Of a stretch of DNA of 64,000 nucleotides, positions 1-64,000 are shown one piece after another (the stretch's first letter is position 1; each line of letters opens with the position of its first letter). The stretch lies in sequence record MN850619.1; one strand, written 5' to 3'. Below the pieces are notes generated by a model, which made no database searches, was not told where the DNA came from, and saw nothing but the letters and a program-made list of their open reading frames with translations. Source of the DNA: Escherichia phage finno. Both the position numbers and the translations under genes were made by a program.

Positions 1-1377
1 AGCAGAAAACCCCGCAAATCGGGTAACTTTATCTTTATTTGTTGGTTTAGCTCTTGCACGATAGCCTTTCTCGGCAAGTTTCCTGATGAGGGATGTTGCG
101 TAGGATTTACCAGCAGCGCCTGGGTCTTGAGGGATAAAAATACCAGTTCGCTTACCGTCACTTTCAGCAGTCAAATTAATTTGTGTTTCGACTCCAGAGG
201 GTCTATCTCTAAATCTTACTACATCAATGATATAATAGCAACCGTCTTTTTTAGATTTACCCATCTTAACACCTGCTGTCCAGTCTGGATTAGGGTTAAT
301 TTCAGATGGTAAAGTTGCTGCTAAGTCCCATGCTCTAACATCAAATACATCCTCTGGGAGTGAATCAACAATTTCACACCATTGTCTTTGCCAGTAGTTT
401 GAACCTTCTGCACGAGCCTTCCAGTTACCGAAACGAAGTCTTGCAACGTTTACAGGGGTGTTGTTTTCCAACTTACCACGGTACTTAGGTTCTAAGAAGT
501 CAAGAATTGGGTTATCATCAATCGTACCAGAGATGAAGGTATATGTTTGAGGAATCTCAAGAGGGAACATTTCAAGAATCTTGTCTCTCTCCCAATCAGA
601 AACCATCACACCATCATTCATTACATACCAACGAATACGACCACACTTTTCAGGGTCTGGATAACCTTCTTCATCTAAGAATGGTTCTACCCAATCATAA
701 ATAAAGTGGTCTCTGTCTGGGTTCATGGAAATCTTCATGTATGAATCGCCTTCAGCACCAGAACGTAAACGGGTTTGTAGGTATGAAATCTGTGAAGCAG
801 AGAAGTGTGTACCTTCGTCAAAGTAAATAGCTGAGTATTCAATACCCTGATGACCTTCAGCGTGCTTTTCAAGTTCTAGATAGGTAAACTTGATAGTCGC
901 CCCAGAAGGGAATGTGATAGTCATTTTCTGCTCGTGAGGAATCCCACCAAACTTACCAAATAGTTTCTTTGCAGCAGGCCATAAACCACCTTGTAACTGT
1001 GTTGTGTTTCGACGGAAATACACAGCATTATAGTTAGGGTCTTCAATAAATCTTAAAGAGTCCATTAACAATGCAGCAGTCTTACCAGCACCAGCAGCAC
1101 CACCATAGAGAACCAAGTCAGCATTAGTGTTTAAAAAGACCTCTTGAGAACCCGGCTGAGGGGCTACATAGTTCTTATCAGTCATCAACTTAAAGATGAG
1201 GCGAACTTGGTCTGGTGTGTATCTTAATAAAGTCAGAATTTGAGTTGGAAGGAATTTAGAGGGGTCTTTACCGAATGATTTGATAATTTCTTTTACTTCA
1301 TCAGAAAGCCCCAACTCTCCAGCTAGGACTTTCCTAACATCTTCCACTCGCTTCTGCTTAACAGCATTTAAGTCCAT
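1..1377 (-). CDS. terL: Terminase large subunit (C-terminus runs off window start)
   Basis: Minus-strand ORF with ATG at 1375-1377 and GGAGG RBS upstream; translation MDLNAVKQKR...LVLYGGAAGAGKTAALL has a Walker A P-loop and typical terminase ATPase/nuclease layout; open to position 1. Confidence 0.8.
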   Translation of the reverse strand, partial: MDLNAVKQKRVEDVRKVLAGELGLSDEVKEIIKSFGKDPSKFLPTQILTLLRYTPDQVRLIFKLMTDKNYVAPQPGSQEVFLNTNADLVLYGGAAGAGKTAALLMDSLRFIEDPNYNAVYFRRNTTQLQGGLWPAAKKLFGKFGGIPHEQKMTITFPSGATIKFTYLELEKHAEGHQGIEYSAIYFDEGTHFSASQISYLQTRLRSGAEGDSYMKISMNPDRDHFIYDWVEPFLDEEGYPDPEKCGRIRWYVMNDGVMVSDWERDKILEMFPLEIPQTYTFISGTIDDNPILDFLEPKYRGKLENNTPVNVARLRFGNWKARAEGSNYWQRQWCEIVDSLPEDVFDVRAWDLAATLPSEINPNPDWTAGVKMGKSKKDGCYYIIDVVRFRDRPSGVETQINLTAESDGKRTGIFIPQDPGAAGKSYATSLIRKLAEKGYRARAKPTNKDKVTRFAGFSA

Positions 1378-1398
1378 TAAGCGCCTCCGCAAATAGAA

Positions 1399-1599
1399 TT
1401 ATTCAGAGTCTGTAGCAGTCTCTTCTTTCTTAACTTCGAACTTTGCATCAACAGCATCCAGAAGTGCATCCATAGATGCTTCTTTAATATCAATACCTGT
1501 TGCTACAGATAATCTATCTGCAATTGCCATGATAGTGTTCTGCATAAATTCTAGCTTTTTATTAGCTTCATAAAGTTCTTTATAAACGGTCTCGCTCAT
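1399..1599 (-). CDS. Hypothetical small protein immediately upstream of terminase
   Basis: 66 aa ORF, same strand, ends 22 nt before terL start; acidic C-terminus; no recognisable motif. Confidence 0.4.
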   Translation of the reverse strand: MSETVYKELYEANKKLEFMQNTIMAIADRLSVATGIDIKEASMDALLDAVDAKFEVKKEETATDSE

Positions 1600-1821
1600 T
1601 ATGTTTTCTCCAAATAATTAACCATGTTTCCCCTTAAAAAAGACGGCACAGAGACCGTCAAGGAGAAACCACAATGTACGTCAGAGACATACTGTATAAG
1701 TCTTCCTATAAAGTATAACTCTGTAAAAAAGCCCTGTCTAAAAATACTCTTCGGTAGCGAAAGGAAGAATACTTATAGCAGGGCATTATTATTATTTTAA
1801 TTGAGAGAGAGTAAAATAACT

Positions 1822-1897
1822 TGGAGAATCCGAAGGGACTTGAACCCTTATAAACCTGTTTTGCAGACAGGCACATATCCATTTCTGTCACGGATTC
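1822..1897 (-). tRNA. tRNA-Cys (anticodon GCA), CCA encoded
   Basis: Reverse-complement T-arm AAGGG-ACTTGAA-CCCTT, acceptor GAATCCG/CGGATTC, anticodon stem CCTGT/ACAGG with loop giving GCA. Confidence 0.8.
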
Positions 1898-1901
1898 AAA
1901 T

Positions 1902-1994
1902 TGGAGGAAGATACCAGACTTGAACTGGTACACCGATTTCTCAGCTACTGGCAGTTTAGCAAACTGCTCCCTTACCTTTTAGGGTTAATCTTCC
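1902..1994 (-). tRNA. tRNA-Ser (anticodon GCU), class II with long variable arm
   Basis: T-arm ACCAG-ACTTGAA-CTGGT, acceptor GGAAGAT/ATCTTCC, anticodon stem GCAGT/ACTGC, 21-nt variable region, 93 nt with CCA. Confidence 0.8.
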
Positions 1995-1995
1995 A

Positions 1996-2730
1996 TTATT
2001 TCTGCAATGCGTTCTTCATTTCTGGTGTTGCAATAGTGTCGATTACACCAGTTTTACAAGCATCATCAAACCAGTCTGGTAAGATACCTGCTAAGAACCC
2101 ATTGATATTCGTTTTAAGGTACTCTGCAATAAGGGCGGCTTCTTCTTCAATCATCTGCACAACTTCATCTGCATAAGCTGTAATCTTTGAGATACCTTCA
2201 TTAATCTTACTAACAGCCTGATTAGCTAAATCAGAAACAGTATCAAGACCCTTATCAATAGCGTCTTGTAAGTCACTTAACACACCGTTAACACTGTCTA
2301 GTGTGCTGTTAATCATGTCAATAGCTTTTTGACCATACTCTGTAGCAACACCCATAATACCACTGAATGGTGTACAACCAACTTGTTCTCCTGCTGCACC
2401 CATAACATTGGAGTATCCCTTTGCTACCTGCATACGTGATGAAAACTCATCAATAGACTTTTGACCATAGTCTGTTAGGGTCTTAGTAGTTGCTGTAGTG
2501 CTTGTCAGGCTTGTTGTAAAGCTGTTTAGAAGGACTGTTGTAAGTCCAGCAGCAACAAGCTTCTCCTTCATTGTAGGGTCTGTTACAGAGCTAATAGAGC
2601 TTACAAGTGATGTAGAGGCAGCTACGGTTCCACCGAGAACTGCTGCACCAGTAATAAGTGGGTTAGAAAACCCTTTACCGGTTTTTAAGAGATTAAAAAT
2701 CTCCTTACCTTGTTCTGTCATCTCTTTCAT
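1996..2730 (-). CDS. Hypothetical Ala/Thr/Ser/Gly-rich protein inside the tRNA cluster
   Basis: ORF track 1996..2793; start trimmed to internal Met (MKEMTEQ...) because the annotated N-terminus overlaps tRNA-Phe; low-complexity T/S/A-rich core. Confidence 0.5.
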   Translation of the reverse strand: MKEMTEQGKEIFNLLKTGKGFSNPLITGAAVLGGTVAASTSLVSSISSVTDPTMKEKLVAAGLTTVLLNSFTTSLTSTTATTKTLTDYGQKSIDEFSSRMQVAKGYSNVMGAAGEQVGCTPFSGIMGVATEYGQKAIDMINSTLDSVNGVLSDLQDAIDKGLDTVSDLANQAVSKINEGISKITAYADEVVQMIEEEAALIAEYLKTNINGFLAGILPDWFDDACKTGVIDTIATPEMKNALQK

Positions 2731-2748
2731 TAAGCACCTTTGAAATTG

Positions 2749-2823
2749 GTAGTCCAGTGGGATTTGAACCCTCTTCTCATGTTTTTCAGACACGCGCTTT
2801 AACCATATAAGCTACTTGGACTA
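2749..2823 (-). tRNA. tRNA-Phe (anticodon GAA), tentative
   Basis: T-loop ATTTGAA, acceptor TAGTCCA/TGGACTA, anticodon loop gives CUGAAAA. Confidence 0.65.
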
Positions 2824-2828
2824 TAAAT

Positions 2829-2905
2829 TGGGGTGACCTACGGGATTTGAACCCGTATAGACCATGTTCACAGCATGGGTCATTACCATTTATGATAAGG
2901 CCACA
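2829..2905 (-). tRNA. tRNA-His (anticodon GUG) with extra 5' G(-1)
   Basis: T-arm ACGGG-ATTTGAA-CCCGT, anticodon stem CCATG/CATGG, loop gives GUG; extra 5' nucleotide consistent with His G-1. Confidence 0.8.
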
Positions 2906-2935
2906 TTTAAGGACTCTCGTAAGAACCCTTAGAAG

Positions 2936-3011
2936 TGGCAGCGGCATAAGGATTTGAACCTTAATAGGACAGCTTCAGAGACTGCTGCATTGCCAGTTAT
3001 GCTATACCGCT
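2936..3011 (-). tRNA. tRNA-Gln (anticodon CUG), tentative
   Basis: T-arm TAAGG-ATTTGAA-CCTTA, D-stem 4/4 pairs, U8/A14/G18G19/A21 present, anticodon loop CUCUGAA. Confidence 0.7.
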
Positions 3012-3016
3012 AAAAT

Positions 3017-3095
3017 TGGTGCTCCATATCGGATTCGAACCGATACATAACACAGATTTTAAGTCTGGCCTCTCTGCCAATTGGAGTAATGGAGC
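3017..3095 (-). tRNA. tRNA, anticodon region reads UAA (Leu-type) but class I length; assignment tentative
   Basis: T-arm ATCGG-ATTCGAA-CCGAT, perfect acceptor GCTCCAT/ATGGAGC, CCA encoded; anticodon loop CUUAAAA; short variable loop. Confidence 0.6.
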
Positions 3096-3097
3096 AT

Positions 3098-3173
3098 TGG
3101 CGGGGGATGTTGGAATTGAACCAACTTCTTCGATTTCAAAGACCGAGGTTTTAACCTTGTAAACTAATCCCCT
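3098..3173 (-). tRNA. tRNA-Gln (anticodon UUG)
   Basis: T-arm GTTGG-AATTGAA-CCAAC, D-stem 4/4, anticodon stem 5/5, loop CUUUGAA. Confidence 0.75.
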
Positions 3174-3181
3174 TTAAATCT

Positions 3182-3739
3182 TTACTTTCTCAGTGGATGA
3201 ATAAAGAATGCCAACATAACTCTTTCCCTTGAGAATGCTCTTTCTTCTGGGACAACACTTTTAAGTTTCCATCCAACATAAATTCTCCAGTAAAACTGTT
3301 TACCAAAGACTTTAATTGATGGGATAAAAGCGAATAATCCCCAAGCATTACTGTTCCACATTAGGAGATAACCAGTCTGATTATCTTCAGGGTTAGAACT
3401 TACGTTGATATTACCTTTCCACTTAGTAACATCTTTTACATCTCTTCCTAATACATGGTAAGAGAAGTTATAAGCTTTGTTTCTCCAGAGCCATCCAACT
3501 CTCTGCATGTAGACACCCAGCTTACCAATCTTTCTAATCTTAGCCCATCTTTTAACGTGGCCTTCATCACCATCAATCTGGTTGTCATAGGTCTCCATCC
3601 ATCTGAATCCAAAAGGTAAGTGTCCTTTCTTTTCACTGTAGAATGGAACTACGAAAGGTGCTAAGATGACTGCTAGGGTTGCTGCAAATGGTTCTAGTAA
3701 AGCTAGGAAAATCCATGAAGCATACTTCAAATATCTCAT
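3182..3739 (-). CDS. Hypothetical membrane protein embedded in tRNA cluster
   Basis: 185 aa ORF with hydrophobic N-terminus (WIFLALLEPFAATLAVILAPFVVPF), flanked by tRNAs without overlap. Confidence 0.5.
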   Translation of the reverse strand: MRYLKYASWIFLALLEPFAATLAVILAPFVVPFYSEKKGHLPFGFRWMETYDNQIDGDEGHVKRWAKIRKIGKLGVYMQRVGWLWRNKAYNFSYHVLGRDVKDVTKWKGNINVSSNPEDNQTGYLLMWNSNAWGLFAFIPSIKVFGKQFYWRIYVGWKLKSVVPEERAFSRERVMLAFFIHPLRK

Positions 3740-3758
3740 CTAAATAGCCTCTTAAAAT

Positions 3759-3836
3759 TGGTGTTCCAAGACGGATTCGAACCGTCACTAATACAAGGTT
3801 TGAGCTTGCATCCTCTGCCAATTGGGATACTGGAAC
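3759..3836 (-). tRNA. tRNA, anticodon region reads CAA (Leu-type) but class I length; tentative
   Basis: T-arm GACGG-ATTCGAA-CCGTC, acceptor GTTCCAA/CTGGAAC, anticodon loop CUCAAAC, 6-nt variable loop. Confidence 0.6.
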
Positions 3837-3837
3837 A

Positions 3838-3912
3838 TGGTACTCACTAAAGGACTTGAACCTTTTTCTTCATCTTGTAAGGGTGATGTTTTACCATATA
3901 AACTAAGCGAGT
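3838..3912 (-). tRNA. tRNA-Val (anticodon UAC), tentative
   Basis: T-arm AAAGG-ACTTGAA-CCTTT, acceptor pairs 7/7 with one G-U, anticodon loop CUUACAA. Confidence 0.65.
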
Positions 3913-4007
3913 GTGAAAGAGGTCTGAAGTTGTGCCGCTAACTCAACTCCGTGGAATTTGTTACGGTCTTCAGTTGACACCAGCGGTCTTTCACTTGACC
4001 TCTGAAT

Positions 4008-4084
4008 TGGTGCTGCTCACAGGACTCGAACCTGCATTTCCATCCTTACAAGGGATGTGTAATAGCCAATTATACGAAAGCAGC
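4008..4084 (-). tRNA. tRNA-Thr (anticodon UGU)
   Basis: T-arm ACAGG-ACTCGAA-CCTGC, perfect anticodon stem CATCC/GGATG, loop CUUGUAA. Confidence 0.8.
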
Positions 4085-4090
4085 ATTGTT

Positions 4091-4165
4091 TGGAGCATCC
4101 AGAGGGAATCGAACCCTCAACCTCAGTTTGGAAGACTGTAATTTTCCCGTTTAAACTATGGATGC
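4091..4165 (-). tRNA. tRNA-Gly (anticodon UCC)
   Basis: T-arm GAGGG-AATCGAA-CCCTC, perfect acceptor GCATCCA/TGGATGC, loop CUUCCAA. Confidence 0.75.
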
Positions 4166-4171
4166 GCTAAT

Positions 4172-4247
4172 TGGTGGAGTCACTGAGAATTGAACTCAGT
4201 TCCCAAGTTTGCAAAACTCGAATTTTAACCATATAAACTATGACCCC
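4172..4247 (-). tRNA. tRNA-Ala (anticodon UGC)
   Basis: T-arm CTGAG-AATTGAA-CTCAG, anticodon stem CAAGT/ACTCG, loop UUUGCAA. Confidence 0.8.
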
Positions 4248-4253
4248 AATGTC

Positions 4254-4329
4254 TGGTACAGGTGGAGGGAATTGAACCCGTCGTCTTACTGATTAAGAGT
4301 CAGCCGCATAACCATTTTGCTACACCTGC
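4254..4329 (-). tRNA. tRNA-Lys (anticodon CUU), tentative
   Basis: T-loop AATTGAA, acceptor ACAGGTG/CACCTGC, anticodon loop CUCUUAA; close paralog of the tRNA at 5569-5644. Confidence 0.65.
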
Positions 4330-4336
4330 ATTAATT

Positions 4337-4414
4337 TGGTAGGAGACAAGGGATTCGAACCCTCAAACATCTCGTTCTAAGCGAGATAGGTTTACCAATT
4401 ACCGTCAACCTCCC
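4337..4414 (-). tRNA. tRNA, anticodon region reads UAG (Leu-type) but class I length; tentative
   Basis: T-arm AAGGG-ATTCGAA-CCCTC, perfect anticodon stem TCTCG/CGAGA with loop CUUAGAA, acceptor pairs with three G-U. Confidence 0.6.
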
Positions 4415-4668
4415 ATTAAGTCTTTTTAGAGAACTTCTAAGAACCTAAGCAACAAGGTTCCACAACAAGCTGTAATAACCTTAGAAGCCCTCTAAAAAGA
4501 CCTAAAAAGGTCTTTGCATAGTCTTGTTTAATCCGGTGACTAGAACCTTTGGAGAGCTTGATATTATCTCTTCTCCGTGACACCTACTAGGTGCTTTATC
4601 AGTGTGTACGACAATACACGAGGGATACCAAAGCAACATCCGAATGAAGCTTGGCTTTAAATCTTATT

Positions 4669-4759
4669 AGGCGGTAAGTAAAGGAGTCGAACCCTCACCG
4701 TATCTCTACAGTGGCAACAGTTTTCAAGACTGTTTGGCTGCCATTAGCCGCTACCTACC
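4669..4759 (-). tRNA. tRNA-Ser (anticodon UGA), class II
   Basis: T-loop AGTCGAA, perfect anticodon stem ACAGT/ACTGT, loop CUUGAAA, about 20-nt variable arm; CCA apparently not encoded. Confidence 0.75.
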
Positions 4760-4772
4760 CCTAATAAGACTT

Positions 4773-4855
4773 TGGCATGGGACGGAGGAGTTGAACCCCT
4801 TTGAAACGGTTTTGGAGGCCGTTGCTCATGCCTTAGAGTCTTAACATCGTCCCAC
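4773..4855 (-). tRNA. tRNA (83 nt with CCA; anticodon not resolved)
   Basis: T-arm GGAGG-AGTTGAA-CCCCT and complementary acceptor ATGGGAC/GTCCCAC; the internal fold could not be resolved by eye. Confidence 0.5.
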
Positions 4856-4997
4856 ACTATAATTCGAAGCTCACCGTATTATCTCAACACTGTAAAGCCC
4901 CTTCTCAGATTATTTACATGTTCTGGAAAACATGAGATACAGACCACCTCCCTACAGGAAGACCCGCTTAGGTCGTCTAAGTAATCTGCTAACTAAT

Positions 4998-5074
4998 TGG
5001 CACACCCTACAGGATTCGAACCTGTAACTAACGATTTAGAAGACCGTTGCTCTATCCAATTGAACTAAGGGTGC
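4998..5074 (-). tRNA. tRNA-Arg (anticodon UCU)
   Basis: T-arm ACAGG-ATTCGAA-CCTGT, anticodon stem ACGAT/ACCGT, loop CUUCUAA. Confidence 0.8.
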
Positions 5075-5410
5075 ATTAATCTTTAAAAACTCTCTTAGAA
5101 AGCCCTTAAAGATGCCCACCTTATTAATCATACCGTGGGCGAGTACGCCAAATTCTTTGATGAGGGATTGGAAGACCTCACTGGTGTTTAGCCTATCAAG
5201 CTACTGCCAGAAAAACATTGTCGTTTGCATTTATTTTAAATTTGCAAAATAGACGCTACGCAACGAAAACTATTCAGAATATGTACAACAAATTTCCCCA
5301 CATTGTGTTACGTCTAACGCTCATGTATTGGTGTTTGAATTATACATATTATGAAGTATTTTAGTTACTATAAAGTAGTCACATCTCAATGTCAACAACT
5401 TTATTGAAAT

Positions 5411-5486
5411 TGGTACTGGTAGGTGGAATCGAACCACCGATGTTCCCTTATCAGGGGAGTGTTATAACCTTCTTAACTATACCAGC
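5411..5486 (-). tRNA. tRNA-Ile (anticodon GAU), tentative
   Basis: T-arm GGTGG-AATCGAA-CCACC, acceptor ACTGGTA/TACCAGC, loop CUGAUAA. Confidence 0.7.
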
Positions 5487-5487
5487 T

Positions 5488-5564
5488 TGGAGGTTCAGAT
5501 GGGAATCGAACCCACATTCATAGGGCTTATGAGACCCTTGCATTACCTTATCTGCGACTGAACC
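5488..5564 (-). tRNA. tRNA with CAU anticodon (Met, initiator or lysidine-Ile not distinguished)
   Basis: T-arm ATGGG-AATCGAA-CCCAC, perfect acceptor GGTTCAG/CTGAACC, loop CUCAUAA. Confidence 0.7.
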
Positions 5565-5568
5565 ATTT

Positions 5569-5644
5569 TGGTAGAAGTGGAGGGATTCGAACCCATCGCC
5601 TGTCAGATTAAAAGTCTGCCGCATCACCATTCTGCTACACTTCC
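5569..5644 (-). tRNA. tRNA-Lys (anticodon UUU), tentative
   Basis: Paralog of the tRNA at 4254-4329; loop CUUUUAA; acceptor AGAAGTG/CACTTCC. Confidence 0.7.
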
Positions 5645-5844
5645 ATTAAATTATCTTTGTAGATAAGCTACCCAGACTTGCTTAAGGTCTGTAGCGATGT
5701 GCCTTTTTGGGTTTAAATCTAGAATTTACCCTTTCACCCTTTGTGGTCGCATACTCACAGGTAAGCTTAATAACTTATCTACAAAGATAATTACCAGACC
5801 GTTGTTTATCATCTTAAGTGCTACCATTACACCAACTCGACCTC

Positions 5845-5920
5845 TGCCGAGTGAAGGAATCGAACCTTCCCATTTTCTTTACCGAGAAATAGATTGTTTA
5901 AGTTTTGCTGTAAACGGTCT
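5845..5920 (-). tRNA. tRNA-like element (canonical T-arm only); possibly degenerate
   Basis: T-arm GAAGG-AATCGAA-CCTTC is present but no complementary 5' acceptor or clean anticodon arm was found. Confidence 0.3.
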
Positions 5921-6075
5921 TCTGTAAATTTGTTGAGCCAGACCAAGTTTTAAATTTTTTCAAAATTGAATTGGCTTGAAAATATCATACGTACTTGCTG
6001 TATTTGGTCTTCTGCTCCTTTAAAGAATACTCGTAAGAACTCTTTAAGGGAGGGGCTAAATAGCCCTCTCAAAAT

Positions 6076-6154
6076 TGGCGGTTACGAAGGGATTTGAACC
6101 CTCATCATCTCCCGTGACAGGGGAGTATTTTAACCAAAATTAAACTACATAACC
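6076..6154 (-). tRNA. tRNA-Asp (anticodon GUC)
   Basis: T-arm AAGGG-ATTTGAA-CCCTC, perfect anticodon stem CTCCC/GGGAG, loop CUGUCAC. Confidence 0.8.
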
Positions 6155-6159
6155 TTTAT

Positions 6160-6247
6160 TGGTGTGCCGTGTAGGAGTCGAACCTACCGAGTCTCAATGA
6201 CAAGGGATTTACAGTCCCCACCGCTACCATCTACGGGATAACGACAC
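6160..6247 (-). tRNA. tRNA-Tyr (anticodon GUA), class II
   Basis: T-arm GTAGG-AGTCGAA-CCTAC, 15-nt variable arm, anticodon stem AGGGA/TCCCC, loop CUGUAAA. Confidence 0.75.
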
Positions 6248-6316
6248 ATTTAATTTCTATTCAGGCTAAGGACTTGCACCTTACAAATCGGTGAGCAATC
6301 GCTTCTCTCCTAAATT

Positions 6317-6393
6317 TGGCGGTTAGTCAGGGATTCGAACCCTGTGCCATTCGCTTAACAGGCGACCGCACATACCTTATGTGCTTCCTAACC
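6317..6393 (-). tRNA. tRNA-Asn (anticodon GUU)
   Basis: T-arm CAGGG-ATTCGAA-CCCTG, loop CUGUUAA. Confidence 0.75.
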
Positions 6394-6476
6394 ATGTTTA
6401 GTATTACCAGACCGTATCTTTCAATTTTTCCGCTAAAAATTTAATAAATATTGCTGTAAACGGTCTTCTGTAAATT

Positions 6477-6553
6477 TGGAGGCGGGTGCAGGAGTCGAAC
6501 CTGCCGATACCATGCTAATGAGACATGTGAGACGCCCTTTCTCTATACCCGCA
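6477..6553 (-). tRNA. Second tRNA with CAU anticodon (Met/fMet/Ile2 not distinguished)
   Basis: T-arm GCAGG-AGTCGAA-CCTGC, anticodon stem CATGC/ACATG, loop CUCAUUA; apparent U1-C72 mismatch. Confidence 0.6.
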
Positions 6554-6644
6554 ATTCTTAATGACCAGACCAAATCTCTTCTTTGTCCGATTTACCTTCA
6601 GATGAATAAGATTAAGTTTGCTGTAATTGGTCTTCTGTCAAAAC

Positions 6645-6722
6645 TGGCGTTCCAGAAGGGATTTGAACCCTCAGATATCCACTTTGAAAGAGTGGTGACT
6701 TTACCATTTTGTCTACTGGAAC
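6645..6722 (-). tRNA. tRNA-Glu (anticodon UUC)
   Basis: T-arm AAGGG-ATTTGAA-CCCTC, perfect acceptor GTTCCAG/CTGGAAC, perfect anticodon stem CCACT/AGTGG, loop CUUUCAA. Confidence 0.8.
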
Positions 6723-6729
6723 ATTAATT

Positions 6730-6806
6730 TGGTCTCTGTTGGAGGACTTGAACCTCCGGCCTTACCGCCCCAAACGGAACGCTCTACCAAGCTGAGCTAA
6801 ACAGAG
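6730..6806 (-). tRNA. tRNA-Pro (anticodon UGG)
   Basis: T-arm GGAGG-ACTTGAA-CCTCC, perfect acceptor and D-stem, loop UUUGGGG with G37. Confidence 0.8.
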
Positions 6807-6971
6807 ATAAACTTTTCAAACTCTATGTAACCACTTTAACATTATTTTTTAGTGATTGTCAAGAACTTTTTTAAAATATTTTTCAGTATCTTAGAAAAGC
6901 TCTCGTTTCGTTTCTATGTAGAACATATTAAAGGGTATCAAACACATTGTCAATACCCTTTTTAAAACTTT

Positions 6972-8387
6972 TTACCAGATATAACGGTCAATCATTACTG
7001 CTTTGAGCATTACGCTGATTGGGTCAAACTTCTCACCACCAAGTAGAGCTTTTAAAGTGGCTGGAGAGAAACCAGATACCATTGCTACACCGTTATCCTT
7101 AACAGATACTTCGCAAGTGCCATTACGGTTTGCTAAGTACCAGAATACCAATTGTGGCATCTCATATCCAGCTTTTTTGTACTTGCTCTGAATTGCTTCA
7201 AAGTTTGTACGACCGTTAGCTCCATCAACCTGATTGAACTCCATATCAGAGAAGATGATAAGCTTACTTGGCATATCTTTCTGAGTCAAGTTGTTTCTTT
7301 TACCTGTCTCAAGAATGCGGTCAAAAGCTGCTTGTAAGTTAGTTGAGCCATATTCAACGTGTCGCATCACCTGACGATGACGGTTTCGTAAATCACCACT
7401 CAGTTCGATGAAGTGAGGGTTTGTTGAATAAACCATTAACTCGTTCTTAAAGCAACCTGTATTGCGTTCTGCTACATACAATGCAAGTGATACACCAATA
7501 TCAAGAGCAGTAATTGAACCAAAATTCACCCAAGACATTGAGCTTGAAACATCAGTCATACACAAGATGTTTTCACCTTCTGCCATCCAGTTTGGTAGTG
7601 CTTTCCACTGCTCATTGGCAACATCTGCATTACCATGCTTGATAGACTTAATCACATCGTATGGGTAAACAGCACCAGCGTTAATCTTAGTCTCACCTTT
7701 TGATAAGGACTCAATGTAAGCTTTGTAGCGTTCTCCATCTTTACGGTTAAACAGTTTTTGGTAACGTGCAGCAGCAAGTGAAGGAATCTTACTGTAGTCA
7801 ATCTTACCAAACTCATTAGCAGAGATTTTTTGCTCAACTGTATCAGATAGTGCAGACAACAGTGTGCGGTACTCTTTCTCACTCAAGTTGGCAAACTTGC
7901 AGAAACGTTTTACAAACTGTTTGTGACGTGGTTTGACTCGTGGTAACCACTTAGCTGCCAAACCTGCTGTTGCAGGGTCTAGTAATGCTGCTTCTAAATG
8001 TTTGAAGGCATCTGTCTCGAAGCGAGTGCCTACGAAGATTTTGAAGTCATCAAAACGACCAAGTTCTGCAATCTTATCCATAATGCGAAGAACCTGTGTA
8101 GGCTCTAAAACTTTATCTTCAATTGCCTGAAGCAAAACAGTTCTGAAGGCTTTACGCTCACCCATACCCTCTCGTACATCTCGCATATGCAGTAAAATAC
8201 GAACTGCAACATCAACATCCTCACGCAAAGCTTTGTAGAACAGGTCTGGTAAGATTTCTACGTTGCTACGGCTTGAACCAGCAGCTTTGTAAAAGTCCAC
8301 AAGAGCAGACATTGATGAAGTATGGTTTACAGCACCATTTTCAGTTCGACCTGCATGAAGGTGCGCATGTTTAAATAATTCGCTCAT
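6972..8387 (-). CDS. vWA-domain protein (MIDAS-like DVSSSMS); possibly DUF2828/TROVE (Ro60)-like
   Basis: 471 aa ORF; N-terminal TENGA...SALVDFYKAAGS stretch and a central DxSxS metal-site motif followed by a vWA-like region; family assignment from motif recollection only. Confidence 0.5.
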   Translation of the reverse strand: MSELFKHAHLHAGRTENGAVNHTSSMSALVDFYKAAGSSRSNVEILPDLFYKALREDVDVAVRILLHMRDVREGMGERKAFRTVLLQAIEDKVLEPTQVLRIMDKIAELGRFDDFKIFVGTRFETDAFKHLEAALLDPATAGLAAKWLPRVKPRHKQFVKRFCKFANLSEKEYRTLLSALSDTVEQKISANEFGKIDYSKIPSLAAARYQKLFNRKDGERYKAYIESLSKGETKINAGAVYPYDVIKSIKHGNADVANEQWKALPNWMAEGENILCMTDVSSSMSWVNFGSITALDIGVSLALYVAERNTGCFKNELMVYSTNPHFIELSGDLRNRHRQVMRHVEYGSTNLQAAFDRILETGKRNNLTQKDMPSKLIIFSDMEFNQVDGANGRTNFEAIQSKYKKAGYEMPQLVFWYLANRNGTCEVSVKDNGVAMVSGFSPATLKALLGGEKFDPISVMLKAVMIDRYIW

Positions 8388-8468
8388 ATTTTACTCTCTT
8401 CTCTCATTTGTTGTTTGATGTGACAGACTTTAGAGCAACTTTGTAGAGTCTGTCAACACCTTTTAAAA

Positions 8469-8840
8469 TTATTTTTTGAGAGTCGCTACAGCAGAGAACG
8501 TTGGTTTGTTATCTGTCTGTGGCTGACCACCATTATCAGGGGTTTTCTTAGTGTCTGCTGCAAGTGCTTTCATCTCACCTGCTGAGTGAGTAAAGATGGT
8601 TTTACCGACCTCAATCATACTCTTGATGGTTACGTCGTCTGTGTTTAACCCGAACTCTGCAAGCTTAGCAGCGTCCCTTGTAACAATCGCCTCAAACAGT
8701 TTTGCAGCAAACTCAGCAGAATTATCAATGGTCAGTTGAGCTTTTACAAGTGAGCTTTTGTTACGAGAGCCTTTTGGTCTTCCAGATGGGTTTCCAGATT
8801 GGCCTTTTTTAAACTGGCCTTTGTTTGTTCTGTTTTTCAT
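8469..8840 (-). CDS. Hypothetical protein with basic GNPSGRPKGSRNK motif (putative DNA-binding)
   Basis: 123 aa ORF; N-terminal KGQSGNPSGRPKG motif; last gene before the strand switch. Confidence 0.45.
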   Translation of the reverse strand: MKNRTNKGQFKKGQSGNPSGRPKGSRNKSSLVKAQLTIDNSAEFAAKLFEAIVTRDAAKLAEFGLNTDDVTIKSMIEVGKTIFTHSAGEMKALAADTKKTPDNGGQPQTDNKPTFSAVATLKK

Positions 8841-8954
8841 TGGTATGCCTCTTATAAGACCTCTTAAAAGGCTTTTAAGATAAAAGATAGATATCCAGAA
8901 AGATATCTGTTTAAATAGCCTTTTTAGAGGAACCTTTTAAGTTATCTTCTAAGT

Positions 8955-9050
8955 ATTTATAAGCCTACACCTTGTCAAGTACTTTGTCAACAACTTTTTA
9001 ACTTGCAATAGTTCTTGACTTGTTGTATGGATTACTGTACCATCTTACTT
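8955..9050. promoter_or_regulatory. Divergent promoter region with tandem TTGTCAA motif (CACCTTGTCAAGTACTTTGTCAAC)
   Basis: On the minus strand this reads TTGACA-N17-TAGGCT with a second TTGACA; on the plus strand TTGACT-N17-TACCAT sits upstream of the 9089 start; same 25-nt motif recurs at 56170-56195. Confidence 0.45.
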
Positions 9051-9088
9051 AAAGCTGTAGGTCTGCCTTGTTCTACAAAGGAGACTTA

Positions 9089-9250
9089 ATGAGAAAATCA
9101 AATAAACCGAAGAAAGGTAAGAATACCAATCACTGTAAGGAATCAAAAAGGGTAGAATTAATCTACTATTCATCCTCTGAAATTGGTCTGTACCTGTTCT
9201 TTCAAAATTACAGAAGACAAGAGGATTATCTATGTGTAGTTCCCAATTAG
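9089..9250 (+). CDS. Hypothetical small basic protein
   Basis: ORF track 9068..9250; start moved to the ATG preceded by a GGAGA RBS. Confidence 0.4.
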   Translation: MRKSNKPKKGKNTNHCKESKRVELIYYSSSEIGLYLFFQNYRRQEDYLCVVPN

Positions 9251-9465
9251 AAATCGCAGATATTATAGATTTATATCAAACTGCAAAGAGTCATGGCTAT
9301 ATAACCTCAATTGGAAAGAATAGTCACTATGATGCTTTGACTGGAATGTATTTCAGGGCAATGGCTCAATCTAGTGAACAACACTTAGTGGTTTCTTCCA
9401 GTGAGTTTACTTCGTTTCTCTATTGCAGCAAAATTATAAATCGCAGGAGAACTGAAAAATGTTAA
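9232..9465 (+). CDS. Hypothetical protein
   Basis: 77 aa ORF in the plus-strand operon, overlapping neighbours by a few nt. Confidence 0.4.
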   Translation: MCSSQLEIADIIDLYQTAKSHGYITSIGKNSHYDALTGMYFRAMAQSSEQHLVVSSSEFTSFLYCSKIINRRRTEKC

Positions 9466-10049
9466 CAGTAAGTTTTAATTACAATAGTGATGGCTCTGTA
9501 TCAATTAACTCACCATATGCAAATGACCTACTTAAAGAGCTAGTCAATCAGTGTGAGAGGGGTCTTCACTATGTTCAAAATTCTTTTAAACAGAAGACTA
9601 TTGCTAATAACTTGATGCGTGTAACAGTGACGGCATCAAATCCAAATTATGACTTTGATAGTGAAAGTCCGTACTCATTAGTTGCGCTTGGAGAGAGCAG
9701 CCAATTCAAACTTGTTTGCCACGACTCAGAAACATTCCTTAAGGTATTTTCCAACCTTATCCATAATAATAAGTACAGCTACGTTGATGGTAGTGTAAAC
9801 TTCTATCCAGCAAACTATACATGTTTGTTGACTGATAATATGAGAAAAAGTAAGCAAGAGCCTACAGAAATCTCATTTGATGTGAACTCTAGTCCAGACG
9901 CAGAAACAAGTAAGAACTTTGATATGAGTTATGCGTTGTCACTCAGTAAGAAATCCGAGTTCATTGATTATGTCAATGGATTTGGTTTTAAGTTTGATGA
10001 GAGTATGAATCTTAAAAAACTTAAGAACCTACTTAAGACCAAAGCTTAA
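9459..10049 (+). CDS. Hypothetical protein
   Basis: 196 aa ORF with start overlapping the upstream stop. Confidence 0.5.
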   Translation: MLTVSFNYNSDGSVSINSPYANDLLKELVNQCERGLHYVQNSFKQKTIANNLMRVTVTASNPNYDFDSESPYSLVALGESSQFKLVCHDSETFLKVFSNLIHNNKYSYVDGSVNFYPANYTCLLTDNMRKSKQEPTEISFDVNSSPDAETSKNFDMSYALSLSKKSEFIDYVNGFGFKFDESMNLKKLKNLLKTKA

Positions 10050-10096
10050 GTGTGAATAGGGGCTGATGCCCCTTTAACTATTTATAAGGATATTTA

Positions 10097-10468
10097 ATGA
10101 AAGCTAAGAGTGCAAAAGACTTTTATTGCTTCCTACAATCCTATATCAATTCCGTGCAAAATGGTGAAAGGTACAGCCTTAATGATGTTATCCCAACACC
10201 TTTGACATGGAGACTCAGCAAATGGCCTGAAGAAGATATTACACCAACAATCGAACAGCGCACCTACAAACCTGAAATCAATATTCCAGACTCTGAGAAT
10301 CTATTATATCCAATGTTCCATATTGTTGGTCTTGGAAGATTCCTTATGGATATCCAGTATGTAATTGGTAAAGGTTATAAGGTTAAAGGCATTGTTGTTG
10401 GTGATGTATCTCCACACCACAAAGGTTATTTTAGACTAAACGCACATTTAGAGGCTAAAAAGAAATGA
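10097..10468 (+). CDS. Hypothetical protein, paralog of the N-terminal module of the downstream Ig-like protein
   Basis: 123 aa; aligns by eye with residues 1-110 of the 10465..11598 product (shared FMDLQY motif). Confidence 0.55.
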   Translation: MKAKSAKDFYCFLQSYINSVQNGERYSLNDVIPTPLTWRLSKWPEEDITPTIEQRTYKPEINIPDSENLLYPMFHIVGLGRFLMDIQYVIGKGYKVKGIVVGDVSPHHKGYFRLNAHLEAKKK

Positions 10469-11598
10469 TTAAAGCAAAGACTTACCCAGACTTCAAAGAG
10501 TTTGTGAAGGGCTTCATTGCAAACGTAAAAGCTGGTAAGAGATATGATTTTAGAACATATCAAGAGGCTATTTTACCGCTTACCTACAGTTCGTATTGGC
10601 CTGAAGCTGATATTGCAGAAGTTGAGGAGTTTGACTACAAACCAGACTACAAAGTTCCATTTAGTGATGAGTTGCTTTACAGCATCGGTGCTCAAATGAG
10701 AACTTCTGACTTCTTCATGGACTTACAATATGCAATTATCAATGGTAAAGACGTTGATACAGTTTATTGTGAATGGCTGGCAAGAGTTAAACCATTCTCA
10801 ATGTTGAATGCTAAGTTGAAGGACGCTATCAAGCCACCATCAATTACTCAGCAACCAACCAATCAAACAGTAAATGAAGGTGGTACACTTACCCTAAGCA
10901 TTATTGCAACTAATGCCACTGGATATCAATGGAAAAAGGATGGTGAGGATATCACTAGCGCCACATCTGCAACCTACACAAAACAGTCTGTAGCACCTTC
11001 TGATGCTGGTTCATACACTTGTGTTGTATCTGGAGAGGCTGGGACAAGTGTTACCTCAGATGCGGCAACAGTCACTGTCAACGCACTACCTGTGATTACA
11101 CAACAACCTTCTAGCCAGACCATCAATGAGGGTGGAAACATCAACTTGGAAGTGACTGCAACAGGTGCAACAGGTTACCAATGGAAGAAAGATGGCTCTG
11201 ACATTCCTTCAGCTACAAATGCTACCTATAGCAAGTCTGGTGCGCTGCCAGCAGATGCAGGCTCATACACTTGCGTTGTAACAGGTGCGGGTGGTGCAGT
11301 GACATCTAATGCTGCTGTAGTAACTGTGAACGTACTTCCAGTAATTACTCAACAGCCAACCAATCAAGAAATCACTGAAGGTGAGACCTTAACGTTGAAT
11401 GTTGTGGCAACTGGTGCAACAGGCTACCAGTGGAAGAAAGGTGAGGAAGACATCCTCGATGCAACTACTGCAACTTACACCAAAGAAGGTGCAACCGCTG
11501 CTGATGCAGGAAGCTACACCTGTGTAGTTACTGGTGCAGGTGGCTCTGTCACATCTAACGCAGCAACAGTTACTGTTAACCCAGCAGGGGAGGCATAA
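10465..11598 (+). CDS. Ig-like repeat protein (three tandem Ig-like domains), possible virion decoration/adhesin
   Basis: 377 aa; three ~80-aa repeats each with ITQQP..N.GG.L.L...ATGATGYQWKKDG...AT...DAGSYTCVV.G..G.VTS.AA.VTVN. Confidence 0.6.
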   Translation: MIKAKTYPDFKEFVKGFIANVKAGKRYDFRTYQEAILPLTYSSYWPEADIAEVEEFDYKPDYKVPFSDELLYSIGAQMRTSDFFMDLQYAIINGKDVDTVYCEWLARVKPFSMLNAKLKDAIKPPSITQQPTNQTVNEGGTLTLSIIATNATGYQWKKDGEDITSATSATYTKQSVAPSDAGSYTCVVSGEAGTSVTSDAATVTVNALPVITQQPSSQTINEGGNINLEVTATGATGYQWKKDGSDIPSATNATYSKSGALPADAGSYTCVVTGAGGAVTSNAAVVTVNVLPVITQQPTNQEITEGETLTLNVVATGATGYQWKKGEEDILDATTATYTKEGATAADAGSYTCVVTGAGGSVTSNAATVTVNPAGEA

Positions 11599-12062
11599 TG
11601 CAACTCTCAAGAAAAGGCTTAGAAGCTATTAAGTTCTTTGAAGGTCTTAAGCTAGAGGCTTACGAAGATTCTGCTGGAATCCCTACAATTGGGTATGGGA
11701 CAATCCGTATTGCTGGTAAACCTGTTAAGATGGGTATGAGAATCACGGCTGAACAAGCTGAACAGTATCTTCTCGCAGATGTTGAAAAGTTCGTTGCAGC
11801 AGTGAACAAAGCCATCAAGGTTCCAACTTCTCAGAACGAGTTTGATGCACTTGTAAGTGAAACATACAACATTGGCATCATAGCTATGCAGGACTCTACA
11901 TTTATCAAGCGCCACAACGATGGTAATAAGGTCGGTTGTGCAGAAGCTATGCAATGGTGGAACAAGGTTACAGTCAAAGGTAAGAAGGTTACTTCAAACG
12001 GCCTGAAAAACAGACGTAGAATGGAAGCTGACATTTATCTTGACAGTGTATACCCAAAGTAA
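11598..12062 (+). CDS. Endolysin, GH24 lysozyme (lambda R / P22 gp19 type)
   Basis: 154 aa; EGLKLEAYEDSAGIPTIGYG...NEFDALVS..YNIG matches the GH24 phage lysozyme catalytic region. Confidence 0.8.
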   Translation: MQLSRKGLEAIKFFEGLKLEAYEDSAGIPTIGYGTIRIAGKPVKMGMRITAEQAEQYLLADVEKFVAAVNKAIKVPTSQNEFDALVSETYNIGIIAMQDSTFIKRHNDGNKVGCAEAMQWWNKVTVKGKKVTSNGLKNRRRMEADIYLDSVYPK

Positions 12063-12074
12063 TATCTTCATAGG

Positions 12075-12101
12075 CTCCTTCGGGAGCCTTTTTTATTTTC
12101 T
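12075..12101 (+). terminator. Rho-independent terminator (GGCTCCTTCGGGAGCC + T-run)
   Basis: Perfect GC hairpin with TTCG tetraloop followed by TTTTTTATTTT immediately after the endolysin stop. Confidence 0.7.
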
Positions 12102-12113
12102 AAGGAGAAAACT

Positions 12114-12512
12114 ATGAAACTTTGGGCTAGTGACTTTGGAACTTTTAAGTACACTCGTAATGGCTCGCTTGTACGTATTGTCGGAAACAATGTGGTTTCA
12201 AGAGGTGACAAGGTATATACACGGTTTACTGTAGAGCTTGTTGAGTTGTCACCTATTGAGTCTGTGAACAATGGCCTCTTCAAGTTTGAGACTTACAATG
12301 TTAATGAACATGGACAATTCAACCCTCTTGGTGAAAGTGGACTTGATATTATTTCAGAGCACCCATTGACAAAAGAGCAACTCGCAAGTTATTATAAAAC
12401 TGTTCTGGAAAGGCAGTTAGCAACACATGAACAAGAAGCTAACTATCATTTACAACATTGCGAAGCTTTAAGAGCAAAAATCGAACAAGCAGAGAGAGGT
12501 TTTTATGAATAA
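12114..12512 (+). CDS. Hypothetical protein
   Basis: 132 aa ORF with AAGGAGA RBS. Confidence 0.5.
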   Translation: MKLWASDFGTFKYTRNGSLVRIVGNNVVSRGDKVYTRFTVELVELSPIESVNNGLFKFETYNVNEHGQFNPLGESGLDIISEHPLTKEQLASYYKTVLERQLATHEQEANYHLQHCEALRAKIEQAERGFYE

Positions 12513-12900
12513 TATCAGTCAGATTAAAGTTAAAGTCGATGTTAGCCGTTACAGTGGAGATGAAGAATTAGACCTGCGAGATGCGATTCTCTATGAGAAG
12601 AATGGTAATCTTCATTTACATTTTGAAGACACAAACACATATCTACACAGATGTCGAGATGATGTAGATGGTTGTCCTGTTTTTGCTTGGTATAATTTAG
12701 AGTTACCTCTTTATGCAATCCACTATCCAGATGGTGGGGAAGACTGGACTACTCAATCAATCTTTGATGAGCTTAACGGTATTCCAGTTGAGCAAGAAGA
12801 GCAAGAACCCGTTGAACTTACCTTCACTTTTATCAAAGAAGAGAAAGTAGGTGACTTGTCAGTAACCGAAGCAATTCAAGTCTCACAGGTTATTCGTTAA
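12505..12900 (+). CDS. Hypothetical acidic protein
   Basis: 131 aa ORF, overlapping start/stop. Confidence 0.5.
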   Translation: MNNISQIKVKVDVSRYSGDEELDLRDAILYEKNGNLHLHFEDTNTYLHRCRDDVDGCPVFAWYNLELPLYAIHYPDGGEDWTTQSIFDELNGIPVEQEEQEPVELTFTFIKEEKVGDLSVTEAIQVSQVIR

Positions 12901-13193
12901 TGAGCAAAGTACAGGTTGTTTTCCCTATTTGTGACTTCTCACTAGAGCGTGAACTTGACCTGTACGAAGAAATTACTGACGAAATTATCTGGTCTGTTGT
13001 AGAAGAGGCTATCAAGAAACTATATGGTGGCCTCTTAAACCCATCAAGTAAAAAGCTCAATACTAAACAAGTAGCTGATACATACACTTCCTATGATGCC
13101 TACAACAAACCTTTTGAGAATACCTGCTTTGACCTTATGGTAGGCAATAACAAAGTCAACTATTTCTTCGTCAGAGAGTTTAACGATGAGTAA
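12900..13193 (+). CDS. Hypothetical protein
   Basis: 97 aa ORF, ATGA overlap with upstream stop. Confidence 0.45.
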   Translation: MSKVQVVFPICDFSLERELDLYEEITDEIIWSVVEEAIKKLYGGLLNPSSKKLNTKQVADTYTSYDAYNKPFENTCFDLMVGNNKVNYFFVREFNDE

Positions 13194-13530
13194 GCTCCAT
13201 GTCACAGTTTACAAAAACTTCGCAGATATCAAAGAGTCTTTAACAAATAAGCTTGACTTACAACGTAAAAGACTCTTTTTAATGTATGACATAGACAACT
13301 ACAACCATCCTAAAGAGTTTAACTACAAAGATGGTACAAAGGTCGTTGAATTTGAAGATTCTGTGACGGTGTATGTCAAATATGACTTACCAGCAAAGTA
13401 CATAGGGATGTTAGAGTATTACATATTCAAACATACAGGTATGCGTGGTGAAGCTGTCAAGATATCTTCTATAGAAGTTTTTGAGAAACCTAACACACAA
13501 CTTAAAAAGTATTTAATGAGGAAACTGTAA
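13186..13530 (+). CDS. Hypothetical protein
   Basis: 114 aa ORF. Confidence 0.45.
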   Translation: MSKLHVTVYKNFADIKESLTNKLDLQRKRLFLMYDIDNYNHPKEFNYKDGTKVVEFEDSVTVYVKYDLPAKYIGMLEYYIFKHTGMRGEAVKISSIEVFEKPNTQLKKYLMRKL

Positions 13531-14111
13531 TGTCCGAAGAGCAACAGGATATCATTCCACAAGTAACACTTGTACAACACTTTGGAAATATTGAAGGGTG
13601 TGTTGCACTTTTTCAACCGAGTATCAATTCCCCTGCAAAAGTTTGCAAGTTGACTATGAATGTTAATAACATTAGTGTCTGCCTTGTTGATGAAGTCCAG
13701 TACTTCAAGTTTAATGACAGAGAAGTTGATGCTGCACTTTTGAAGTATCGAGCTAGTCTCGAAAAAGATATTGACCACAAAGAACTTGTAACACTGTTTG
13801 GTGACCTTCACAAGCTTCTTGAAAAAGTTATGAAGCGCACATACTACATGAACAATGGCTCAATTATCACCACTTTGATTTCACCATGTATTTCAGAGCC
13901 AATTTTAACTGATGACGGTGGATACTACGTGGTAGCATCAGCAGACCCTGATTGGTGGATGAAGAACACAGCACTTAAGACGGTTATCGAGGCTATCCGT
14001 GAACATATCCCTTCATTCAGCCCGTGGAAAGGTAAAAGTGATGATTTTATCGCACTATTGAGTGAAGAGAGTAACAAGCGCAGTGCATTACTGCCTAAAA
14101 AATACTCTTGA
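13530..14111 (+). CDS. Hypothetical protein
   Basis: 193 aa ORF. Confidence 0.5.
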   Translation: MSEEQQDIIPQVTLVQHFGNIEGCVALFQPSINSPAKVCKLTMNVNNISVCLVDEVQYFKFNDREVDAALLKYRASLEKDIDHKELVTLFGDLHKLLEKVMKRTYYMNNGSIITTLISPCISEPILTDDGGYYVVASADPDWWMKNTALKTVIEAIREHIPSFSPWKGKSDDFIALLSEESNKRSALLPKKYS

Positions 14112-14183
14112 CCGAGTATACAAAACTGATTATGATGGGAGCTATCGAGAGGTAGTTCCCTTTTTAGTTTCTGGAGAATAGAT

Positions 14184-14729
14184 ATGGCTAAAGTGAAAGA
14201 ACACGATAAAATTATTTTGTATGTTAAGCAGAACCCTTCAAAGAGTGTTGAGGCTGTTGTAACACACATCTCACAAAATGGTACAGTTTATTTCCGACCA
14301 CTGAAGAACTTAGACTTTGACACAACACCAAACCACACATTCAGTACTTCTGCAAGACTGTGTGCAGGAACTGTATACTCAACTGCTGAGATTGATTCCT
14401 TATCTTTCACAGGTGCTTACAAAGACTTTATAGGGATTGCTTTAAAGGACTCTGAAGAATCTTTTAAATTTTTCATGGAGACTGATAAAGGTTGCTACAC
14501 ACATGTTATGCCAGTCTATAAGAAAGTTGACACAGAACTTACCAGTAAGTGCGAAGAGATTAGTAGTGACTTAATAGAACTTCAAGCATCTACTAAGAAT
14601 GCCATTTACATTATCGAGCGAGATTACTTAGAAGTTCTTTTTAGAGACATGTTAAAAGCTGGTTTTACTCCAAATGAAATTACAAAAGAAACTCAACGCC
14701 AGTTCAGAAATGCTATGGTGAAAGAATGA
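14184..14729 (+). CDS. Hypothetical protein
   Basis: 181 aa ORF. Confidence 0.5.
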   Translation: MAKVKEHDKIILYVKQNPSKSVEAVVTHISQNGTVYFRPLKNLDFDTTPNHTFSTSARLCAGTVYSTAEIDSLSFTGAYKDFIGIALKDSEESFKFFMETDKGCYTHVMPVYKKVDTELTSKCEEISSDLIELQASTKNAIYIIERDYLEVLFRDMLKAGFTPNEITKETQRQFRNAMVKE

Positions 14730-14944
14730 AAAAACTAACTACAGTTGAAGATTACTACAAACTTTCCCTGTTAGAACAGTATCGTAGAAGCCAGAATATC
14801 AGAAAATGCTATGGTAAGCACGCTGAAGGTGACTTTTACCGTTGCTATGATGCAGATTTAAAAGGCGTAACACCTAGAGGGAAAGTCCTGCAAAGACTTG
14901 TTGACCTTGAGTGGAACAAACGATTGAGAGGGGTTGGAAAATGA
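14726..14944 (+). CDS. Hypothetical small protein
   Basis: 72 aa ORF, overlapping start. Confidence 0.4.
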   Translation: MKKLTTVEDYYKLSLLEQYRRSQNIRKCYGKHAEGDFYRCYDADLKGVTPRGKVLQRLVDLEWNKRLRGVGK

Positions 14945-15444
14945 TTTACGAAGAAAGATACAAGATAGATTTTCAGGATACTTGCCATCATACTTCTTTA
15001 AGAGTGACGAAACCAAATGGAGAGGTTGGTATCATAGCACATTTTGGTGGTGATTATTGGTATGGTACAGGTTGCTTTGAAGGCTACACACAAGAATACC
15101 TGAAAGCTTTCTACAGAGACTTTGCAAATGACTACAACAGAGTTGTTGACGAAAAGAATAAGTGTATTAAGCATGAACACCATGCCAGAGGTTGCCTAAG
15201 TATTGTTATGGTACTGGCGTTCTTCTTAGCAATGCTACTGGCAGTATCAGCAATTAGCTGCATAGCTCAAGATTTGACCATTACACAGATTACTACAAAG
15301 ATACATGATATCTGGTACTTGTATGCTGTTCCTTTAGCTGGTATTATCATCTCACTAATAAGGTTCAGAGTTCATAAGAAACGACTTAAGGACTCTGAGG
15401 TTAAACTTGAAGAGGTAAGTAAAGAATGCAACCTACAATTATAG
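14911..15444 (+). CDS. Hypothetical protein with two C-terminal transmembrane helices
   Basis: 177 aa; hydrophobic segments LSIVMVLAFFLAMLLAVSAISCIAQ and YLYAVPLAGIIISLI. Confidence 0.5.
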   Translation: MEQTIERGWKMIYEERYKIDFQDTCHHTSLRVTKPNGEVGIIAHFGGDYWYGTGCFEGYTQEYLKAFYRDFANDYNRVVDEKNKCIKHEHHARGCLSIVMVLAFFLAMLLAVSAISCIAQDLTITQITTKIHDIWYLYAVPLAGIIISLIRFRVHKKRLKDSEVKLEEVSKECNLQL

Positions 15445-15520
15445 CTGTATGTGTTCGTTTTGCAATCGCTGAAATGATTAACAAGGCAATCTTAAAAGAT
15501 GCCTATGGAGAGACTAAGTA

Positions 15521-15745
15521 ATGATTAAGACACCTGTACCAATTTTTGGATTTCCTTCTATAGAAGAGTTTAAAGTTTATCTTGACAAAAACTTCTACAA
15601 TGAGCAGCCTGTTACTTTGCTGAAGAGTGACTTATCAGAGCTTCTTGATATGGTTATCAAGTCAACCCCTGAGAAGGAACCTGAACAGAAAGCTGAGAAG
15701 AAGACTAGTAAGAAATCCGATAAGAAGACTGAAAAGTCTGAGTAA
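15521..15745 (+). CDS. Hypothetical small protein with lysine/glutamate-rich tail
   Basis: 74 aa ORF. Confidence 0.4.
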   Translation: MIKTPVPIFGFPSIEEFKVYLDKNFYNEQPVTLLKSDLSELLDMVIKSTPEKEPEQKAEKKTSKKSDKKTEKSE

Positions 15746-15797
15746 TAGCTTAGGGGTTACTTGATAGCCCCTTTGTATAAACTTAGAAGGTAGCGAA

Positions 15798-16262
15798 ATG
15801 AAAATTAAAGAAGTCGTTCAAAAAGCAATGCTTGACAACTCAACTAAAGATGAAATGTACAAAGAGATTTGTGATAAGTTGAATTGTTCAAGACATGCTG
15901 CTAAGGCTCTTGTACATTGTTTTATCTGGGAATGCTCAGAGGCTTATATGCAATATGTAGCTTTTGAAAGTTCTCACTTGCTAGGTGATGTAGAAGCTGG
16001 TGATAAGCTAAAAGAGCCTGAGATGAAAACAGTCCCTAGAGTCGGTAATACATACCCTCTTAAAGATTTCAAGACTGGAAAGATTGTTGCAAAAGGTGTA
16101 GTAGAATCTGTCTATCATGATGGTAAATACTTACTTAAAATATTTGAGTATGACAGCCACTATACGCACTTATGTGGGATTACATTCTTAGTAACAGAAG
16201 AAGACCTTATTAAGAACAACAGCAACAAGTTTGCAGTACCAGCCTACCAAGTTTTACGATAA
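15798..16262 (+). CDS. Hypothetical protein
   Basis: 154 aa ORF. Confidence 0.5.
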   Translation: MKIKEVVQKAMLDNSTKDEMYKEICDKLNCSRHAAKALVHCFIWECSEAYMQYVAFESSHLLGDVEAGDKLKEPEMKTVPRVGNTYPLKDFKTGKIVAKGVVESVYHDGKYLLKIFEYDSHYTHLCGITFLVTEEDLIKNNSNKFAVPAYQVLR

Positions 16263-16275
16263 TGGTGTGATAGCT

Positions 16276-16824
16276 ATGGAAAAAGATAACTTAAAAGAAG
16301 TTGAAGGTAACTACCTAGTACTTGACTGGAGCGATGTTCGAGAAGCACTCTCCGAAGAAAATCTTGACTGGTTCGAACAAATTATCTTTGCAGTACGGCA
16401 TAACAGAGAAGTTGAAAATGGTAAAGAGCCATTAGAAGGAATCTTTGTAGAGAAGTCTTATCCATTCTATGAAGATACTTTACAGAAAGTTAAGATGTAC
16501 TTTAAACAGAAGAACCGTAAAGTGGTCACTATGGTATCTCTTGGTGGACAGAGTATGTCTGTGATGGAAGATATCAACCCTAAGAGACCAAGTAAAGGTG
16601 TCTGTATAAAAATCACAGGTCATGAAGAGTATATCTCAGTGGATGATTTTAGTGTATTCTGCAATGGTTCTGCTGTCTTTAATGGTTTTCACTATGATAT
16701 CCGAGTGTATCCAATCAAGGGAGATGCTGTCATGATGCAGATATTTGATAACAATAATGGATTCACTCATTTTTATCAGACAACTAAGTCATCACTGAAA
16801 ACAGTTCTGGAAACACTGATTTAA
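16276..16824 (+). CDS. Hypothetical protein
   Basis: ORF track 16231..16824; start placed at the first internal Met after the upstream stop. Confidence 0.45.
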   Translation: MEKDNLKEVEGNYLVLDWSDVREALSEENLDWFEQIIFAVRHNREVENGKEPLEGIFVEKSYPFYEDTLQKVKMYFKQKNRKVVTMVSLGGQSMSVMEDINPKRPSKGVCIKITGHEEYISVDDFSVFCNGSAVFNGFHYDIRVYPIKGDAVMMQIFDNNNGFTHFYQTTKSSLKTVLETLI

Positions 16825-16835
16825 AATATCTTAAG

Positions 16836-16866
16836 AGCCTCCTTAATTGGGGGCTTTTTAATTTTT
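16836..16866 (+). terminator. Putative rho-independent terminator ending the plus-strand block
   Basis: AGCCTCC-ttaatt-GGGGGCT hairpin followed by TTTTTAATTTTT. Confidence 0.55.
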
Positions 16867-16869
16867 ATA

Positions 16870-18380
16870 AAATTTTATCGGTTGTCCCAACCTCTGGGTC
16901 ACCATCATATGTGAACAAAATATCTATCCTTCTTAACAACCTTCTTAATCTTACTCTCTATATAGTTATATAGTACTATATAGTATCTTAGTAACTATCT
17001 AGTGGTCTTAATAGCCCTCTGTATAACCCTTCTAACAAGCCCTCTAACAAGCCTTCTTAACAACCTATACAATCACCTTAACCATCCCTCTATACCCTCT
17101 TAGAAGCTCCTATACACCTCTTAATCTCTATGTCAGCTATGACACTCTCTATAGGTGTTCACTAGGTATTACTAAGCCTCTATATAGACTGTTTTAACAA
17201 ACTTAACAGGAATATCTTCACAGACCTTATCTCACAAGGTCTAACACGGTACTAACAAGGTATCTTATAAGCCTGTTTCTACCTGTATTTTTAAAAGACT
17301 GTCTAGGTAATTATTCAGAATTTTAAAATTTTTATAAAATAGGACTATCAAGTCATTTTTTAGGGTCTTTGAAGGAACTGAAAAATATCTGATTAGGATG
17401 TATATCTGCTTGGTAGCCCTTAACATCCCTGTAACATCCCCTTTGCAGAATTTTAAAATATCATTAACAATCTCTTAACAGTTATTACATCTTCTTAACA
17501 TCTCTTCAGAGGTCTTAACAGTTTATTAACAGAACTAACAAGGGTTTAACAGTTTTCTAACAAGTGCTGGATAGTCTTTACAGATGCTTAACAGATGACT
17601 AACAAGAGCTAACAAGTTAATTTTAAAGGGTTATTTTGTTAAGATAATTAACAAGTTTCTAACAAGTGTTTAATCTTTTTAACAAGCTATTAACATGGTC
17701 ACTACTCTTTTCTTATCGTTCCCTCCCCTTTCTTAGTGATTCTTTAAACATACCTCTTAAAAGCTCTGTATAGCTCTGTATAGCCCCTTTTAAGTTTCTT
17801 CCTAGTAACTACAGCCCAACTGTACAGATAGCTCTTTATAGGGCTTTACAGGGGCTTTAAAGGCTATGTCAAAGGTTCTTACAAGGCTTTTACATGGTTG
17901 TAACAGAGATTTAACAAGGGGCTAACAAGTTGCTAACAAGCATAACTATGTAGGATTTGTTAAGAAATTGTTAAGAAAATGTTAAGGGGGCTAGCATTTA
18001 CGTAACTTTTAAGCTACTTCAAAGTAACTTTTAAGCCCCTATAACATGCTTTTAAGACACTAACAAGCCCTTTTTAGTTATTCACAAGATAGCTAACGAG
18101 ATAATAAAGCTTACACCCTTATAAGATTCTTTTAAGGCTCTGAGAAGCTTTATAAAGGGCTTTTAAGGGTGAGGTAATGCAATCCCTTAAGTTAGGTTGA
18201 TAAGGCTGTTATAGGGCGTTATAGAGCGTTTAAGCGGTTACCCTTCCCTCTCGGGTTATGGGCTTATATTTAAGTTGATTTGATAAAAGGCTATAGAGTA
18301 GACTATAGAGTTATTGCTTTTTAAGGTCTGATAAGATTCTGGAAAGGAAAGGGAAAGGGTTGTATAAGGGATTTGATAGA
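16870..18380. repeat. ORF-free region packed with about 30 YTAACA(R)G motifs plus CTATAG/TATAG repeats; candidate origin or protein-binding array
   Basis: Examples: CTAACAAGCCCTCTAACAAGCCTTCTTAACAACC at ~17030; eight copies within 17460-17570; no ORF of 60 aa or more in 1.5 kb. Confidence 0.6.
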
Positions 18381-18386
18381 CGTAAA

Positions 18387-18436
18387 AAAGCCCCTATGGG
18401 AAAGGGGCTGTAAAGGTATCTGGGGCTAAATAGCCC
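18387..18436 (-). terminator. Terminator hairpins ending the minus-strand small-gene array
   Basis: Minus-sense AGCCCCTTTCCCATAGGGGCT followed by TTTTTT, plus a second GGGGCT-aaat-AGCCCC hairpin. Confidence 0.55.
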
Positions 18437-18447
18437 CGCTGCGTCGA

Positions 18448-18696
18448 TTAGTTGCAACCTTGTTTGTTGTAGTACAGGGAGACAATTTTTTCTCCCCAAT
18501 AGTGATAAGTATAACCATCCTTAAGAACTTCCTGTTTTGTTTCCTCCCAGAACTCCTCCGAAGGATTATATCCTTTGATAGTCTGACTGATAAGACCTTT
18601 CACCATTTCAAAGGCGTTATCAGTGCCTACGATGTCAAATTTAACATCCAGAGAGGAAAAACCGAACTCGTTAACAGTAGCGCGGATAGTTGCCAT
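18448..18696 (-). CDS. Hypothetical small early protein
   Basis: 82 aa ORF preceded by a conserved leader with AGGAGA RBS. Confidence 0.55.
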   Translation of the reverse strand: MATIRATVNEFGFSSLDVKFDIVGTDNAFEMVKGLISQTIKGYNPSEEFWEETKQEVLKDGYTYHYWGEKIVSLYYNKQGCN

Positions 18697-18790
18697 TTTT
18701 GAATCTCCTAGTTTAAGGGTTTTATTTAGTGGGGAGGTTGTCGCCTCCCGTTGATTAGTAATTTACTGCATGTTGGCGTATGTTGCAAGC
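18697..18790 (-). promoter_or_regulatory. Repeated promoter/leader element, type 1 (TTGCAA-N17-TAAATT, GGGAGG..CCTCCC hairpin, SD)
   Basis: Minus sense: TTGCAAcatacgccaacatgcagTAAATTACTAATCAACGGGAGGcgacaaCCTCCCCACTAAATAAAACCCTTAAACTAGGAGATTCAAAAATG. Confidence 0.55.
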
Positions 18791-19026
18791 CTTTTTTCGT
18801 TGTATTTTGTAAGAATCTCACAAGATAAAACATCATATTTTGCAACCGCGTTGCCTTTGTCGAGGTCAAAAAAGCCAAACGCTTTACCATCTTTGAATCC
18901 GACAACTTCGTAAGACTCTTTGATGATTTCACCATTGAACAAATCGCTTTCGATACGGTGGAATAATGCTACATCTTCTTTGTCGGTTGCAATTTGTAAA
19001 AGTTTGGTTAATTCTACGTTTTCCAT
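18763..19026 (-). CDS. Hypothetical small early protein
   Basis: 87 aa ORF. Confidence 0.55.
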   Translation of the reverse strand: MENVELTKLLQIATDKEDVALFHRIESDLFNGEIIKESYEVVGFKDGKAFGFFDLDKGNAVAKYDVLSCEILTKYNEKRLATYANMQ

Positions 19027-19110
19027 CTTGATGCCCCTAGTTTAAGGATTTTATTGAGTGGGGGAGGTCATCCCCCGTTAATGAGTAATTTACAGATTTT
19101 TGATTGTCTC
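19027..19110 (-). promoter_or_regulatory. Repeated promoter/leader element, type 1 variant
   Basis: CCCTAGTTTAAGGATTTTATTGAGTGGGGGAGGTCATCCCCCGTTAATGAGTAATTTACAG on the plus strand. Confidence 0.5.
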
Positions 19111-19620
19111 GTCAATGTCTTTTTCAATATCTTTTAAAGTTTTTTCTAAGTTCTTGATATTGAAAGATAAGCCCTCTCCCAATGTTTTGCTGTAACCACT
19201 AGGGCGCAAGTCATGCAGTTCGATTTCTTCCACTTCGAAGAGACTAACCAACTCACCGCTTACACTGTAAGCCATTGAAACAGTATTTGCAGGGGCTTTA
19301 TAGAACTTGTTTAAGGACTTGATAGAACGCTCATAAGCCATTTTATAACCGTTTAAAAGGTCTTTAACGTGGTTGCGAACGTTTTTACACTCATCTAAGT
19401 AAATCCCTAAGAATAGCGGTAATAACTCTGCTACAGCTTGCATAAAGTGAGAGACTACAACGGTTGCAACATTACGACGATGAACGTAATAAGCCCCGTT
19501 TTCTGATTTAGTGATGGTTGCAAAGTGTACCCCATTGCAGCGAAATTCATAGGTATCTTTAACAGGCTTAGACATTACAGCATTTGAGCGAATGTAGTTG
19601 ATAGCTTGAAATTTGTTCAT
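19090..19620 (-). CDS. Hypothetical early protein
   Basis: 176 aa ORF. Confidence 0.55.
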   Translation of the reverse strand: MNKFQAINYIRSNAVMSKPVKDTYEFRCNGVHFATITKSENGAYYVHRRNVATVVVSHFMQAVAELLPLFLGIYLDECKNVRNHVKDLLNGYKMAYERSIKSLNKFYKAPANTVSMAYSVSGELVSLFEVEEIELHDLRPSGYSKTLGEGLSFNIKNLEKTLKDIEKDIDETIKNL

Positions 19621-19805
19621 TTTGACTCTCCTAGTTTAAGGATTTTATTTAGTGGGGAGGTCATTACCTCCCGTTGATTAGTAATTTACTTGTTTTGATA
19701 GCTGATTGCAAGTAATTTTTTAAGTTTATCTTTAAAGAATCTTTTAAGTTAATCCCTTTAAGATAAACCCCCTCGAACAACATTACCAATGTCAAGGGGT
19801 ATTGT
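19621..19805 (-). promoter_or_regulatory. Type 1 leader plus upstream promoter (TTGACA-N17-TAATGT) with tandem TTGACA motif
   Basis: Leader at 19621-19700; ACCAATGTCAAGGGGTATTGTCAACAC at ~19775-19800. Confidence 0.5.
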
Positions 19806-19840
19806 CAACACTTTTTTAAAAGTTTTTTGTAAGTTATTGA

Positions 19841-20227
19841 TTAACTGATGAATATTTTTTCAGGCTTTACGTAGCTGATGCGTTGGTTTTTTAGCAGGTC
19901 ATCCCAGATTAACGCGGCGATATGGGAATAACCGGATTCACGTAATAACTTCATCGTTTTACATCTCGTTTCAAATCGGGTTGCGTAGTACTCGCTATTT
20001 AAAACCGTTTTAGTCCCTTCGTTATCTGTATGGATAATCTGCATCACTTGGAAGGGGCTTACATCCTCACCTTTATTCCATTGCTCAAAGTATTTTAGAC
20101 AATGCATAGGTGTCATCTTATCACTTACTTGAGTTGACCAAGATGAATCCGGTTTATTGGTAATTACAGTTACATAAGCCATTTTTTGAATCTCCAGTTT
20201 AGGATTTTGTTTAGTGGGGAAGGTCAT
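19841..20227 (-). CDS. Hypothetical early protein
   Basis: 128 aa ORF. Confidence 0.55.
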   Translation of the reverse strand: MTFPTKQNPKLEIQKMAYVTVITNKPDSSWSTQVSDKMTPMHCLKYFEQWNKGEDVSPFQVMQIIHTDNEGTKTVLNSEYYATRFETRCKTMKLLRESGYSHIAALIWDDLLKNQRISYVKPEKIFIS

Positions 20228-20300
20228 TCCCTCCCCGTTGATTAGTAATTTACAGATTTTTATCAGGCTTGTCTAGTCTTTTTCTATAATTATTTCATAT
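20228..20300 (-). promoter_or_regulatory. Repeated promoter/leader element, type 1
   Basis: TTGAATCTCCAGTTTAGGATTTTGTTTAGTGGGGAAGGTCATTCCCTCCCCGTTGATTAGTAATTTACAG. Confidence 0.5.
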
Positions 20301-20506
20301 TGACCGTCTACACTATCGAAATAGATACCATCTTCATCTTCTGTCTTAAAGTAACATTGTATGTCATCACTGGCGGGGTAGTCTTGCCTTGCTATCTGAC
20401 AGACCTGAACAGCATTTTCTTTACTTCCTGTAAACTCCTCAAGCCCTTTAAAATCGCATGAATGACCATTACAAATAGAAAGGATAAGATAAACGGTTGT
20501 AAGCAT
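20273..20506 (-). CDS. Hypothetical small protein with N-terminal signal/lipobox-like sequence
   Basis: 77 aa; N-terminus MLTTVYLILSICNGHSC. Confidence 0.45.
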   Translation of the reverse strand: MLTTVYLILSICNGHSCDFKGLEEFTGSKENAVQVCQIARQDYPASDDIQCYFKTEDEDGIYFDSVDGQYEIIIEKD

Positions 20507-20572
20507 GATTTAAGCCTCTTAAAAGCCCCTGTAAGGGGCTGATTAGTGTTTATAAGGTGATTGTATAGGTTT

Positions 20573-21115
20573 TCAGAAAAAGCTCTTTAAATCCTCTTCT
20601 GCGATGTTTCCCGCTAGTGTGTCCATGATGTCACAAAAAACCTGAATACTGTCCGACTGTTGAACACTTTTAGCAAGAAGCTCCAGAGACTCATCAAGAT
20701 AATTTAAATTTGGGTTATCCAATGAAGGAAGACAAAAAGGCGAAAACATCGCATTAAACTCGGTTACGTAAACCTTTTTAATCCAATTTAAATCGAAGTA
20801 TTCTGTAAAACTTGCTACGCCAGCCATATTATCACAAGAATAATCATCATTCAGCTCATCCTCTGGAATATCGAGTTCTAAGATAACAATATTTTGAGTC
20901 TTCATCTGAAAAGCTGCGGTGATAGTGGCATTGCCTAGAGCTTGCTGGATACCTTCAGAGATTATCTCTTCCTCATCGTCGCCATAGATTTTATTTTCTG
21001 GGTACACGTAAAAATTGCCGTCCATATCCGAACAATTCCATGCGCCTGATGGTTTATCACCGTTATTAATCAGGTTGAGGAAATTTTCTTGAGTAGTACC
21101 GTGAAAGCATTTCAT
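20573..21115 (-). CDS. Hypothetical acidic protein
   Basis: 180 aa ORF. Confidence 0.55.
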   Translation of the reverse strand: MKCFHGTTQENFLNLINNGDKPSGAWNCSDMDGNFYVYPENKIYGDDEEEIISEGIQQALGNATITAAFQMKTQNIVILELDIPEDELNDDYSCDNMAGVASFTEYFDLNWIKKVYVTEFNAMFSPFCLPSLDNPNLNYLDESLELLAKSVQQSDSIQVFCDIMDTLAGNIAEEDLKSFF

Positions 21116-21200
21116 TTTAGAATCTCCAGTTTAGGATTTAGTGGTAAAGCTCTTTATCTGGGGCTTAAGATATCAACTTTTAAGCCCCATGTAAAGCACT
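21116..21200 (-). promoter_or_regulatory. Repeated promoter/leader element, type 2 (TTTACA-N17-TATCTT with palindromic GGGGCTTAA..TTAAGCCCC spacer)
   Basis: Plus strand: AAAGCTCTTTATCTGGGGCTTAAGATATCAACTTTTAAGCCCCATGTAAAGCAC. Confidence 0.5.
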
Positions 21201-21404
21201 TTATTTGTTATTTTTTACAACTTTTAAAACTGCACGATAGCCTAAGCAATAAGAATCACCGAAGAGCGACCGACCCATGAAAGAATCCTCTTTTATATCC
21301 TTTGCAGTGACAGTTTTTTCTACGCCGTGAAAGAGAACTACATCACCAACTTTAATATCTTTGATGTGTGTAGTTTCAATGGTTAAACCGTTAATAATAG
21401 CCAT
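21201..21404 (-). CDS. Hypothetical small protein
   Basis: 67 aa ORF. Confidence 0.5.
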   Translation of the reverse strand: MAIINGLTIETTHIKDIKVGDVVLFHGVEKTVTAKDIKEDSFMGRSLFGDSYCLGYRAVLKVVKNNK

Positions 21405-21505
21405 TTTTGAATCTCCAGTTTAGGACTTTATTTAGTGGGGAAGGTCATTCCCGCCCCGTTGATGTGTAATTTACTCTATCTAAAAACCAGTGTCAACAAA
21501 AATTT
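21405..21505 (-). promoter_or_regulatory. Repeated promoter/leader element, type 1 (TTGACA-N17-TAAATT); identical copy at 22454-22542
   Basis: About 95 nt identical to the 22454-22542 copy, including AACCAGTGTCAACA. Confidence 0.55.
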
Positions 21506-21910
21506 TTAGAGTTCTGCATAAATTGCATCACAGACATCACGAAAATCGTGATTTGTCAAATTACGTTGTAACCAAGTGGCAAAGAAATCAGCGATTGCAA
21601 AATTAGCGTCATACTCGACGGATAGCCATACTTTAACAGCAAACCGAAACATTTTCAAATCAAGCTCTTTATTCATTACCTTAGATTTGCCTAACATGTC
21701 GGACATTTCATATTGTGCACCGTCTAGCGTGATACCTGCTGCAACGTCAGCCAATGAGTTTTTTACGTTTTCAACGTCTAAGATAACGCTTTGAATCTTC
21801 CCAATAATGTTGTGCAATGTCTCATCAGGCGCTGATGATGTCAGAACATTAATCCGGTTAACGGTCAAACGCGCTTTTAAGATTGATAACTCACGGTTAT
21901 TAATAGCCAT
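21506..21910 (-). CDS. Hypothetical protein
   Basis: ORF track 21506..21925; start trimmed to MAINN because the first residues lie in the repeat element and the RBS GGAGAACTTAAAA precedes this ATG. Confidence 0.5.
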   Translation of the reverse strand: MAINNRELSILKARLTVNRINVLTSSAPDETLHNIIGKIQSVILDVENVKNSLADVAAGITLDGAQYEMSDMLGKSKVMNKELDLKMFRFAVKVWLSVEYDANFAIADFFATWLQRNLTNHDFRDVCDAIYAEL

Positions 21911-21996
21911 TTTTAAGTTCTCCAATTTAGGATTTAGGGGTAAAGCTCTTTATCTGGGGCTTACTTTATCGAACTATAAGCCCCCTGTAAAGTACT
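21911..21996 (-). promoter_or_regulatory. Repeated promoter/leader element, type 2
   Basis: AAAGCTCTTTATCTGGGGCTTACTTTATCGAACTATAAGCCCCCTGTAAAGTAC. Confidence 0.5.
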
Positions 21997-22269
21997 TTAT
22001 ACTAAATGCAGCTTTTTACCTTTTACTATGATGTAACTCGATGCGCTATTGCTTTGCACATCCTGATAAATTCTGCGCAAACGGCCTTCGTAGTATACTT
22101 TCCAACTGGTTGGAATCTTTTTCCCGTATCCTGTAGCAGTTTTTTGTAGTCCTGCAAGTTGCCAATCTAAGATATGTTGTTCGGCTTGTAAATCCTCGAA
22201 GTGCATTACACCGTTCACATAGTGACGAAGGGTTACGTTTAAGGTGCGACCGTTGTTAGTAGTATACAT
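21997..22269 (-). CDS. Hypothetical protein
   Basis: ORF track 21997..22311; start trimmed to MYTTNNG (ATG at 22267-22269). Confidence 0.5.
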   Translation of the reverse strand: MYTTNNGRTLNVTLRHYVNGVMHFEDLQAEQHILDWQLAGLQKTATGYGKKIPTSWKVYYEGRLRRIYQDVQSNSASSYIIVKGKKLHLV

Positions 22270-22294
22270 TTTAAAAGCTCCTAGTTTAAGGATT

Positions 22295-22453
22295 TTATTT
22301 TGACAGTTCACTAATTAAGACATCAAAGACTATATCATTATCTGCTACAGTTGCAACACCAGTGATATAATCAATTTCTAAGATAACAACAACTTTCGTA
22401 CATAAACCGTCATCTATATCATTCCATACAACTTTATCACCTGCACAAAACAT
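22295..22453 (-). CDS. Hypothetical small protein (52 aa, below the ORF-track cutoff)
   Basis: Hand translation MFCAGDKVVWNDIDDGLCTKVVVILEIDYITGVATVADNDIVFDVLISELSK, preceded by the type 1 leader and RBS. Confidence 0.4.
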   Translation of the reverse strand: MFCAGDKVVWNDIDDGLCTKVVVILEIDYITGVATVADNDIVFDVLISELSK

Positions 22454-22542
22454 TTTTTGAATCTCCAGTTTAGGACTTTATTTAGTGGGGAAGGTCATTC
22501 CCGCCCCGTTGATGTGTAATTTACTCTATCTAAAAACCAGTG
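22454..22542 (-). promoter_or_regulatory. Repeated promoter/leader element, type 1 (duplicate of 21405-21505)
   Basis: Identical sequence TTGAATCTCCAGTTTAGGACTTTATTTAGTGGGGAAGGTCATTCCCGCCCCGTTGATGTGTAATTTACTCTATCTAAAAACCAGTGTCAACA. Confidence 0.55.
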
Positions 22543-22875
22543 TCAACAGTTTTGTTTTCGTTTGTTCAATTCTTGGACAATTACAGCGTAATAGTCTTTT
22601 AAGTCACTGATATTTAAAGCATTTATCAGAGAGTTATAATCATCGACTAACTGAAAATCATCTTTGAAGATGTCACTTATCTGATAGGTTTTCGCTTTAT
22701 ATCTGAAGCTCATCTCTAGCCGCTTTATTTGCTCATCACTGAGGCGCCCTAGAAAGCTTTCTACAAGGTTATTTCTAACCTGCTGTGTGATTGCCTTATT
22801 TGCTAGATTATAGGCTTTATATGCCTTATAAAGCGCGAGAATGGCAATGATTGCAGTGATGCCAGTCATTAACAT
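22543..22875 (-). CDS. Hypothetical membrane-anchored protein
   Basis: 110 aa; N-terminal TM helix MLMTGITAIIAILALYKAY. Confidence 0.55.
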   Translation of the reverse strand: MLMTGITAIIAILALYKAYKAYNLANKAITQQVRNNLVESFLGRLSDEQIKRLEMSFRYKAKTYQISDIFKDDFQLVDDYNSLINALNISDLKDYYAVIVQELNKRKQNC

Positions 22876-23165
22876 GGTGTTTCCTCTTTACGTGATACTT
22901 TGCCACTTACAGTTATCTCATAAGATTCTAATAAATCGCTTTTAGACTTTACAGGGATTTTAAAAGTATCATCATAAATATTGACCTGCAATACAGGTTT
23001 TTTATACTCCCTGCAACTATTCCATAAGCAAATCACTACACGACGGCCTTTTATTTTTCCGTGTAACCATTCCATAACATCATGGCTATTCCTTGATGTC
23101 TCAATAAAATCAATTTTGTTAAGTAACTTGCTTAGATTTTCACGGACTTTATTTGATAATTTCAT
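22869..23165 (-). CDS. Hypothetical protein, translationally coupled to the downstream gene
   Basis: 98 aa ORF overlapping the next start by 7 nt. Confidence 0.5.
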   Translation of the reverse strand: MKLSNKVRENLSKLLNKIDFIETSRNSHDVMEWLHGKIKGRRVVICLWNSCREYKKPVLQVNIYDDTFKIPVKSKSDLLESYEITVSGKVSRKEETPC

Positions 23166-23256
23166 TTTAGAGTCTCCTAGTTTAAGGGTTAATTTGATAA
23201 AGCTCTTTATCTGGGGCTATCATATCAGCTTGTTAGCCCCGTGTAAAGAGGTCTAT
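23166..23256 (-). promoter_or_regulatory. Repeated promoter/leader element, type 2 variant
   Basis: AAAGCTCTTTATCTGGGGCTATCATATCAGCTTGTTAGCCCCGTGTAAAGAGG. Confidence 0.45.
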
Positions 23257-23769
23257 TTAGTTCTTAAAGATATTCATCACTGAATCTTTTAATGCTTCCA
23301 AACGTTCTAATACTTCAGCCTCTGCGTCTGAATTGCTCACCTCTTCTTTTAATCTATCTTCTAAATCCTCACCGTCACTATAGCACCAATCAAAGGCATA
23401 TCCTAGATAAAAACTCTCTAAAACCGTGTTGTCATTTGCATCGATAACTTTCGCGGCAAGGTTGTATTCTGAAGCTTCTAAATCTCTTTCTAGTTCTTTC
23501 TGTAAGCTGATGTAAGCCTGTTTTGATGGGTTTTCCCGGCCTTGTTTTGCATAGTCACTAGAAAGCTGCTTAAGGCTATAATTTAAAGGGATTGCATATT
23601 TAAAATCGTTACGCTGACAGTTAGGGTTTTTAATAGTCACGCCGCCTTGATGGTCATCTGTAAACTTCCAATTATCAAGATTATGGCTTGCTTCGTAGCA
23701 ATTTACCGCTTCATAGATAATGGTGAATTTTTCTTTTACAACTTCAAAGGTAGCGTCTACAGTTTTCAT
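23257..23769 (-). CDS. Hypothetical acidic protein
   Basis: 170 aa ORF. Confidence 0.55.
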   Translation of the reverse strand: MKTVDATFEVVKEKFTIIYEAVNCYEASHNLDNWKFTDDHQGGVTIKNPNCQRNDFKYAIPLNYSLKQLSSDYAKQGRENPSKQAYISLQKELERDLEASEYNLAAKVIDANDNTVLESFYLGYAFDWCYSDGEDLEDRLKEEVSNSDAEAEVLERLEALKDSVMNIFKN

Positions 23770-23854
23770 TTTTGAATCTCCAATTTAGGATTTAGTGGTA
23801 AAGCTCTTTATCTGGGGCTTAAGATATCAACTTTTAAGCCCCTTGTAAAGTACT
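23770..23854 (-). promoter_or_regulatory. Repeated promoter/leader element, type 2
   Basis: Near-identical to the 21116-21200 copy. Confidence 0.5.
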
Positions 23855-24148
23855 TTATTTGTTATTTTTCAGCTTTGCATAACTTCTCATTGTACGAATG
23901 GGGGATGTTAAGGCTATGCGTCTAATATATGCCTTTTTCGTGTATACATTTGTCTTCCCGATAGTGCTTACACATGTAAAAAGGTTTATCGGTGAATTTT
24001 TTAGCTTCAACTGTTTATCAGCCTTCACGCCCCACCTTACAGCAGATTGTTTTCCGTTGTCAACCACTTTCCCGCATAACTTTTTAGCCATAGCGCGAGC
24101 GTCATCACGAGTTTTTGCAGTAATTACAACGTTTTTGATAATAGCCAT
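23855..24148 (-). CDS. Hypothetical basic protein
   Basis: ORF track 23855..24163; start trimmed to MAIIKN after the repeat/RBS. Confidence 0.5.
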   Translation of the reverse strand: MAIIKNVVITAKTRDDARAMAKKLCGKVVDNGKQSAVRWGVKADKQLKLKNSPINLFTCVSTIGKTNVYTKKAYIRRIALTSPIRTMRSYAKLKNNK

Positions 24149-24234
24149 TTTTAAGTTCTCCAATTTAGGATTTAGTGGTAAAGCTCTTTATCTGGGGCTT
24201 ACTTTATCGAACTATAAGCCCCTTGTAAAGTACT
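24149..24234 (-). promoter_or_regulatory. Repeated promoter/leader element, type 2
   Basis: Minus-sense TTTACA-aggggcttatagttcga-TAAAGT with palindromic GGGGCTTA..TAAGCCCC. Confidence 0.5.
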
Positions 24235-24618
24235 TTATTCGTTAATTTTGAAGATTGTTACATAACCATCGCTCCCGATGATTTGCGATACCCCAGCTTT
24301 TTCTACTTTATAGCCCATATTTTCAAGATGATAAACAGCATCATCATAACCATATGCGCCACCCTGATAACGTCGCTTATCGCATTTTATCAGGTTTTTA
24401 CCACGTCCAGCAAGTGCATTCAGTACAGCTTTTTCACTTGATAGCGTACCATCTAACATGGTTGCCGTGTAATGGTTGATTCTATTCCCGTTTACATCAT
24501 ACTTAAAATTGAATGCGTGAACAACAATAATGTTGCCTTTAAAATTCTCATCAAGTGACTTCTCCAGTACTTTGCGAAAGTTGTCTTTGTTGATGAATTT
24601 CGGTGCACGATAAGCCAT
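24235..24618 (-). CDS. Hypothetical protein
   Basis: 127 aa ORF. Confidence 0.55.
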   Translation of the reverse strand: MAYRAPKFINKDNFRKVLEKSLDENFKGNIIVVHAFNFKYDVNGNRINHYTATMLDGTLSSEKAVLNALAGRGKNLIKCDKRRYQGGAYGYDDAVYHLENMGYKVEKAGVSQIIGSDGYVTIFKINE

Positions 24619-24704
24619 TTTTGAATCTCCTAGTTTAAGGTTAGTTAGTAAAGCTCTTTATCTGGGGCTTACTTTATCGAACTATAAGCCCCTTGTAAAG
24701 TACT
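24619..24704 (-). promoter_or_regulatory. Repeated promoter/leader element, type 2
   Basis: Near-identical to the 24149-24234 copy. Confidence 0.5.
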
Positions 24705-24911
24705 TTATTTATCGTAGTAATAAATTGCTGTCTGTCTTGTAAACTTCTTAGTATTTCTTGTCAGATAGCAATTAGAATTAATAGCCGTTTCTACATAGTT
24801 GCAATAGTCAGCTTCTGATATTCTGGACCACACGCCACAGATTTGCATGTAAAAACGTTTTGCCTTTGTGTTAATGTTAGTTGTAACCATCAATTCGCGA
24901 CTGTACAGCAT
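24705..24911 (-). CDS. Hypothetical small Cys-containing protein (first gene of the array)
   Basis: 68 aa ORF. Confidence 0.5.
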   Translation of the reverse strand: MLYSRELMVTTNINTKAKRFYMQICGVWSRISEADYCNYVETAINSNCYLTRNTKKFTRQTAIYYYDK

Positions 24912-25317
24912 TTTTAGATTCTCCAGTTTAGGAAGTGGGCTTGATTGCCCGTCTGATGCAAATATTAGATAACCATACTCAAAGAGTCAATAGAAATTTT
25001 AAAAATATTTTTTTTTTTTTGCAAAATTGTAATGAAACGGGTGCGCGCGACTACCACAAAACAGAACTACAATCAAGAATTATTTTTCAATCCGCTACAA
25101 ATTTTTCTGTTGACTTTTATTTCCAGATGTGGTAGCCTTGTGAGAAATAGCGACATCCCCACCTACACCCACCTACCTGCACAATTCTAAAATGATTTTT
25201 CTTGCCCGACCTGATTTTTCTCTGCACGTTTTGAAAATGATTTTTCTATCCGGCGATGAGATTTTTTGGGATATCTGTACAGACCCCTCCAGATACCTGC
25301 ACAAATTGAAAATGAAA
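24912..25317 (-). promoter_or_regulatory. Upstream control region of the small-gene array (16-nt poly-T tract, direct GAAAATGATTTTTCT repeats)
   Basis: About 400 nt without ORFs; T16 at ~25005-25020; two copies of GAAAATGATTTTTCT plus a related GAAAATGAAAAAGG. Confidence 0.4.
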
Positions 25318-25372
25318 AAGGCCGCCTTACCTTAAATTTTTCAATGGGTTAGGCAGCCTTCTTAGATGATTT
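25318..25372 (-). terminator. Putative terminator after the macro-domain gene (imperfect 12-bp stem + T-run)
   Basis: Minus-sense GGCTGCCTAACC...GGTAAGGCGGCC followed by TTTTTCATTTTC. Confidence 0.4.
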
Positions 25373-25393
25373 GTAGATACTGTGAAGTACTAA

Positions 25394-26173
25394 TCAGCTT
25401 ATGAATTTGAACTTTTTAGAATACATCAAGTAGTGAACTTCATCCTGATTTGTTGTGTAGATGTACGCTGCTGGGTAGTTATCAAAGAACACCCCTTCAT
25501 ATCTTCCAAACGGGTCAACTGGGAACATTTCACTGTTACACATACCCATCTCACTAACCAGAGGGTAACTAACCTCAACCTTGCCATCAACAAGCTGATA
25601 GAGGGTAACTTGATTAGTCTTCCCGTCACTTAGCACGACACCATCATAGAATTGTGGTGCTGAGGTAGCATACTTAGGGGTAACTACACTTGCCATTGCT
25701 TCATCATAGACGTATAGGTACACATCAACGTTATACATAACACTATTAATGAGGCTTTTCACAGCTTGTGCATCTAAACCACCTATACCTGCCCCAATCA
25801 TGGGTAAACCAATCTTACGAATGTTGTGCAGCCAGCAAAATTTACGGAGTTTTTCTAGTGACTCCACTAAGTATCGGTATGATGCACACTTCCCAACATC
25901 CAACTGTGTATATAGGTTAAAAATGTAACCATACTCCGTTCGAGCATGTGACACCTCACCAACCATCTGGTATCCGATATCATGAGCACTGTAGCCAAAC
26001 TTTTTATGGAATTTCCGGTCAGCTTCTTCAGCTTTTGGGAAAATCTTAGCAATTTTTTGAGCGATTCCAGCACCCATGAGGTTACGACAGTTGCAACCAT
26101 GAGCAATTAACTCAATATCTGTGTTTTTGAAGGCAGCCAGTAAGTTACCTTTCACAACTTTTACAATACCCAT
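25394..26173 (-). CDS. Macro-domain protein (ADP-ribose binding/processing), with C-terminal extension of unknown function
   Basis: 259 aa; ELIAHGCNCRNLMGAGIAQKIAKIFP and IGLPMIGAGIGGLD resemble the two macro-domain glycine-rich motifs. Confidence 0.5.
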   Translation of the reverse strand: MGIVKVVKGNLLAAFKNTDIELIAHGCNCRNLMGAGIAQKIAKIFPKAEEADRKFHKKFGYSAHDIGYQMVGEVSHARTEYGYIFNLYTQLDVGKCASYRYLVESLEKLRKFCWLHNIRKIGLPMIGAGIGGLDAQAVKSLINSVMYNVDVYLYVYDEAMASVVTPKYATSAPQFYDGVVLSDGKTNQVTLYQLVDGKVEVSYPLVSEMGMCNSEMFPVDPFGRYEGVFFDNYPAAYIYTTNQDEVHYLMYSKKFKFIS

Positions 26174-26374
26174 TTAACATCTCTCCCAAGATTCTTTATC
26201 TTCTGAAGGTTTTACACGTTGCCCCTCATGGTCTACCCAGATGCACCCACAACCTTCACAGATTACTGGCATTGCATAGCCAGCTTTAAAGTCATCTTCA
26301 GTGATAAGACCTTTTAAGTCACCTGTATCACGTCCGAACATTTCGATAGAACAGTCTTTACAGAAGTCAGCCAT
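26174..26374 (-). CDS. Hypothetical small Cys-rich (zinc-ribbon-like) protein
   Basis: Start trimmed to MADFCKDCS; CxxC...CEGCGC. Confidence 0.4.
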   Translation of the reverse strand: MADFCKDCSIEMFGRDTGDLKGLITEDDFKAGYAMPVICEGCGCIWVDHEGQRVKPSEDKESWERC

Positions 26375-26594
26375 GAATAATTGCCTCTTGAATGATGATA
26401 CCTTTACCACAACGGCTTTTAAAGCCTTCCAATGGTTCAGAGATGAAGCCACGTAAGCAGTCAGTGAATACTAAGTTCTTCCTGTAAGCTATCACATCAT
26501 TTGCTGTAAATGGGATGACCTCATTTCGTCCAATGAACACTGCTGACCTGATAAGTTTTCGTGTCTTTTTATCTCTGGCTAGTATTACTTTCAT
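26367..26594 (-). CDS. Hypothetical small protein
   Basis: 75 aa ORF overlapping the next start by 8 nt. Confidence 0.4.
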   Translation of the reverse strand: MKVILARDKKTRKLIRSAVFIGRNEVIPFTANDVIAYRKNLVFTDCLRGFISEPLEGFKSRCGKGIIIQEAIIHG

Positions 26595-26895
26595 AGTTTA
26601 CCTTCTCAGTTAGCTCATATAAGTCAACATGCTCAATACTGTCAATGTTGATATCAATCTTTTTGAAACGCTCCATCACTTCGTTATCAGTCATCCATAT
26701 CAGACACCAATGATTCTGGATGGATTCTTCAAGAAGGTCAACACAATCTTTAAAAGTTTTTGTATCACTTCTTGTTCCTACTACTGCGATTGTTCCATAT
26801 AGCCACTTACCATTGCCATAAGATACTTGTGCTACGCCAACTTCTTTACCTTTCTCATAGTAAACGGCTACAAAGTCTCTTCCATTAATCTGCAT
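26569..26895 (-). CDS. Hypothetical protein
   Basis: 108 aa ORF. Confidence 0.5.
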   Translation of the reverse strand: MQINGRDFVAVYYEKGKEVGVAQVSYGNGKWLYGTIAVVGTRSDTKTFKDCVDLLEESIQNHWCLIWMTDNEVMERFKKIDINIDSIEHVDLYELTEKVNYESNTSQR

Positions 26896-26897
26896 AG

Positions 26898-27167
26898 TTA
26901 CTTCCTCGTTTTAAGAATTGCTAAGATTTCTTTAGAGTCTGGTAAGAACCATGTGTAGTGATTCTCTTTGATTTCTGGATGAGTGTCAACCTTTATTTTG
27001 CAGTCTTTACCAACATGCTTAAGTTGTGCTGTGACACCTTGCATAAGGATATGACACATCACATTATCCATAATGGTTGGTATGAAGTCAATTCGCATAT
27101 AAGTTTCTTTTGGTCGCGGTAACAGTAAGTACCCCTCTACATAGAAAGTATCTTGATTCTCTGTCAT
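26898..27167 (-). CDS. Hypothetical protein
   Basis: 89 aa ORF. Confidence 0.5.
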   Translation of the reverse strand: MTENQDTFYVEGYLLLPRPKETYMRIDFIPTIMDNVMCHILMQGVTAQLKHVGKDCKIKVDTHPEIKENHYTWFLPDSKEILAILKTRK

Positions 27168-27433
27168 TGCTGCTTATTCCCTAATAAAATCATGTCAATA
27201 AGGTTGTTAGCTTTGATTGTGCACTGGTAAAAGCCGTCACGATAGAACTCAAGGGCTGCTGCTACATCACTGCCTGTGTTGCCTTTGATGATATACCGTG
27301 ATTCTTCTTGAGTGTACTTATCACTCTCACTTACTTGGGAGTTTTTGAATGTACTGCTCACTTTGTTCGTTGAACACCCTGACATAGTTATCAGTAACAC
27401 AAACATTATAAAACTCTGGCTTAGTTTTTTCAT
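27164..27433 (-). CDS. Putative lipoprotein; candidate o-spanin overlapping the upstream gene
   Basis: Signal peptide with lipobox (LLITMSGC); start lies inside the 27327..27674 gene in another frame. Confidence 0.35.
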   Translation of the reverse strand: MKKLSQSFIMFVLLITMSGCSTNKVSSTFKNSQVSESDKYTQEESRYIIKGNTGSDVAAALEFYRDGFYQCTIKANNLIDMILLGNKQQ

Positions 27434-27674
27434 ATGTTAGTACCTCTTTTGTATGCTTATTCTTAGCAAGCACATCTTTCAAATCATTTTTGTAATTGGT
27501 GCTCAGTGTGACTAATCCTTCCTGATAAGCATCTTTAGCAACACTTATGAGCTTTTGATTATTTAGCTCAGTTTCAGCAACTTGATAGTCTCTGTAAGAG
27601 TATCCTCCCCAGACACCTGCCCCAACTAAGAAAACAATTATGAAAGTAGCTTGACAGAACTCTTTAAATGTCAT
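27327..27674 (-). CDS. Membrane-anchored protein; candidate i-spanin
   Basis: 115 aa; N-terminal TM helix (ATFIIVFLVGAGVWGGY) followed by a charged, probably helical region. Confidence 0.35.
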   Translation of the reverse strand: MTFKEFCQATFIIVFLVGAGVWGGYSYRDYQVAETELNNQKLISVAKDAYQEGLVTLSTNYKNDLKDVLAKNKHTKEVLTYEKTKPEFYNVCVTDNYVRVFNEQSEQYIQKLPSK

Positions 27675-27687
27675 TTAACAATCTCCT

Positions 27688-27718
27688 GAAAATGAAAAAG
27701 GCTCCCGAAGGAGCCTGT
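27688..27718 (-). terminator. Rho-independent terminator (GGCTCCTTCGGGAGCC + T-run), minus strand
   Basis: Same hairpin sequence as the plus-strand terminator at 12075, followed by TTTTTCATTTTC. Confidence 0.65.
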
Positions 27719-27727
27719 ATCTTAACC

Positions 27728-28192
27728 TTAACCGAGGACTTTAGCAAGGACATTTGCAGCCATCGAAGAAGCTTTTGCAGCAGCAGCTACCCCAGCTTTG
27801 ACAGTGCTATCCTTGATAGCAGATACCGTTGCAGCATCAGTAAAGAGATAAGTAGTTGTTTTAGAACCACTTGTAAAGGAAAGCATGAGAGCAGTTTCCA
27901 GATTGAAAGAGCGATACGGAGCACCTTCTTTAACGATACCTTCAGCACCTAATTCTGAAGCCATCCCCATATCATAGATGGTCATCAGGTTTTCTTTGTG
28001 TGCTGTCGTTGAGCCAGAACCTTTTACGTGTTTCTTAACATTCAAAAGAGCACGATACTCTCGGATGTTGCCGTCTGCTTTTACATTGACAGCACGGAAG
28101 ATTTTACCCTCAAAGTTGCTCTTGATAATGTTACGAACTACTTCAGATTTGTTTGCCGTAACGTCCAGTGCTACCGTAATGATATTGTTCAT
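27728..28192 (-). CDS. Hypothetical protein
   Basis: 154 aa ORF, Ala/Ser-rich C-terminus; no motif recognised. Confidence 0.55.
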   Translation of the reverse strand: MNNIITVALDVTANKSEVVRNIIKSNFEGKIFRAVNVKADGNIREYRALLNVKKHVKGSGSTTAHKENLMTIYDMGMASELGAEGIVKEGAPYRSFNLETALMLSFTSGSKTTTYLFTDAATVSAIKDSTVKAGVAAAAKASSMAANVLAKVLG

Positions 28193-28201
28193 AAGTTTCT
28201 C

Positions 28202-28897
28202 TCAATGTTTAACTAACATGGTTTTGATGTGTGGAAGGATTCTGTTCACCTTCTGCACATTCTTCTCTGTATCTTCTATAAAACATACTATATTAAAGTA
28301 AGGCAGAATGCAAGACTGAATCATCCTCACTTTCAAACTTTCTGCACTTATAGAGTTAGTACCAAAACCACGCATAAAAAGCATGTAGTCATGCTCTGTG
28401 TTATGTCTTAAAAACATCTCAGTAGGTATTCTCTGAGATTCGCCTCTCGCTGTCAAGAGTCCAACAGCAGCATGATTAGCAATTGCATCAATGATATTGA
28501 AAACATACGTTGGTTTTGCTCTTACAGAGTCAAGAAGATTAGTGTACTGCGAAAATGAACCATCAGTCAATTCCGTTGAACAATCTTCGTGATTAAAATT
28601 TGTAAGAACTCCATCAATATCTGCTAAGATAAGATTACCTTTCTCTACAAGGTCTTTATTGACTATGACTAAACTATCACGTTTTACACCTATGGATTGT
28701 CCAGTCTCTTTGTCCACAACGTTCACAATTGGTTCTGATGTGTGGAACTCTTCAAGTGAACATACAACTTCTCTTGCGGTGTCTTCAAAATCCCTGCACT
28801 GTTCTGGAGTCCATACACAGGAATCAAGACCTAGCTCATGAGGGTGCAAGTCATAAGCATGGCACAATACTTCATCAGACTTTCTTAATTTTTTCAT
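28202..28897 (-). CDS. HAD-like hydrolase domain protein (possible 5'-nucleotidase/phosphatase)
   Basis: 231 aa; LILADIDGVLT matches HAD motif I (DxDGV/T); N-terminal ~90 aa extra domain. Confidence 0.4.
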   Translation of the reverse strand: MKKLRKSDEVLCHAYDLHPHELGLDSCVWTPEQCRDFEDTAREVVCSLEEFHTSEPIVNVVDKETGQSIGVKRDSLVIVNKDLVEKGNLILADIDGVLTNFNHEDCSTELTDGSFSQYTNLLDSVRAKPTYVFNIIDAIANHAAVGLLTARGESQRIPTEMFLRHNTEHDYMLFMRGFGTNSISAESLKVRMIQSCILPYFNIVCFIEDTEKNVQKVNRILPHIKTMLVKH

Positions 28898-29423
28898 GGT
28901 TTACCTTAGAAATGTTTGTTGCAAATTCACATTGAGCGATTACTTTCATATTGTTATAGACATCTTGAGAATATTTCTTAGCTTTAGGGATTCTGTACGA
29001 ATACCCAGCATTATATGATGCTAAAACTTTTTGTAAAGTCTTCTTTGACTTTGGCTGACCATGCACCTTTGTCCAAAACTCAAGCTCTTTGTGAGTTTCC
29101 TTAGCAGCATAGTCAAAGTCTTTTAAGAGTTTCTTTTTAGCCACATTAGGACTGATTTTGTTACGCTTTACAACAGTCTTCAAGTGATTCTGGAAAATAC
29201 CATAATCATGCGTCTTTTTATTCTCTACCTTCAGACCTAACTCTGACTCTTGTAAGGCTATAGCAGCTAGAGTGATACCCCAACCTTTACCCATGTTATT
29301 CTCACCATACTGGTAAGCTTTTAACATGTTTACTTTTTGGCTAATTGATAGCTCTGGGCAGTCAACTGCATAAGATAAGTGTGCTGTAAACATTAAGCAC
29401 AAACCTAGAATCAATTTCTTCAT
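28875..29423 (-). CDS. Secreted protein with signal peptide; possible lytic transglycosylase/lysozyme-like domain
   Basis: 182 aa; N-terminus MKKLILGLCLMFTAHLSYA; QESELG...YGIFQ resembles the SLT ES...GLMQ motif. Confidence 0.35.
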   Translation of the reverse strand: MKKLILGLCLMFTAHLSYAVDCPELSISQKVNMLKAYQYGENNMGKGWGITLAAIALQESELGLKVENKKTHDYGIFQNHLKTVVKRNKISPNVAKKKLLKDFDYAAKETHKELEFWTKVHGQPKSKKTLQKVLASYNAGYSYRIPKAKKYSQDVYNNMKVIAQCEFATNISKVNHEKIKKV

Positions 29424-29469
29424 TGGTTCTCCTGTTTAGTTTATCGTGACAACAATTATACAGCACTCT

Positions 29470-29505
29470 GCACAAAATACAAATAAAAAAGGCCGCCGAA
29501 GCAGC
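29470..29505 (-). terminator. Rho-independent terminator after rIIB
   Basis: Minus-sense AAGGCTGCTTCGGCGGCCTT followed by TTTTTTATT. Confidence 0.55.
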
Positions 29506-29523
29506 CTTTTAAGAAATTACTTA

Positions 29524-30633
29524 TTAGATTTCACGTTTACGTTGGGAGATAAGTTCTCCAGCAGTGCCAACGATGACATGCAAAGCTTCAGTCTTACCAT
29601 CCCATTCTTTCAGCACTTTACGTTGATTATCAACGATTGCTGCAACTTCATAACGAGACGAACGCATCTTCATATCGTTGTAATCAGTTGGAACAGATAC
29701 AACATCTCGTGGATGGACACGAACCTTCAGGATTGTATCACCTGAGAAGCAACGAACGTAATCCCAAGCACCAACATGAAGACCTTGAGAGCAAGTTACG
29801 TTACGGTTATTATCAACCATCCAACGTGGCATCTCTACAATGTTACCCAAATCATTAGGTACTCTGTATGTGTGGGAGTCAACCAGCTTACCTTCACGAG
29901 TAGATACTTTCTTCCAACCAATGATGTAGCCTTCTTCATCGATTTCAACATCAAGGTGGGATACGAAGCCCCAAAGTTGTTCTACAGAGTCTTTAGATGG
30001 GTTTTCCATCAGTTTTTCGAAGAACATTACAAGGCGTTCAAAACCCTTATCTCCAGTCTTCATCATGTGAAGAATACGGTCAACCAGAGTAGAACGCATC
30101 TCAACAGCACCGTAGAATAACTTATCCCCTTTGATGGTGATAGCGCCCTGAGTGAAGTTTTCGATAGACTTACGAATGTTCATCAGTTCGAAAGCTTTCT
30201 TATACTCACCGGATACAACAGCCATCACGATTTCTTTGTAGTTCGGATGGGTAGATTCAACGATTTCAGAATCTGCACCGAAAGTCATGATAACAGAGTC
30301 ACCAGTAATCATGTACTCAATCTGGTTGCCATTCTGCATAGCTTCATGCAGTTTATTTACCGGAGCTTTCTGTACATCCTCTTTAACAGCCTTTTTAACT
30401 GGCTTGTCAGCTTTCTTCTTAAAGGTCTTAGCAACTTGCTTTAAAGTCTTCGTAGCCGGTGTAGAAGTTGCCTTTTTATTCCCTTTTAAGGTTGCTTCAT
30501 GACGCTCTACAGCACGACCGACTGAACGGGTTGAGGTGTTAAATTTCTGTGCAATAGCTGTTTTAGTCAGCTTGCCCTCTTTAACCAGTTTGTAAATTTC
30601 TGCGTCAATCTGTGCTTTAGTTTTAGTAGTCAT
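29524..30633 (-). CDS. rIIB: rIIB-like protein
   Basis: 369 aa; C-terminal TCSQGLHVGAWDYVRCF...KVRVHPRDVVSVPTDYNDMKMRSSRYEV closely matches the conserved T4 rIIB C-terminus. Confidence 0.8.
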   Translation of the reverse strand: MTTKTKAQIDAEIYKLVKEGKLTKTAIAQKFNTSTRSVGRAVERHEATLKGNKKATSTPATKTLKQVAKTFKKKADKPVKKAVKEDVQKAPVNKLHEAMQNGNQIEYMITGDSVIMTFGADSEIVESTHPNYKEIVMAVVSGEYKKAFELMNIRKSIENFTQGAITIKGDKLFYGAVEMRSTLVDRILHMMKTGDKGFERLVMFFEKLMENPSKDSVEQLWGFVSHLDVEIDEEGYIIGWKKVSTREGKLVDSHTYRVPNDLGNIVEMPRWMVDNNRNVTCSQGLHVGAWDYVRCFSGDTILKVRVHPRDVVSVPTDYNDMKMRSSRYEVAAIVDNQRKVLKEWDGKTEALHVIVGTAGELISQRKREI

Positions 30634-30659
30634 CTTATTACTCTCTCTTTTTAGTTAAT

Positions 30660-30705
30660 AACTCATTTTGTGAGGCTATTATAAGGGGCTTCAAAGCCCC
30701 TTGTC
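30660..30705 (-). promoter_or_regulatory. Consensus sigma70-type promoter for rIIB with palindromic spacer
   Basis: Minus-sense TTGACA-AGGGGCTTTGAAGCCCC(17)-TTATAAT; the spacer is a perfect hairpin GGGGCTT/AAGCCCC. Confidence 0.6.
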
Positions 30706-30712
30706 AAGCACT

Positions 30713-33079
30713 TTAATCGTAAACTGTAGTCCCTTCTGGAACACATTTTACATCAAAGCCTAAGAACTTACTCACTTCAATAGGTGACACTTTATTCCAA
30801 TCTAAATGGGAAAGCAAGAAGTTTTCTTGTTTTCTTTTTGAAAGGTAGTTTGTCACCTTGATAACCATACGGTCACCAGCTTTCTTAATTTTCTTGTACA
30901 GTTTTGTATCATTGTCAAGGCATTCTTTCAAAGTTTGCAATCTACTAATAGTGTAAGTATATGCAAATGGTGCAGCAACATACTGGATTTTACCGAAAAT
31001 TGCCTCTACAGCCTCTTCGTTACCTTCTAGGAAGATAGTTTTGCTAGTATCTCGTGAGTAGCAATAACCACGAGAAATCTTCCTGTTATTGAATGTAAAG
31101 TTTCTGGCAATAATCCAACTGCTTGTAAGGTCAAGAACACCATTCATGTAGGTGCGTGTCATGTACCTGTTATGATTAATCCAATGAACATCAGTTAAGC
31201 TGTCGTTCAAGAGCTTCTCATCTACTTCAATCCAGTCTTCTGGTATCTTTTTCCAATTTGCTTTTCGGAAAACATAGACTGTCTTTCCAATAACATTAGC
31301 AACTGACTTAGCTACATCTTCTGGAGATGAGCAAAAGCATTCGCCATCAACTGTGTCACCTACTGCCTTAATGTAAAGCTGGGGTTCTTCAATTGTGTCT
31401 AAGTCTTCTGACACCTCTTTGTAGGAGGCTACACCTTCTGCTGGAACAGCTTTCCAGAGTTTTACAACACCTCTTACAGCTTCTTTACGCTGGTAATGGT
31501 GTTCCTTATCAGACATTTTCACAATCTTTAACAAGCTTTTATCAAGTTTGTGTAGATTGATTAAATCATCTAAATCTTTTTCAGTCGAGAATACAAACAC
31601 AATGCCATTGTATCTGTGAAACAGGCTTGACTCGTTGGCGTAGTCTCGACATGCACCACGCAGAATCTGATTGCGGCCTACAGTCTTCTCAGTACCGTTT
31701 TTATTGCGACGGTCATTAATAACAAACAAAAACTGTTCAATTTGGCTTTTACGCATTGCGCCAAAGATATTGAACATACTTGCCTCTTGAGTGTAGGAAA
31801 GTGCTGTTGCACGAATCTTACTCTCTAAAGAGTTGAACTTGACATAAGCAACTGGATTATAAAGATAATCTACTTTAGGGATATTGTTCCCGTTTCTATC
31901 AACCTTAATATTACCTTTGCCGTCACGTTCATAAATGACTGAGCCGTCTTCTGCGTAGATAATCCCACGACGAATGTTTAGTAATTCTTCTTCCAGAGTA
32001 TCAAGTTTAACACCACCCCACTCTAGCTTTGGACACACAGCATTAAACATTTCTCGTGAGTTCAAACGTAACTCTGCATAAGCCTGTGCAGCATCCATGA
32101 GTGTAGGTTGGCTATTAACTTTCTTGATAACATCCTTTGTAATTGCTTCAGTTATCTTTTTAGTAGCCTCAATGATAACATTTTTTGTCGTATCATTCAT
32201 CTGCAATGCTTCACGAGAAGCTGCAATAGCAACTGAACCAATAGGCATGTAAATGTTTACAAGGTCTACGCTCCTACGGAAAAACTCTGGCAAGACTTTG
32301 AAGAAATCATCACCAAGTAATGCTTCCATATTAACTGGATAGGCAATATTACCCATCACCACATTAAACTCTGTCCTGTTGCCACTAGAACGCCAGCTTT
32401 GCTTATGAATCATAGCATCATAAACACCCTCTTCACGGGCAATGACGTTCATATCTGCTAACACATCATCATATACAATATTGCTTTCTGGTTTTACAGC
32501 AAAGTATGAATATACGTGACCAGCCTCTTCAAAGAACTTTGAAATACGGTGGTCAGCAACTGCTACACGTACAGCTAAACCATTGGGTTCATTTGTTGGG
32601 TTAGTAGTAAGTTTAGTTACTTGAGGGATACCATTCTCAAGGTAAACAGAGTACTTATTAACAACACCATCAACATAACTAGATACTGTGAATGACTGAG
32701 CAATTGCAAATGGGGATTTTGAGCCGATACCCATTGCACCAATGTAATCATTAGAGTCATTCTTCGTAGAAGCCCCATAGTTCAGATACAAACTCATTAC
32801 TTTGTCATGGGTTAAACCAGTTCCAAAGTCACGGACTTCAAAGTAAGGCTCAAATCGAGTAGGTAAATGCACATGGAACGGGATGTTCTCTTTTCCAGCT
32901 TCTTTCTGAGCATCTACTGCATTACATGACAGTTCACGAATCACTGCCCTTTCTTTAAATGTGTATACACCAGAACTCAAAAGGCTGAACATTTCAGGTG
33001 TCATTGTAATCTGTGCTTGAGATGTCTCCAAAGAAGTTGAACTCTTAATCACTTCTGCGTGGTCATTTACCATGCGCAT
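30713..33079 (-). CDS. rIIA: rIIA-like protein (N-terminal GHKL-type ATPase fold)
   Basis: 788 aa; FKERAVIRELSCNAVDA...VRDFGTGL...NDYIGAMGIGSKSPF aligns by eye with the T4 rIIA N-terminus. Confidence 0.85.
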   Translation of the reverse strand: MRMVNDHAEVIKSSTSLETSQAQITMTPEMFSLLSSGVYTFKERAVIRELSCNAVDAQKEAGKENIPFHVHLPTRFEPYFEVRDFGTGLTHDKVMSLYLNYGASTKNDSNDYIGAMGIGSKSPFAIAQSFTVSSYVDGVVNKYSVYLENGIPQVTKLTTNPTNEPNGLAVRVAVADHRISKFFEEAGHVYSYFAVKPESNIVYDDVLADMNVIAREEGVYDAMIHKQSWRSSGNRTEFNVVMGNIAYPVNMEALLGDDFFKVLPEFFRRSVDLVNIYMPIGSVAIAASREALQMNDTTKNVIIEATKKITEAITKDVIKKVNSQPTLMDAAQAYAELRLNSREMFNAVCPKLEWGGVKLDTLEEELLNIRRGIIYAEDGSVIYERDGKGNIKVDRNGNNIPKVDYLYNPVAYVKFNSLESKIRATALSYTQEASMFNIFGAMRKSQIEQFLFVINDRRNKNGTEKTVGRNQILRGACRDYANESSLFHRYNGIVFVFSTEKDLDDLINLHKLDKSLLKIVKMSDKEHHYQRKEAVRGVVKLWKAVPAEGVASYKEVSEDLDTIEEPQLYIKAVGDTVDGECFCSSPEDVAKSVANVIGKTVYVFRKANWKKIPEDWIEVDEKLLNDSLTDVHWINHNRYMTRTYMNGVLDLTSSWIIARNFTFNNRKISRGYCYSRDTSKTIFLEGNEEAVEAIFGKIQYVAAPFAYTYTISRLQTLKECLDNDTKLYKKIKKAGDRMVIKVTNYLSKRKQENFLLSHLDWNKVSPIEVSKFLGFDVKCVPEGTTVYD

Positions 33080-33107
33080 AATACTTTCCTCTTAGTTTAC
33101 TGTTAAA

Positions 33108-33284
33108 TTACTTATTAAACATTTTACCAGAACCACCACAAATAGGGCAACAGCCTGCTCTTGTATACCCTTCCCCGTTGCAGTAATCACACTTCTTGCA
33201 CTCTGCATAGTACTTGCAAAGAAGGTAAACAAATACTGCTACACTACCAAGTGACAGTAAAATTTCTATCCAATATGCTTGCAT
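33108..33284 (-). CDS. Hypothetical small membrane protein with zinc-ribbon C-terminus (58 aa)
   Basis: Hand translation MQAYWIEILLSLGSVAVFVYLLCKYYAECKKCDYCNGEGYTRAGCCPICGGSGKMFNK. Confidence 0.4.
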   Translation of the reverse strand: MQAYWIEILLSLGSVAVFVYLLCKYYAECKKCDYCNGEGYTRAGCCPICGGSGKMFNK

Positions 33285-33601
33285 GACTCACCTCTCATAT
33301 TTTTGTAAAGGATAAAGCTTCTGTCATGAACGATACTTGTAGATACTGCAAAGTTACTTTCAAGCATCTGTTTATTTGGATTGTAGAAGCTTTCTTTAAA
33401 CTCGTCAAGAGCAAACTGGTGATGTTGTGGAAGACCTTTTACGCAAACCTTTATTGTAATTGCTGCTGCAACCTTACCCGTCAGTTCTTCTTTAGCTGCT
33501 ACTAAAATTTTGTTAAGGAACTTTTTACCATCTTCAGGTTTCTTAATATTCTCCCAACGTTCTTCTAGGACAACGTTAATGTTCATTTCTTTGATTTTCA
33601 T
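33266..33601 (-). CDS. Hypothetical protein
   Basis: 111 aa ORF. Confidence 0.5.
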   Translation of the reverse strand: MKIKEMNINVVLEERWENIKKPEDGKKFLNKILVAAKEELTGKVAAAITIKVCVKGLPQHHQFALDEFKESFYNPNKQMLESNFAVSTSIVHDRSFILYKNMRGESCKHIG

Positions 33602-33611
33602 AATCTTCTCC

Positions 33612-33640
33612 AGAAATTAAAAAGGCTCCCGTAGGAGCCT
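33612..33640 (-). terminator. Rho-independent terminator after the NAMPT-like gene
   Basis: Minus-sense AGGCTCCTACGGGAGCCT followed by TTTTAATTTCT. Confidence 0.6.
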
Positions 33641-33654
33641 CTTATCATATACTT

Positions 33655-35436
33655 TTAAAGCTGCTTGTCAATATTATTTCGAATATCACCAAGAGTTGTG
33701 TAACCGAACTGCTCAGAGTCACTAAAGACTAAACGTAAAGCACAAGCTGGGTGGTCAAGTACATCTGCAAAACTCTGGAATCCATAGCCATCTACAGCTT
33801 TCAGCTTATCACCATCCCACATAGGTGCTACACCACCAAAGGCAGATTTCTTAACACCACTATCTGTTTTAGGGTCTTTTGCAAGCATAATCTCTTTACC
33901 ACCAATGCTTGCAAGAGTTGCTTTGACAGCAAATGCAAAGGTGTCACGAGTCATGTACTGGTAAGTGTAAGAACCTACGCCAAACACCACGTTAGAGCTT
34001 GCAAAACCCATTTCATACAGACGCTTCAGGATTTCGTTTGCACGTTCCAGTGTGATAGAGTCACCATAGATAAGGCCGATATGCTCGTCCAGTACCTTAA
34101 ATCCTTTAGAGTTAATAGTTCCCCCAAAGATGTTGTACAGTGTCTTAATAGCTCCATCAATCTCAGCTACAGGACGTGTTACAACGTTTGCAGAGCCAAC
34201 CATATAAGCATTTTTCAACATCACTGTATCAGCAACTTCAAAGTCTTCTCGGTCAACAACCATTTCGTAGCCTTCTGACAGTAGCCATCCAGCAATACCA
34301 TAGCTGATGTTTTCAAGCTTCATGTTCAGAACAGCATTCAGCATTGTGTCACTGGCTTCCAGCTTGCTTAGGTGCTCGTAATAAGCCTTTTTAGCACACT
34401 CTAAGTGGATTGCTTTATAACCTGTGACAATATGTACAGGGTCTCCAGAGTCAGGACGAATTACCAGTTTACCGTCACGTTCCATAATTTCTTTACGAAG
34501 TGCTGGTAAGATTTCTGACACAGTTCTCCAGAAGTTATAAGTGTCTGAAACAATACTTGCAATACCAGTTGGGTAAGTTTCTGTTAAGAAACGACGGAAG
34601 GTTTGTAACTCACCTTTAAATCGTCTTTCTTCTTCAACCAACTCGTTACCACCTTCCCAAGCAATGTTTGCACACATTACAGAGTGTTCAGTGGCTGGTA
34701 CAGAGCTTCCAATATCAGAGATTGGATAGGTCTGCCCATAGATACGTTTAGCCGTGTATACAGCAGGGAAGCTATCAGTCCCTTTAAAGCTGGTTAAGTG
34801 TCCTACAGCGTTGAATGCGTCATCAGTAAAGCCGGACATACCACGCATAGCAAAGTCATGGCACTGATAAGGTAAATGCAAGTCGTTGTCGCAAGTGAGG
34901 TCAGCCCACTTCTTACAGATACGTTTGTAGTGCAATGCAATAGTTGCAATGGTGCAAGCCTTCCAAATCTCAGCAGAGAAAGCGTCTTCTAGATAACCTG
35001 CTACCCAATGGAAACCTGAAACAGTGTTCTGGAAGACAATCATTGGAACACGCATAGGAACAACTGTACCTTCTTCTACAGCGTATACTTCAACTGGTAG
35101 ATAGCCTAAATCGTGAAGTGCTTCCCAATGCTCTCGACCGATAGCATCTTTACCCAGAACACCATTCATGACTTCTAAGATTTCGTCAACTGCTCCTTTT
35201 TTATCACGTTCAAAGAAAGTGGCGTTCCAGTGGTCTATCAAGTAATCTTTAACAAAACGTTGAATACCAAAAGCTACTACACCATCAATTGCTAAGGGGC
35301 TGTTAAACCATTTGTCGCTACGTGGTGTCAGGTTGAACATCAAGTAATCTGTTGCACTGGGGTATTGGTAAACATGGCCAGATTTGTAAGCGTCCGCGTT
35401 TAAACCTGCTGGTACTGCATAAAGTGATTTAGTCAT
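33655..35436 (-). CDS. nadV: Nicotinamide phosphoribosyltransferase family protein (NadV/NAMPT-like; possibly the Namat-type nicotinamide ADPR transferase of a NAD+ reconstitution pathway)
   Basis: 593 aa; NADAYKSGH, VPATEHSVM, VSDTYN, IRPDSGDP, GDSI and FGVGSYTYQYMTRDT match conserved NAMPT motifs; ~100-aa insertion relative to canonical NAMPT. Confidence 0.8.
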   Translation of the reverse strand: MTKSLYAVPAGLNADAYKSGHVYQYPSATDYLMFNLTPRSDKWFNSPLAIDGVVAFGIQRFVKDYLIDHWNATFFERDKKGAVDEILEVMNGVLGKDAIGREHWEALHDLGYLPVEVYAVEEGTVVPMRVPMIVFQNTVSGFHWVAGYLEDAFSAEIWKACTIATIALHYKRICKKWADLTCDNDLHLPYQCHDFAMRGMSGFTDDAFNAVGHLTSFKGTDSFPAVYTAKRIYGQTYPISDIGSSVPATEHSVMCANIAWEGGNELVEEERRFKGELQTFRRFLTETYPTGIASIVSDTYNFWRTVSEILPALRKEIMERDGKLVIRPDSGDPVHIVTGYKAIHLECAKKAYYEHLSKLEASDTMLNAVLNMKLENISYGIAGWLLSEGYEMVVDREDFEVADTVMLKNAYMVGSANVVTRPVAEIDGAIKTLYNIFGGTINSKGFKVLDEHIGLIYGDSITLERANEILKRLYEMGFASSNVVFGVGSYTYQYMTRDTFAFAVKATLASIGGKEIMLAKDPKTDSGVKKSAFGGVAPMWDGDKLKAVDGYGFQSFADVLDHPACALRLVFSDSEQFGYTTLGDIRNNIDKQL

Positions 35437-35481
35437 CTTTTAATCTCTCTCAAAATGGGGCTTTCAAGCCCCTATAAAGTT

Positions 35482-36363
35482 TCAATCAATGGTTGCTACA
35501 GTAACTTGGGCGTAATGTGTTAAGCCACGGTCTTTAGCTTCACCTAAAGAGTTTGTAGTGTAGATATGGTCAATACCATTGTCAAGTAAGTTTTCAACAC
35601 CTTTAGAGAAAATACCATGAGTTACATAGAGTTCCACACGTTTTGCACCTGCTTCACGGAGATGTTTCGCTGCTTCTATGAAGGTTCGACCACCATCACA
35701 GATATCATCCAGAATCATGACGGTTTTATCTGTCAAATCAGCATCGTCAAGGATTCGCATACCAGTGATTTCTCCCGTCTTAAGATTGCGCACTTTAGAC
35801 ATTGTGATGTATGGTTTATCCACCTCTTTAGCAGTCTCTGCAATCTTCTTAGCAGCACCTGCATCTGGGGCTACTAAGTAATCAATTAGAGGGTCATTTG
35901 CATAGTGAACTGCAATTTCCTTTTGAGGAATACTCTGGAAGCAGTTAAACAGGTTATCTGGTACATAGCTGTGAGGGTCAACTGCACAGACTGCATCAAA
36001 ACCCATTGCATTAACCTGTTGTGCAAACACTTTCAAAGCTGCTGCATCACCTTTAAACATGTGACGGTCGTAACGTGCATTTGGCAAATAGTAAAAGATA
36101 GCAGTCTTCATAGCAAACTTATGGGGTACTAAATCGTCAATTGCTTCTTTAGCAAGTGCCACAGCAAATAATGTGTCTTTGTCATAACCCTTTACAATCA
36201 TAATCACGTTGTTGATGGATGATGCTGCATAAGCAGTAAAATCAACAAGCTCTTGTGAAAAGTGTCCACCAATCTCACCAGAAGGGAACTGGATGATGTT
36301 AAACTCTTCTTCATGAGACCCTTTTGTCGGTGAATGAATTATAACACGAATAGATGTTTTCAT
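35482..36363 (-). CDS. prs: Ribose-phosphate pyrophosphokinase (PRPP synthetase) family protein (Prs-like; possibly the Adps-type ADPR-pyrophosphate synthetase)
   Basis: Start trimmed to the ATG at 36361-36363 (track start is TTG); FPSGE, YLPNARYDR, VDPHS and ILDDICDGGRT match Prs motifs. Confidence 0.75.
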   Translation of the reverse strand: MKTSIRVIIHSPTKGSHEEEFNIIQFPSGEIGGHFSQELVDFTAYAASSINNVIMIVKGYDKDTLFAVALAKEAIDDLVPHKFAMKTAIFYYLPNARYDRHMFKGDAAALKVFAQQVNAMGFDAVCAVDPHSYVPDNLFNCFQSIPQKEIAVHYANDPLIDYLVAPDAGAAKKIAETAKEVDKPYITMSKVRNLKTGEITGMRILDDADLTDKTVMILDDICDGGRTFIEAAKHLREAGAKRVELYVTHGIFSKGVENLLDNGIDHIYTTNSLGEAKDRGLTHYAQVTVATID

Positions 36364-36377
36364 AGTTTTCTCTCTCT

Positions 36378-36785
36378 TTATTCCCAAATAACCTTTCTAC
36401 GCTTTATCTGGATAATGTTCTTTTTACAATATTCGATAGCTTCATCTATTGACCCAAAACTTTCCTTCTCCACAAAGAAGCGAACTTCACCATCTTGTAT
36501 CTTTTGTTCTTCGGCTGTTGGCTCTTCAAGTATTTTACTTGATACTTCTCTGTTAATCTGCATTACATACTCGAAAGAGTTCTTCTTGTATCCAACTATT
36601 TTAATGTAACCCCTCTGGCGAAGACGATTGAACCGAGTTGACTTGTTTGTCTTGGATACATCTGGAAATTCCTTGTCATGGATACTACGTATCTGTGAGC
36701 AAGTAAATGTTTTATCATAGCCAAACTCATTATACAGGACTTTTAACAGTTCAATCATAACATCACTCCCAAATAACTTTTGCAT
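36378..36785 (-). CDS. Hypothetical protein, paralog family A (copy 2)
   Basis: Start trimmed to MQKLFGS by homology with 37249..37671; shared C-terminus EAIEYCKKNIIQIKRRKVIWE. Confidence 0.55.
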   Translation of the reverse strand: MQKLFGSDVMIELLKVLYNEFGYDKTFTCSQIRSIHDKEFPDVSKTNKSTRFNRLRQRGYIKIVGYKKNSFEYVMQINREVSSKILEEPTAEEQKIQDGEVRFFVEKESFGSIDEAIEYCKKNIIQIKRRKVIWE

Positions 36786-37227
36786 GTTTAACTTTAATAA
36801 GATGCTCTTTGCAGTGCTCAATAGCTTCATCTAGTGTTTTAAACATAACATCCGCGATAAAGTATCTTACGTCAGGTTGTACATCAACATCTTTAACCTC
36901 AGATAAGTTTGATTTTTGTGAACTCCCCAACTCTTCACGCGTGTTATCTAGCATCCTTGACAGTTGTATGTGCTTCTCCATAAAGGCTCGATTTAATTGA
37001 TTAATACTTAGTCTACCTTTGCTTTTTACCTGCCCTACAGTCAGTAGTACACCAGACTGTCTTAACATTGTTAGATACCCACGGGTATTACTGATTGACT
37101 GGCCTCGTATAAAAAGGCTATTCTCTCTTAATGCGTCAATTGCTTCGTTAGAGTCAAAAGTGTTTTCTGTCCCGAAGGTTTTGTATAAAATCTCTATTAC
37201 GTGCTTCTGTAAATTGCAAAAAATCAT
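36763..37227 (-). CDS. Hypothetical protein, paralog family B (copy 2)
   Basis: 154 aa; MIFCNLQKHVIEILYKTFGTENTFDSNEAI...EHCKEHLIKVKHAKVIWE; overlaps the downstream A-type start by 23 nt. Confidence 0.55.
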   Translation of the reverse strand: MIFCNLQKHVIEILYKTFGTENTFDSNEAIDALRENSLFIRGQSISNTRGYLTMLRQSGVLLTVGQVKSKGRLSINQLNRAFMEKHIQLSRMLDNTREELGSSQKSNLSEVKDVDVQPDVRYFIADVMFKTLDEAIEHCKEHLIKVKHAKVIWE

Positions 37228-37248
37228 AGTGTATTCCTAATCAAATGT

Positions 37249-37671
37249 TTAAACTTCTTCCCAAACAATACGCTTTCTTTTTGTTTGGATAACCGTCCTC
37301 TTACAATGCTCAACTGCTGCCTCCATACTGGTAAAGTGTATGTCACCTATGAAGTACCCTACTTCACCTACACTGACCTCTTCATCCTTTTGTTGATAGT
37401 CATTACAATTTAAAAGCACATTTTTAGCTTTGCTTTCATTGATTCTCATAAGATACTCATTATTAAATCCTGTCGCTCCAACAACACTAATGTACCCACT
37501 TTTACGTAATCTGTGAGACCAATTAGCTTTATCCCTGATTGAAGCATGTGGTAGATATTTATTAAAAACCTTAGTTAGTTGTGAGCCAGAAAATGTTTTA
37601 TCATAGCCAAAATTTATATACAGAACCTTCAGAAGCTCAAACATGTTATTACTCCCAAATAATTTTTGCAC
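37249..37671 (-). CDS. Hypothetical protein, paralog family A (copy 1)
   Basis: 140 aa; MQKLFGSNNMFELLKVLYINFGYDKTF...VEHCKRTVIQTKRKRIVWE. Confidence 0.55.
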   Translation of the reverse strand: MQKLFGSNNMFELLKVLYINFGYDKTFSGSQLTKVFNKYLPHASIRDKANWSHRLRKSGYISVVGATGFNNEYLMRINESKAKNVLLNCNDYQQKDEEVSVGEVGYFIGDIHFTSMEAAVEHCKRTVIQTKRKRIVWEEV

Positions 37672-38104
37672 GTTTTACTTTGATAATATACTTTTTGCAG
37701 TGTTCAACAGCATCTTGGAGTGTATCAAACATCAACTCACCAATAAAGAATTTTATGTCTGGAGACACACCTACACCACCACTTAAGTCTTTTTGCTGCT
37801 CTTCACGTTGGTTTCGTGGCTCTTTAAGTAAATAGTCTAGCTGAATGTGCTTCTCAATAAAACCTCTATTTAATTGGTTGATGAGCATCCTCCCTTGTTG
37901 CTTAATCTGTCCTACCACGATGAGCACACCCCACTTTCTCATCTGAGTCAAGTAGTACCTGATGTTTGCTATTGGCTGTTTTTTGATGTAATCACTTCCT
38001 TCTTGTAGGGCTTCAATAGCTTCATTTGAGTCAAATGTGTTATCTGTCCCAAACTTATTGTATAGAATCTCAATAATTCTTTTTTGGAAGCTGCAAAAAA
38101 TCAT
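37649..38104 (-). CDS. Hypothetical protein, paralog family B (copy 1)
   Basis: 151 aa; MIFCSFQKRIIEILYNKFGTDNTFDSNEAI...EHCKKYIIKVKRAKIIWE; overlaps the downstream A-type start by 23 nt. Confidence 0.55.
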   Translation of the reverse strand: MIFCSFQKRIIEILYNKFGTDNTFDSNEAIEALQEGSDYIKKQPIANIRYYLTQMRKWGVLIVVGQIKQQGRMLINQLNRGFIEKHIQLDYLLKEPRNQREEQQKDLSGGVGVSPDIKFFIGELMFDTLQDAVEHCKKYIIKVKRAKIIWE

Positions 38105-38113
38105 AATTTTCTC

Positions 38114-38392
38114 TCAATCAAAAGTTACGTTTGTTACTGCCATTGCAGATTTGCATTTTACAGGGTCTACAACGTGATAAAGTACACTACAGTTACCTGT
38201 GCTGTCTGGTACAGGCTTTACCCATTGCTGCTTTATAGTTGGCTCCCCTAAGTCTTTGTAAGAGCCATCTGTAAAGTTGTTTACCATCTCAAGTGCAATT
38301 GGTTCTGGAACATGACCACGTATCATGTACATTTCACAACCATTACCACCTTCACTGACTAATGGTAAAATCTCCCACTTCTCTTTAGCCAT
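38114..38392 (-). CDS. Hypothetical protein
   Basis: 92 aa ORF. Confidence 0.5.
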   Translation of the reverse strand: MAKEKWEILPLVSEGGNGCEMYMIRGHVPEPIALEMVNNFTDGSYKDLGEPTIKQQWVKPVPDSTGNCSVLYHVVDPVKCKSAMAVTNVTFD

Positions 38393-38900
38393 TGTAAGTC
38401 GCCCTATAAACTGTCTCGAACTTCAACAGGAGAGATATTGCCAAATCTGTATAGTTGTTGTCAAGCACATCTGGCATATTATTTTTGATATATTTCTCTT
38501 GCTCTTCATAGGTCATCTTAGGAGTGCTTAGAAGGTTATCTCCTTGCTTCTGGTTATCAAGTTTAGTCTGGATAAACCAGTTTGCACAGTGATGCTCACC
38601 ACCCTTTGTAACAGGTTTGTGGTGGCCTAATGTAAATGTTTGCTTACCTGTATACCTGCAAAGATTGTTCAGTGTTGCAATAGTGTTCTTCACAACACAC
38701 CATTCATATAGGTTATCTATTGTGTAGTGTGGGTAATAACGGACAAGTGCTCTTTCACGGAAGTTATCACGATTCCAAAGAACCATGTGATTCGAGTTAG
38801 AAGGGTCGTATTGGTGGGAGTCAATGAACTCTTGACGCTCCTCAAAGCTGAGTCTTAGAACTGACATTGCAGCCGAACGTTTCAGGTTTGACAGATACAT
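38385..38900 (-). CDS. HNH endonuclease (homing-endonuclease-like)
   Basis: 171 aa; LGHHKPVTKGGEHHCANW is a clear HNH motif. Confidence 0.6.
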   Translation of the reverse strand: MYLSNLKRSAAMSVLRLSFEERQEFIDSHQYDPSNSNHMVLWNRDNFRERALVRYYPHYTIDNLYEWCVVKNTIATLNNLCRYTGKQTFTLGHHKPVTKGGEHHCANWFIQTKLDNQKQGDNLLSTPKMTYEEQEKYIKNNMPDVLDNNYTDLAISLLLKFETVYRATYNG

Positions 38901-38951
38901 ATCATCTCCAAAATAAAAAGGGAACCTTTACAGTTCCCTTATAGTATCTGT

Positions 38952-39272
38952 TTACTGAGCTACTTTCAAGATGCTTGTGAATGAAATCTCACTCTCATCC
39001 ATAAACTCTTTTGCTTCTCCAGTAACTTTTACAAAGTTATCTAGGCAGATAATCTTCTTATCTTTCTTGCTATAGGTTAGCTTGACCTTTTCGATATCTT
39101 TCTTAGAGTTTTTCTCTTCATTAAAGAGCTTCACAGCTTCTTTAAATGGTAGGTATGAACCATCATCATCGCTAATAAAACCTGTGCCACAATAGTAGAA
39201 GTTGTATTCTTTAGCCATAAACTGACACAGTACGAAAATCTGTAATTTGCGAGTGTTATAGACTTTGCTCAT
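38952..39272 (-). CDS. Hypothetical protein
   Basis: 106 aa ORF. Confidence 0.5.
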   Translation of the reverse strand: MSKVYNTRKLQIFVLCQFMAKEYNFYYCGTGFISDDDGSYLPFKEAVKLFNEEKNSKKDIEKVKLTYSKKDKKIICLDNFVKVTGEAKEFMDESEISFTSILKVAQ

Positions 39273-39274
39273 GA

Positions 39275-39532
39275 TTATTTAGCCTTCTTATTACGTTTAC
39301 GGTTACGAGCTTTCTTAGCTGCTCGTTTAATAGCTGCTGCACCAGACGGACGATGGGCTTGTTTCTTACCACCTTTGCCACGGCCTACATAGATACTTTT
39401 CATAATCTCATTGGCCAGCTTCTCATCCATCTTGAAGTTCTGCATAAGATGAGTCACATCAACTCCAGTGAGCATACCTAATGAAGCTAGTGCTGCTTTT
39501 ACTTTTGATTTAAAACTATTCCAGATTCCCAT
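39275..39532 (-). CDS. Hypothetical small protein with highly basic C-terminal tail
   Basis: 85 aa; C-terminus KRAAKKARNRKRNKKAK. Confidence 0.5.
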   Translation of the reverse strand: MGIWNSFKSKVKAALASLGMLTGVDVTHLMQNFKMDEKLANEIMKSIYVGRGKGGKKQAHRPSGAAAIKRAAKKARNRKRNKKAK

Positions 39533-39657
39533 TTCGTATCTCTCTCAATCTTTTCACAAAATGTTTTAAGTTCTTCTTCAGTGACACCAAACGGTTAAGT
39601 TTGTTCTGTAGAACATTGTAAAGTGGCCTTTACCGATAACCTACTTTACGACGAAAC

Positions 39658-40143
39658 TTACTCGGCTCTCCACTGACAATCACCTTGCCACCCATACTCT
39701 TTTCTCCATAGGTTTTGGTTATCAGAACCACGATACGGTTTAACTGTTGGTTTAGATGAATCATACTTACCATCAATCACCACGTCAACATATTTCATTA
39801 CATCTAGGTGAATTTTTTCGTGTAACTGAAAACCTGTCCAGAGCCAGATAGACTTCTCTGGGTAAACAGTTTTAATACGTTTACATATATTGGTAACCTC
39901 TTGAATATTTCTATCATCCAGAGGTTCTCCACCAAGTATTGACAAACCACTGACAGCATTATCACCCATTAGTTGGATGATTCCGTAGAGGTTTGCATAA
40001 GTAAATGCTTTACCAGCATTAAACTTCCAAGACTCCCTGTTAAAGCAGCCTTCACAGTGATGTTTACAGCCAGCTACGAAGAGGCTTACACGAACCCCTT
40101 CACCATTAGCTGTATCGAATGGTCTAATCTCCATGTAATTCAT
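39658..40143 (-). CDS. nrdG: Anaerobic ribonucleotide reductase activating protein (radical SAM)
   Basis: 161 aa; CKHHCEGCFN cysteine cluster near the N-terminus; immediately downstream of nrdD. Confidence 0.8.
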   Translation of the reverse strand: MNYMEIRPFDTANGEGVRVSLFVAGCKHHCEGCFNRESWKFNAGKAFTYANLYGIIQLMGDNAVSGLSILGGEPLDDRNIQEVTNICKRIKTVYPEKSIWLWTGFQLHEKIHLDVMKYVDVVIDGKYDSSKPTVKPYRGSDNQNLWRKEYGWQGDCQWRAE

Positions 40144-40177
40144 CTAGTTACCTCACCAATTTATTTAATTGCTTTAC

Positions 40178-40573
40178 TCATTCAAACACTACCTGACAGG
40201 GAACCTGTTTAGTAATAAACTCTTCACAGTGCTCTTTAATGAAGTTTTGTAATGGCACACAGTCTTGTGCACAAGTCATTAGCATAATGTACTCTGGATT
40301 CATAATATTTTCAAGACTGTAGAAGACAACATTGTCAGATAATTCATGACCGTCTTCTTCAGACCAAGTTCCAGTGACTACAGCTAATTTGTCAAGCAAT
40401 TCATTAGGCAACGGTACACCATCTTCTACGGAATCACTTAGAACGTTGTCGCTGATGTACAATGTGAAGGTCGTATGGAATGTTGAGTATTTTACGTGAT
40501 TCTTTTCGCAAGAGCCACACTCTGAGGCGTAATCTTTAAGCCACTCTAACTGTTTTTGATTTAACTTAATCAT
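40178..40573 (-). CDS. Hypothetical acidic Cys-containing protein
   Basis: 131 aa ORF. Confidence 0.5.
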   Translation of the reverse strand: MIKLNQKQLEWLKDYASECGSCEKNHVKYSTFHTTFTLYISDNVLSDSVEDGVPLPNELLDKLAVVTGTWSEEDGHELSDNVVFYSLENIMNPEYIMLMTCAQDCVPLQNFIKEHCEEFITKQVPCQVVFE

Positions 40574-40770
40574 AATTTCACCTTAGTTGGTAATGCACTG
40601 AATGCTATAGCTAACCCTAAAAATGGTTTGAAGCATGACCATAAATCCATCTGACCATTATATGATAAATTCCATTGTGGGTCTGAAAAACCCCATACCA
40701 TAGCACTAACCCCAAAGAAGAAGATTATAGTGCGGAGTATGTATATCATCGTTTTTGATATCTTAAACAT
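40570..40770 (-). CDS. Hypothetical small membrane protein
   Basis: 66 aa; two hydrophobic segments. Confidence 0.45.
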   Translation of the reverse strand: MFKISKTMIYILRTIIFFFGVSAMVWGFSDPQWNLSYNGQMDLWSCFKPFLGLAIAFSALPTKVKL

Positions 40771-40882
40771 TTTAACTTATCTCTCAATTCACAATAAGAG
40801 AGTCCTAAAAAGAACCCTAGTAAGACAGAACCGATGAACAACCCAATAATACTATCTGCCATATCTAACATCCAAAGAAAAA

Positions 40883-40920
40883 GGTGATGTAAGCCTATCA
40901 AGACCCACATCACCTTGTCA
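40883..40920 (-). terminator. Rho-independent terminator after nrdD
   Basis: Minus-sense AAGGTGATGT-loop-ACATCACCTT followed by TTTTCTTTGG. Confidence 0.55.
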
Positions 40921-40924
40921 AGTT

Positions 40925-43069
40925 TTACATAGAAATCCTGTCACGAATCTCAGCGATTTTTGCATCGTTCATTCGGGATTCACCTTTAATCTTAGTCCAT
41001 CCCAGATATCCGCACACCCTGTTAATCACAGAGATATCATGTGAATGACAAACCTCACATTCTTCGACATCAGCCTTTGGTCTGTTACCACAATGTTCAC
41101 AGATTGCTAAGTCAAAGTTAAGACCTTGATAGAAACCTTTCAACATCCCTCTTGTAATACAACTCTTAAGTGCTGATAAGTTTTCTGGATTAGCCACCCT
41201 TACATACTGGATTCTGCCGCCTCTACAGATATGGAAGAAGGGTTCTTCTAAGTCCTGCTTCTCAAATGGTGTAATGTCTGCTGCAACATTCATATGGAAG
41301 CTGTTTGTAAAGTATTCCTTATCAGAAACACCTTTGATAACGCCAAACATATCTCTGAACTGTTTTAGCTGAGTTCCACAAAGTGATTCTGCTGGAGTGC
41401 CATAGACTGCATATAAGAAGCCATCTTCATTTTTAAACTCTTCAGTCTTCATGTTGATATATTCCAGAACATCATATGCAAAACTACAGCTTCCAACTTC
41501 ATGAAGTCGTTTACCTTCAGCAAGAACAGATAGCTCATCAAGCGCAGTAACCCCAAAAGAAGCTGTGAAGGACTTCACGATATCCCAGCCAACCTTGTCA
41601 GTAGGCTTCTTATTCCCTTTGTACAGACCACCTTGTGTGAATGCAAGAGGGTTAGAACTTGCTGGCATATTAGCAATCATTTCGTAGCGTTTCTTGTGGA
41701 AGCTGCGAATCATTTCTAGGTACTTATCAAGCTCTTTCCAGAAATCTAAACCATTCTCTTTAGAATACTGGTAAATCATTGGCAAGTTCAAAGATACAGC
41801 ACCAATGTTAGCACGACCAACGTAGAACTCTTCCCCATCCTCATTAAGATATGGAGATAAGAAGGCTCTACAACCCATCGGCGAAATTACCTTGCCAGAA
41901 CGCTCAAAAGCTTCTGCTACAGCACCATGACCAGATACACTTAAGAAATCTGGATACATTGCTTTAGAGCAACACTCTATAGCTTTACTGTACAGGTGGC
42001 CTTGACAGATATTCTCATTATGTCTCTTCTGGTCATAAATATAAACCAGTTTAGGGAATACAACAGGTTTCTTGCTCTTACCTTGTCCATTCATACGAAC
42101 ATCTAGGAGAGTACTTGCAATCATATATTGCAGTCGGTTATCTTCATTGGACATATCTGAGTCAAGTAACCCGAATGTCAAAGTTGTGAATGCAAAATCC
42201 CCACGGCTACAAGGTACAGTATTTAGCTTCATTTCAAGTGACTGGAAACCTTGAGTTAGTTCAATCTGTAGCTGCTCCATGACATAATTATGGTAATGTT
42301 CTTTAGGAATACCATACGATGCTGCTTTCTCAGCATGATAGCGTAGAGACTTCTTAGCATACGGTACAAGTACCTTATCAATCTCTGCTAAAGTAAAGCC
42401 ACCAAATTGCTGTGCAGTTGCTGAAAGAACTACGTCACCAATAACCTGTAAGGCCGACAGCACAGACTTTGGTTCACAATATTCGATGCCAGACATTTCA
42501 AAGCCACCTTTCAGGACTTTACCAATGTCAAACAGGCAACAGTTGATACCACCAAAAATTAGGTCTCTTAAATCATGGATATAGATAAACCCTTTTTCAA
42601 TGGCTTCAAGTTCCTCTGGTGTTAAATGGTACTGTTTAAAGATTTCTTTAGTCAGATAACCACGAATAATTGAGCCTTTTGTAGAAATTAAACTGCTGTC
42701 AAAATTAGCGTTTTCTCGGTCACCTAAGAAGAGTGTATCCTTGGTCTTCTGGTAGAGTTCATCCCAATTTTGAGCAACCTCTTTACGGTAATTTCTATAT
42801 GTTGAGTAAGACTCATAAATCTCGTGATTGACTTCTGCCAAAGCACCCTCAACAATACTGTGAATATCATTTACAGAAATTAGCAAATTATTCTGCTTAG
42901 TGGACTTTACCAGAATCCTCATAAATGCTGACTCAAGAGCTTGGGTAACATCTGGTGGGAGTTCTTTATACCCAACCCTATTAGCTGACTTTGTGACTGC
43001 TGCTAAAACTTTTTTGATATCAGGTTCTTCGAGTGAGCCATTCTTTTTAATAATCTGTACTTTGTTCAT
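40925..43069 (-). CDS. nrdD: Anaerobic ribonucleoside-triphosphate reductase (class III RNR)
   Basis: 714 aa; C-terminal CEHCGNRPK...CEVCHSHD zinc site and RVCGYLG glycyl-radical motif. Confidence 0.9.
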   Translation of the reverse strand: MNKVQIIKKNGSLEEPDIKKVLAAVTKSANRVGYKELPPDVTQALESAFMRILVKSTKQNNLLISVNDIHSIVEGALAEVNHEIYESYSTYRNYRKEVAQNWDELYQKTKDTLFLGDRENANFDSSLISTKGSIIRGYLTKEIFKQYHLTPEELEAIEKGFIYIHDLRDLIFGGINCCLFDIGKVLKGGFEMSGIEYCEPKSVLSALQVIGDVVLSATAQQFGGFTLAEIDKVLVPYAKKSLRYHAEKAASYGIPKEHYHNYVMEQLQIELTQGFQSLEMKLNTVPCSRGDFAFTTLTFGLLDSDMSNEDNRLQYMIASTLLDVRMNGQGKSKKPVVFPKLVYIYDQKRHNENICQGHLYSKAIECCSKAMYPDFLSVSGHGAVAEAFERSGKVISPMGCRAFLSPYLNEDGEEFYVGRANIGAVSLNLPMIYQYSKENGLDFWKELDKYLEMIRSFHKKRYEMIANMPASSNPLAFTQGGLYKGNKKPTDKVGWDIVKSFTASFGVTALDELSVLAEGKRLHEVGSCSFAYDVLEYINMKTEEFKNEDGFLYAVYGTPAESLCGTQLKQFRDMFGVIKGVSDKEYFTNSFHMNVAADITPFEKQDLEEPFFHICRGGRIQYVRVANPENLSALKSCITRGMLKGFYQGLNFDLAICEHCGNRPKADVEECEVCHSHDISVINRVCGYLGWTKIKGESRMNDAKIAEIRDRISM

Positions 43070-43084
43070 TATTGCCCCTTTACA

Positions 43085-43115
43085 TGCTAAAAAGGTCTCC
43101 GAAGAGACCCTTTCA
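43085..43115 (-). terminator. Rho-independent terminator upstream of nrdD
   Basis: Minus-sense GGTCTCTTCGGAGACC followed by TTTTTTAGC. Confidence 0.6.
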
Positions 43116-43117
43116 TT

Positions 43118-43324
43118 TTAAATCTTTTTAGAAAACTTCGCAAAGAGTTCTCTTAGTTTTTCAGTGATACCTAACTGTATCTCTAATATTTCAAAGATAA
43201 CCCATAGTAACATGGCTCCAAACAATGAACCTTGTTCAAAGTCAGTAAATAGGTTAACAATAAGCATACCAATCACAATAGCTGGTGCATCAACAACCAA
43301 ACCTTCCCAAAGGCGTTTAAGCAT
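43118..43324 (-). CDS. Hypothetical small membrane protein
   Basis: 68 aa; hydrophobic core. Confidence 0.45.
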   Translation of the reverse strand: MLKRLWEGLVVDAPAIVIGMLIVNLFTDFEQGSLFGAMLLWVIFEILEIQLGITEKLRELFAKFSKKI

Positions 43325-43559
43325 TATTCACCTCTGCCATAAAATTCTGTAGCGTACCAACAGGTTTTAGGTTTTGTCCATCAGTTTTCATGATGAATGG
43401 CATCTGACGAACTGGCATCTGTGCAATATCCATCAGGTCTGATAGCTCATAGTCCTGCCCTAACATTCTCACAACATGGTCAATACCACGAGCTTTTGCA
43501 AAATTCTTTGCAGTCTCACACTGAGGGCATCCAGTTTTGGAGTAAATTACATAAGTCAT
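43317..43559 (-). CDS. Glutaredoxin/thioredoxin-like redoxin (CPQC active site)
   Basis: 80 aa; YSKTGCPQCETAK is a glutaredoxin-type CxxC motif; adjacent to the RNR genes. Confidence 0.8.
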   Translation of the reverse strand: MTYVIYSKTGCPQCETAKNFAKARGIDHVVRMLGQDYELSDLMDIAQMPVRQMPFIMKTDGQNLKPVGTLQNFMAEVNNA

Positions 43560-44632
43560 TAAGGAACCTCTAAAAATCCACTATTCAAATCATCTACAAC
43601 AGTATTCAATAGGTACGCACCGTTCTGTTGCTCCTGATTAGCATTCTGCTCTTTATCAATTTCCATCTTCTTAATCATGTACTTCAAAGGTGGTTCTTTA
43701 GGAGCTACAAAATCTCTGGGAATGCCAAACATATCATACAATGGGGCGGCATTATAGTAAACCCACTCATGAAGAAGCTTTGTATTTAGGCCAACTACAG
43801 CACGTCCTTCGGAGAAGATATAATACGACCATTTCTCTTCACTTTCAACTACTTCATCTAAGATTACTTTAATCTCTGGAAGAATTTGTTGAAAAGCTTT
43901 CTGCCACTCATCATCTCTTAAAGTTTCTTTTAAAACTTCAATATCAATTTTAGTGTGAAGGATTTCGTCAAGCATAATTTTCTGTACCGCTTGAGCAATA
44001 CCCTGAAATTTATCTTGAGCATCAAGTGCAAAAGTACATGCAAAAGATGCCATAAAAGATATACCTTCAAGTGCAGTCACTGCAAACAGCCCTTTCAGAA
44101 TCACTTTATGGAAGTGTAAAGGGTCTTTGTCCAGAAGTGAATCACGAACATAACTCAGACGATAGTTTATACCTTCATCCAGTAATTCTTCAAGAACACG
44201 ATTCACAGTTTTTAATCGGTCTTGCACAGCAACATTCTGGTTAATCTCATCTAAGATTGTTTCAGGGTTTTTAATACATTGCCTTACAATCTCTGAGTAA
44301 GTAAGAGCATGTAGGTTTTCAATCTCAGATTGCTTCATAATTGCAGTTGCATATATGTCATCAGAGATAAAAGGTGCAAAGGCAAATGCCAAGCTCTTAG
44401 CAACTTGAGTGTCTGCTTCCCATTGCCACTTAAGAATCTCAAGCATTACACCTGACATTGATGCTGGGACACTCTCAAAATCAAGACGTGATTGTTCAAA
44501 AGGGAACTCATCTTCTGACCAGTCTTGTGCTTTTTGTTGTTTATAAAGTTCAAAGATTTTTGGGTAGTGTTTATTAAGTGAGTCAAAAGTTTTTCTCTCA
44601 CCACCTAAAAAGATTGGGTGCTGGTTAATCAT
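43559..44632 (-). CDS. nrdB: Ribonucleotide reductase class Ia small (beta) subunit
   Basis: 357 aa; ferritin-like di-iron layout and position next to nrdA. Confidence 0.85.
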   Translation of the reverse strand: MINQHPIFLGGERKTFDSLNKHYPKIFELYKQQKAQDWSEDEFPFEQSRLDFESVPASMSGVMLEILKWQWEADTQVAKSLAFAFAPFISDDIYATAIMKQSEIENLHALTYSEIVRQCIKNPETILDEINQNVAVQDRLKTVNRVLEELLDEGINYRLSYVRDSLLDKDPLHFHKVILKGLFAVTALEGISFMASFACTFALDAQDKFQGIAQAVQKIMLDEILHTKIDIEVLKETLRDDEWQKAFQQILPEIKVILDEVVESEEKWSYYIFSEGRAVVGLNTKLLHEWVYYNAAPLYDMFGIPRDFVAPKEPPLKYMIKKMEIDKEQNANQEQQNGAYLLNTVVDDLNSGFLEVP

Positions 44633-44889
44633 AGCGTGATTTCTCCTTTCTTTATCATTTCTAGGGCTTGTTTTCTGTCTAAAACTTCCCAGTTTTCTTT
44701 GTTAAACATCTCATAAGGTCTTGCGTAGATTTTACCATCTGCTGTAGAGATGTAAGAGATACCAGCAACCCATGAGTCATCATTTTGTTTTATCATCATA
44801 TCTGTGCTACTCACATAGTACATCGTTTTCCGAGGCTTGTGGAGCAAGTATATAGGCCGCTCATGTTTTTCTATTAAGTCTTTCATGGT
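44629..44889 (-). CDS. Hypothetical protein inserted between nrdA and nrdB
   Basis: ORF track 44629..44970; start trimmed to MKDLIEK (RBS GGAGA), since the longer N-terminus overlaps the nrdA 3' end. Confidence 0.45.
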   Translation of the reverse strand, partial: TMKDLIEKHERPIYLLHKPRKTMYYVSSTDMMIKQNDDSWVAGISYISTADGKIYARPYEMFNKENWEVLDRKQALEMIKKGEITL

Positions 44890-44941
44890 CTCTCCAAAGT
44901 TATTTTTAGAGGGTCTTTTACGACCCTCATAGTTGTTAAAA

Positions 44942-47176
44942 CTAAACACCACAACCCTCGCAATAAGCATCTTGCAGTGCAGATTTACCTACACCAATGC
45001 GACTGTTAAGGTAGTACATGGTTTTCATACCTACCGAGTTGGCATAAATCATGTACTTCAAAGCTTGAGCTAATGATACCTTCTTAGACTTTGCATAGTC
45101 AACATAGAAGTCTGAAGAGATAGCTTGACCAGTGAACTTTTGAACAATTGCATAACAATCAATCATATCAAAGGTGTCGATACCCCAAGCAATTTCATAG
45201 ACATACTTCAGCTCTTCATAATCTGGAACAATAAAAAGTACGTTACCAGTTGCAGACTTTTTAGTTAAAATAAAGTCACGAATTGGGTACAAGCCGTTTG
45301 TCGTATTAGTTGCTAGTGAAGAACTCTCATTAGGCATGTAAGCTTCTAATACAGAGTTTCGGATTCCACCATTTTCTTTGATACGTTGTGATAAGTCATC
45401 CCAATCATATCGTAGTTTTGCATCATGCTTTTCATCAATCTTCTTGTTAGCTGTCTTTGGAGGAACCCAGCCTTCAGGATACTTAGTGAACTTCATGTAC
45501 TCTGGAACGCCACGCTCTTTAGCAAGTCTCAGAGAGGCTTCATGCAGATAGTAAGAGTGCATCTCTGCAAGTTCATGAAGTTTCGTTTTACCTGCTCGTG
45601 AAGAGTAGTTCACGTAGTTCTTCGCAAGGTAATGAGCCACATTTGTAAGGCCAATCCCAACAGAACGACGCTTCTGAACATGGTTACGCATCGACGGATA
45701 CGGATAATCCATAAGGTCAATAACGGAGTCAACCATTGCAAGAGCATAATAAGCAACGTCAGCGTATTCATCTTCTGAAATTCTCCCTGCAACCAAACTA
45801 GCTAGGAAGCAAAGAGCCACCTCACCATCCTCTTTCACAGCATCGTCTCTGTAAAGGTCTGTCTCTTTCTCAAAACCATACACTGGCAATACAATTTCCA
45901 TACAAAGATTTGACATCTTCAATGGTTCTTTAAATGGTGTATGTGTGTTCGCATTATTTGTGAAGAATGGATACACACGACCTGTAGCATAACGCTGTTG
46001 AATAAACAGCTTAGCAATTTCACGAGCCTTTACTCGTCTGTGCTTAACTCCTGAATGTACTGCATGACCAACTGCCATAGCAAACTCATCAGCAGATGCT
46101 GTGTAGAACATGTCATAGAGTTTTGGTGCATCTTTGTAAGAGAATAACAACCAATCTGTATCATACTGAACACACTGCCAGAAATAATCGTTTGTGCCGA
46201 ATGAGTAGTCCATCTCATTAATACGTTTAGAAGGAACCGTTGTAGGGTGCTTCAAACGCAGTAAATCTTCAATCTGCGGGTCTAGAGCAGTGTAGAAGTT
46301 ATTAGCTGAACCACCACGACTCTTCTGTTTATTTGCCTCTACAGATGAACGTACAAGCTTGTAATAAGGCAGTTTACCCATGTGCTCAATAGTATTTTGA
46401 CGGATACCATCACCAATAGTACGTGTCTCCATCAGCATACCAATACCAGCTTGCTTTGTGGTCATATCATAAGCAACCTTTGCAGCAATACCGAGAGACT
46501 CAGCAGTATCATTTGCCTTAATCAAACAGCATGACGCATAACCTGATTTAGTAGCTCTTAAACCGTTTAAATAAGGTGTAGGAGCATTAATCTTCAGGTC
46601 AGATAGATAAGTGTACAGCTTGATAACATCTTGCAGTCTACGGTGCTTTGGTTGCTTCTCAAAGGCTTTCATAGCCATACCCATAAACATAAATTGCGGT
46701 GACTCAAAAAGTCTTCCCGTTTTAATATCACGGATACCATACTTGTCTCTGAACTGTTTCAAGACTGCATAACCGTAAGAGATATCTTTTGAGTGTACGA
46801 TGTAACCTTGCAGGTATTCAAGCTCTTCCTGTGAATAGTCCATCTTCTCCCAAAGTCCCGCCCTCTCCATGTTTTTAACGAAGGTAACCAGCGTAGGAAC
46901 CTTAGTAAAGCCTCCAAAGGCTTCTTTGTAGATAATACCCAAAAGCAGTCGTCCAGCCATATCTGAGTACTCTTGAGTTTGTTTATCAACACAAACATCA
47001 ATCATGGCTTGGTGCATCTCTTTTGTAGTGCAACCCTCATAGACACGTTTCATGGCTTCCATAGTGACTTCTGACCAGATAATTCCACGCTTATCTGCCC
47101 ATGATGCCCATTTATTCAGTCTTTCTGGGTCAAAGCTTACTACTGTACCATTTGATTTTTTAATTGTCTTAATCAT
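44942..47176 (-). CDS. nrdA: Ribonucleotide reductase class Ia large (alpha) subunit
   Basis: 744 aa; C-terminal redox cysteine pair CEGCGV; size consistent with NrdA. Confidence 0.9.
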   Translation of the reverse strand: MIKTIKKSNGTVVSFDPERLNKWASWADKRGIIWSEVTMEAMKRVYEGCTTKEMHQAMIDVCVDKQTQEYSDMAGRLLLGIIYKEAFGGFTKVPTLVTFVKNMERAGLWEKMDYSQEELEYLQGYIVHSKDISYGYAVLKQFRDKYGIRDIKTGRLFESPQFMFMGMAMKAFEKQPKHRRLQDVIKLYTYLSDLKINAPTPYLNGLRATKSGYASCCLIKANDTAESLGIAAKVAYDMTTKQAGIGMLMETRTIGDGIRQNTIEHMGKLPYYKLVRSSVEANKQKSRGGSANNFYTALDPQIEDLLRLKHPTTVPSKRINEMDYSFGTNDYFWQCVQYDTDWLLFSYKDAPKLYDMFYTASADEFAMAVGHAVHSGVKHRRVKAREIAKLFIQQRYATGRVYPFFTNNANTHTPFKEPLKMSNLCMEIVLPVYGFEKETDLYRDDAVKEDGEVALCFLASLVAGRISEDEYADVAYYALAMVDSVIDLMDYPYPSMRNHVQKRRSVGIGLTNVAHYLAKNYVNYSSRAGKTKLHELAEMHSYYLHEASLRLAKERGVPEYMKFTKYPEGWVPPKTANKKIDEKHDAKLRYDWDDLSQRIKENGGIRNSVLEAYMPNESSSLATNTTNGLYPIRDFILTKKSATGNVLFIVPDYEELKYVYEIAWGIDTFDMIDCYAIVQKFTGQAISSDFYVDYAKSKKVSLAQALKYMIYANSVGMKTMYYLNSRIGVGKSALQDAYCEGCGV

Positions 47177-47185
47177 TTTTGAATC

Positions 47186-47218
47186 CTACAGATGAAAAGA
47201 GCCTCCGAAGAGGCTCCC
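47186..47218 (-). terminator. Hairpin/terminator upstream of nrdA
   Basis: Minus-sense AGAGCCTCTTCGGAGGCTCT followed by TTTCATC. Confidence 0.45.
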
Positions 47219-47222
47219 TAGT

Positions 47223-47561
47223 TTAAATCTTGAAAATTTGCTCATTCTGCCACATATCATAAAACTTATCACTTACCTTTGTGACTGAAGAAGTGTGCAT
47301 ACAATTCAGGGAGAACCATGATGATGTATTATCATCCATAATTGTTTCAAGTTTTTGTGTAACGTTCACATCCATGTCTGCAACAACGTAATTACCTCGC
47401 ATCTTGCAAACAACTCTTCCAAACAAGATTGCACTTCTACCTCTTCGGTCATCACAGTACATAACTGTGTCTCCGTGCTTAACGTCTTGTCCGATGCTGT
47501 CAACACCTAGCTTAACACCTGAGATAATGTCATCATAAGATAGCTTTTTTGCTTTAGACAC
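47223..47561 (-). CDS. Hypothetical protein
   Basis: 112 aa ORF. Confidence 0.5.
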   Translation of the reverse strand: MSKAKKLSYDDIISGVKLGVDSIGQDVKHGDTVMYCDDRRGRSAILFGRVVCKMRGNYVVADMDVNVTQKLETIMDDNTSSWFSLNCMHTSSVTKVSDKFYDMWQNEQIFKI

Positions 47562-47886
47562 GGTATTTCTCCAAGTTTCTTTTTAGATACAACCAACCAT
47601 AGTCAGTCCTTTCTACACCCATAAAGAGTGGAGCCATCACAACTTTACCGAAAGTATTCCTGTGTTGGCAGATTTCAAAGGAATACTCTTTCTCAATATC
47701 AATCCCGTATTTGTACAGGACTGCTTTTAAAACTTGTTCATTGTCCAGAAGTGTATCTGGAGTCTCACCATATTTTTCTAGTAACGGGTCATTCATAAAC
47801 ACCGTCATAGAAATATTGTAGTTTGAGAAGTGGCTCTTCTGAGCCACACCTTCTTTATTAATGTTCTGTGAATCCATTATAACCAA
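47554..47886 (-). CDS. Hypothetical protein
   Basis: 110 aa ORF. Confidence 0.5.
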   Translation of the reverse strand: MVIMDSQNINKEGVAQKSHFSNYNISMTVFMNDPLLEKYGETPDTLLDNEQVLKAVLYKYGIDIEKEYSFEICQHRNTFGKVVMAPLFMGVERTDYGWLYLKRNLEKYRV

Positions 47887-48613
47887 CCCCTTTTAACCAG
47901 CACTTCAGGTTATTAGCATCATAATTCAGTTTCGGGTATGAGGTTACATGGAACTGCTCACCATCATAGTAGACAATATCTGCAATCCATAGTCCGTTCT
48001 CTTTACAGAAGTCTTTATCTGCTTTAGAGGTAATTGGATTAACTTCTACAAAACCATCTACACCCAAATCCTTTAAGCTACCTACAATACCTTTGCAGAT
48101 AACGCATGTCTCAGATACTACCACAAAAAGTTCTTGGCTTTCAAGCTCTACAATGTATTCACCAAGCTGTACTTTAGGGAGATTTGATTGCTTCATAATC
48201 TTCCCATCGGCTGCACGAACAATCGCATACCACTCTTTACCATCAACTACTGACATTCTGATAATACACTCTTGACCAGTACGCTTTTCAATGTCTGCAA
48301 GACGTTTTAAAGCTTCTTCATAGTCATCTGTGTACTTCAGGTCATTATTATGGCAAACAGCTTTCATAGCACCGTTATGGTCATGTTGTGACAGATAAAT
48401 CAATCCGTCAAGAACATATTGCAAATCCGCCTGAGCATCCAGTGTCTCAATGGGGTCTTTCTCTTCAATTGCTTTTACAAGCTCTTTTGCTTCTTCAAGC
48501 ATACACAGAGATTGAGATTTTAAAGATTCCCAATACTCATCACTGTAAGGTTGCTTTTGAGTGTTTCCACAACGAAGGTTCCAGTTTTTTACTGATTCTC
48601 TTGAGTTAAACAT
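47858..48613 (-). CDS. Putative nucleotide pyrophosphohydrolase (MazG-like N-terminal domain) with C-terminal Cys-containing domain
   Basis: 251 aa; EEAKELVKAIEE...DAQADLQYVLDGLIYL resembles the MazG/HisE all-alpha NTP-PPase motif. Confidence 0.35.
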   Translation of the reverse strand: MFNSRESVKNWNLRCGNTQKQPYSDEYWESLKSQSLCMLEEAKELVKAIEEKDPIETLDAQADLQYVLDGLIYLSQHDHNGAMKAVCHNNDLKYTDDYEEALKRLADIEKRTGQECIIRMSVVDGKEWYAIVRAADGKIMKQSNLPKVQLGEYIVELESQELFVVVSETCVICKGIVGSLKDLGVDGFVEVNPITSKADKDFCKENGLWIADIVYYDGEQFHVTSYPKLNYDANNLKCWLKGVGYNGFTEH

Positions 48614-48852
48614 TCGGACTCCTTAAAATATTTGTTAACCTTTAGCTCTCGTGTTTCAATATATTCTAGATGCTCACGTAGCTCTTGACGTTTAAGCATT
48701 AGGTGCTGCATTTGAGATTCAACAGCTTCAACTTCTTTGAGTATTGACTCTCTAGCATTTGCAAGGATGCGCTCAAGTTCTTCAATCTTGCTGTCAACTT
48801 TTGCTACATGACTCACAGCTTTACTTTTGTTAAACATTTTATTCTCTCTCAA
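48589..48852 (-). CDS. Hypothetical small coiled-coil protein
   Basis: 87 aa; heptad-like charged sequence. Confidence 0.45.
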   Translation of the reverse strand: MRENKMFNKSKAVSHVAKVDSKIEELERILANARESILKEVEAVESQMQHLMLKRQELREHLEYIETRELKVNKYFKESECLTQENQ

Positions 48853-48858
48853 TAGTTA

Positions 48859-49356
48859 TCAAGCACAATTTGCTTTCATTACCTTATGGATTCTTTTTTC
48901 AGCATCTTCATAAGTTTCTTTAGTAATAAACTTAATTGCTGCAATATTGGCATTGTAGAAGAGTCTGAGCTTCGAGTCAATCCTTTTTGTCATTACATCG
49001 AACTTATGTTGAAGGTTTGCTTCACCATAAACTAGACCACCTTTTGTGTAGTAGGTTTGGATAATGTAAAAGTCAAAAGACTCTTTTCCAAAACTCTCAA
49101 TATCTTTTTTAATATACTCAGAAGATGTTTCGTAAGTCATCCAATCACTCTCCTTAGTGACTACCTTCTTCCGAGTCTTCCCAGCAACTTTTCTTTTTGT
49201 CACACTGTTAAGTTGTTTCTTTCCGATATAATATTGTCCGGTCTTCTTACAGTGTACTAAATAGACAAAGCCAAAATGTTTAGTGGGGTCAACTTCCCCA
49301 CATAAAGATACCCAATGACCATAGGTGGGGCAATTGCCAAATCCTTTAATCTTCAT
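48859..49356 (-). CDS. GIY-YIG endonuclease (homing-endonuclease-like)
   Basis: 165 aa; FGFVYLVHCKKTGQYYIGKK matches the GIY-(10-11)-YIG motif. Confidence 0.55.
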   Translation of the reverse strand: MKIKGFGNCPTYGHWVSLCGEVDPTKHFGFVYLVHCKKTGQYYIGKKQLNSVTKRKVAGKTRKKVVTKESDWMTYETSSEYIKKDIESFGKESFDFYIIQTYYTKGGLVYGEANLQHKFDVMTKRIDSKLRLFYNANIAAIKFITKETYEDAEKRIHKVMKANCA

Positions 49357-50386
49357 TCATACACGGCTCCCAATTATATTTCTTAAAAGAGAAATTATCT
49401 TTTGGATTTCTCTCTTGATATGCCACCCAGAAATGCTGTTCCATTAACTCTAACGGTGTCTTTGTAACAGTCTGTCCATCCCATGATACATAGGTGTAAG
49501 ACTCTTTTTTAGCATAGAGTTCATAGATAGCATCAAGACACTCTTTGTAGGTCTCTTTACCCTCTAAAGCGTTCATCACAGCTACTTTACCAGCACCTTT
49601 AAGACCAAAGTAGTTGTCTGCATTATCCCCAGCAACAGCCTGATAACACAAGAATTTAAAACCTACACCAACTGTTTTTGCAGCTTTTGGTTTTGATTTG
49701 ATAGGGCAATCCCAGATATCACCAACATTATTGTCAGCGATAAAAATTAGTGGTGACTTTTCATAAGTCATATCAATACAATACGTCCCTTCAGCTTGTC
49801 GAAGGTCTTTGTCAATACTCATAAGAGCAGCTTTCTTACCCATCTTTTCAGCTTTAGCAATTACGATTGAATCGGCTTCGAAGCCACCCTTTAAGAGCTT
49901 GAACTCTGGTCTGGATAAAAGATATTCACGACAAGCGACTAAGTGTGTTGGTGTGACAGCATCTTTACGGTTACCTTGATATTGGTGCTCAAGACCTTTA
50001 ATGTCTTTATGTTTATGCACACCTTTCTCTGTTAAATAACCTACCCAAGTTCTCTCTTTACCAACAACCTTAAGCCATTCCTGAAGAACCTGTTGAGTAG
50101 CCATGATAGCTTCTTTTTCACTCTTAGCTTCTTTCCAAGTCTGTCTTTCCCATTCATCTTCATCAAATGTCAGGCCAAGTTCTTCCACAAGGATTCTCTG
50201 GTCTGCTAACCATCTTGCAGCATCTTTCGCATTATCAAATGGTTCAGATTCTTCTGCTGTGAGTTTATTGACATATTTATATTTTGCTTTCTCAACTACA
50301 CAAGCACCTTTATAGGCAATACTGTCAGAGTCAATAAAAACATGTGTAACTGAATCGGGAAGTTTTGTTAATGTGTACTTCTCCAT
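49346..50386 (-). CDS. 5'-3' exonuclease / flap endonuclease (RNase H-like)
   Basis: 346 aa; N-terminal VFIDSDSIAY (PIN-like) and AGDNADNYFGLKGAGKVA (H3TH-like) motifs. Confidence 0.6.
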   Translation of the reverse strand: MEKYTLTKLPDSVTHVFIDSDSIAYKGACVVEKAKYKYVNKLTAEESEPFDNAKDAARWLADQRILVEELGLTFDEDEWERQTWKEAKSEKEAIMATQQVLQEWLKVVGKERTWVGYLTEKGVHKHKDIKGLEHQYQGNRKDAVTPTHLVACREYLLSRPEFKLLKGGFEADSIVIAKAEKMGKKAALMSIDKDLRQAEGTYCIDMTYEKSPLIFIADNNVGDIWDCPIKSKPKAAKTVGVGFKFLCYQAVAGDNADNYFGLKGAGKVAVMNALEGKETYKECLDAIYELYAKKESYTYVSWDGQTVTKTPLELMEQHFWVAYQERNPKDNFSFKKYNWEPCMNED

Positions 50387-50448
50387 TATGGCTCTCCATA
50401 TGAAAAAGCCCCATACTAAGTACAGGGCTTTAAAGTAACTTTTAGAGA

Positions 50449-51306
50449 TTAGTCTTCTGTATCGAAGTCTTCATCTTCTTCGTCATCTGGGTCTGGCAAA
50501 TCTTCATCATCACCATCATCAGAAGCATTCGAAGATTTATGGTCTGTTGCGTCTTCTTCAGTGATTTCACCGTTATCTTCAACACCATCAAGACCAAGCA
50601 TAGCCAGTTCATCTTCATCAAGTTCAGGTTCACCATTAGCACCGTTACCACCAGTGTAAGGTACAAGAGTATCAATGATAAACTGTTCCTGAATAGGTTT
50701 TGTCAGAACATTGTTCTCAAAAGTGTAGAAGTGAGTAGAAAGAATCACACTACCAAAAGAACCGTTACCAACTGCGATATCTGGATGAATTACGTCATAG
50801 TTCTTGTCATCTTCATGTTTATCAGATGCTTGAGCTTTGATTTTCTTCATCGGCTGCTTAACAGCTACACGCTTACCATTTACTTCTTCAATCAGCATTA
50901 TAGGGAATGACTGTTTAGCTGTCCATACAGCACCATCTTTATAAGCTGCTGCACGACTTACTTTCAAGATGTAGTAAGTGTCTGCTTCAAAAGGTGGTTT
51001 ACAACCAAACTTCTCTTCGAAGTCATCTGCATCAACTGCTTCAGTAGTAACTTTATCCCAGCCTTCTGGATTTTTCTTAGACTTAGTAAACTCTTTAAAC
51101 AGTTTGTTACCGTCTTCTGCCAGAATTGATACGCTGTAGTTACAATCTTTTCCTGGGAATTTCTTATCAATAGATTTACCTTTTCCCGGACGTGGTGAAG
51201 TGTTCAGGTAATAAAACCAGACATCTTTCAGCAGGTAACGCAGAGTTTGACGTTCAGTACCATTGTACTTCTCTACCGGAGCTTTCATTTTAACAACTTT
51301 AGACAT
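50449..51306 (-). CDS. Putative single-stranded DNA-binding protein with acidic C-terminal tail
   Basis: 285 aa; C-terminal DDGDDEDLPDPDDEEDEDFDTED tail typical of phage SSBs; position in the replication module. Confidence 0.45.
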   Translation of the reverse strand: MSKVVKMKAPVEKYNGTERQTLRYLLKDVWFYYLNTSPRPGKGKSIDKKFPGKDCNYSVSILAEDGNKLFKEFTKSKKNPEGWDKVTTEAVDADDFEEKFGCKPPFEADTYYILKVSRAAAYKDGAVWTAKQSFPIMLIEEVNGKRVAVKQPMKKIKAQASDKHEDDKNYDVIHPDIAVGNGSFGSVILSTHFYTFENNVLTKPIQEQFIIDTLVPYTGGNGANGEPELDEDELAMLGLDGVEDNGEITEEDATDHKSSNASDDGDDEDLPDPDDEEDEDFDTED

Positions 51307-51378
51307 TATTTAAACCTCTATCTCAATTTATGAAGAGTACCAATTCTAATTTGTTGATACTCTATTGTCAAATACTAA

Positions 51379-51528
51379 TTACTGGAAGTTGTGCTTATCT
51401 TTAGAAGCTGCTTTACGTGCAGTTTTTCCAGTTCTTACACGTTTTTCTTCATAGTATTTTGCTGGTTTTCCAGCAGTGGCTTTTAAGGAATCCCCAAAAA
51501 CTTTTTCAAATGCTTTAGAGTGTTTCAT
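51379..51528 (-). CDS. Hypothetical small basic protein (49 aa, below the ORF-track cutoff)
   Basis: Hand translation MKHSKAFEKVFGDSLKATAGKPAKYYEEKRVRTGKTARKAASKDKHNFQ. Confidence 0.35.
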   Translation of the reverse strand: MKHSKAFEKVFGDSLKATAGKPAKYYEEKRVRTGKTARKAASKDKHNFQ

Positions 51529-51780
51529 GATATTCTCCGATATACTTGATATTCAAACACATTTTCTTTAATTATAAACAGCCAGCTAATATTATGCTGA
51601 GGCAGCGCAATGATGACTGTAATCATGCTCTGGTGGAAATCTTCTTTTATCTCAACTTCCCCATCGCATTTCATGAGGAGCATTCTATAGAACCTATCAA
51701 TCTTTGTCAAACACTCTTCCTGAAATTTATTTAAACTTTTTCCTTCAAAGAAGGGTGTGAACCCCTCTCTTTTATAACTA

Positions 51781-53772
51781 TCACTCAGTTTCGAATGGGC
51801 AGTCATCTGCATCCTCACTTAATACAGGTGGAATCGTTGAGCTTTGACGCTGCTCTTCAGTATAGACTTCACCAGTCTCACGGTCAAACACTTCATCCTC
51901 ATAATGTGGCAAAGAGTCATCGTAATGGTCTTCAGCTTCACCAATGCCAAACTGTTGGCGAATATTTTCTGCTGCACCATCAATGTCAACTCCACAACCA
52001 GATGCTTTAATGAGACGTCCTGTATCTGGATTGTACCAAGTATGACCAGCAATACCCGTTGACTTACCGTGACGACGACATTTAGTTAACTTGATTTTTG
52101 TCAAGTTTTTCTTAACAGGGTCTGGGTCAACCTTGTTACGCATTAACAGAATGTTGTTCATAGAAATCTGGAAATACGCACCAGAGCCTTTAATATCCTC
52201 TTCAGAGATATCCCCACCTTCAGAGTTAGCCTTCTGACCACCTGCACTCTTACGAACGTGACAGACGTTCACTTGTGCATACTGGTAGCGTTTGCAACGA
52301 CGCAATAGCTCAGACAAAACTTCCTCTTCATCCGTATCTGAACGTGACAGAGCCAACGTAATAGGGTCAAGAATAATAATCTTACAGTCTAAGCTGTTAA
52401 CAAGATAGTCAACAAACTCCAGCAAGTTATCTTGGTCAATTGCCCCTTGATGGTCTACGATGTGGATACGACGACCTTTAGACAGTTCTGCGTGTGCTTC
52501 CTTCAATTCATCCCAATCGCGTTCGTCATAAGGAATCTCAGAAATCTGCTTGCTCAGGTGGATTGCACAGAGCATCTCCATCAACTCTTCATAGGTATCC
52601 TCTACAGGAATTACACCAATATTGTAATCTGTATCTTTCCAAGCTGTGTAAATCATTTCACGAGTGTATGCTGATTTACCCACTGAAGATGGTGCTGCCA
52701 GAGTTGTAATCTCACCTAGACCATAACCACCATAAGTCAGTCTGTTCAAATCTCCGAAAGATTCTGGGAAAGGAATCAATGGAATCTGACCACGATTCTT
52801 CATTGCCTCAAAACCATCTGCGAAGTTCTTGATACCAGCAGGACAGTAACGAGGTGCATTGTAGATACGCTGCTTAAATCCTTCCAGAACTGTATCTTTC
52901 TCTTTATAGAACTTTGTCCACCATTCGTTAAGGTCTTTTACACCCTCTGGATACTGGAATAAACGAACCTTCTCAATCGGAAGGATACCAGCAGCCTCTT
53001 TGGTAGCTTTAGCACCTGCTTCATCATTATCAAAGCACAAGTAAATCTCATCAAATGATGTGATGTACTGATAGTTGTCTTTGATAGACTTAATGTTTGC
53101 ACCCGATGGAACAGATACGTGACAGTAATTCTTACGACGAGACTTGTCCTTAATCGCAAGAGAAGTCATATAGATTGCTGTCGCACATTCCATCTCACCT
53201 TCCCAGATGAATAGACGGTTACCACCTTCTGGAGCAATCCATGAACCGAACATTGCCAGTTCACCTTTAATGTCTCCAACACCACCTGAGAAGTCTTTTA
53301 GCTTACCTCGTAGGTGTTCTTTTGGATGGTCTTCTGGGTAACGGTGACGAACACGGTAGCCAACATGTTCTAGCTTACCATCTTCATTACGTTTGTAAGT
53401 TGGGTAGAAGTGCGCATCAATTTCACCATCACTGTCAATGTCAACCTTTATACCTAAGCGTTCAAGGACTTTTGCAGGAATCTTCCTGTCTTTCAAGTCC
53501 ATTGCTTCTAGGTTTTCTTTTACATCGTCTAAATCCATTCCACGGAAAGTACGGTTTTTATTGTCTGAACCAGTAGAATAAGTGCTCACGATTTGTCCTT
53601 TATCAAAATCCCACTCTGGGAAACCTTTGTTACAACTAAAGCAAGTCATCGAATAAGAGTCATCGTCATGATGATAGATTGAACCAGCATCTGATGAACC
53701 ACAACGTGGACATGCACAATGACCAATAAACTGACCAGCCTCTTTCAATTTACGACCTTTAGACATTAGCAC
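51781..53772 (-). CDS. DNA primase/helicase (zinc-finger primase + DnaB-family helicase)
   Basis: 663 aa; N-terminal CxxC...CxxC zinc ribbon, central primase region, C-terminal Walker A (AAPSSVGKSAYT) helicase domain. Confidence 0.8.
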   Translation of the reverse strand: MLMSKGRKLKEAGQFIGHCACPRCGSSDAGSIYHHDDDSYSMTCFSCNKGFPEWDFDKGQIVSTYSTGSDNKNRTFRGMDLDDVKENLEAMDLKDRKIPAKVLERLGIKVDIDSDGEIDAHFYPTYKRNEDGKLEHVGYRVRHRYPEDHPKEHLRGKLKDFSGGVGDIKGELAMFGSWIAPEGGNRLFIWEGEMECATAIYMTSLAIKDKSRRKNYCHVSVPSGANIKSIKDNYQYITSFDEIYLCFDNDEAGAKATKEAAGILPIEKVRLFQYPEGVKDLNEWWTKFYKEKDTVLEGFKQRIYNAPRYCPAGIKNFADGFEAMKNRGQIPLIPFPESFGDLNRLTYGGYGLGEITTLAAPSSVGKSAYTREMIYTAWKDTDYNIGVIPVEDTYEELMEMLCAIHLSKQISEIPYDERDWDELKEAHAELSKGRRIHIVDHQGAIDQDNLLEFVDYLVNSLDCKIIILDPITLALSRSDTDEEEVLSELLRRCKRYQYAQVNVCHVRKSAGGQKANSEGGDISEEDIKGSGAYFQISMNNILLMRNKVDPDPVKKNLTKIKLTKCRRHGKSTGIAGHTWYNPDTGRLIKASGCGVDIDGAAENIRQQFGIGEAEDHYDDSLPHYEDEVFDRETGEVYTEEQRQSSTIPPVLSEDADDCPFETE

Positions 53773-53959
53773 CTCTTCGTTGTAGTTCTGCCTTCAATCC
53801 ATTTTCAATCTTGTCCAGTTCATGAATTTCATCTGCAATCTCTTTCCTTCGTGATTCAACTCTCTTAAGACGTTCAATCATTACCTCATTGGAAAGAGAT
53901 GAGAGTTCCACTAAACGGTGGTCAATAACTTTAAAATTGTCTTTTACTCTCATCTTCAT
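53759..53959 (-). CDS. Hypothetical small coiled-coil protein
   Basis: 66 aa ORF overlapping the primase-helicase start. Confidence 0.4.
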   Translation of the reverse strand: MKMRVKDNFKVIDHRLVELSSLSNEVMIERLKRVESRRKEIADEIHELDKIENGLKAELQRRGANV

Positions 53960-53967
53960 TCTCTCTT

Positions 53968-54711
53968 TTAAATCTTCAGGATAGCTCTTAGTTTGCTCTC
54001 AAGGTCTTCAAGAGTACCATTATTATGAATAATGTCACGCTCATATTTTGTAGAAATGCCATTTTCTGAAACATGTGATGAAACTTTGTCCACATTGTCT
54101 CTTTTTACTTCAATAGTTTGGTGTGCAAATCTACTCAGCCACTCAGCTTCAGAGTCAAATCTTAAATCACTGATTAAAACAACACCTTCTTGATTTCTAA
54201 GTGAGCAAACATCAAAGAAATTTACCATTCGTTTTTCGAGGTCTTTAGACCAGAACTTGTCACCCATAACTTTACGGATAACTTCAGTGCCCCAAATCTG
54301 TTGAATTTGCCTTGATGAGAATCTATACTTTTTGCTAAATCCCAGACGTGTTAATAGAGTCGGTTTAGCAACCTTCTTAAGCTCCATGATTAATCGTCCG
54401 GTTAACTCTGACATAAGCTTAAAATCCATATGGTAACGTTCACCTTTGAAGGTGAACTCCATAGCTTCAGTAACTTTGACCATTAGTTCAGGATATGATA
54501 AGTCAAAAACCTGTGGAGTCTCTTTAGTTTCACCATACAGGTCATTCCAAGTTAGGTCAAATATCCTTGATGCAGATAGCTTAAGGTTGTCTGCATAGGC
54601 CATCACTGCAACATTGTAGCCGTACTCATCCTCTAAGATGTTCTTCACAATAGAACATGAGGTGTCTTTTCCAGAACGTGCCTTTCCAGTAAATGCGATA
54701 ATATTACTCAT
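53968..54711 (-). CDS. Deoxynucleoside monophosphate kinase
   Basis: 247 aa; N-terminal P-loop IIAFTGKARSGKDT resembles the T4 gp1 dNMP kinase P-loop. Confidence 0.6.
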   Translation of the reverse strand: MSNIIAFTGKARSGKDTSCSIVKNILEDEYGYNVAVMAYADNLKLSASRIFDLTWNDLYGETKETPQVFDLSYPELMVKVTEAMEFTFKGERYHMDFKLMSELTGRLIMELKKVAKPTLLTRLGFSKKYRFSSRQIQQIWGTEVIRKVMGDKFWSKDLEKRMVNFFDVCSLRNQEGVVLISDLRFDSEAEWLSRFAHQTIEVKRDNVDKVSSHVSENGISTKYERDIIHNNGTLEDLESKLRAILKI

Positions 54712-54772
54712 TTTATCTCCCTTAATTACTAAAAAGCCCCCAACTAAGGAGGCTTGTAAGATTTATAAAGAT

Positions 54773-55573
54773 TTAGTGCAGTTGCTCAGCAGACTCTTTT
54801 TCAGCCATAGCTGAGAGTTGCTTAACAAAATCATCACCGAAGTTAATGCGTAGTTTCTCTTCAATGATTGAAGCACCAATGTTCACCAAAACATCATTGA
54901 TTGCTTGCATACTGACACCGCCAGTCATCTCCTCAATGAACTCAATACTCATACCCATCATCTGTGAAAGTTGGATTAGTGCAACGATATTCATCATCGT
55001 AGAGATAGCTGGAATCATCAGTGCAACTTTCACCTGAAGTGGTTCTATATCAGCTACAGAGTCATTTTCAACAGCTTCTTCCAAAGACTCTTTAGTTTGC
55101 TGGATAATCTCCTTGATTCGTGGGTTTAGTTCTTCTACGCCCCAATCAAGTTTTTCATATCGTGAAAGTTTCTCTTCCATACGCTTCTCAAGAGCAGCCA
55201 TAACAGCACTTGTTGATGAGATAAGCGTATCAATAATGAAATCAGTGTCCTTAGTCAGCAACAGTTCCTTATCTTCGTCTGACATCCTGATATAGTCATT
55301 CTTTTGCATTTCATAAAAGATGAACTCAGCAAGTGCATCAACACCAACCGCAATAGATGCCAGAGCAAGTGTAGTGTCTGTCAACATCATGTTAACCTGT
55401 TCTGCAAAAGCACCGTTATCAGACTTGTCTTCAGGCAAGTTATAGCTTGAAGGCATAAACTGTTCTGTGTAGTTGTTCCCACGAAGAATCATAGCCATAC
55501 TTTCTACGGCATTGATTAAAAATGCTTCGTCAATACCTTTTTCTTCAAGCATCTTTTCTACATCGATATTCAT
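54773..55573 (-). CDS. Hypothetical acidic protein
   Basis: 266 aa ORF. Confidence 0.55.
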   Translation of the reverse strand: MNIDVEKMLEEKGIDEAFLINAVESMAMILRGNNYTEQFMPSSYNLPEDKSDNGAFAEQVNMMLTDTTLALASIAVGVDALAEFIFYEMQKNDYIRMSDEDKELLLTKDTDFIIDTLISSTSAVMAALEKRMEEKLSRYEKLDWGVEELNPRIKEIIQQTKESLEEAVENDSVADIEPLQVKVALMIPAISTMMNIVALIQLSQMMGMSIEFIEEMTGGVSMQAINDVLVNIGASIIEEKLRINFGDDFVKQLSAMAEKESAEQLH

Positions 55574-55574
55574 A

Positions 55575-55997
55575 TTATTTCTCTCTCAGTTGGTTAAGTT
55601 TCTTTCTAGAACATTTTAAGTTTTCTGATGAAGAAAAGTCAAGTGTCTTTTCAGAACGTGGATAATAGTGCCTATCCCAAGAAGTTTCAACATCGTTAAT
55701 CAGTGATGCTAGATTACACAGGTCTGTACCACTTTGCAACCTCTTTTTAAGAGAATCTAGTAAAGCAACTGTGTCTTTAGCTTTACGTCTCGCTGTAGCA
55801 ACATCTTTCATATGCTCAAACACAGAGCATTTTAAGTCATCTTCATAGTTTTCAGATAACTCTATTTCATGTTGTATATCAACCATTCTCCTGTGATGGT
55901 GAGCATATTCCCGTTGAGCAGCAATGTCAAGTTCTTCCAACTTCTGCAAAGCTCTAACAAAGTCAGCTATGTCTGGGTGAACAAACATTTTCTGCAT
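55575..55997 (-). CDS. Hypothetical protein
   Basis: 140 aa ORF, first gene of the minus-strand block. Confidence 0.55.
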   Translation of the reverse strand: MQKMFVHPDIADFVRALQKLEELDIAAQREYAHHHRRMVDIQHEIELSENYEDDLKCSVFEHMKDVATARRKAKDTVALLDSLKKRLQSGTDLCNLASLINDVETSWDRHYYPRSEKTLDFSSSENLKCSRKKLNQLREK

Positions 55998-56149
55998 GTA
56001 AGCCTCTTTTAAGTAACTATTAAGTTTTAATCTTTTATCTTAACGTATTCTATACGTTATACTTTAAAGCTTTTTAAAAGCTATTAAATAATCTTTTAAG
56101 AGTTTTAAAGTATCTGTATAGTTAAACTGTTAAGTAACCTTTTAAGTAA

Positions 56150-56220
56150 AAACCCACTTCGCAAAGATTAACACCTTGTCAAGTGCATTGTCAACTTGCT
56201 TTTTATAATTTTTTGCAGTA
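56150..56220. promoter_or_regulatory. Divergent promoter region with tandem TTGTCAA motif and TATAAT box
   Basis: CACCTTGTCAAGTGCATTGTCAAC (minus-sense TTGACA-N17-TTAATC); plus-strand TATAAT at ~56204-56209 upstream of the polymerase gene. Confidence 0.45.
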
Positions 56221-56254
56221 ATGTATGAGGTTAATGATTTTAGAGGGAGTAAAA

Positions 56255-58954
56255 ATGGAAAACGTAGATTTTAAAAACTTACATTTGGTTGGTGATACAG
56301 AAACTGATGGTTTACTCCTTGAGTTCACTAAAGTGCACGTAATGGCTTTCGCAGACTATAAATCTGACGATGAAGAGCCACCTGTATGGGTCTTTACAGA
56401 TGAACCTATCCTCGGTCACAAGTATACCAAGTACATTAAGGGTGGCTTACGTGAAGGTATTGAGTTTGCGTTAAAGGCAAAACGTCTTTGCATCCACAAC
56501 GGTCTCGGTTATGACTGGTGGGTTTTCAATCACATTGCACCTGATTTATGGAACTTTGATAATCCAAAGTGTAAACCGTGGAGTAATTTCTTTCAGGATT
56601 CTCTTATCCAGTCTCGTGTTCAGTGGATGGATAGACCAACTCCAAAGGGTTATAAAGGTGCTCATGGTTTGGCTGCATGGGGTGCTCGTGTTGGTGTTCG
56701 TAAACCAGAGATTGAGCATTGGGGTGTGTGGAATGCAGAAATCTTCACTCGTGTTGTAGAAGATATCCGTATTAACGCCAAAACTAAACGGGCACTTGAT
56801 AACGAGTATCTCAAGCTTAAGAAGTGTGGTATAGATACTTATGAAACCTACATGCGAGCTAAAGAAACATCTTTCTGGATGAGTCAACAAGCTATCAATG
56901 GCTGGAAAGCTGATAAAGAGCTTATGGAGTTCCATGTAAAGGAACTTGACAAGTTGACTAATGAGCTTGCTTCAGAGGTTGAACCACACCTACCTCCAAC
57001 TATTAAGACCAAAGGTAAAGTCACTGGAGAAGAGTTTGCAAAAGCTTGGAATGAGTATGTTGAAACATTTGGTCATGCAGATGGACTGAAAAGAATTACC
57101 AAGTACCCTAAGACAAAGTATCGTCAGCAGGTACGTAATGGCGAGATGCAGACATACGAAATCAAACCATTTGGTAAGCCAACTACAAAGATTTTTAACA
57201 TTGAAAAGAGAAATTGCTATACACCAACCAACTCTGTAACTGGTGAAGAGTACAAAGAGGGTTTTGTAGCGATGAAGGATGCTCGTGCAATCTGCAACGA
57301 GTTGAATGCAAAGATTGGCAAAAAATGCAAAGACTGGAAACCAGTAAAAACAGTCAAGACTGTGAAGTACTATAACAGCCACGTTGTCAATCACTTTGAA
57401 CTTGAGTCAAGTCGCTACACAGGTTTGATTGATGCACCATATACACCAATTGAGTTCGAAGTTTCTCGTATGACTCAGGTAGCAGTTGTTAAAGACTACT
57501 TGAAATCAGTTGGTTGGATTCCAGATGACTGGAACTACAAGAAAGACTCAGATGGTCGTCCTGTTAAGGTTTGTCGTTTCAAAGACAATAAAAAGATGAT
57601 TACAAAGCATCCTAAGTGGCAGGAAATGGTTGAGCGGTGTGGTTTGAGTTATGTTGAGCATGAAGGTGTACAGTACATTGAGCATAACTGGTCTGTGAAG
57701 AAGTACACAGATTTGCTTGAGCCTTGCTTAATCCGTACTTCGCCAAAACTTACTGAATCATCTTATGATACGATTGAAGGTGAGCTTGGACAGAAGATTG
57801 CGAAATACTACACTTTGATGCACCGACGCAGAACTATTGAGAACTCAAAGGATGATGAGAAAGGTTGGTTGAACCAGATTCGTCCTGATGGTCGCCTTAG
57901 TGCTGGTGCAATGGTGTTTGGTACTTCAACTGGACGTATGACACAGTATGGTATTGTAAACGTACCGTCTGGTGCTGCTGTCTATGGGGAACCAATGAGG
58001 GCAGTGTGGATTTGTGAGGAAGGTACTAACGTTGTCTCTGTCGATATGAACTCAGCCCAGCTAGTTCTGCTTTGTAACTTTATGGGTGATAAAGACTTCA
58101 CCAAAGCGGTAACGCAAGGTAAAGAAGAGATTGAGTTCATTCGTCAAGAAGATGGACGCTATTACTGCAAACACTTTGATGAGTACCTCAACCCAGAGAT
58201 TGATAAGTACCTTCGCTATGACTCTGAGAATGACCTGTACGTTGTCTATTCAGGGACTGATGCACATACATTGAACAGTATTTACTTTAGCTTGAATGAT
58301 GAGCAGGATATCTTGACTTGTCGAGCCACTCAGGATGAGAATCTCCTCCATGAGATTAGTAAGGGTCGTAAGAAAGCTAAGAATGGTATCTATGCACTGC
58401 TGTTCGGTGCAGGTGATGAGAAGTTTGCTAAGACGATTAAGGCTGCAACTACTCAGGAAGGTGCGCTGACTAAACAGACTTACTTTATCCGTTTGCCTAA
58501 AATTAAAAAGCTGCTAGATGACTTGGAAGCTGACTACAAAGCAACTAAAAAGGCACTTGAAGAGGTGTTTGGTAAGACTGCTGCAATCTCTAAAGGGGGT
58601 TTTGTAAAGGTTGCTGGAGCTTGGTTGTGGTGTAAATCTCCACATAAGTTATTGAATTATTTGCTCATGGGTTCAGAGGCTCAGATTCAAAATGAGGCAA
58701 TTAACCTTGCTTGCCGTCGTATGATTGACGAAGGCTTAATGAAGTTAAATGGGCGTAAACCAGCTATTGGTGCTCGTTTACTCTGCGCATATCATGACGA
58801 GACGAGTTGGGAATGTCCAGAAAGTATGACGGCAGAGGTGAAAGCAGTTACTGACTGGTATTATGGACAAGCTTCTAAGAACTTAGGTCTTAAGAAAGAA
58901 ACACTTGTTACAGGTACTGGTAAGGTTGGTAAAAGCTGGCTTGAAGTACACTAA
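56255..58954 (+). CDS. DNA polymerase, family A, with 3'-5' exonuclease domain
   Basis: Start at the ATG preceded by a GGGAG RBS; N-terminal Exo I motif LVGDTETDGL; ~900 aa. Confidence 0.85.
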   Translation: MENVDFKNLHLVGDTETDGLLLEFTKVHVMAFADYKSDDEEPPVWVFTDEPILGHKYTKYIKGGLREGIEFALKAKRLCIHNGLGYDWWVFNHIAPDLWNFDNPKCKPWSNFFQDSLIQSRVQWMDRPTPKGYKGAHGLAAWGARVGVRKPEIEHWGVWNAEIFTRVVEDIRINAKTKRALDNEYLKLKKCGIDTYETYMRAKETSFWMSQQAINGWKADKELMEFHVKELDKLTNELASEVEPHLPPTIKTKGKVTGEEFAKAWNEYVETFGHADGLKRITKYPKTKYRQQVRNGEMQTYEIKPFGKPTTKIFNIEKRNCYTPTNSVTGEEYKEGFVAMKDARAICNELNAKIGKKCKDWKPVKTVKTVKYYNSHVVNHFELESSRYTGLIDAPYTPIEFEVSRMTQVAVVKDYLKSVGWIPDDWNYKKDSDGRPVKVCRFKDNKKMITKHPKWQEMVERCGLSYVEHEGVQYIEHNWSVKKYTDLLEPCLIRTSPKLTESSYDTIEGELGQKIAKYYTLMHRRRTIENSKDDEKGWLNQIRPDGRLSAGAMVFGTSTGRMTQYGIVNVPSGAAVYGEPMRAVWICEEGTNVVSVDMNSAQLVLLCNFMGDKDFTKAVTQGKEEIEFIRQEDGRYYCKHFDEYLNPEIDKYLRYDSENDLYVVYSGTDAHTLNSIYFSLNDEQDILTCRATQDENLLHEISKGRKKAKNGIYALLFGAGDEKFAKTIKAATTQEGALTKQTYFIRLPKIKKLLDDLEADYKATKKALEEVFGKTAAISKGGFVKVAGAWLWCKSPHKLLNYLLMGSEAQIQNEAINLACRRMIDEGLMKLNGRKPAIGARLLCAYHDETSWECPESMTAEVKAVTDWYYGQASKNLGLKKETLVTGTGKVGKSWLEVH

Positions 58955-59015
58955 TTAGTATTGACAAGGTGCTCAGGGAAGAGTACCTTATACTATATCT
59001 TGTATAGGAGGGCTT

Positions 59016-59225
59016 ATGAGCCACCGTGGAAGAACCCATGCAGCGATGATGAAAGGTGCTTCAAAGGAAACTATCAAGAACCGTAAGCAGAAGTTGTTTG
59101 AGAGAATGAACAGGTTAATTGACAATTCATCTCTTTCAGGTTCTGAGAAGGTTTTCTTGAAAGGTAATCTGAAAAGTATTGCACAAGAACTTATTGATAT
59201 TGAGTATTGGAGACATCAAAAATGA
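59016..59225 (+). CDS. Hypothetical small protein
   Basis: 69 aa ORF. Confidence 0.45.
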   Translation: MSHRGRTHAAMMKGASKETIKNRKQKLFERMNRLIDNSSLSGSEKVFLKGNLKSIAQELIDIEYWRHQK

Positions 59226-59440
59226 CACTTGCAGACGTTATTCAGCAACTTCACGACAATTGCTATACTCCAGAGTTGATTCAGGAGATGTCCATTGTAG
59301 TGATGCCTAGCAAGTTCGTAAAAGGTTTTAATGGTGACTCTTTAAAGGTCGCGCATATCCTTATCGTTGATGGTAAGATTGCAAGAGACCGTACAGGTGT
59401 TCTTAAGGGTGAACGTATTGATATTCTGGAGTTGCTATGA
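59207..59440 (+). CDS. Hypothetical small protein
   Basis: 77 aa ORF. Confidence 0.45.
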   Translation: METSKMTLADVIQQLHDNCYTPELIQEMSIVVMPSKFVKGFNGDSLKVAHILIVDGKIARDRTGVLKGERIDILELL

Positions 59441-59572
59441 AGAAAATGTACAGTCTCTGGGGAAGGGTTGGTAAAGGTTTTGACTGGACACTTCTTCGTT
59501 CAAACGTTAAACGTAGTGAATTACCAGAACTCATCACTCACTATTTAAAAACATACAGAGAGGTAGACTATC

Positions 59573-59830
59573 GTGAACAATAAGGTTAAGAGTTGTGTGA
59601 AAGCAATGGTTGCACTTGGAGTAATTTTTCTATCTGGCTGCAACCCCTCTTATGAAGATAAAAATGCTTCTTACAGCCTCCCACCAGAGATGCAAGATTG
59701 CAGAGTATACAAGTTACATGGTGATGCTATAAGCAGAGATATTGTTGTTGTCAGATGCCCAAACTCTCAAACAACAACATCTTACAGCTATGGCAAAAAT
59801 GGGGAATCACATACTACGGTTATTGAGTGA
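59573..59830 (+). CDS. Putative lipoprotein
   Basis: 85 aa; signal peptide with lipobox (VIFLSGC). Confidence 0.5.
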   Translation: MNNKVKSCVKAMVALGVIFLSGCNPSYEDKNASYSLPPEMQDCRVYKLHGDAISRDIVVVRCPNSQTTTSYSYGKNGESHTTVIE

Positions 59831-59840
59831 GGTTTTCACG

Positions 59841-60047
59841 ATGGAAGTCCTAGTAAACTACATCTACTGTTATGATGTTGTTCACTCCACTACAACCGTA
59901 GCTCAACGTAATCCAATAGTTCCACGAGAAGGTGAGCTGGTTCGCATTGATGGTTGGATTTACACTGTGGAAAGCATCATTCATAAGTTTGATGTTGCTG
60001 GTGATGTTCAAGTTATTGACGTAGAGATTGGCGGTAAGAGAAAATGA
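59841..60047 (+). CDS. Hypothetical small protein
   Basis: ORF track 59742..60047 begins at a TTG inside the upstream gene; trimmed to the first ATG (MEVLVNY). Confidence 0.4.
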   Translation: MEVLVNYIYCYDVVHSTTTVAQRNPIVPREGELVRIDGWIYTVESIIHKFDVAGDVQVIDVEIGGKRK

Positions 60048-60262
60048 CTGTAGAAGATAAATTTAAGAACGCAGTTCTTACAGAAGATGGTGAGCTTGAA
60101 ACATTCATTCTTCGTGTTGATGGTAAGCTATTCCGGTGTCGTTGTGGGTCAAACTGTTTCCATAAACCAGATAAAAATGACTTAGAGCTTTACGCATGTA
60201 ATGCTTGCAATACTTGGTATCACTCAGAGGTTAAAAATGACAATTCTGTACAAACAAAATAA
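60044..60262 (+). CDS. Hypothetical small zinc-binding protein
   Basis: 72 aa; CRCGSNC...CNACNTW cysteine pairs. Confidence 0.45.
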   Translation: MTVEDKFKNAVLTEDGELETFILRVDGKLFRCRCGSNCFHKPDKNDLELYACNACNTWYHSEVKNDNSVQTK

Positions 60263-61337
60263 AGATGGTTCCTTCAACGTCTGGTCATGCGTTGCTGTAG
60301 GTGACAAAGTTATTACAACCTATGGTAAAGAAAATGGCAAAATGATGTTTGAAGAGTATACAGCAGAACCTAAAAACATCGGTAAAAAGAATGAGCGTAA
60401 TGCTGAACAGCAAGCTCTCTTTGAAGTTGCTGCTAAGTATAAAAAGCAAGTTGACCGTAAAGGTTATGCTTACACAAAAGAGTCTGCACAGAATACTGAG
60501 AAGGTAGGTGTACAGCTTGCTCATGATGCTGCAAAGGTTAGCCATGCAAAGTATCTGAAGTTCCCTGCTGATGCTCAACCAAAACTGGATGGTGTACGTT
60601 GTAGAATTTCAAGAGATGCTGATTCAGTTAGCTTCACGGCTTATTCTCGTGAGAATACTGTTTACAACGTTCCAGCAGAACTAATCCCAGATTTGCTTTT
60701 GTTGCTTAAATTACATCCACAAGTTGAAGACTTTGATGGTGAGATTTATGCTCATGGTTGGGACTTAGAAGATATTGTATCTATGATTAAGAATGCTGAC
60801 AATCCAGACCGTCACCTTCTTAAATTCTACTGGTATGATATCTGTGACAATTCAAAATCTTGGCCTGAGCGTCGTGAAGTTATTGATAACTCACCTATTG
60901 TTGAGCTTGGGGATACCTGTAGAGTTGTTCCTGTGCAGACTATCCGTGTAAATTCTTGGGAAGAGTTTGATGAAGCTCATGATAAGTGGGTTGAAGCTAA
61001 GTTTGAAGGTGCAATGTACCGTTCAATCTCTGAAGACTCCCTCTATGAGTGTTGTCACCGTTCATACTTCTTGATTAAGCACAAGAAGATGCACACTGAA
61101 GAGTTTAAAGTGACTGGTGTAAAGACTGATAAACGTGGGCATGGTAAGTTCGTTGTAGAGACTCTTCCTAACGTCTTTGTAGATGTCTCATGGAAGACCA
61201 CTCATGAGAAGAAACAGTATCTTGCTGAGCATCCTGAAGAGTTTATCGGGAAACCTTTGACGGTTCAGTTCCAGAAGATGACTCGTAAGGGTTCTTTACA
61301 GTTCCCTGTCGGGCTAGTTATTAGGGATTATGAGTAA
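60237..61337 (+). CDS. ATP-dependent DNA ligase
   Basis: Start trimmed to MTILYKQ (ATG with AGAGG RBS); adenylation motif I KLDGVRC, later EGAMY. Confidence 0.65.
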   Translation: MTILYKQNKDGSFNVWSCVAVGDKVITTYGKENGKMMFEEYTAEPKNIGKKNERNAEQQALFEVAAKYKKQVDRKGYAYTKESAQNTEKVGVQLAHDAAKVSHAKYLKFPADAQPKLDGVRCRISRDADSVSFTAYSRENTVYNVPAELIPDLLLLLKLHPQVEDFDGEIYAHGWDLEDIVSMIKNADNPDRHLLKFYWYDICDNSKSWPERREVIDNSPIVELGDTCRVVPVQTIRVNSWEEFDEAHDKWVEAKFEGAMYRSISEDSLYECCHRSYFLIKHKKMHTEEFKVTGVKTDKRGHGKFVVETLPNVFVDVSWKTTHEKKQYLAEHPEEFIGKPLTVQFQKMTRKGSLQFPVGLVIRDYE

Positions 61338-61339
61338 AC

Positions 61340-61486
61340 TATGTTAAGTACAATCATTCTGTTTGCATTAGTTATCTTTGTGTTGTCTTACATCACAAGT
61401 AAGCTTTTGAACACATCCTTTGCAATGGGTTTCTTGTTCACAATCTTCTGTTTTGCAACACATATAGCTATCAGGGCTTTTATATA
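61340..61486 (+). CDS. Hypothetical small membrane protein (48 aa, below the ORF-track cutoff)
   Basis: Hand translation MLSTIILFALVIFVLSYITSKLLNTSFAMGFLFTIFCFATHIAIRAFI. Confidence 0.35.
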
Positions 61487-61493
61487 AAAGTTG

Positions 61494-61521
61494 TTGACAT
61501 AGAAAATATGGTGAGTATACT
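61494..61521 (+). promoter_or_regulatory. Sigma70-like promoter (TTGACA-N16-TATACT)
   Basis: GTTGACATAGAAAATATGGTGAGTATACTGAGC; a second TTGACA at ~61697. Confidence 0.5.
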
Positions 61522-61769
61522 GAGCAGCATAAACCAACGGGTACTCACCAGCATCACTTAAGAGTCTTCTAAAAGGGTTTTTAAGTCATGTATTGCACGG
61601 TAAGGTGATGTGAAGTCTGGTCTGGCATGGTGTAGTCTGGTATGGAAGGATGGCAGTAGCCTTATAAAAAATCTGCCAAATAAGCTATAAAATCTGTTGA
61701 CAAGTCAGGTGTTATAGCTTATTTTTATACTCAATGTAATACAAAATTTAATATAGCTTTGAGGTCATT

Positions 61770-62153
61770 ATGAAAAAGATTTTATTAGCTGCTGCAATGG
61801 TTATGGCAATGAATTTACCAGTCAATGCAACAGAACTTCCAAATGTGGACTTATCAGGTGTTCCAGAAGATACTTGCCAGATTGTAAAAGGTGTTGCTCT
61901 AGCTAATGGTGAGCTACTTAAACCAATCTCTGAAGAATCTTTGACAGAGATGACTGATAAGGTGACTGACTACCAGTATCGTGTTCTTGCAGAGTATTTC
62001 CTGCAATCTGCAAATATTAAAGAGAAGCACCATGATGATATTGATGTACAGGCGATGCTCAACCACCGTATCCAGTTTAAAGAAGATTTGATGCAAAAAG
62101 CTATGTATGGTGTTGAGTATTTCTTAGAAAACAGAAGCTGCACAGGTATTTGA
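61770..62153 (+). CDS. Secreted/periplasmic protein with N-terminal signal peptide
   Basis: 127 aa; N-terminus MKKILLAAAMVMAMNLPVNA. Confidence 0.55.
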   Translation: MKKILLAAAMVMAMNLPVNATELPNVDLSGVPEDTCQIVKGVALANGELLKPISEESLTEMTDKVTDYQYRVLAEYFLQSANIKEKHHDDIDVQAMLNHRIQFKEDLMQKAMYGVEYFLENRSCTGI

Positions 62154-62154
62154 T

Positions 62155-62367
62155 ATGGCTCTTAAAAAGTTACATCCCAGAAGCGGTTATGGTAAGATAA
62201 TTGATGATACAGACGGCTTTACAGTCTTTACAGTCATCTGTCAAGATGATTCACAGATTGAAAAGGCTCTTGATGATTATCTTAACGATGAACGTGAAAA
62301 GGTTAGGGCTACAAACATAGATTCATTGATTGACACTTCACGCAAACGGAAGAAGAAAGATGAATGA
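62155..62367 (+). CDS. Hypothetical small protein
   Basis: 70 aa ORF. Confidence 0.45.
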   Translation: MALKKLHPRSGYGKIIDDTDGFTVFTVICQDDSQIEKALDDYLNDEREKVRATNIDSLIDTSRKRKKKDE

Positions 62368-62659
62368 GGTTTTTGACCCTTATGCCCCACAAGATGATTG
62401 GGAGGCTGATAGAGAGGCTGAAATGGAGAGTTATATTTGTCCAATGGATGTAGACGAGATGAGAGATTTCGTTGCACATCGTTTTAAGAGAGAGATTAAA
62501 TCCAGAGGTCTTTCTCAAGAGCAAGTTGCTAAAATTTGTGGTATCTCTCAAGCTCGTGTATCCAACATAATCCACCTCACTGGGAATGTCTCTCTTGAGT
62601 ATATGTTGGGAGTCTGTGAAAAATTTGGTGTTAATTTTAATTTAAGGTTGGCAGATTAA
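62330..62659 (+). CDS. Putative helix-turn-helix DNA-binding protein
   Basis: 109 aa; LSQEQVAKICGISQARVSNI resembles an XRE-type HTH. Confidence 0.45.
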   Translation: MTLHANGRRKMNEVFDPYAPQDDWEADREAEMESYICPMDVDEMRDFVAHRFKREIKSRGLSQEQVAKICGISQARVSNIIHLTGNVSLEYMLGVCEKFGVNFNLRLAD

Positions 62660-62660
62660 T

Positions 62661-63020
62661 ATGAAACGTGAAAACATTATCCACTCTGAAAACTTTGCAT
62701 TAGGCTTTTATGGTGTGCCTACTCACCTTGAGAAGTATTATGGTGTAAAGATTCTTTCCAATCTCATTATGGCTTACAAAGATGGTAAGATTAAGCATAC
62801 TGAGAAGAAACGTGTCATGGGCTATATGGCTGTAGGTTCAGCAATCTCGAACATTAAGTTGGAAACAACTAGCAGTCAGATTGTAAAAGACCACTTCATC
62901 AAAGAGCTTTACCAAAATCTTGATGGTGTAGATGTTCAGGCTGTTTGGCTGGATGTTGATGGTCACAACTACACAAGTTTTGTTTTCAAAAACGATGACA
63001 TTAAGTGCTTGTTCCCATAA
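62661..63020 (+). CDS. Hypothetical protein
   Basis: 119 aa ORF. Confidence 0.5.
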   Translation: MKRENIIHSENFALGFYGVPTHLEKYYGVKILSNLIMAYKDGKIKHTEKKRVMGYMAVGSAISNIKLETTSSQIVKDHFIKELYQNLDGVDVQAVWLDVDGHNYTSFVFKNDDIKCLFP

Positions 63021-63033
63021 TAGGTGATTAACT

Positions 63034-63549
63034 ATGATTGATATCTTCTTACAAGATGCTCATGCAGATTTCCTTAAAGAGATACTTAAAAAGTTTATGG
63101 CTTCACAGTATGAGAATGAAGCATCTTTTAAAATAGTTATATGTGGCGATGAAGCTGGTTTTGTTGAGATTGAGCATGAAGGTACTGGAAAGACTGTTTG
63201 TAAGTTACCTGATAGTATGTTCTCTAAAACGTTCTTAACAAAGACTAGTATAAATGTTAAGCTTGTACCGCAGATTGAAACATACTCTGGTACAGATTAC
63301 CCTAAAGGTTTCAAGTCACTAATGAAGTATTTCTTAGATGACTTTGTGAGTAATCTTCTGAGGGAGGTAAAAGAAAGTCGTACAGTGTTAACTGTAGAGA
63401 ATACAGGAGGCACTATAAGGGTTACTTCTGACTGTTTTGTTATGAGCCTCTTCGACTTCGTTCCTAAGAACTTTGATGGTATTCTGGATGAAGAAGATGA
63501 CTGTGTAGACTTTATATTGGTTCTTGAGCCAGTTTTTGAGGTTAAGTAA
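63034..63549 (+). CDS. Hypothetical protein
   Basis: 171 aa ORF. Confidence 0.5.
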   Translation: MIDIFLQDAHADFLKEILKKFMASQYENEASFKIVICGDEAGFVEIEHEGTGKTVCKLPDSMFSKTFLTKTSINVKLVPQIETYSGTDYPKGFKSLMKYFLDDFVSNLLREVKESRTVLTVENTGGTIRVTSDCFVMSLFDFVPKNFDGILDEEDDCVDFILVLEPVFEVK

Positions 63550-63810
63550 ATGAAAATTGAACACTGCTATGAGTCTGATGGAACACCTATCCGATGTCCA
63601 CATTGTGGATGTACAGACTTGCAAGGTGAAGTTCATGTGATTGTTAATGGTCATATAGCTGAAGAGAGTACGACATGTGTTGGTTGTGGTGAGCATATAT
63701 CATTCTGGGCTTATGGTTCATACCAACCCACACCACACTTAATCTACCATAGCAATAAAGCTGTGAAGAATGTTATCAACTGGTTTATTAAGAAAGGATT
63801 TACAAAATGA
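63550..63810 (+). CDS. Hypothetical zinc-ribbon protein
   Basis: 86 aa; CPHCGC...CVGCGEH. Confidence 0.45.
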   Translation: MKIEHCYESDGTPIRCPHCGCTDLQGEVHVIVNGHIAEESTTCVGCGEHISFWAYGSYQPTPHLIYHSNKAVKNVINWFIKKGFTK

Positions 63811-64000
63811 TTAAATTAATCTTTGCAAGTGGTGAAAATGGGGAGTTTGGTACTCCAACTGGTATGCCGTGGCCTCAACATAAGGAAGACATGCAAGAGT
63901 TTAAGAGACTCACTAAAGACAACTTAGTAGTAATGGGTAACGAGACTTTCAAGACTCTGGGAAGTAAACCTTTACCTGAACGTGAAAACCTTATCTTAAC
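63808..64000 (+). CDS. frd: Dihydrofolate reductase (N-terminal part; continues past window end)
   Basis: MIKLIFASGENGEFGTPTGMPWPQHKEDMQEFKRLTKDNLVVMGNETFKTL matches the DHFR N-terminal NADPH/folate-binding region. Confidence 0.8.

Follow-up and report, generated by a model that had tools for sequence, protein, structure and literature searches.

Consensus sigma70 promoters fused to stem-loops (promoter-early stem-loops, PeSLs) have been described in the T4-like bacteriophages RB49 and phi1 (Arbiol et al. 2010, PMC2839356). According to the same work, the stem-loops "generally involve GGGG...CCCC", and the elements fall into five positional classes, of which the commonest place the stem-loop between the -35 and -10 hexamers or have it overlap the -10 hexamer. 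A PeSL extends from the stop codon of the upstream gene to the Shine-Dalgarno sequence of the downstream one. PeSLs cluster beside ORFans in hyperplastic regions, and the authors proposed a role for them in modular shuffling, and recombination between such motifs; indel and replacement boundaries at the cassettes, as well as mini-circles, are the marks of this shuffling. One PeSL drove approximately 13,000 Miller units of lacZ, and the stem-loop of an RB49 PeSL cut lacZ expression as strongly as rrnB T1 (PMC2839356). PeSLs were extended to the PST/T4 and nt-1/KVP40 groups by Comeau et al. (2014, PMC4122927).

Felix O1-like phages are widely used in Salmonella typing and biocontrol. The Felix O1 genome paper gives five predicted promoters, none of them at the rIIB site considered here, and notes that transcription past the many terminators is not understood. 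In the open-access literature no paper was found in which Felix O1-like phages are described in terms of PeSLs, and no mapping of transcript starts or 3' ends in these phages was found in the searchable literature. The current work describes a promoter/stem-loop element between the rIIA and rIIB genes in 64,000 nucleotides of Escherichia phage finno (sequence record MN850619.1); this whole stretch is called "the window" below.

The rII junction of the window is 94–98% identical to that of Felix O1-like phages (Felixounavirus, Ounavirinae), in whose records the two flanking genes are labelled rIIA and rIIB. A Pfam search gave no family for either flanking protein, so the identity of the genes rests on the annotation of the relatives and on tblastn. 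The RIIB product shares more than 90% identity with Felix O1-like RIIB and 33–41% with T4-like RIIB. In Ounavirinae rIIA and rIIB are anti-Rex and anti-defence genes. Of 251 records, 211 have an intact, syntenic junction, and no shuffling is seen there.

Both genes are encoded by the minus strand, to which all features described below also belong. The upstream ORF (rIIA, 788 aa) ends with the stop codon TAA at 30713–30715, and 79 nt separate this stop from the ATG (30633–30631) of the rIIB coding sequence (29524–30633, 369 aa). Within the gap the minus strand reads TTGACA-AGGGGCTTTGAAGCCCCT-TATAAT from 30707 to 30678. The -35 hexamer (30702–30707), which lies 5 nt downstream of the rIIA stop codon, and the -10 hexamer (30678–30683) both match the consensus in six positions of six, and the 18-nt spacer between them (30684–30701) is palindromic throughout. 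The stem-loop occupies 30683–30702, 10 nt past the rIIA stop, and consists of AAGGGGCT (30702–30695), the loop TTGA (30694–30691) and AGCCCCTT (30690–30683). From the standard sigma70 geometry, transcription is predicted to start at the A in position 30671, 7 nt past the -10 hexamer. A Shine-Dalgarno-like sequence GAGAGAG, kept in the relatives, precedes the rIIB start at 30641–30647. The 19 nt upstream of the -35 hexamer (CAGTTTACGATTAAAGTGC) are approximately 63% A+T vs 61% genome-wide, i.e., not richer.

The initial annotation of this DNA reported perfect -35 and -10 hexamers in the gap between rIIA and rIIB, and a consensus scan bears this out: the site is the sole exact 12/12 sigma70 match in the 64-kb window. 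Some details have to be corrected. The element occupies 30678–30707 and not 30660–30705, a shift of a few bases, and the spacer is 18 nt long rather than 17 nt; the miscount was hidden because the -10 box had been written as the 7-mer TTATAAT. The palindrome GGGGCTT/AAGCCCC said to lie exactly between the hexamers is indeed there but is longer, with 8-bp arms that overlap each hexamer by one base, taking in the last base of the -35 hexamer and the first base of the -10 hexamer. From 0.08 to 0.10 exact 12/12 sites with a spacer of 16–18 nt are expected by chance per window, and a perfect stem of at least 8 bp occurs in only 1.1e-4 of random 20-mers drawn from the window. A chance origin of the composite of promoter and stem is excluded. 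The exact composite is present once per genome.

We compared the junction with 30 IMG/VR loci, in which RIIB is 57–96% identical, and with Mooglevirus and Suspvirus records. The -35 hexamer is TTGACA in 29 of the 30 IMG/VR relatives and TTGACT in the remaining one. The -10 hexamer, TATAAT in the window, reads TAGAAT in the majority of relatives, and a few have TAAAAT, so that the third position alone varies. This position is the least critical one of the hexamer. The relatives have an 11/12 hexamer match with a spacer of 17–18 nt: 18 nt in Felixounavirus and 17 nt in Mooglevirus and Suspvirus relatives (GGGGCTgaaaAGCCCCT) and in phages resembling them. The -35 hexamer, the stem, and the -10 hexamer are kept across these three genera, with diverged flanks on both sides. 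Such a substitution pattern is the one that selection for a sigma70 promoter would be predicted to leave. In the GenBank record of phage ASO1A the site is annotated as a predicted promoter with one mismatch, and the palindrome is not mentioned. Together with the conservation of the hexamers in more than 30 relatives, this annotation upholds the earlier assignment of the promoter to rIIB, and we regard a predicted sigma70 promoter for rIIB as well supported. A point against this reading is that a spacer of 18 nt rich in G+C is less than optimal for sigma70.

The palindrome proved to be conserved in related phages; its absence from them was one of the observations that, according to the initial annotation, would refute its reading. 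In Felixounavirus, Mooglevirus, and Suspvirus the stem GGGGCT/AGCCCC is invariant, and the 4-nt loop varies (TTGA, TCAA, GAAA, GCAA). The invariant stem may be recognized in a sequence-specific manner. One form of such recognition, by a repressor, was suggested at the outset. On this reading the dyad GGGGCT-N4-AGCCCC would be a double-stranded DNA operator for a dimeric repressor of the phage or the host, which would switch the rIIB promoter off, or on in the MerR style. The dyad symmetry fits the spacer exactly, and half-sites that stay invariant over three genera around a variable 4-bp centre and between variable flanks are what is expected of an operator. Moreover, the hexamers GGGGCT and AGCCCC are over-represented 3–5 times in the window, many of them at promoter-like sites of the small-gene array described below. 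An operator should, however, recur as the same dyad with a fixed spacing of half-sites at several co-regulated promoters, and we found separations of both 4 nt and 16–17 nt, also away from promoters. In particular, the arms of the other promoter-associated GGGGCT/AGCCCC pairs are 16–17 nt apart, not 4 nt. A sister hairpin with a 4-nt loop, GGGGCT-tgaa-AGCCCC at 35457–35472, located between an upstream gene and a co-directional nadV-like gene, has no promoter hexamers around it. The spacer length of 17–18 nt in the rIIB element also differs from the 19–20 nt of MerR-type promoters. The hairpins of more distant relatives weigh further against this reading, as shown below, and overall we consider an operator unlikely.

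As RNA, the hairpin of the window has an energy of -13.3 kcal/mol, and the fold of a 41-nt segment of the sense strand has a z-score of -2.8. Because the palindrome of the window is perfect, both strands fold equally well, and the strand on which the structure matters cannot be told from the window sequence alone. The invariance of the stem in the close relatives means that there are no compensatory changes among them, so distant genera were used for the analysis of covariation. A stable hairpin is present shortly 3' of the rIIA stop codon in every Ounavirinae genus examined, and the stems differ: GGGGCUG-GAAA-CAGCCCU in Erwinia phages, GUGGUGGC-CUAACAA-GCCACCAU in Pectobacterium phages, A(A/G)GUGGUCU-AAU(A/G)-AGGCCACUU in Hafnia phages, and a 15-bp stem in Yersinia phage P778. 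At the Erwinia and Pectobacterium junctions no sigma70 hexamers were found around the hairpin. In Hafnia phages the hairpin overlaps a weaker -10 hexamer, and in P778 a -10-like hexamer lies inside the loop.

There are 1, 2, and 4 G·U pairs in the stems of the Hafnia and Yersinia phages, and these give the sense strand a much more stable fold than the antisense strand has (-12.1 vs -7.5, -11.8 vs -4.6, and -22.7 vs -8.1 kcal/mol); this asymmetry comes from the distant relatives alone, whose hairpins may be non-homologous to that of the window. Three of the nine distinct tetraloops are of the GNRA kind on the sense strand (GAAA, GCAA, GUGA; P approximately 2e-3). The Felixounavirus loops UUGA and UCAA are not GNRA, and their orientation flips freely. 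The G·U asymmetry, the GNRA loops, and the persistence of a hairpin whose stem has changed indicate that what is conserved is a stem-loop in the RNA where the rIIA message ends; in some genera a putative promoter overlaps it. A search against Rfam 15 gave no match at the gathering score and two sub-threshold matches at chance level (E = 0.15 and 0.47).

These observations bear on both of the mechanisms put forward in the initial annotation, a repressor operator or a structure-sensitive promoter, and speak against either one. Stems of unrelated sequence, G·U pairs (which are mismatches in DNA), hairpins without a promoter, and the other arm spacings are not what a DNA-binding protein with one dyad would leave. 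A structure-sensitive promoter would need the palindrome to form a cruciform under supercoiling, which would gate the binding of RNA polymerase. The spacer repeat, a perfect one of 8+4+8, is suitable for that, and the loop-inversion polymorphism TTTGAA/TTCAAA demonstrates that replication does produce mispairing in the DNA repeat. But at physiological superhelicity 8-bp arms are short to be extruded stably, mismatches in the stem (C·A in the relatives L004 and L031, as well as G·T pairs) weaken extrusion further, and the Erwinia and Pectobacterium phages carry the hairpin where there is no promoter to be gated. A cruciform switch therefore appears extremely improbable.

If the hairpin works as RNA, one role for it would be efficient intrinsic termination. 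rIIB would then be completely insulated and expressed only from its own promoter. The stability of the hairpin does equal that of the seven canonical terminators of the window (-12 to -16 kcal/mol), and the RB49 precedent mentioned above, with a stem-loop comparable to rrnB T1 (PMC2839356), also favours this role. The tail is different. The run of U directly after the hairpin, by which an intrinsic terminator is recognized, is absent from the rIIB junction: among the 8 nt that follow, the junction hairpins have 0–3 U (2 after the full stem in the window) vs 5–7 U in the terminators. Counted from the last G-C pair, the tail is UUAUAAU in the window, i.e., the -10 box, and UUAGAAU in most relatives; as RNA, the -10 hexamer UAUAAU makes a weak U-rich tail. 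Its TransTermHP-style score is -3.4 in the window and from -1.6 to -3.6 in the relatives (-3.0 to -3.4 for the two tail sequences given), vs -4.4 to -5.9 for the seven canonical terminators of the window. Both the formula of the score and its cut-off of -2.5 are those of TransTermHP. So weak a tail suggests that termination is partial at best. In addition, there is no promoter after the hairpin in the Erwinia and Pectobacterium phages, so rIIB must be expressed there by read-through, with which partial termination at the junction would be consistent. We therefore hold complete insulation by an efficient terminator to be improbable. Given the absence of a U-tract, the hairpin most likely acts not as a strong terminator but as a leaky attenuator, or else it would stabilize the rIIA mRNA by halting 3' exonucleases. 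Terminator features are present in the record of phage Barry, inside rIIA and on the opposite strand; they do not correspond to the junction hairpin.

Hairpins and promoters are also combined at neighbouring junctions, in other registers. Downstream of rIIB there is a canonical intrinsic terminator with a C(UUCG)G hairpin and U6 (29487–29510), whose T-tract is overlapped by a TATAAT promoter; the ASO1A record annotates a terminator and a promoter there. The nadV-like gene ends inside a promoter TTGACA-16-TATGAT (33671–33644), with which its stop codon overlaps, and a canonical terminator (33643–33620) abuts this promoter, the whole composite occupying 33620–33671.

The minus-strand small-gene array at 18.3–24.8 kb contains two repeated intergenic cassettes, D1 and D2, six copies each. 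D1 has the form TTTACA-N17-(TATCTT, TAAAGT or TATGAT), where the arms GGGGCTTA and TAAGCCCC bracket the -10 hexamer: the 5' arm lies in the spacer as TT(T)ACA-N-GGGGCTTA, and the loop contains the -10-like hexamer, past which comes the 3' arm. Its copies are located at 24664–24699 (TTTACA-N17-TAAAGT, with the GGGGCTTA/TAAGCCCC arms), 24194–24229 (same design), 23814–23849 (TTTACA-N17-TATCTT), 21956–21991, and 21160–21195, with a D1-like cassette TTTACA-CGGGGCTAACAAGCTGA-TATGAT-AGCCCC at 23213–23247. D2 consists of TTGACA, TTGCAA or TTGACG, N17, and TAAATT, with a G/C hairpin approximately 10 nt past the -10 hexamer. The copy at 22485–22546 (TTGACA-N17-TAAATT) has a hairpin GGGGCGGG/CCTTCCCC at that distance, and the copy at 21435–21496 has a 95-nt core identical to the one at 22454–22548. 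The others are at 20214–20275 (TAGACA-N17-TAAATT and a hairpin), 19652–19711 (TTGCAA-N17-TAAATT, GGGAGGT/ACCTCCC), 19058–19115 (TTGACG-N17-TAAATT, GGGGGA/TCCCCC), and 18729–18788 (TTGCAA-N17-TAAATT, GGGAGG/CCTCCC). The initial annotation saw the palindrome-in-spacer design again in the type 2 elements of this array. Cassettes of hairpin and promoter do recur there, but in a different register, since D1 has the -10 hexamer in the loop and D2 has the hairpin past it.

The array is hyperplastic: at least 80% of it is covered in 10 of 253 related records, vs 211 of 251 for the rII junction. Most ends of the homology blocks shared with Felix O1, Barry, and Alf5 lie 8–50 nt from a cassette. On another reading, the element at the rII junction would be a conserved stretch of homology shared with the promoter cassettes of the array, or a remnant of their recombination. 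Its hairpin would then have little regulatory role, and a PeSL would serve recombination rather than termination. Besides the positions of the block ends, the near-identity of the 5' half TT(G/T)ACA-A-GGGGCTT in the rIIB element and the D1 cassettes fits such an origin, and recombination between the motifs is what the PeSL paper itself proposes (PMC2839356). Yet the rIIA–rIIB junction is intact and syntenic in the same 211 records, the exact composite occurs only once in a genome, and a relic would not retain a stable hairpin through a complete turnover of the stem between genera. A mere recombination relic at this junction is hence an unlikely explanation.

A G/C hairpin that fills the spacer of a consensus promoter is also present in unrelated viral contigs, so the design is recurrent. 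An unclassified phage of approximately 87 kb carries TTGACA-AGGGGCT(GCAA/GTGA)AGCCCC-TA(C/T)AAT, and several contigs of up to 60 kb carry TTGACA-GGGGGCTTCCAGCCCCC-TATAAT. For one unrelated phage with the motif (L061/L072) megablast found no relative; its large ORFs are homing endonucleases.

The explanation that we favour, and consider probable, is that two signals are superimposed at the junction, a sigma70 promoter for rIIB in the DNA and a 3' stem-loop of the rIIA message in the RNA. In double-stranded DNA the element would be a host sigma70 early promoter that directs initiation near 30671. In RNA it would form the 8-bp stem-loop of approximately -13 kcal/mol, and would do so only when transcription comes in from rIIA, since no other transcripts contain the whole spacer. 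In such transcripts the stem-loop would set the 3' end of the rIIA mRNA by leaky termination or attenuation, UUAUAAU being a poor U-tract; alternatively, it would block 3' exonucleases and so stabilize the rIIA mRNA. Transcripts initiated at the promoter would start 3' of the hairpin and escape its effect, so that the expression of rIIB would be uncoupled from that of rIIA. An RNA stem-loop that shares its DNA with a promoter in this way would make the element a PeSL-type cassette with the stem-loop between the -35 and -10 hexamers.

A further suggestion goes beyond the two superimposed signals. The absence of U-tracts, the conservation over three genera, the 3–5 times over-representation of the arms, and the location at promoters and between cistrons are features that could be expected of a dedicated signal. 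Stem-loops of the GGGGCU type could then be a phage-specific signal read by a dedicated phage factor; candidates are an RNA-binding antiterminator, a processing nuclease, or a recombination protein that acts on extruded DNA. We regard this as rather unlikely. If true, it would couple the timing of early genes to the shuffling of cassettes, and it would mean that PeSL-type mobile regulatory cassettes act well outside the T4-like phages.

The superimposed-signal reading offers a concrete picture of how rIIA and rIIB may be uncoupled in Felix O1-like phages. If confirmed, it would show that compact cassettes of promoter and stem-loop occur beyond the T4-like phages and that they organize the early regions of Felix O1-like phages too. 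For genome annotation, it suggests that G+C-rich hairpins that lack a U-tract and lie within predicted promoters should be treated as dual-use signals and not be ignored. For engineering, the 30-bp element is predicted to be a ready-made insulator combined with a strong promoter. The gain in understanding is incremental and not fundamental. This type of cassette has already been described in T4-like phages.

Several known arrangements can be compared with the rIIB element. In T4, rIIB has its own promoter or promoters near the end of rIIA, and the two cistrons are not strictly co-expressed. In T4 the rIIB promoters are located within the coding sequence of rIIA, and among them is a middle promoter that depends on MotA. 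A separate rIIB promoter by the end of rIIA is thus common to both, whereas the window has a single predicted promoter of the host consensus type, which is intergenic and fused to a hairpin. Promoters of the MerR family have a dyad operator in a spacer of 19–20 bp and require their cognate regulator. The rIIB element likewise has a palindrome between the -35 and -10 hexamers; however, its spacer is 17–18 nt, and the comparative evidence favours pairing at the RNA level. With intrinsic terminators it shares a G+C-rich hairpin of approximately -13 kcal/mol directly after a stop codon, but the hairpin lacks a U-tract and its tail score is inferior to those of all seven terminators of the window.

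The closest likeness is to the PeSLs. Differences exist: the phage belongs to the Ounavirinae (Felix O1-like) and is not T4-like; the copy at rIIB is single and lies between two conserved syntenic genes, without shuffling; the -35 hexamer is not preceded by a marked AT-rich block, and the spacer is 18 nt; and the promoter and terminator activities of the element are predicted from the sequence. The points of agreement concern the anatomy. As in a PeSL (TTGACA-N17-TATAAT), a perfect or near-perfect sigma70 promoter is joined to a stem-loop of a G-run and a C-run, which here fills the space between the -35 and -10 hexamers, as in the commonest PeSL class. Like a PeSL, the element extends from a stop codon, that of rIIA, to the Shine-Dalgarno sequence and start of rIIB, with GAGAGAG (30647–30641) and the ATG (30633) at the 3' end of the cassette. 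Its sister cassettes are repeated in a hyperplastic array of small ORFans, where homology breaks at the cassettes. Given this feature-by-feature anatomical match, the rIIB element is best explained as a predicted promoter/stem-loop cassette of the PeSL type.

The promoter of rIIB in the window, which carries a palindrome in its spacer, belongs to a design that is not confined to Felix O1-like phages. The composite motif TTGACA-AGGGGCT-N4-AGCCCC-TA(C/T)AAT is also found in an unclassified phage of ~87 kb, represented by two IMG/VR contigs: 3300017655_000001 (locus L061, positions 4094-4116) and 3300042533_000005 (locus L072, positions 7545-7567). There the composite has a 17-nt spacer and GNRA-type loops, and the gene downstream of it is not rIIB but one for a small membrane protein. 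A megablast search against the phage collection returned no relatives of this phage. Furthermore, unrelated viral contigs of up to 60 kb from IMG/VR (loci L077 and L078-L083) carry TTGACA-(A)GGGGGCTTCCAGCCCCC-TATAAT, a perfect consensus promoter with a spacer of 17-18 nt that is itself a hairpin (-14 kcal/mol). Thus the design is recurrent across phage lineages.

At the loop of the rIIB palindrome (window 30691-30694), Felixounavirus genomes (loci L003-L031 and L047-L076) have either GGGGCTTTGAAGCCCC or GGGGCTTCAAAGCCCC, and no single-step intermediates between the two were seen at these loci. One variant is the exact reverse complement of the other, their centres being TG and CA, respectively. 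The pair looks like the outcome of a loop inversion via template switching at the palindrome.

The most extreme overlap of hairpin and promoter is that at the rIIA-rIIB junction of Yersinia phage vB_YenM_P778 (L036), where the hairpin is 15 bp long, including four G·U pairs, and its loop takes in TTAAAT, a -10-like hexamer. Within the window, the stop codon of the nadV-like gene falls inside a TTGACA-16-TATGAT promoter, and a canonical terminator hairpin directly adjoins the -10 element of this promoter (33620-33671). Transcription would begin within the 5' arm of the hairpin, so that transcripts from this promoter would be predicted to escape the terminator that halts upstream ones.

A cluster of 25 tRNA genes, typical for Felix O1-like phages, occupies 1822-6806 on the minus strand. 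An ORF-poor stretch of ~1.4 kb (16850-18310) extends from the plus-strand genes, the last of which ends at 16824, to the 3' end of the minus-strand small-gene array. It contains 15 copies of TAACAAG, all on the same strand and especially within 17033-18067, many of them spaced by 10-11 nt, with further short periodic repeats beside them. These iteron-like repeats are a candidate for a replication origin or a protein-binding array. The 3' end of this array (18389-18437) bears two unlike hairpins in tandem: first GGGGCT-attt-AGCCCC, which has no U-tract, and then AGCCCCT-ttcccat-AGGGGCT, a canonical terminator with TTTTTT behind it. The two hairpin classes are thus neighbours there.

The array itself (18300-24800) is a hyperplastic region, at least 80% of which is covered in only 10 of the 253 relatives. 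Its small ORFs are set apart by 12 repeated promoter and hairpin cassettes of two families, D1 and D2. Two D2 copies of 95 nt each (21404-21498 and 22454-22548), 1050 nt apart, are 100% identical, an indication that the array has recently undergone a duplication or gene conversion. The ends of homology blocks with Felix O1, Barry, and Alf5 mostly lie at most 8-50 nt from a cassette. By its sequence organization, the array would represent modular shuffling like that proposed for the promoter-early stem-loop (PeSL) cassettes, in a phage outside the T4-like group.

Follow-up and report, generated by a model that had tools for sequence, protein, structure and literature searches.

A probable NARP1 operon for NAD+ reconstitution in Escherichia phage finno

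Positions 33655-36363 of the window (the whole stretch of 64,000 nucleotides of Escherichia phage finno that was analysed, sequence record MN850619.1) carry two adjacent genes which, judged by their sequences, very probably constitute the NAD+ reconstitution pathway 1 (NARP1) operon of a Felixounavirus. The first, adps, would encode a Prs-like ADPR-pyrophosphate synthetase (Adps), the second, namat, a Nampt-like nicotinamide ADPR transferase (Namat). An earlier note, based on the letters alone, had proposed an Adps/Namat module here, and the proposal is supported by orthology to genes 79-80 of phage Bas63 and by clamp motifs specific to Namat.

In the proposed mechanism, a host defence of the SIR2, TIR or SEFIR type would split NAD+ into ADP-ribose and nicotinamide. 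Adps would use ATP to convert the ADP-ribose into ADPR-PP, pyrophosphorylating its free ribose. Namat, which would combine a Nampt-like catalytic core with an adenine-binding clamp favouring ADPR-PP over PRPP, would then exchange the pyrophosphate of ADPR-PP for nicotinamide and thus yield NAD+ directly. The phage would escape NAD-depletion immunity without the host enzymes that convert NMN to NAD.

Gene order and relation to Bas63

Two non-overlapping ORFs, for proteins of 593 and 293 aa, exactly fill 33655-36363, confirming the earlier note as to adjacency and a shared strand, which is the minus strand. Since both genes lie on that strand, the Prs-like gene is upstream and the NAMPT-like gene second (36363..35482, then 35436..33655, with a 45-nt spacer), the reverse of the order first given; this is the NARP1 architecture, and the order is that of Bas63. 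The adps start was placed at the ATG at 36363 (293 aa), and an alternative TTG at 36387 would give 301 aa. The pair had also been described as bracketed by terminators, which holds on one side: a clear intrinsic terminator lies 3' of namat, but none was found on the upstream side of adps, where the preceding ORF ends 14 nt before the adps ATG. The spacer contains a hairpin with a 6-bp GC stem (fold of the 45-nt spacer, -12.6 kcal/mol), an identical copy of which occurs in Bas63; it is possibly a leaky terminator or an RNA stability element.

Table 1. Features of the adps-namat region, in window coordinates
Feature	Positions	Strand	Basis or value
adps, Prs-like ADPR-pyrophosphate synthetase (putative), 293 aa, operon gene 1	35482..36363	-	ORF, Bas63_0079 identity, phrog_619
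Adps Lys190, equivalent of SPbetaL1 Adps catalytic K162	35794..35796	-	pairwise mapping, translation
GC hairpin GGGGCUugaaAGCCCC followed by AUUUUG, within the adps-namat spacer	35457..35472	-	sequence, spacer fold
namat, Nampt-like nicotinamide ADPR transferase (putative), 593 aa, operon gene 2	33655..35436	-	ORF, Bas63_0080 identity, PDB matches
Namat selectivity-clamp loop (SCL), S40-D41-K42-W43	35308..35319	-	mapping, translation
Smaller variable Namat insertion, residues 257-275, NIAWEGGNELVEEERRFKG	34612..34668	-	alignments, translation
85-aa inserted alpha/beta subdomain of Namat, residues 343-427	34156..34410	-	typical of Ounavirinae-type Namat
Namat selectivity-clamp helix (SCH) motif GSYTYQYMTRD, residues 488-498	33943..33975	-	published motif definition, sequence
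Intrinsic terminator after namat, 10-bp stem and UUUUU	33620..33643	-	-16.6 kcal/mol, z -3.3

The window is a Felixounavirus (FelixO1-like) sequence. It aligns collinearly, with nucleotide identities of 90-97%, to Escherichia phage JohannRWettstein (Bas63, MZ501086.1). The Bas63 NARP1 operon (bas63_0079, adps; bas63_0080, namat) shares with it the genus, the gene order, the lengths of 293 and 593 aa, the 45-nt spacer and the flanking synteny, and Bas63 Namat carries the same two insertions and both clamp elements. The Namat proteins are identical at 585 of 593 positions (99%), the Adps proteins at 234 of 293 (80%, aligned over the full 293 aa). Within Adps the N-terminal ~100 residues belong to different alleles, the first ~100 codons showing 59-67% nucleotide identity, while the C-terminal two thirds are ~90% identical. 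The allele in the window is the commoner one among Felixounaviruses, and Osterman et al. list it among Adps homologs in their Suppl. Table 1, flagged as Namat-associated (bioRxiv 10.1101/2024.02.11.579819). In two further respects the window departs from Bas63: an inserted 1.8-kb cassette (36378-38104), made up of four paralogs, lies immediately upstream of adps, and a homolog of bas63_0081, the gene downstream of namat, is missing.

It was deletion of this Bas63 operon that defined NARP1 as Adps plus Namat, the mutant giving ~20-fold fewer plaques on cells with SIR2-HerA (Osterman et al., bioRxiv 10.1101/2024.02.11.579819). NAD+ levels were restored in cells infected with the NARP1-bearing phage. 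Because the Bas63 proteins "did not purify well", enzymology in vitro was carried out on homologs only (SPbetaL1, DyoEdafos and Paenibacillus), and the Bas63 activity itself is known in vivo through metabolites only; clamp mutants were likewise studied in the SPbetaL1 homologs. Some 4% of sequenced phages are reported to carry NARP1, and a Namat structure has been solved. We infer that the Adps of the window, its divergent N-terminal allele included, and its Namat would share the activities described for Bas63 and SPbetaL1.

Signatures of Namat and Adps

The earlier note had left a classical NadV/Prs pair as an alternative, from which the module is clearly set apart by its orthology to Bas63 genes 79-80, by the deletion phenotype and the ADPR-PP reported for those genes, and by the Namat clamp motifs. 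By family models the NAMPT-like protein is a member of Pfam NAPRTase/NAMPT_N, of NF006629 (467 bits; cut-off 405) and of phrog_448, 'nicotinamide phosphoribosyl transferase' (1e-200). Among PDB sequences its best match is Namat (9w5w/9w5x; 9e-128, 430 bits), above Haemophilus ducreyi NadV (HdNadV; 351 bits), Xanthomonas Nampt (Xcc Nampt; 181 bits, 3e-52) and human NAMPT (~138 bits, ~1e-39). A fold search with an AF2 model (pLDDT 93.4) agreed with this ranking, the top match being Namat 9w5x (TM 0.95).

In a pairwise mapping, each residue by which SPbetaL1 Namat contacts nicotinamide, NMN or AMP was conserved or conservatively replaced. These residues include the Nampt-like catalytic core, i.e. 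the nicotinamide sandwich, the catalytic His and the equivalents of Arg306/Asp308 (D15, Y17, F195, R198, D221, H251, R327, D329), as well as G458-D459, G488-S489 and T496-R497-D498. The type II phosphoribosyltransferase fold and the His/Arg/Asp core are shared with canonical Nampt/NadV enzymes (HdNadV, 9KE8; Xcc Nampt, 7YQO; human NAMPT), which, unlike the window protein, lack aromatics at SCH positions 3 and 7 and the stacking residue of the SCL. Thus, where the window has Tyr490 and Tyr494, HdNadV (GAQTYQRNTRD) has Gln and Arg, and Xcc Nampt (GGALLQKVDRD) has Ala and Lys. NARP1 SCLs are defined by Arg, Lys or Tyr at the third position together with a stacking residue; the window Namat has Lys at the third position and Trp as the fourth, adenine-stacking residue, identical to Bas63 Namat, for which Lys at position three and a Trp stacking on adenine were published. 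With Tyr490, Tyr494 and Lys42/Trp43 in place, the pocket entrance does not resemble that of a Nampt free of adenine-stacking residues. At the sequence level, SCH and SCL of the window protein match the published Namat signature; those of HdNadV and Xcc Nampt do not.

The Prs-like protein is recognised by Pfam Pribosyltran/Pribosyl_synth, by TIGR01251 and by phrog_619, 'ribose-phosphate pyrophosphokinase' (1e-98). TIGR01251, a broad subfamily model, is the only Prs model that it passes (122 vs 113 bits); it falls short of all the Prs equivalog cut-offs (NF002095, 103 vs 296; NF002320, 91 vs 297; NF003428, 57 vs 536). With E. coli Prs it shares the PRPP-synthetase fold and the DD..D.GG.T loop, but identity is 25%, and Prs has N- and C-terminal segments absent from Adps. 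In a small pairwise comparison that separates the groups weakly, the protein has better scores with catalogued Adps proteins than with E. coli Prs. Its Lys190 sits in TMSKVRN, at the position of the catalytic lysine of SPbetaL1 Adps, the K162A mutant of which is inactive. From the pairwise scores, the HMM cut-offs and the published tree and table, we place the protein in the Adps clade and not with housekeeping Prs, an assignment that derives mainly from the published tree.

The NARP1 operon of the Bacillus phage SPbetaL1 (Adps WIT26982.1, Namat WIT26983.1; crystal structures of Namat, 9W5W/9W5X; NAR 2026, PMC12774641) resembles that of the window in its two-gene architecture, in the fold and the catalytic and ligand-contact residues of Namat, and in the class of its SCH motif (GSFTYQYNTRD vs GSYTYQYMTRD), although identity is only 47% for Namat and 33% for Adps. 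The SPbetaL1 clamp loop uses Arg40 directly, in place of the Lys42/Trp43 of the window, and SPbetaL1 Namat, at 491 aa, has neither the 85-aa subdomain of the window protein nor its 19-aa loop.

Competing readings and related pathways

In classical salvage, the PRPP that Prs forms from ribose-5-phosphate would be joined with nicotinamide by NadV/Nampt to give NMN, and NAD+ synthesis would be completed by the host's NadR/PncC. We regard this as a very improbable account of the finno genes. Pfam, NCBIfam and PHROG all name the proteins in this sense, over 200 records of related phages are annotated accordingly, and the TIGR01251 score also points to salvage. In addition, Namat homologs retain PRPP-dependent NMN synthesis in vitro, so some classical activity may persist. 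However, the Bas63 ortholog overcame SIR2-HerA even in a pncC nadR double-deletion host, where the deletion phenotype was kept, and it was ADPR-PP and not the NMN route that was seen for Bas63 (bioRxiv 10.1101/2024.02.11.579819). Moreover, SPbetaL1 Adps formed no Prs product, and the failed Prs equivalog cut-offs and the aromatic clamp, absent from canonical Nampt and NadV, likewise argue against salvage.

Still less probable, to the point of being hardly tenable, is either a pathway of the NARP2 type, which pairs Nampt with Nmnat, or a role apart from immunity, in which the genes would boost the general supply of nucleotides or PRPP to phage DNA synthesis. Phage Nampt genes do occur in NARP2, and the Bas63 map has nucleotide-metabolism genes around the operon (nrdA/B/D/G, thymidylate synthase, DHFR), but the partner gene is Prs-like, no Nmnat match was found in the flanking ORFs and none is annotated over record positions 1-64000 (of 87100) of Bas63, the collinear part, the table of Osterman et al. 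classes Bas63 Namat as 'Adps-associated', and Bas63 showed its deletion phenotype on SIR2-HerA cells, with ADPR-PP detected only for the wild-type phage in those cells and absent from control cells infected with the same phage (bioRxiv 10.1101/2024.02.11.579819).

The NARP1 reading also allows comparison with extended operons. In NARP1-AP the addition is Adpp, a phosphatase with a Macro domain (10.64898/2026.01.28.702374), and in another extended form it is RyDEP (PMC13232231); both have the adps and namat core of the window, with additional genes within the operon or next to it. The ORFs that flank the window operon yielded neither a Macro nor a RyR-type domain. For NARP1-AP, defined by a Macro gene within two genes, seven flanking ORFs gave no Macro match at Pfam E <= 0.01, a search at Pfam sensitivity whereas the NARP1-AP paper used HHpred-level sensitivity.

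Accessory elements and implications

Alignments of the window Namat with SPbetaL1 Namat and with human, mouse and Xanthomonas Nampt break at ~343-427 and ~257-275. The insertion of ~100 aa that had been noticed at the outset is therefore real, and consists of a folded 85-aa subdomain and a loop of ~19 aa. Its reading as a sign of altered substrate use did not survive: we rejected the insertion as a determinant of ADPR-PP use because SPbetaL1 Namat, the biochemically characterised enzyme, prefers ADPR-PP and has no such insertion; across the clamp-bearing Namat clade, moreover, insertions range in length from 19 to 97 residues. No fold relative of the 85-aa subdomain was detectable. It might serve in regulation of the enzyme, in docking of Adps or as a shield against a host counter-measure.

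Next to adps, and not separated from it by a terminator, lies a rare cassette of two genes in duplicate, all four being phrog_29478 paralogs. Its occurrence in the phage collection is confined to Ounavirinae, and it lies directly upstream of adps both in the window and in Citrobacter phage Mordin, the two positions that were read. The paralogs have no Pfam match, and their profile gave a non-significant resemblance of a C-terminal motif to NCK SH2 domains among PDB sequences (E 0.05), and 14 clusters only, all unannotated, among 5.8 billion proteins. The cassette might be an accessory to the operon, comparable to Adpp or RyDEP. We consider it unlikely, though less so than the competing pathways above, that either the Namat subdomain or the cassette is a functional extension of NARP1; both are undescribed in the NARP1 literature examined, and they are the two small leads that the analysis offers.

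NARP1 itself is already known, having been discovered in the same genus and in a phage nearly identical to the window, and the operon adds nothing new to its biology; a tool-free reading of the raw sequence had nevertheless picked out a real anti-defence module. There is a gain for annotation, since Prs and NadV are still the names of these genes in over 200 GenBank records of related phages. As to host range, with no Macro/Adpp detected in the flanks, published data lead us to expect that finno probably remains sensitive to aRES-type NAD+ cleavage, and it should resist NAD depletion of the SIR2, TIR and SEFIR types.

Organization of the adps-namat gene pair

The interval 33655-36363 is filled exactly by two non-overlapping minus-strand ORFs. 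The earlier note had correctly placed two co-oriented neighbors here, but with the NAMPT-like gene first; given their minus-strand orientation, the Prs-like gene (adps, for ADPR-pyrophosphate synthetase, Adps) is transcribed before the NAMPT-like gene (namat, for nicotinamide ADPR transferase, Namat). An alternative adps start, TTG at 36387, lies further upstream and would yield 301 aa; the ATG is favored by a Shine-Dalgarno-like stretch, GAGAGAGA, and by a length matching the orthologs.

Coordinates of the gene pair and associated signals
Feature	Position (nt)	Strand	Description
adps	36363 (ATG) to 35482	-	293 aa, ORF listing
namat	35436 to 33655	-	593 aa, ORF listing
Intrinsic terminator after namat	33643..33620		10-bp stem + U run; -16.6 kcal/mol, z -3.3
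Spacer GC hairpin + AUUUUG	35457-35472		adps-namat spacer; identical in Bas63

Pfam, NCBIfam and PHROG profiles bore out the proposed family assignments: Namat matched NAPRTase and NAMPT_N (Pfam), NCBIfam NF006629 (467 bits, cut-off 405) and phrog_448 (1e-200), while Adps matched Pribosyltran, Pribosyl_synth, TIGR01251 and phrog_619 (1e-98). A further profile, phrog_12872 (547 positions), was matched by Adps over positions 39-224 and by Namat over 236-534; as it spans both, it implies fused Adps-Namat proteins in some phages, and an 843-aa homolog (P0064) may be another such fusion.

Contrary to the earlier suggestion, terminators do not flank the pair on both sides. A strong terminator follows the second gene, the 45-nt spacer carries a hairpin (6-bp GC stem, then AUUUUG), and no terminator-like structure was found 5' of adps, where the preceding ORF stops 14 nt before the start codon. 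The spacer element may act as a leaky terminator or a processing site, setting how much Adps is expressed relative to Namat.

Orthology to the Bas63 NARP1 operon

Escherichia phage JohannRWettstein (Bas63; MZ501086.1; Ounavirinae, Felixounavirus) aligns collinearly with the entire window in the opposite orientation, at 90-97% identity. The counterparts of adps and namat are bas63_0079 (293 aa, annotated 'ribose-phosphate pyrophosphokinase'; 234/293 residues identical) and bas63_0080 (593 aa, annotated 'nicotinamide phosphoribosyltransferase'; 585/593 identical), separated by the same 45-nt spacer. Megablast of 33000-37000 returned 258 phage records, nearly all Felixounavirus-type, with Escherichia, Salmonella, Shigella and Citrobacter hosts and vB_EcoM_ESCO49 as top match (96%). 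Elsewhere in the window, 25 tRNA genes cluster at 1822-6806 (minus strand).

While other parts of the operon are 88-99% identical to Bas63, the 5' ~300 nt of adps (36064-36363) are 59-67% identical and form a mosaic boundary. Between the two phages, 77 codon differences in adps are synonymous and 59 are non-synonymous; for namat the figures are 65 and 8. The Adps N-terminal region comes in two alleles among Felixounaviruses, the window carrying the commoner one: tblastn with window Adps found 153 records at ≥90% identity and 73 in the 60-80% band, Bas63-like Adps proteins scoring 77-80%. Both alleles keep the ATP-/ribose-site motifs FPSGE, ARYDR, DPHS and DDICDGGRT. Bas63 lacks the 1.8-kb block directly upstream of adps, and just downstream of namat it has a 345-nt hypothetical gene, bas63_0081, without a homolog in the window, where the flanks are joined directly (~33599-33602).

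Bas63 genes 79-80 constitute the operon where NARP1 (NAD+ reconstitution pathway 1 of phages; Adps plus Namat) was first found (Osterman et al., bioRxiv 10.1101/2024.02.11.579819), and we therefore regard the NARP1 reading as settled. Their deletion lowered plating on SIR2-HerA cells ~20-fold, wild-type Bas63 overcame SIR2-HerA even in a pncC nadR double-deletion host, and only the combination of wild-type Bas63 and defense gave rise to ADPR-PP (m/z 720.010) and its cyclic-phosphate breakdown product (10.1101/2024.02.11.579819). As the Bas63 proteins purified poorly, the enzymology was taken from homologs. Adps of Bacillus phage SPbetaL1 pyrophosphorylates ADPR, with no Prs product, and NARP1 was catalogued in 859 phage genomes (10.1101/2024.02.11.579819). 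SPbetaL1 Namat converts ADPR-PP and nicotinamide to NAD+, preferring ADPR-PP over PRPP; K162A in SPbetaL1 Adps and R306G in SPbetaL1 Namat each abolish the pathway.

Adps and Namat signatures

Window Adps falls far under every Prs equivalog threshold and scores higher with catalogued Adps proteins than with E. coli Prs, the margin being small for distant Adps. Its Lys190 aligns with SPbetaL1 K162, and the published Adps homolog table includes proteins of the window allele type (MKTSIRVIIHSPTKGSHEEEF...), flagged as Namat-associated.

Namat is distinguished from Nampt by an adenine 'selectivity clamp', comprising a helix motif (GS-X-Phi-X-Phi-X-Phi-TRD, with positions 3 and 7 aromatic) together with a loop (Arg, or Lys/Tyr then a stacking residue), as described in a 2026 structural paper (PMC12774641). 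Window Namat bears the helix motif at residues 488-498 (GSYTYQYMTRD) and the loop S40-D41-K42-W43, whereas the helix columns read GAQTYQRNTRD in canonical Haemophilus ducreyi NadV, which has Glu in place of K42, and GGALLQKVDRD in Xanthomonas Nampt. All nicotinamide-, NMN- and AMP-contacting residues of SPbetaL1 Namat are conserved or replaced conservatively. A PDB sequence search ranked Namat (9W5W/9W5X, 9e-128) above HdNadV (1e-103), Xcc Nampt (3e-52) and mammalian NAMPT (~1e-39). Likewise, the closest superposition of the AlphaFold2 model (pLDDT 93.4, pTM 0.91) was with the crystal structures of Namat (TM 0.95 on target), HdNadV and NAMPT coming behind.

A classical Prs/NadV salvage pair would match the database annotation of both genes, but the Bas63 genetics and metabolomics contradict it, as do the Namat clamp and the Prs cut-offs that Adps fails. 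The NAD+ reconstitution reading of the earlier note is correct. Residual PRPP-dependent NMN synthesis by Namat is possible as a side activity. NARP2 (Nampt plus Nmnat) is excluded, since the neighboring gene does not encode an Nmnat.

Namat insertions, homologs in bacterial contigs and the upstream cassette

The ~100-aa insertion noticed earlier in the NAMPT-like protein is real, comprising 85 aa (343-427) and ~19 aa (257-275) relative to SPbetaL1 Namat and canonical Nampt. Its proposed link to altered substrate use did not hold: a role as ADPR-PP determinant is ruled out, as SPbetaL1 Namat prefers ADPR-PP without it. The larger segment spans 19 to 97 residues among 33 clamp-bearing homologs, long forms being typical of Ounavirinae-like phages. 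Residues 343-427 are predicted to form a compact α/β subdomain (pLDDT >90 in context, 88 alone), of which we found no discussion in the NARP1 discovery or Namat structure papers; it is a remaining curiosity and a lead only.

Homologs of 496 aa (P0067, P0072, P0074, P0086 and others; 40-48% identity) occur in megabase-size contigs from Klebsiella, Cronobacter, Phytobacter, Kluyvera and Erwinia. A Namat-type helix motif, GS[YF]TYQYNTRD, is present in 4/4 aligned 496-aa homologs (P0067, P0072, P0086, P0066). Those in megabase-size contigs probably represent NARP1 copies of bacterial or prophage origin; such copies were reported in Paenibacillus (PMC12774641).

Directly upstream of adps, with no intervening terminator, lie four tandem paralogous ORFs (36378-38104, minus strand; 151, 140, 154 and 150 aa; phrog_29478). 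Within the 1.8-kb block they form a two-gene unit that is duplicated, with a period of ~880 bp. They have no Pfam match, and the similarity of their C-terminal motif to NCK SH2 domains is weak and non-significant (E 0.05). Among 50,697 phage records the cassette is present in 15, each from Ounavirinae, in 2 or 4 copies, and only 14 matching protein clusters turned up among 5.8 billion proteins. Its position in Citrobacter phage Mordin, the single record checked for this, is again immediately upstream of adps. The cassette likewise remains a curiosity, to be taken as a lead only. The gene pair itself is the ortholog of the founding example of the published NARP1 pathway; the finding is real and, by that orthology, already known.

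Follow-up and report, generated by a model that had tools for sequence, protein, structure and literature searches.

A tandem array of four paralogous genes for predicted winged-helix proteins at an accessory site beside the NAD+ reconstitution operon of a Felixounavirus

Four small consecutive open reading frames occupy positions 36378-38104 on the minus strand of Escherichia phage finno (MN850619.1; the 64,000-nucleotide stretch that was analysed is referred to here as the window), and they raise the question of how a phage came to hold such an array and what the encoded proteins may do. In transcription order the genes are B2, A2, B1 and A1, and an original prediction had described them as a tandemly duplicated two-gene module, B-A-B-A, made up of two paralog families with a conserved C-terminus. 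B2 (37649-38104) encodes 151 residues comprising a winged helix (residues 5-86), a disordered linker, a beta-beta-alpha module and a tail ending in KRAKIIWE, and B1 (36763-37227, 154 residues) is 58% identical to it. A2 (37249-37644) and A1 (36378-36758) encode 131 and 126 residues when read from the ATG codons at 37644 and 36758, with alternative starts for A2 at a GTG at 37671 and for A1 at ATG codons at 36785 and 36830, and are 43% identical to each other (BLASTP E 6e-41). The two types are themselves related, B2 and A2 sharing 30% identity over 142 residues (BLASTP E 1e-18), so that pairwise alignment returns significant paralogy among all four proteins, even for A against B. All four also match the profile phrog_29478 (E 5e-63, 8.8e-68, 1.8e-14 and 6.1e-16), and the matches span profile positions 1-150 or 5-150 of 150, that is, its full length. 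Judged by these alignments, the alternating paralogy goes far beyond chance, in agreement with the original prediction, and A and B are subtypes of one family, homologous from end to end; the conserved C-terminal motif is real, recurring in 14 sequences, but the division into two families does not hold. Because the four copies are present in 10 independent phage genomes, the array is not an artefact of assembly; a B2 copy at 99% identity was also found on an 88.9-kb metagenome contig.

A repeat search revealed a 196-nt DNA repeat of 76% identity lying across the junction between B end and A start in both units (36694-36889 and 37580-37775), with a period of 877-886 nt, and a 126-nt repeat covering both B starts. 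We read these repeats as the trace of a duplication of the B-A unit, a history that had been predicted and that is backed by the longer repeat, by the identical design of the two junctions and by the occurrence of a lone B2-A2 pair at the same site in two distant phages. The duplication is ancient, because synonymous sites between the paralogs are saturated (dS > 2), and dN/dS values of 0.05-0.24 in every orthologue pair, across all lineages, indicate that all four genes encode maintained proteins. Old paralogs under purifying selection do not fit the earlier description of the locus as an evolving system.

That description had also included a 23-nt overlap of each A start with the preceding B end. 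The overlap arises only when the furthest upstream A start is chosen (the GTG at 37671, which would give a 140-residue A2, or the ATG at 36785 in A1), and no Shine-Dalgarno sequence precedes either codon; both are forced by the reading frame of B, since they sit inside its conserved K-(H/R)-A-K codons. The ATG codons at 37644 and 36758, by comparison, each lie 4 nt past the B stop and are each preceded, 7 nt upstream, by a GGGAG made of the last Trp-Glu codons of B (minus strand, 37652-37656 for A2 at the end of B2, and 36766-36770 for A1 inside the end of B1). The junctions read TGGGAG-TAA-TAAC-ATG and TGGGAG-TGA-TGTT-ATG, sharing the design TGGGAG-TRA-NNNN-ATG, and GGGAG stands 7 nt 5' of the A start in four independent B-A junctions, being kept in the distant relatives L005 and L006. 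Gene calls for A2 in public databases are of the 131-residue form. Choice of the wrong start codon probably accounts for the 23-nt overlap, whereas tight translational coupling of A to B through the 4-nt spacer, not through an overlap, is plausible: because the ribosome-binding site of A consists of the last codons of B, A would be translated in step with the B that precedes it.

The window belongs to a Felixounavirus and is 98.8% identical to Escherichia phage vB_EcoM_ESCO50 (ESCO50) across the cassette region. Synteny comparison of 245 phage records matching the flanks confirmed the accessory status that had been proposed for the genes, as only 15 (~6%) carry the family, 10 of them with four genes and five with two, giving a copy number of 0, 2 or 4. 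In about 230 of the records the site is empty, and the stop codon of the conserved upstream neighbour, a 92-aa gene (g92; 38114-38392, minus strand), falls 11 nt from the start of adps (35482-36363, minus strand), the immediate downstream neighbour. The single site is thus found in four states, namely empty, B2-A2, B1-B3 (B3 being a third, B-like lineage) and B2-A2-B1-A1. The B2-A2 state occurs in two metagenomic relatives, with flanking proteins 68-84%, B2 84-86% and A2 69-76% identical, and the B1-B3 state, with a spacer of 28-33 nt between the two genes, in Pr103Blw, Mooglevirus Mordin and others. Pr103Blw matches the window at 91-98% identity in the flanks but at only 79% in B1, which argues that alleles have been exchanged laterally.

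Both ends of the cassette carry a direct repeat, as identified by repeat search and comparison with empty sites. In the window it measures 15 nt, the left copy (TCATAATTTTCTCTC, 38101-38115) holding the ribosome-binding site and ATG of B2 and the right copy (TCATAGTTTTCTCTC, 36360-36374) those of adps. In Citrobacter phage Mordin (L009) the repeat is about 37 nt long, flanks the two-gene cassette at about 2965-3005 and 3930-3970 and contains the last codons of the 92-aa gene together with a ribosome-binding site and ATG; it looks like an insertion scar and a substrate for precise deletion. Such repeats at the cassette ends offer an ordinary recombinational route for gain and loss, and the array may be described as a dispensable cassette that would enter and leave an intergenic hot spot by this route. 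Two loci show further irregularities. Salmonella phage fBSPA4 (L003, 4110-5300) is a four-copy phage without the 92-aa gene, and its upstream 85-aa and DUF7390 genes are strongly diverged alleles (55-64% amino acid identity), indicating mosaicism around the cassette. In a metagenomic locus (L011, 620-1055) a B1 of the Pr103Blw type is broken by frameshifts or stops and followed by an intact B3 start; the lesions reflect either decay into a pseudogene or faulty assembly.

Overall, members of the family are very rare. Among 1.84 billion representatives, an exhaustive HMM search returned only four that truly belong to it, in addition to a 1424-aa protein (P0016) and two spurious repeat proteins; P0016 contains at least six tandem modules resembling the winged-helix head of the family (E 1.3e-6, three matched stretches). 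Scans of IMG/VR gave no loci, a JGI metagenome scan gave two, both of already known types, and a further word-indexed search with the full alignment gave no new lineages. Separate HMMs for the N-domain and the C-terminal module (C-module), run against all open reading frames of the window and the loci, detected no extra copies and no lone modules.

Sporadic occurrence at a precise intergenic site between conserved genes is a trait of homing endonucleases, and homing endonuclease genes, those of the HNH-AP2 type among them, are present in this region in relatives. The cassette could accordingly be a selfish mobile element, a new or degenerate free-standing homing endonuclease or a DNA-binding remnant spreading into the g92/adps site, and its C-module does loosely resemble the final strand plus helix of the AP2 domain, as found at the ends (YF.G.F.T.EEA) of neighbouring HNH-AP2 proteins, although at an E-value of about 1-2 in a tiny database this likeness is not significant and none of the four proteins matches Pfam AP2. 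We consider a selfish element very unlikely. The proteins are only 126-154 residues long and have no Pfam nuclease match and no catalytic motif of the HNH, GIY-YIG, LAGLIDADG or PD-(D/E)xK type, and a His/Asn/Asp metal-site set is missing from their invariant alignment positions (L, Y, F, G, T, R, V, N, A, E, C, I, K and W), all of which speaks against a homing endonuclease identity. The four diverged copies are moreover under purifying selection, their divergence is on a par with that of the flanks in distant phages, pointing to long vertical residence together with loss, and gain and loss are accounted for by ordinary recombination at the flanking direct repeats. Homing endonucleases had been predicted to adjoin the cassette, but none lies directly next to it in the window, where the nearest GIY-YIG gene is found at 48859-49356. 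This 165-aa gene is labelled "NAD synthetase" in the ESCO50 annotation and encodes a protein with a SegE-like GIY-YIG domain (Pfam E 4.9e-28); the label in the public record is probably wrong.

The prediction that the cassette lies beside an NAD+ module proved correct, with adps, a PRPS-like gene (Pfam Pribosyltran/Pribosyl_synth), directly downstream and followed by the Nampt-like gene namat (33655-35436, minus strand; Pfam NAPRTase E 3e-35). Together the two genes form NARP1, an NAD+ reconstitution operon that counters NAD+-depleting defence in the Felixounavirus Bas63 (bioRxiv 10.1101/2024.02.11.579819). Terminator-like hairpins on the minus strand lie upstream of g171, g92, the cassette and NARP1 (38918-38940), where phage Mordin has an annotated terminator at the equivalent place, and after namat (33620-33643). 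These hairpins would mark the start and end of one leftward transcription unit and make co-transcription of g171, g92, B2, A2, B1, A1, adps and namat likely.

Several neighbouring features deserve mention in their own right. Just 45 nt (35437-35481) separate namat from adps in the window, and at this place ESCO50 and Mushroom carry a gene for a 163-aa HNH-AP2 homing endonuclease that is absent from the window, constituting a second presence/absence polymorphism within the NARP1 operon. The conserved 171-aa upstream gene (38385-38900) contains an HNH-like string (GHHKPVTKGGEHHCANWF...DNQKQGD) with no Pfam HNH match and is 77-100% conserved in all relatives examined. A 259-aa Macro-domain protein (25394-26173; Pfam E 1.2e-6) is encoded in the same leftward block, placing an ADP-ribose-related function near NARP1. 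Between nrdG and nrdD, a gap of only about 64 nt in ESCO50, the window holds three small open reading frames at 40178-40913, of 131, 66 and 55 aa, of which the 66-aa and 55-aa frames look membrane-like; the 131-aa frame has no Pfam match, and L005, L006 and Mordin carry a 130-132-aa gene beside nrdG.

The position of the cassette, immediately upstream of and probably co-transcribed with an operon of proven anti-defence function in Bas63, raises the possibility of a role in counter-defence or host takeover, in which the constant C-module would bind or block one host factor, such as an immune protein or RNA polymerase, and the variable heads would act as targeting or decoy surfaces, adding to the anti-defence effect of NARP1. 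Consistent with such a role are the precedent of RyDEP, a variable gene product of the NARP1 locus that is an immune-evasion factor (PMC13232231), the patchy presence of the cassette among near-identical phages, the presence of alleles more diverged than their flanks, as in the B1 of Pr103Blw, and the rarity of the family, with four representatives in 1.84 billion proteins. However, this evidence, like that for any functional link to the NAD+ module, is a matter of position only. NARP1 is present without the cassette in more than 200 phages. Conversely, locus L007 (2561-4056) carries B1-B3 followed by 124-aa and 57-aa open reading frames and a rIIA-like gene, with adps and namat both absent, and the distant single-copy homologue P0015, on another Ounavirinae-like contig, is found some 5.8 kb downstream of a Namat-like gene of the NAPRTase family, not adjacent to it. 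An obligate component of NARP1 was rejected on these same grounds. In addition, the low dN/dS values bear no sign of an arms race, and no similarity to known anti-defence proteins was found. On balance we regard a counter-defence role as rather unlikely.

What the proteins might do instead is suggested by their predicted fold. AlphaFold models, which rest on alignments of only 14-16 sequences, give the heads of both subtypes the topology H1-S1-H2-H3-S2-wing-S3, with H2-H3 as the helix-turn-helix, at a pLDDT of about 90. The winged-helix N-terminal half that had been proposed is borne out by these monomer models. Its predicted basic character holds for the four window proteins (pI 9.3-9.7) but not for B3 and P0015, whose N-domains have a pI of 6.1-6.7. 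The best low-rmsd structural matches are DNA-binding regulators, namely SarX (2.4 A over 85 residues), F93, TubR and PadR, and a BFVD fold search returned only the family itself and generic helix-turn-helix proteins. By sequence, no curated winged-helix-turn-helix family (MarR, PadR, ArsR, TubR and others) matched above noise in Pfam or NCBIfam, nor did any in a PDB sequence profile search. The recognition helix H3 is the most diverged element between paralogs, with 29-50% identity between paralogs of the same type and 14-29% between A and B, yet it is almost identical among B2 orthologues though their flanking genes are only 68-84% identical, and in B3 it is 86% identical to the B2 version. 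R56 (B2 numbering), at the C-terminal end of this helix, is invariant in 14 close members and replaced only in P0015, and N79, at the wing end, is invariant in the same 14 and nearly so when P0015 is added.

Conservation is highest at the other end of the protein. Between A and B the C-module, comprising the C-terminal 35 residues, is 43-51% identical as against 22-27% for the N-terminal 93 residues, and across all subtypes including P0015 the values are 43-54% for the C-module and 15-27% for the N-domain. Residues F120, F126, A132, E134, C136, I141, K144, W150 and E151 are invariant across 14 sequences. The module is modelled as two short strands and a helix at a pLDDT of about 65, preceded by a disordered linker and followed by a tail at a pLDDT below 50.

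Our preferred reading, which we hold tentatively, is that the four genes encode accessory winged-helix proteins that bind DNA, their recognition helices having diverged and their common C-module serving oligomerisation or docking. Each protein would join a MarR/SarA/F93-like head that reads DNA, a flexible linker, the family-specific beta-beta-alpha C-module and a basic tail of the form ...KRxK(I/V)(I/V)WE. Because H3 is nearly fixed within an orthologous lineage and strongly different between paralogs, each copy would recognise a different site; a target DNA motif was not identified. The C-module might self- or cross-associate into dimers, or dock onto one common partner, but because it is modelled at low confidence this role is a guess. 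The proteins may thereby regulate phage or host DNA transactions.

A winged helix may also serve protein-protein contacts, as in kleisin, NLR and cullin winged-helix domains, and the proteins could then be small adaptors or inhibitors in phage replication or nucleotide metabolism. Compatible with this are the surrounding genes, which concern nucleotide metabolism and replication, and the neutral heads of B3 and P0015, but the closest structural matches are DNA-binding regulators, R56 and N79 are conserved and residues of this kind are common in DNA readers, and all four window copies have basic heads; we therefore judge a protein-contact function unlikely, and prefer DNA binding. An A-B heteromer, as originally suggested, is possible, since copies at the g92/adps site always come in pairs; B1, however, is partnered with A1 or with the B-like B3, in the latter case across the 28-33-nt spacer, and P0015 stands alone. 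A more elaborate proposal, which we find doubtful, is a modular effector set in which interchangeable heads would aim the constant C-module, with its KRxKIIWE tail, at different nucleic acids or proteins, the two copies of a pair would form heterodimers, and the whole would be a new counter-defence or host-takeover addition to the NARP1 operon.

Searches for other identities lend themselves to brief report. Models from Pfam, NCBIfam and PADLOC returned nothing above noise, the matches to XopL_C, RBFA, DapB_N and CV_2116 (E 0.005-0.1) being far below cut-offs. An SH2 domain was rejected, as only a 40-residue betaD-alphaB stretch of the NCK1/NCK2 SH2 domains matches in a PDB profile search (E 0.05-0.08) and a disordered linker precedes it; the aligned stretch is the C-module motif YFIg..mF.TldEAvEHCKK (37649-37760 in B2, and its paralogs). 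The resemblances of this beta-beta-alpha motif to SH2 and AP2 are probably fortuitous. A toxin-antitoxin pair was rejected as well, because A and B are paralogous and not unrelated, and no toxin or antitoxin family was matched in Pfam, NCBIfam or PADLOC. A literature search found no paper describing the family.

The locus is a rare, cleanly delimited paralog array within a phage accessory hot spot. Well-delimited accessory gene families are common in phage genomes, and the significance of this one is modest unless it proves to act in anti-defence or regulation. Should the four proteins have four different DNA specificities, they would represent a compact natural case of one scaffold diversified by duplication within a lytic phage. 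Because their genes occur patchily next to an operon of proven anti-defence function, they are sensible candidates for host-range or counter-defence screens of Felix-O1-like phages, which serve to type Salmonella and E. coli and as biocontrol agents against both.

Among known systems, RyDEP of phage DyoEdafos is similar in being encoded by a gene that is present in one phage, missing in a close relative and located in or next to the adps-namat operon (PMC13232231). In contrast to RyDEP, which is an RyR-domain glycosidase, the proteins described here are predicted winged-helix proteins without enzyme-like features, and their cassette also occurs without NARP1. The regulators of the MarR/SarA/PadR type and the archaeal-virus proteins STIV F93 and SSV1 F-93 have no detectable sequence relationship to the family, which differs from them in its invariant C-terminal E-x-C-K...WE-COOH; MarR and PadR possess helical dimerisation arms, whereas the four proteins lack these and have instead a disordered linker and a unique beta-beta-alpha module. 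The family is already catalogued, without function, as PHROG 29478, where its two subtypes, tandem array and fold are not described. Large DNA viruses contain multi-copy families of DNA-binding genes, and T4-like phages contain hyperplastic regions of small open reading frames. The present array resembles these in consisting of tandem, diverged, small and putatively DNA-binding paralogs whose copy number varies between close strains, and in an exchange that apparently takes place at short conserved intergenic sequences; the proteins are unrelated in sequence, and the analogy is an evolutionary one.
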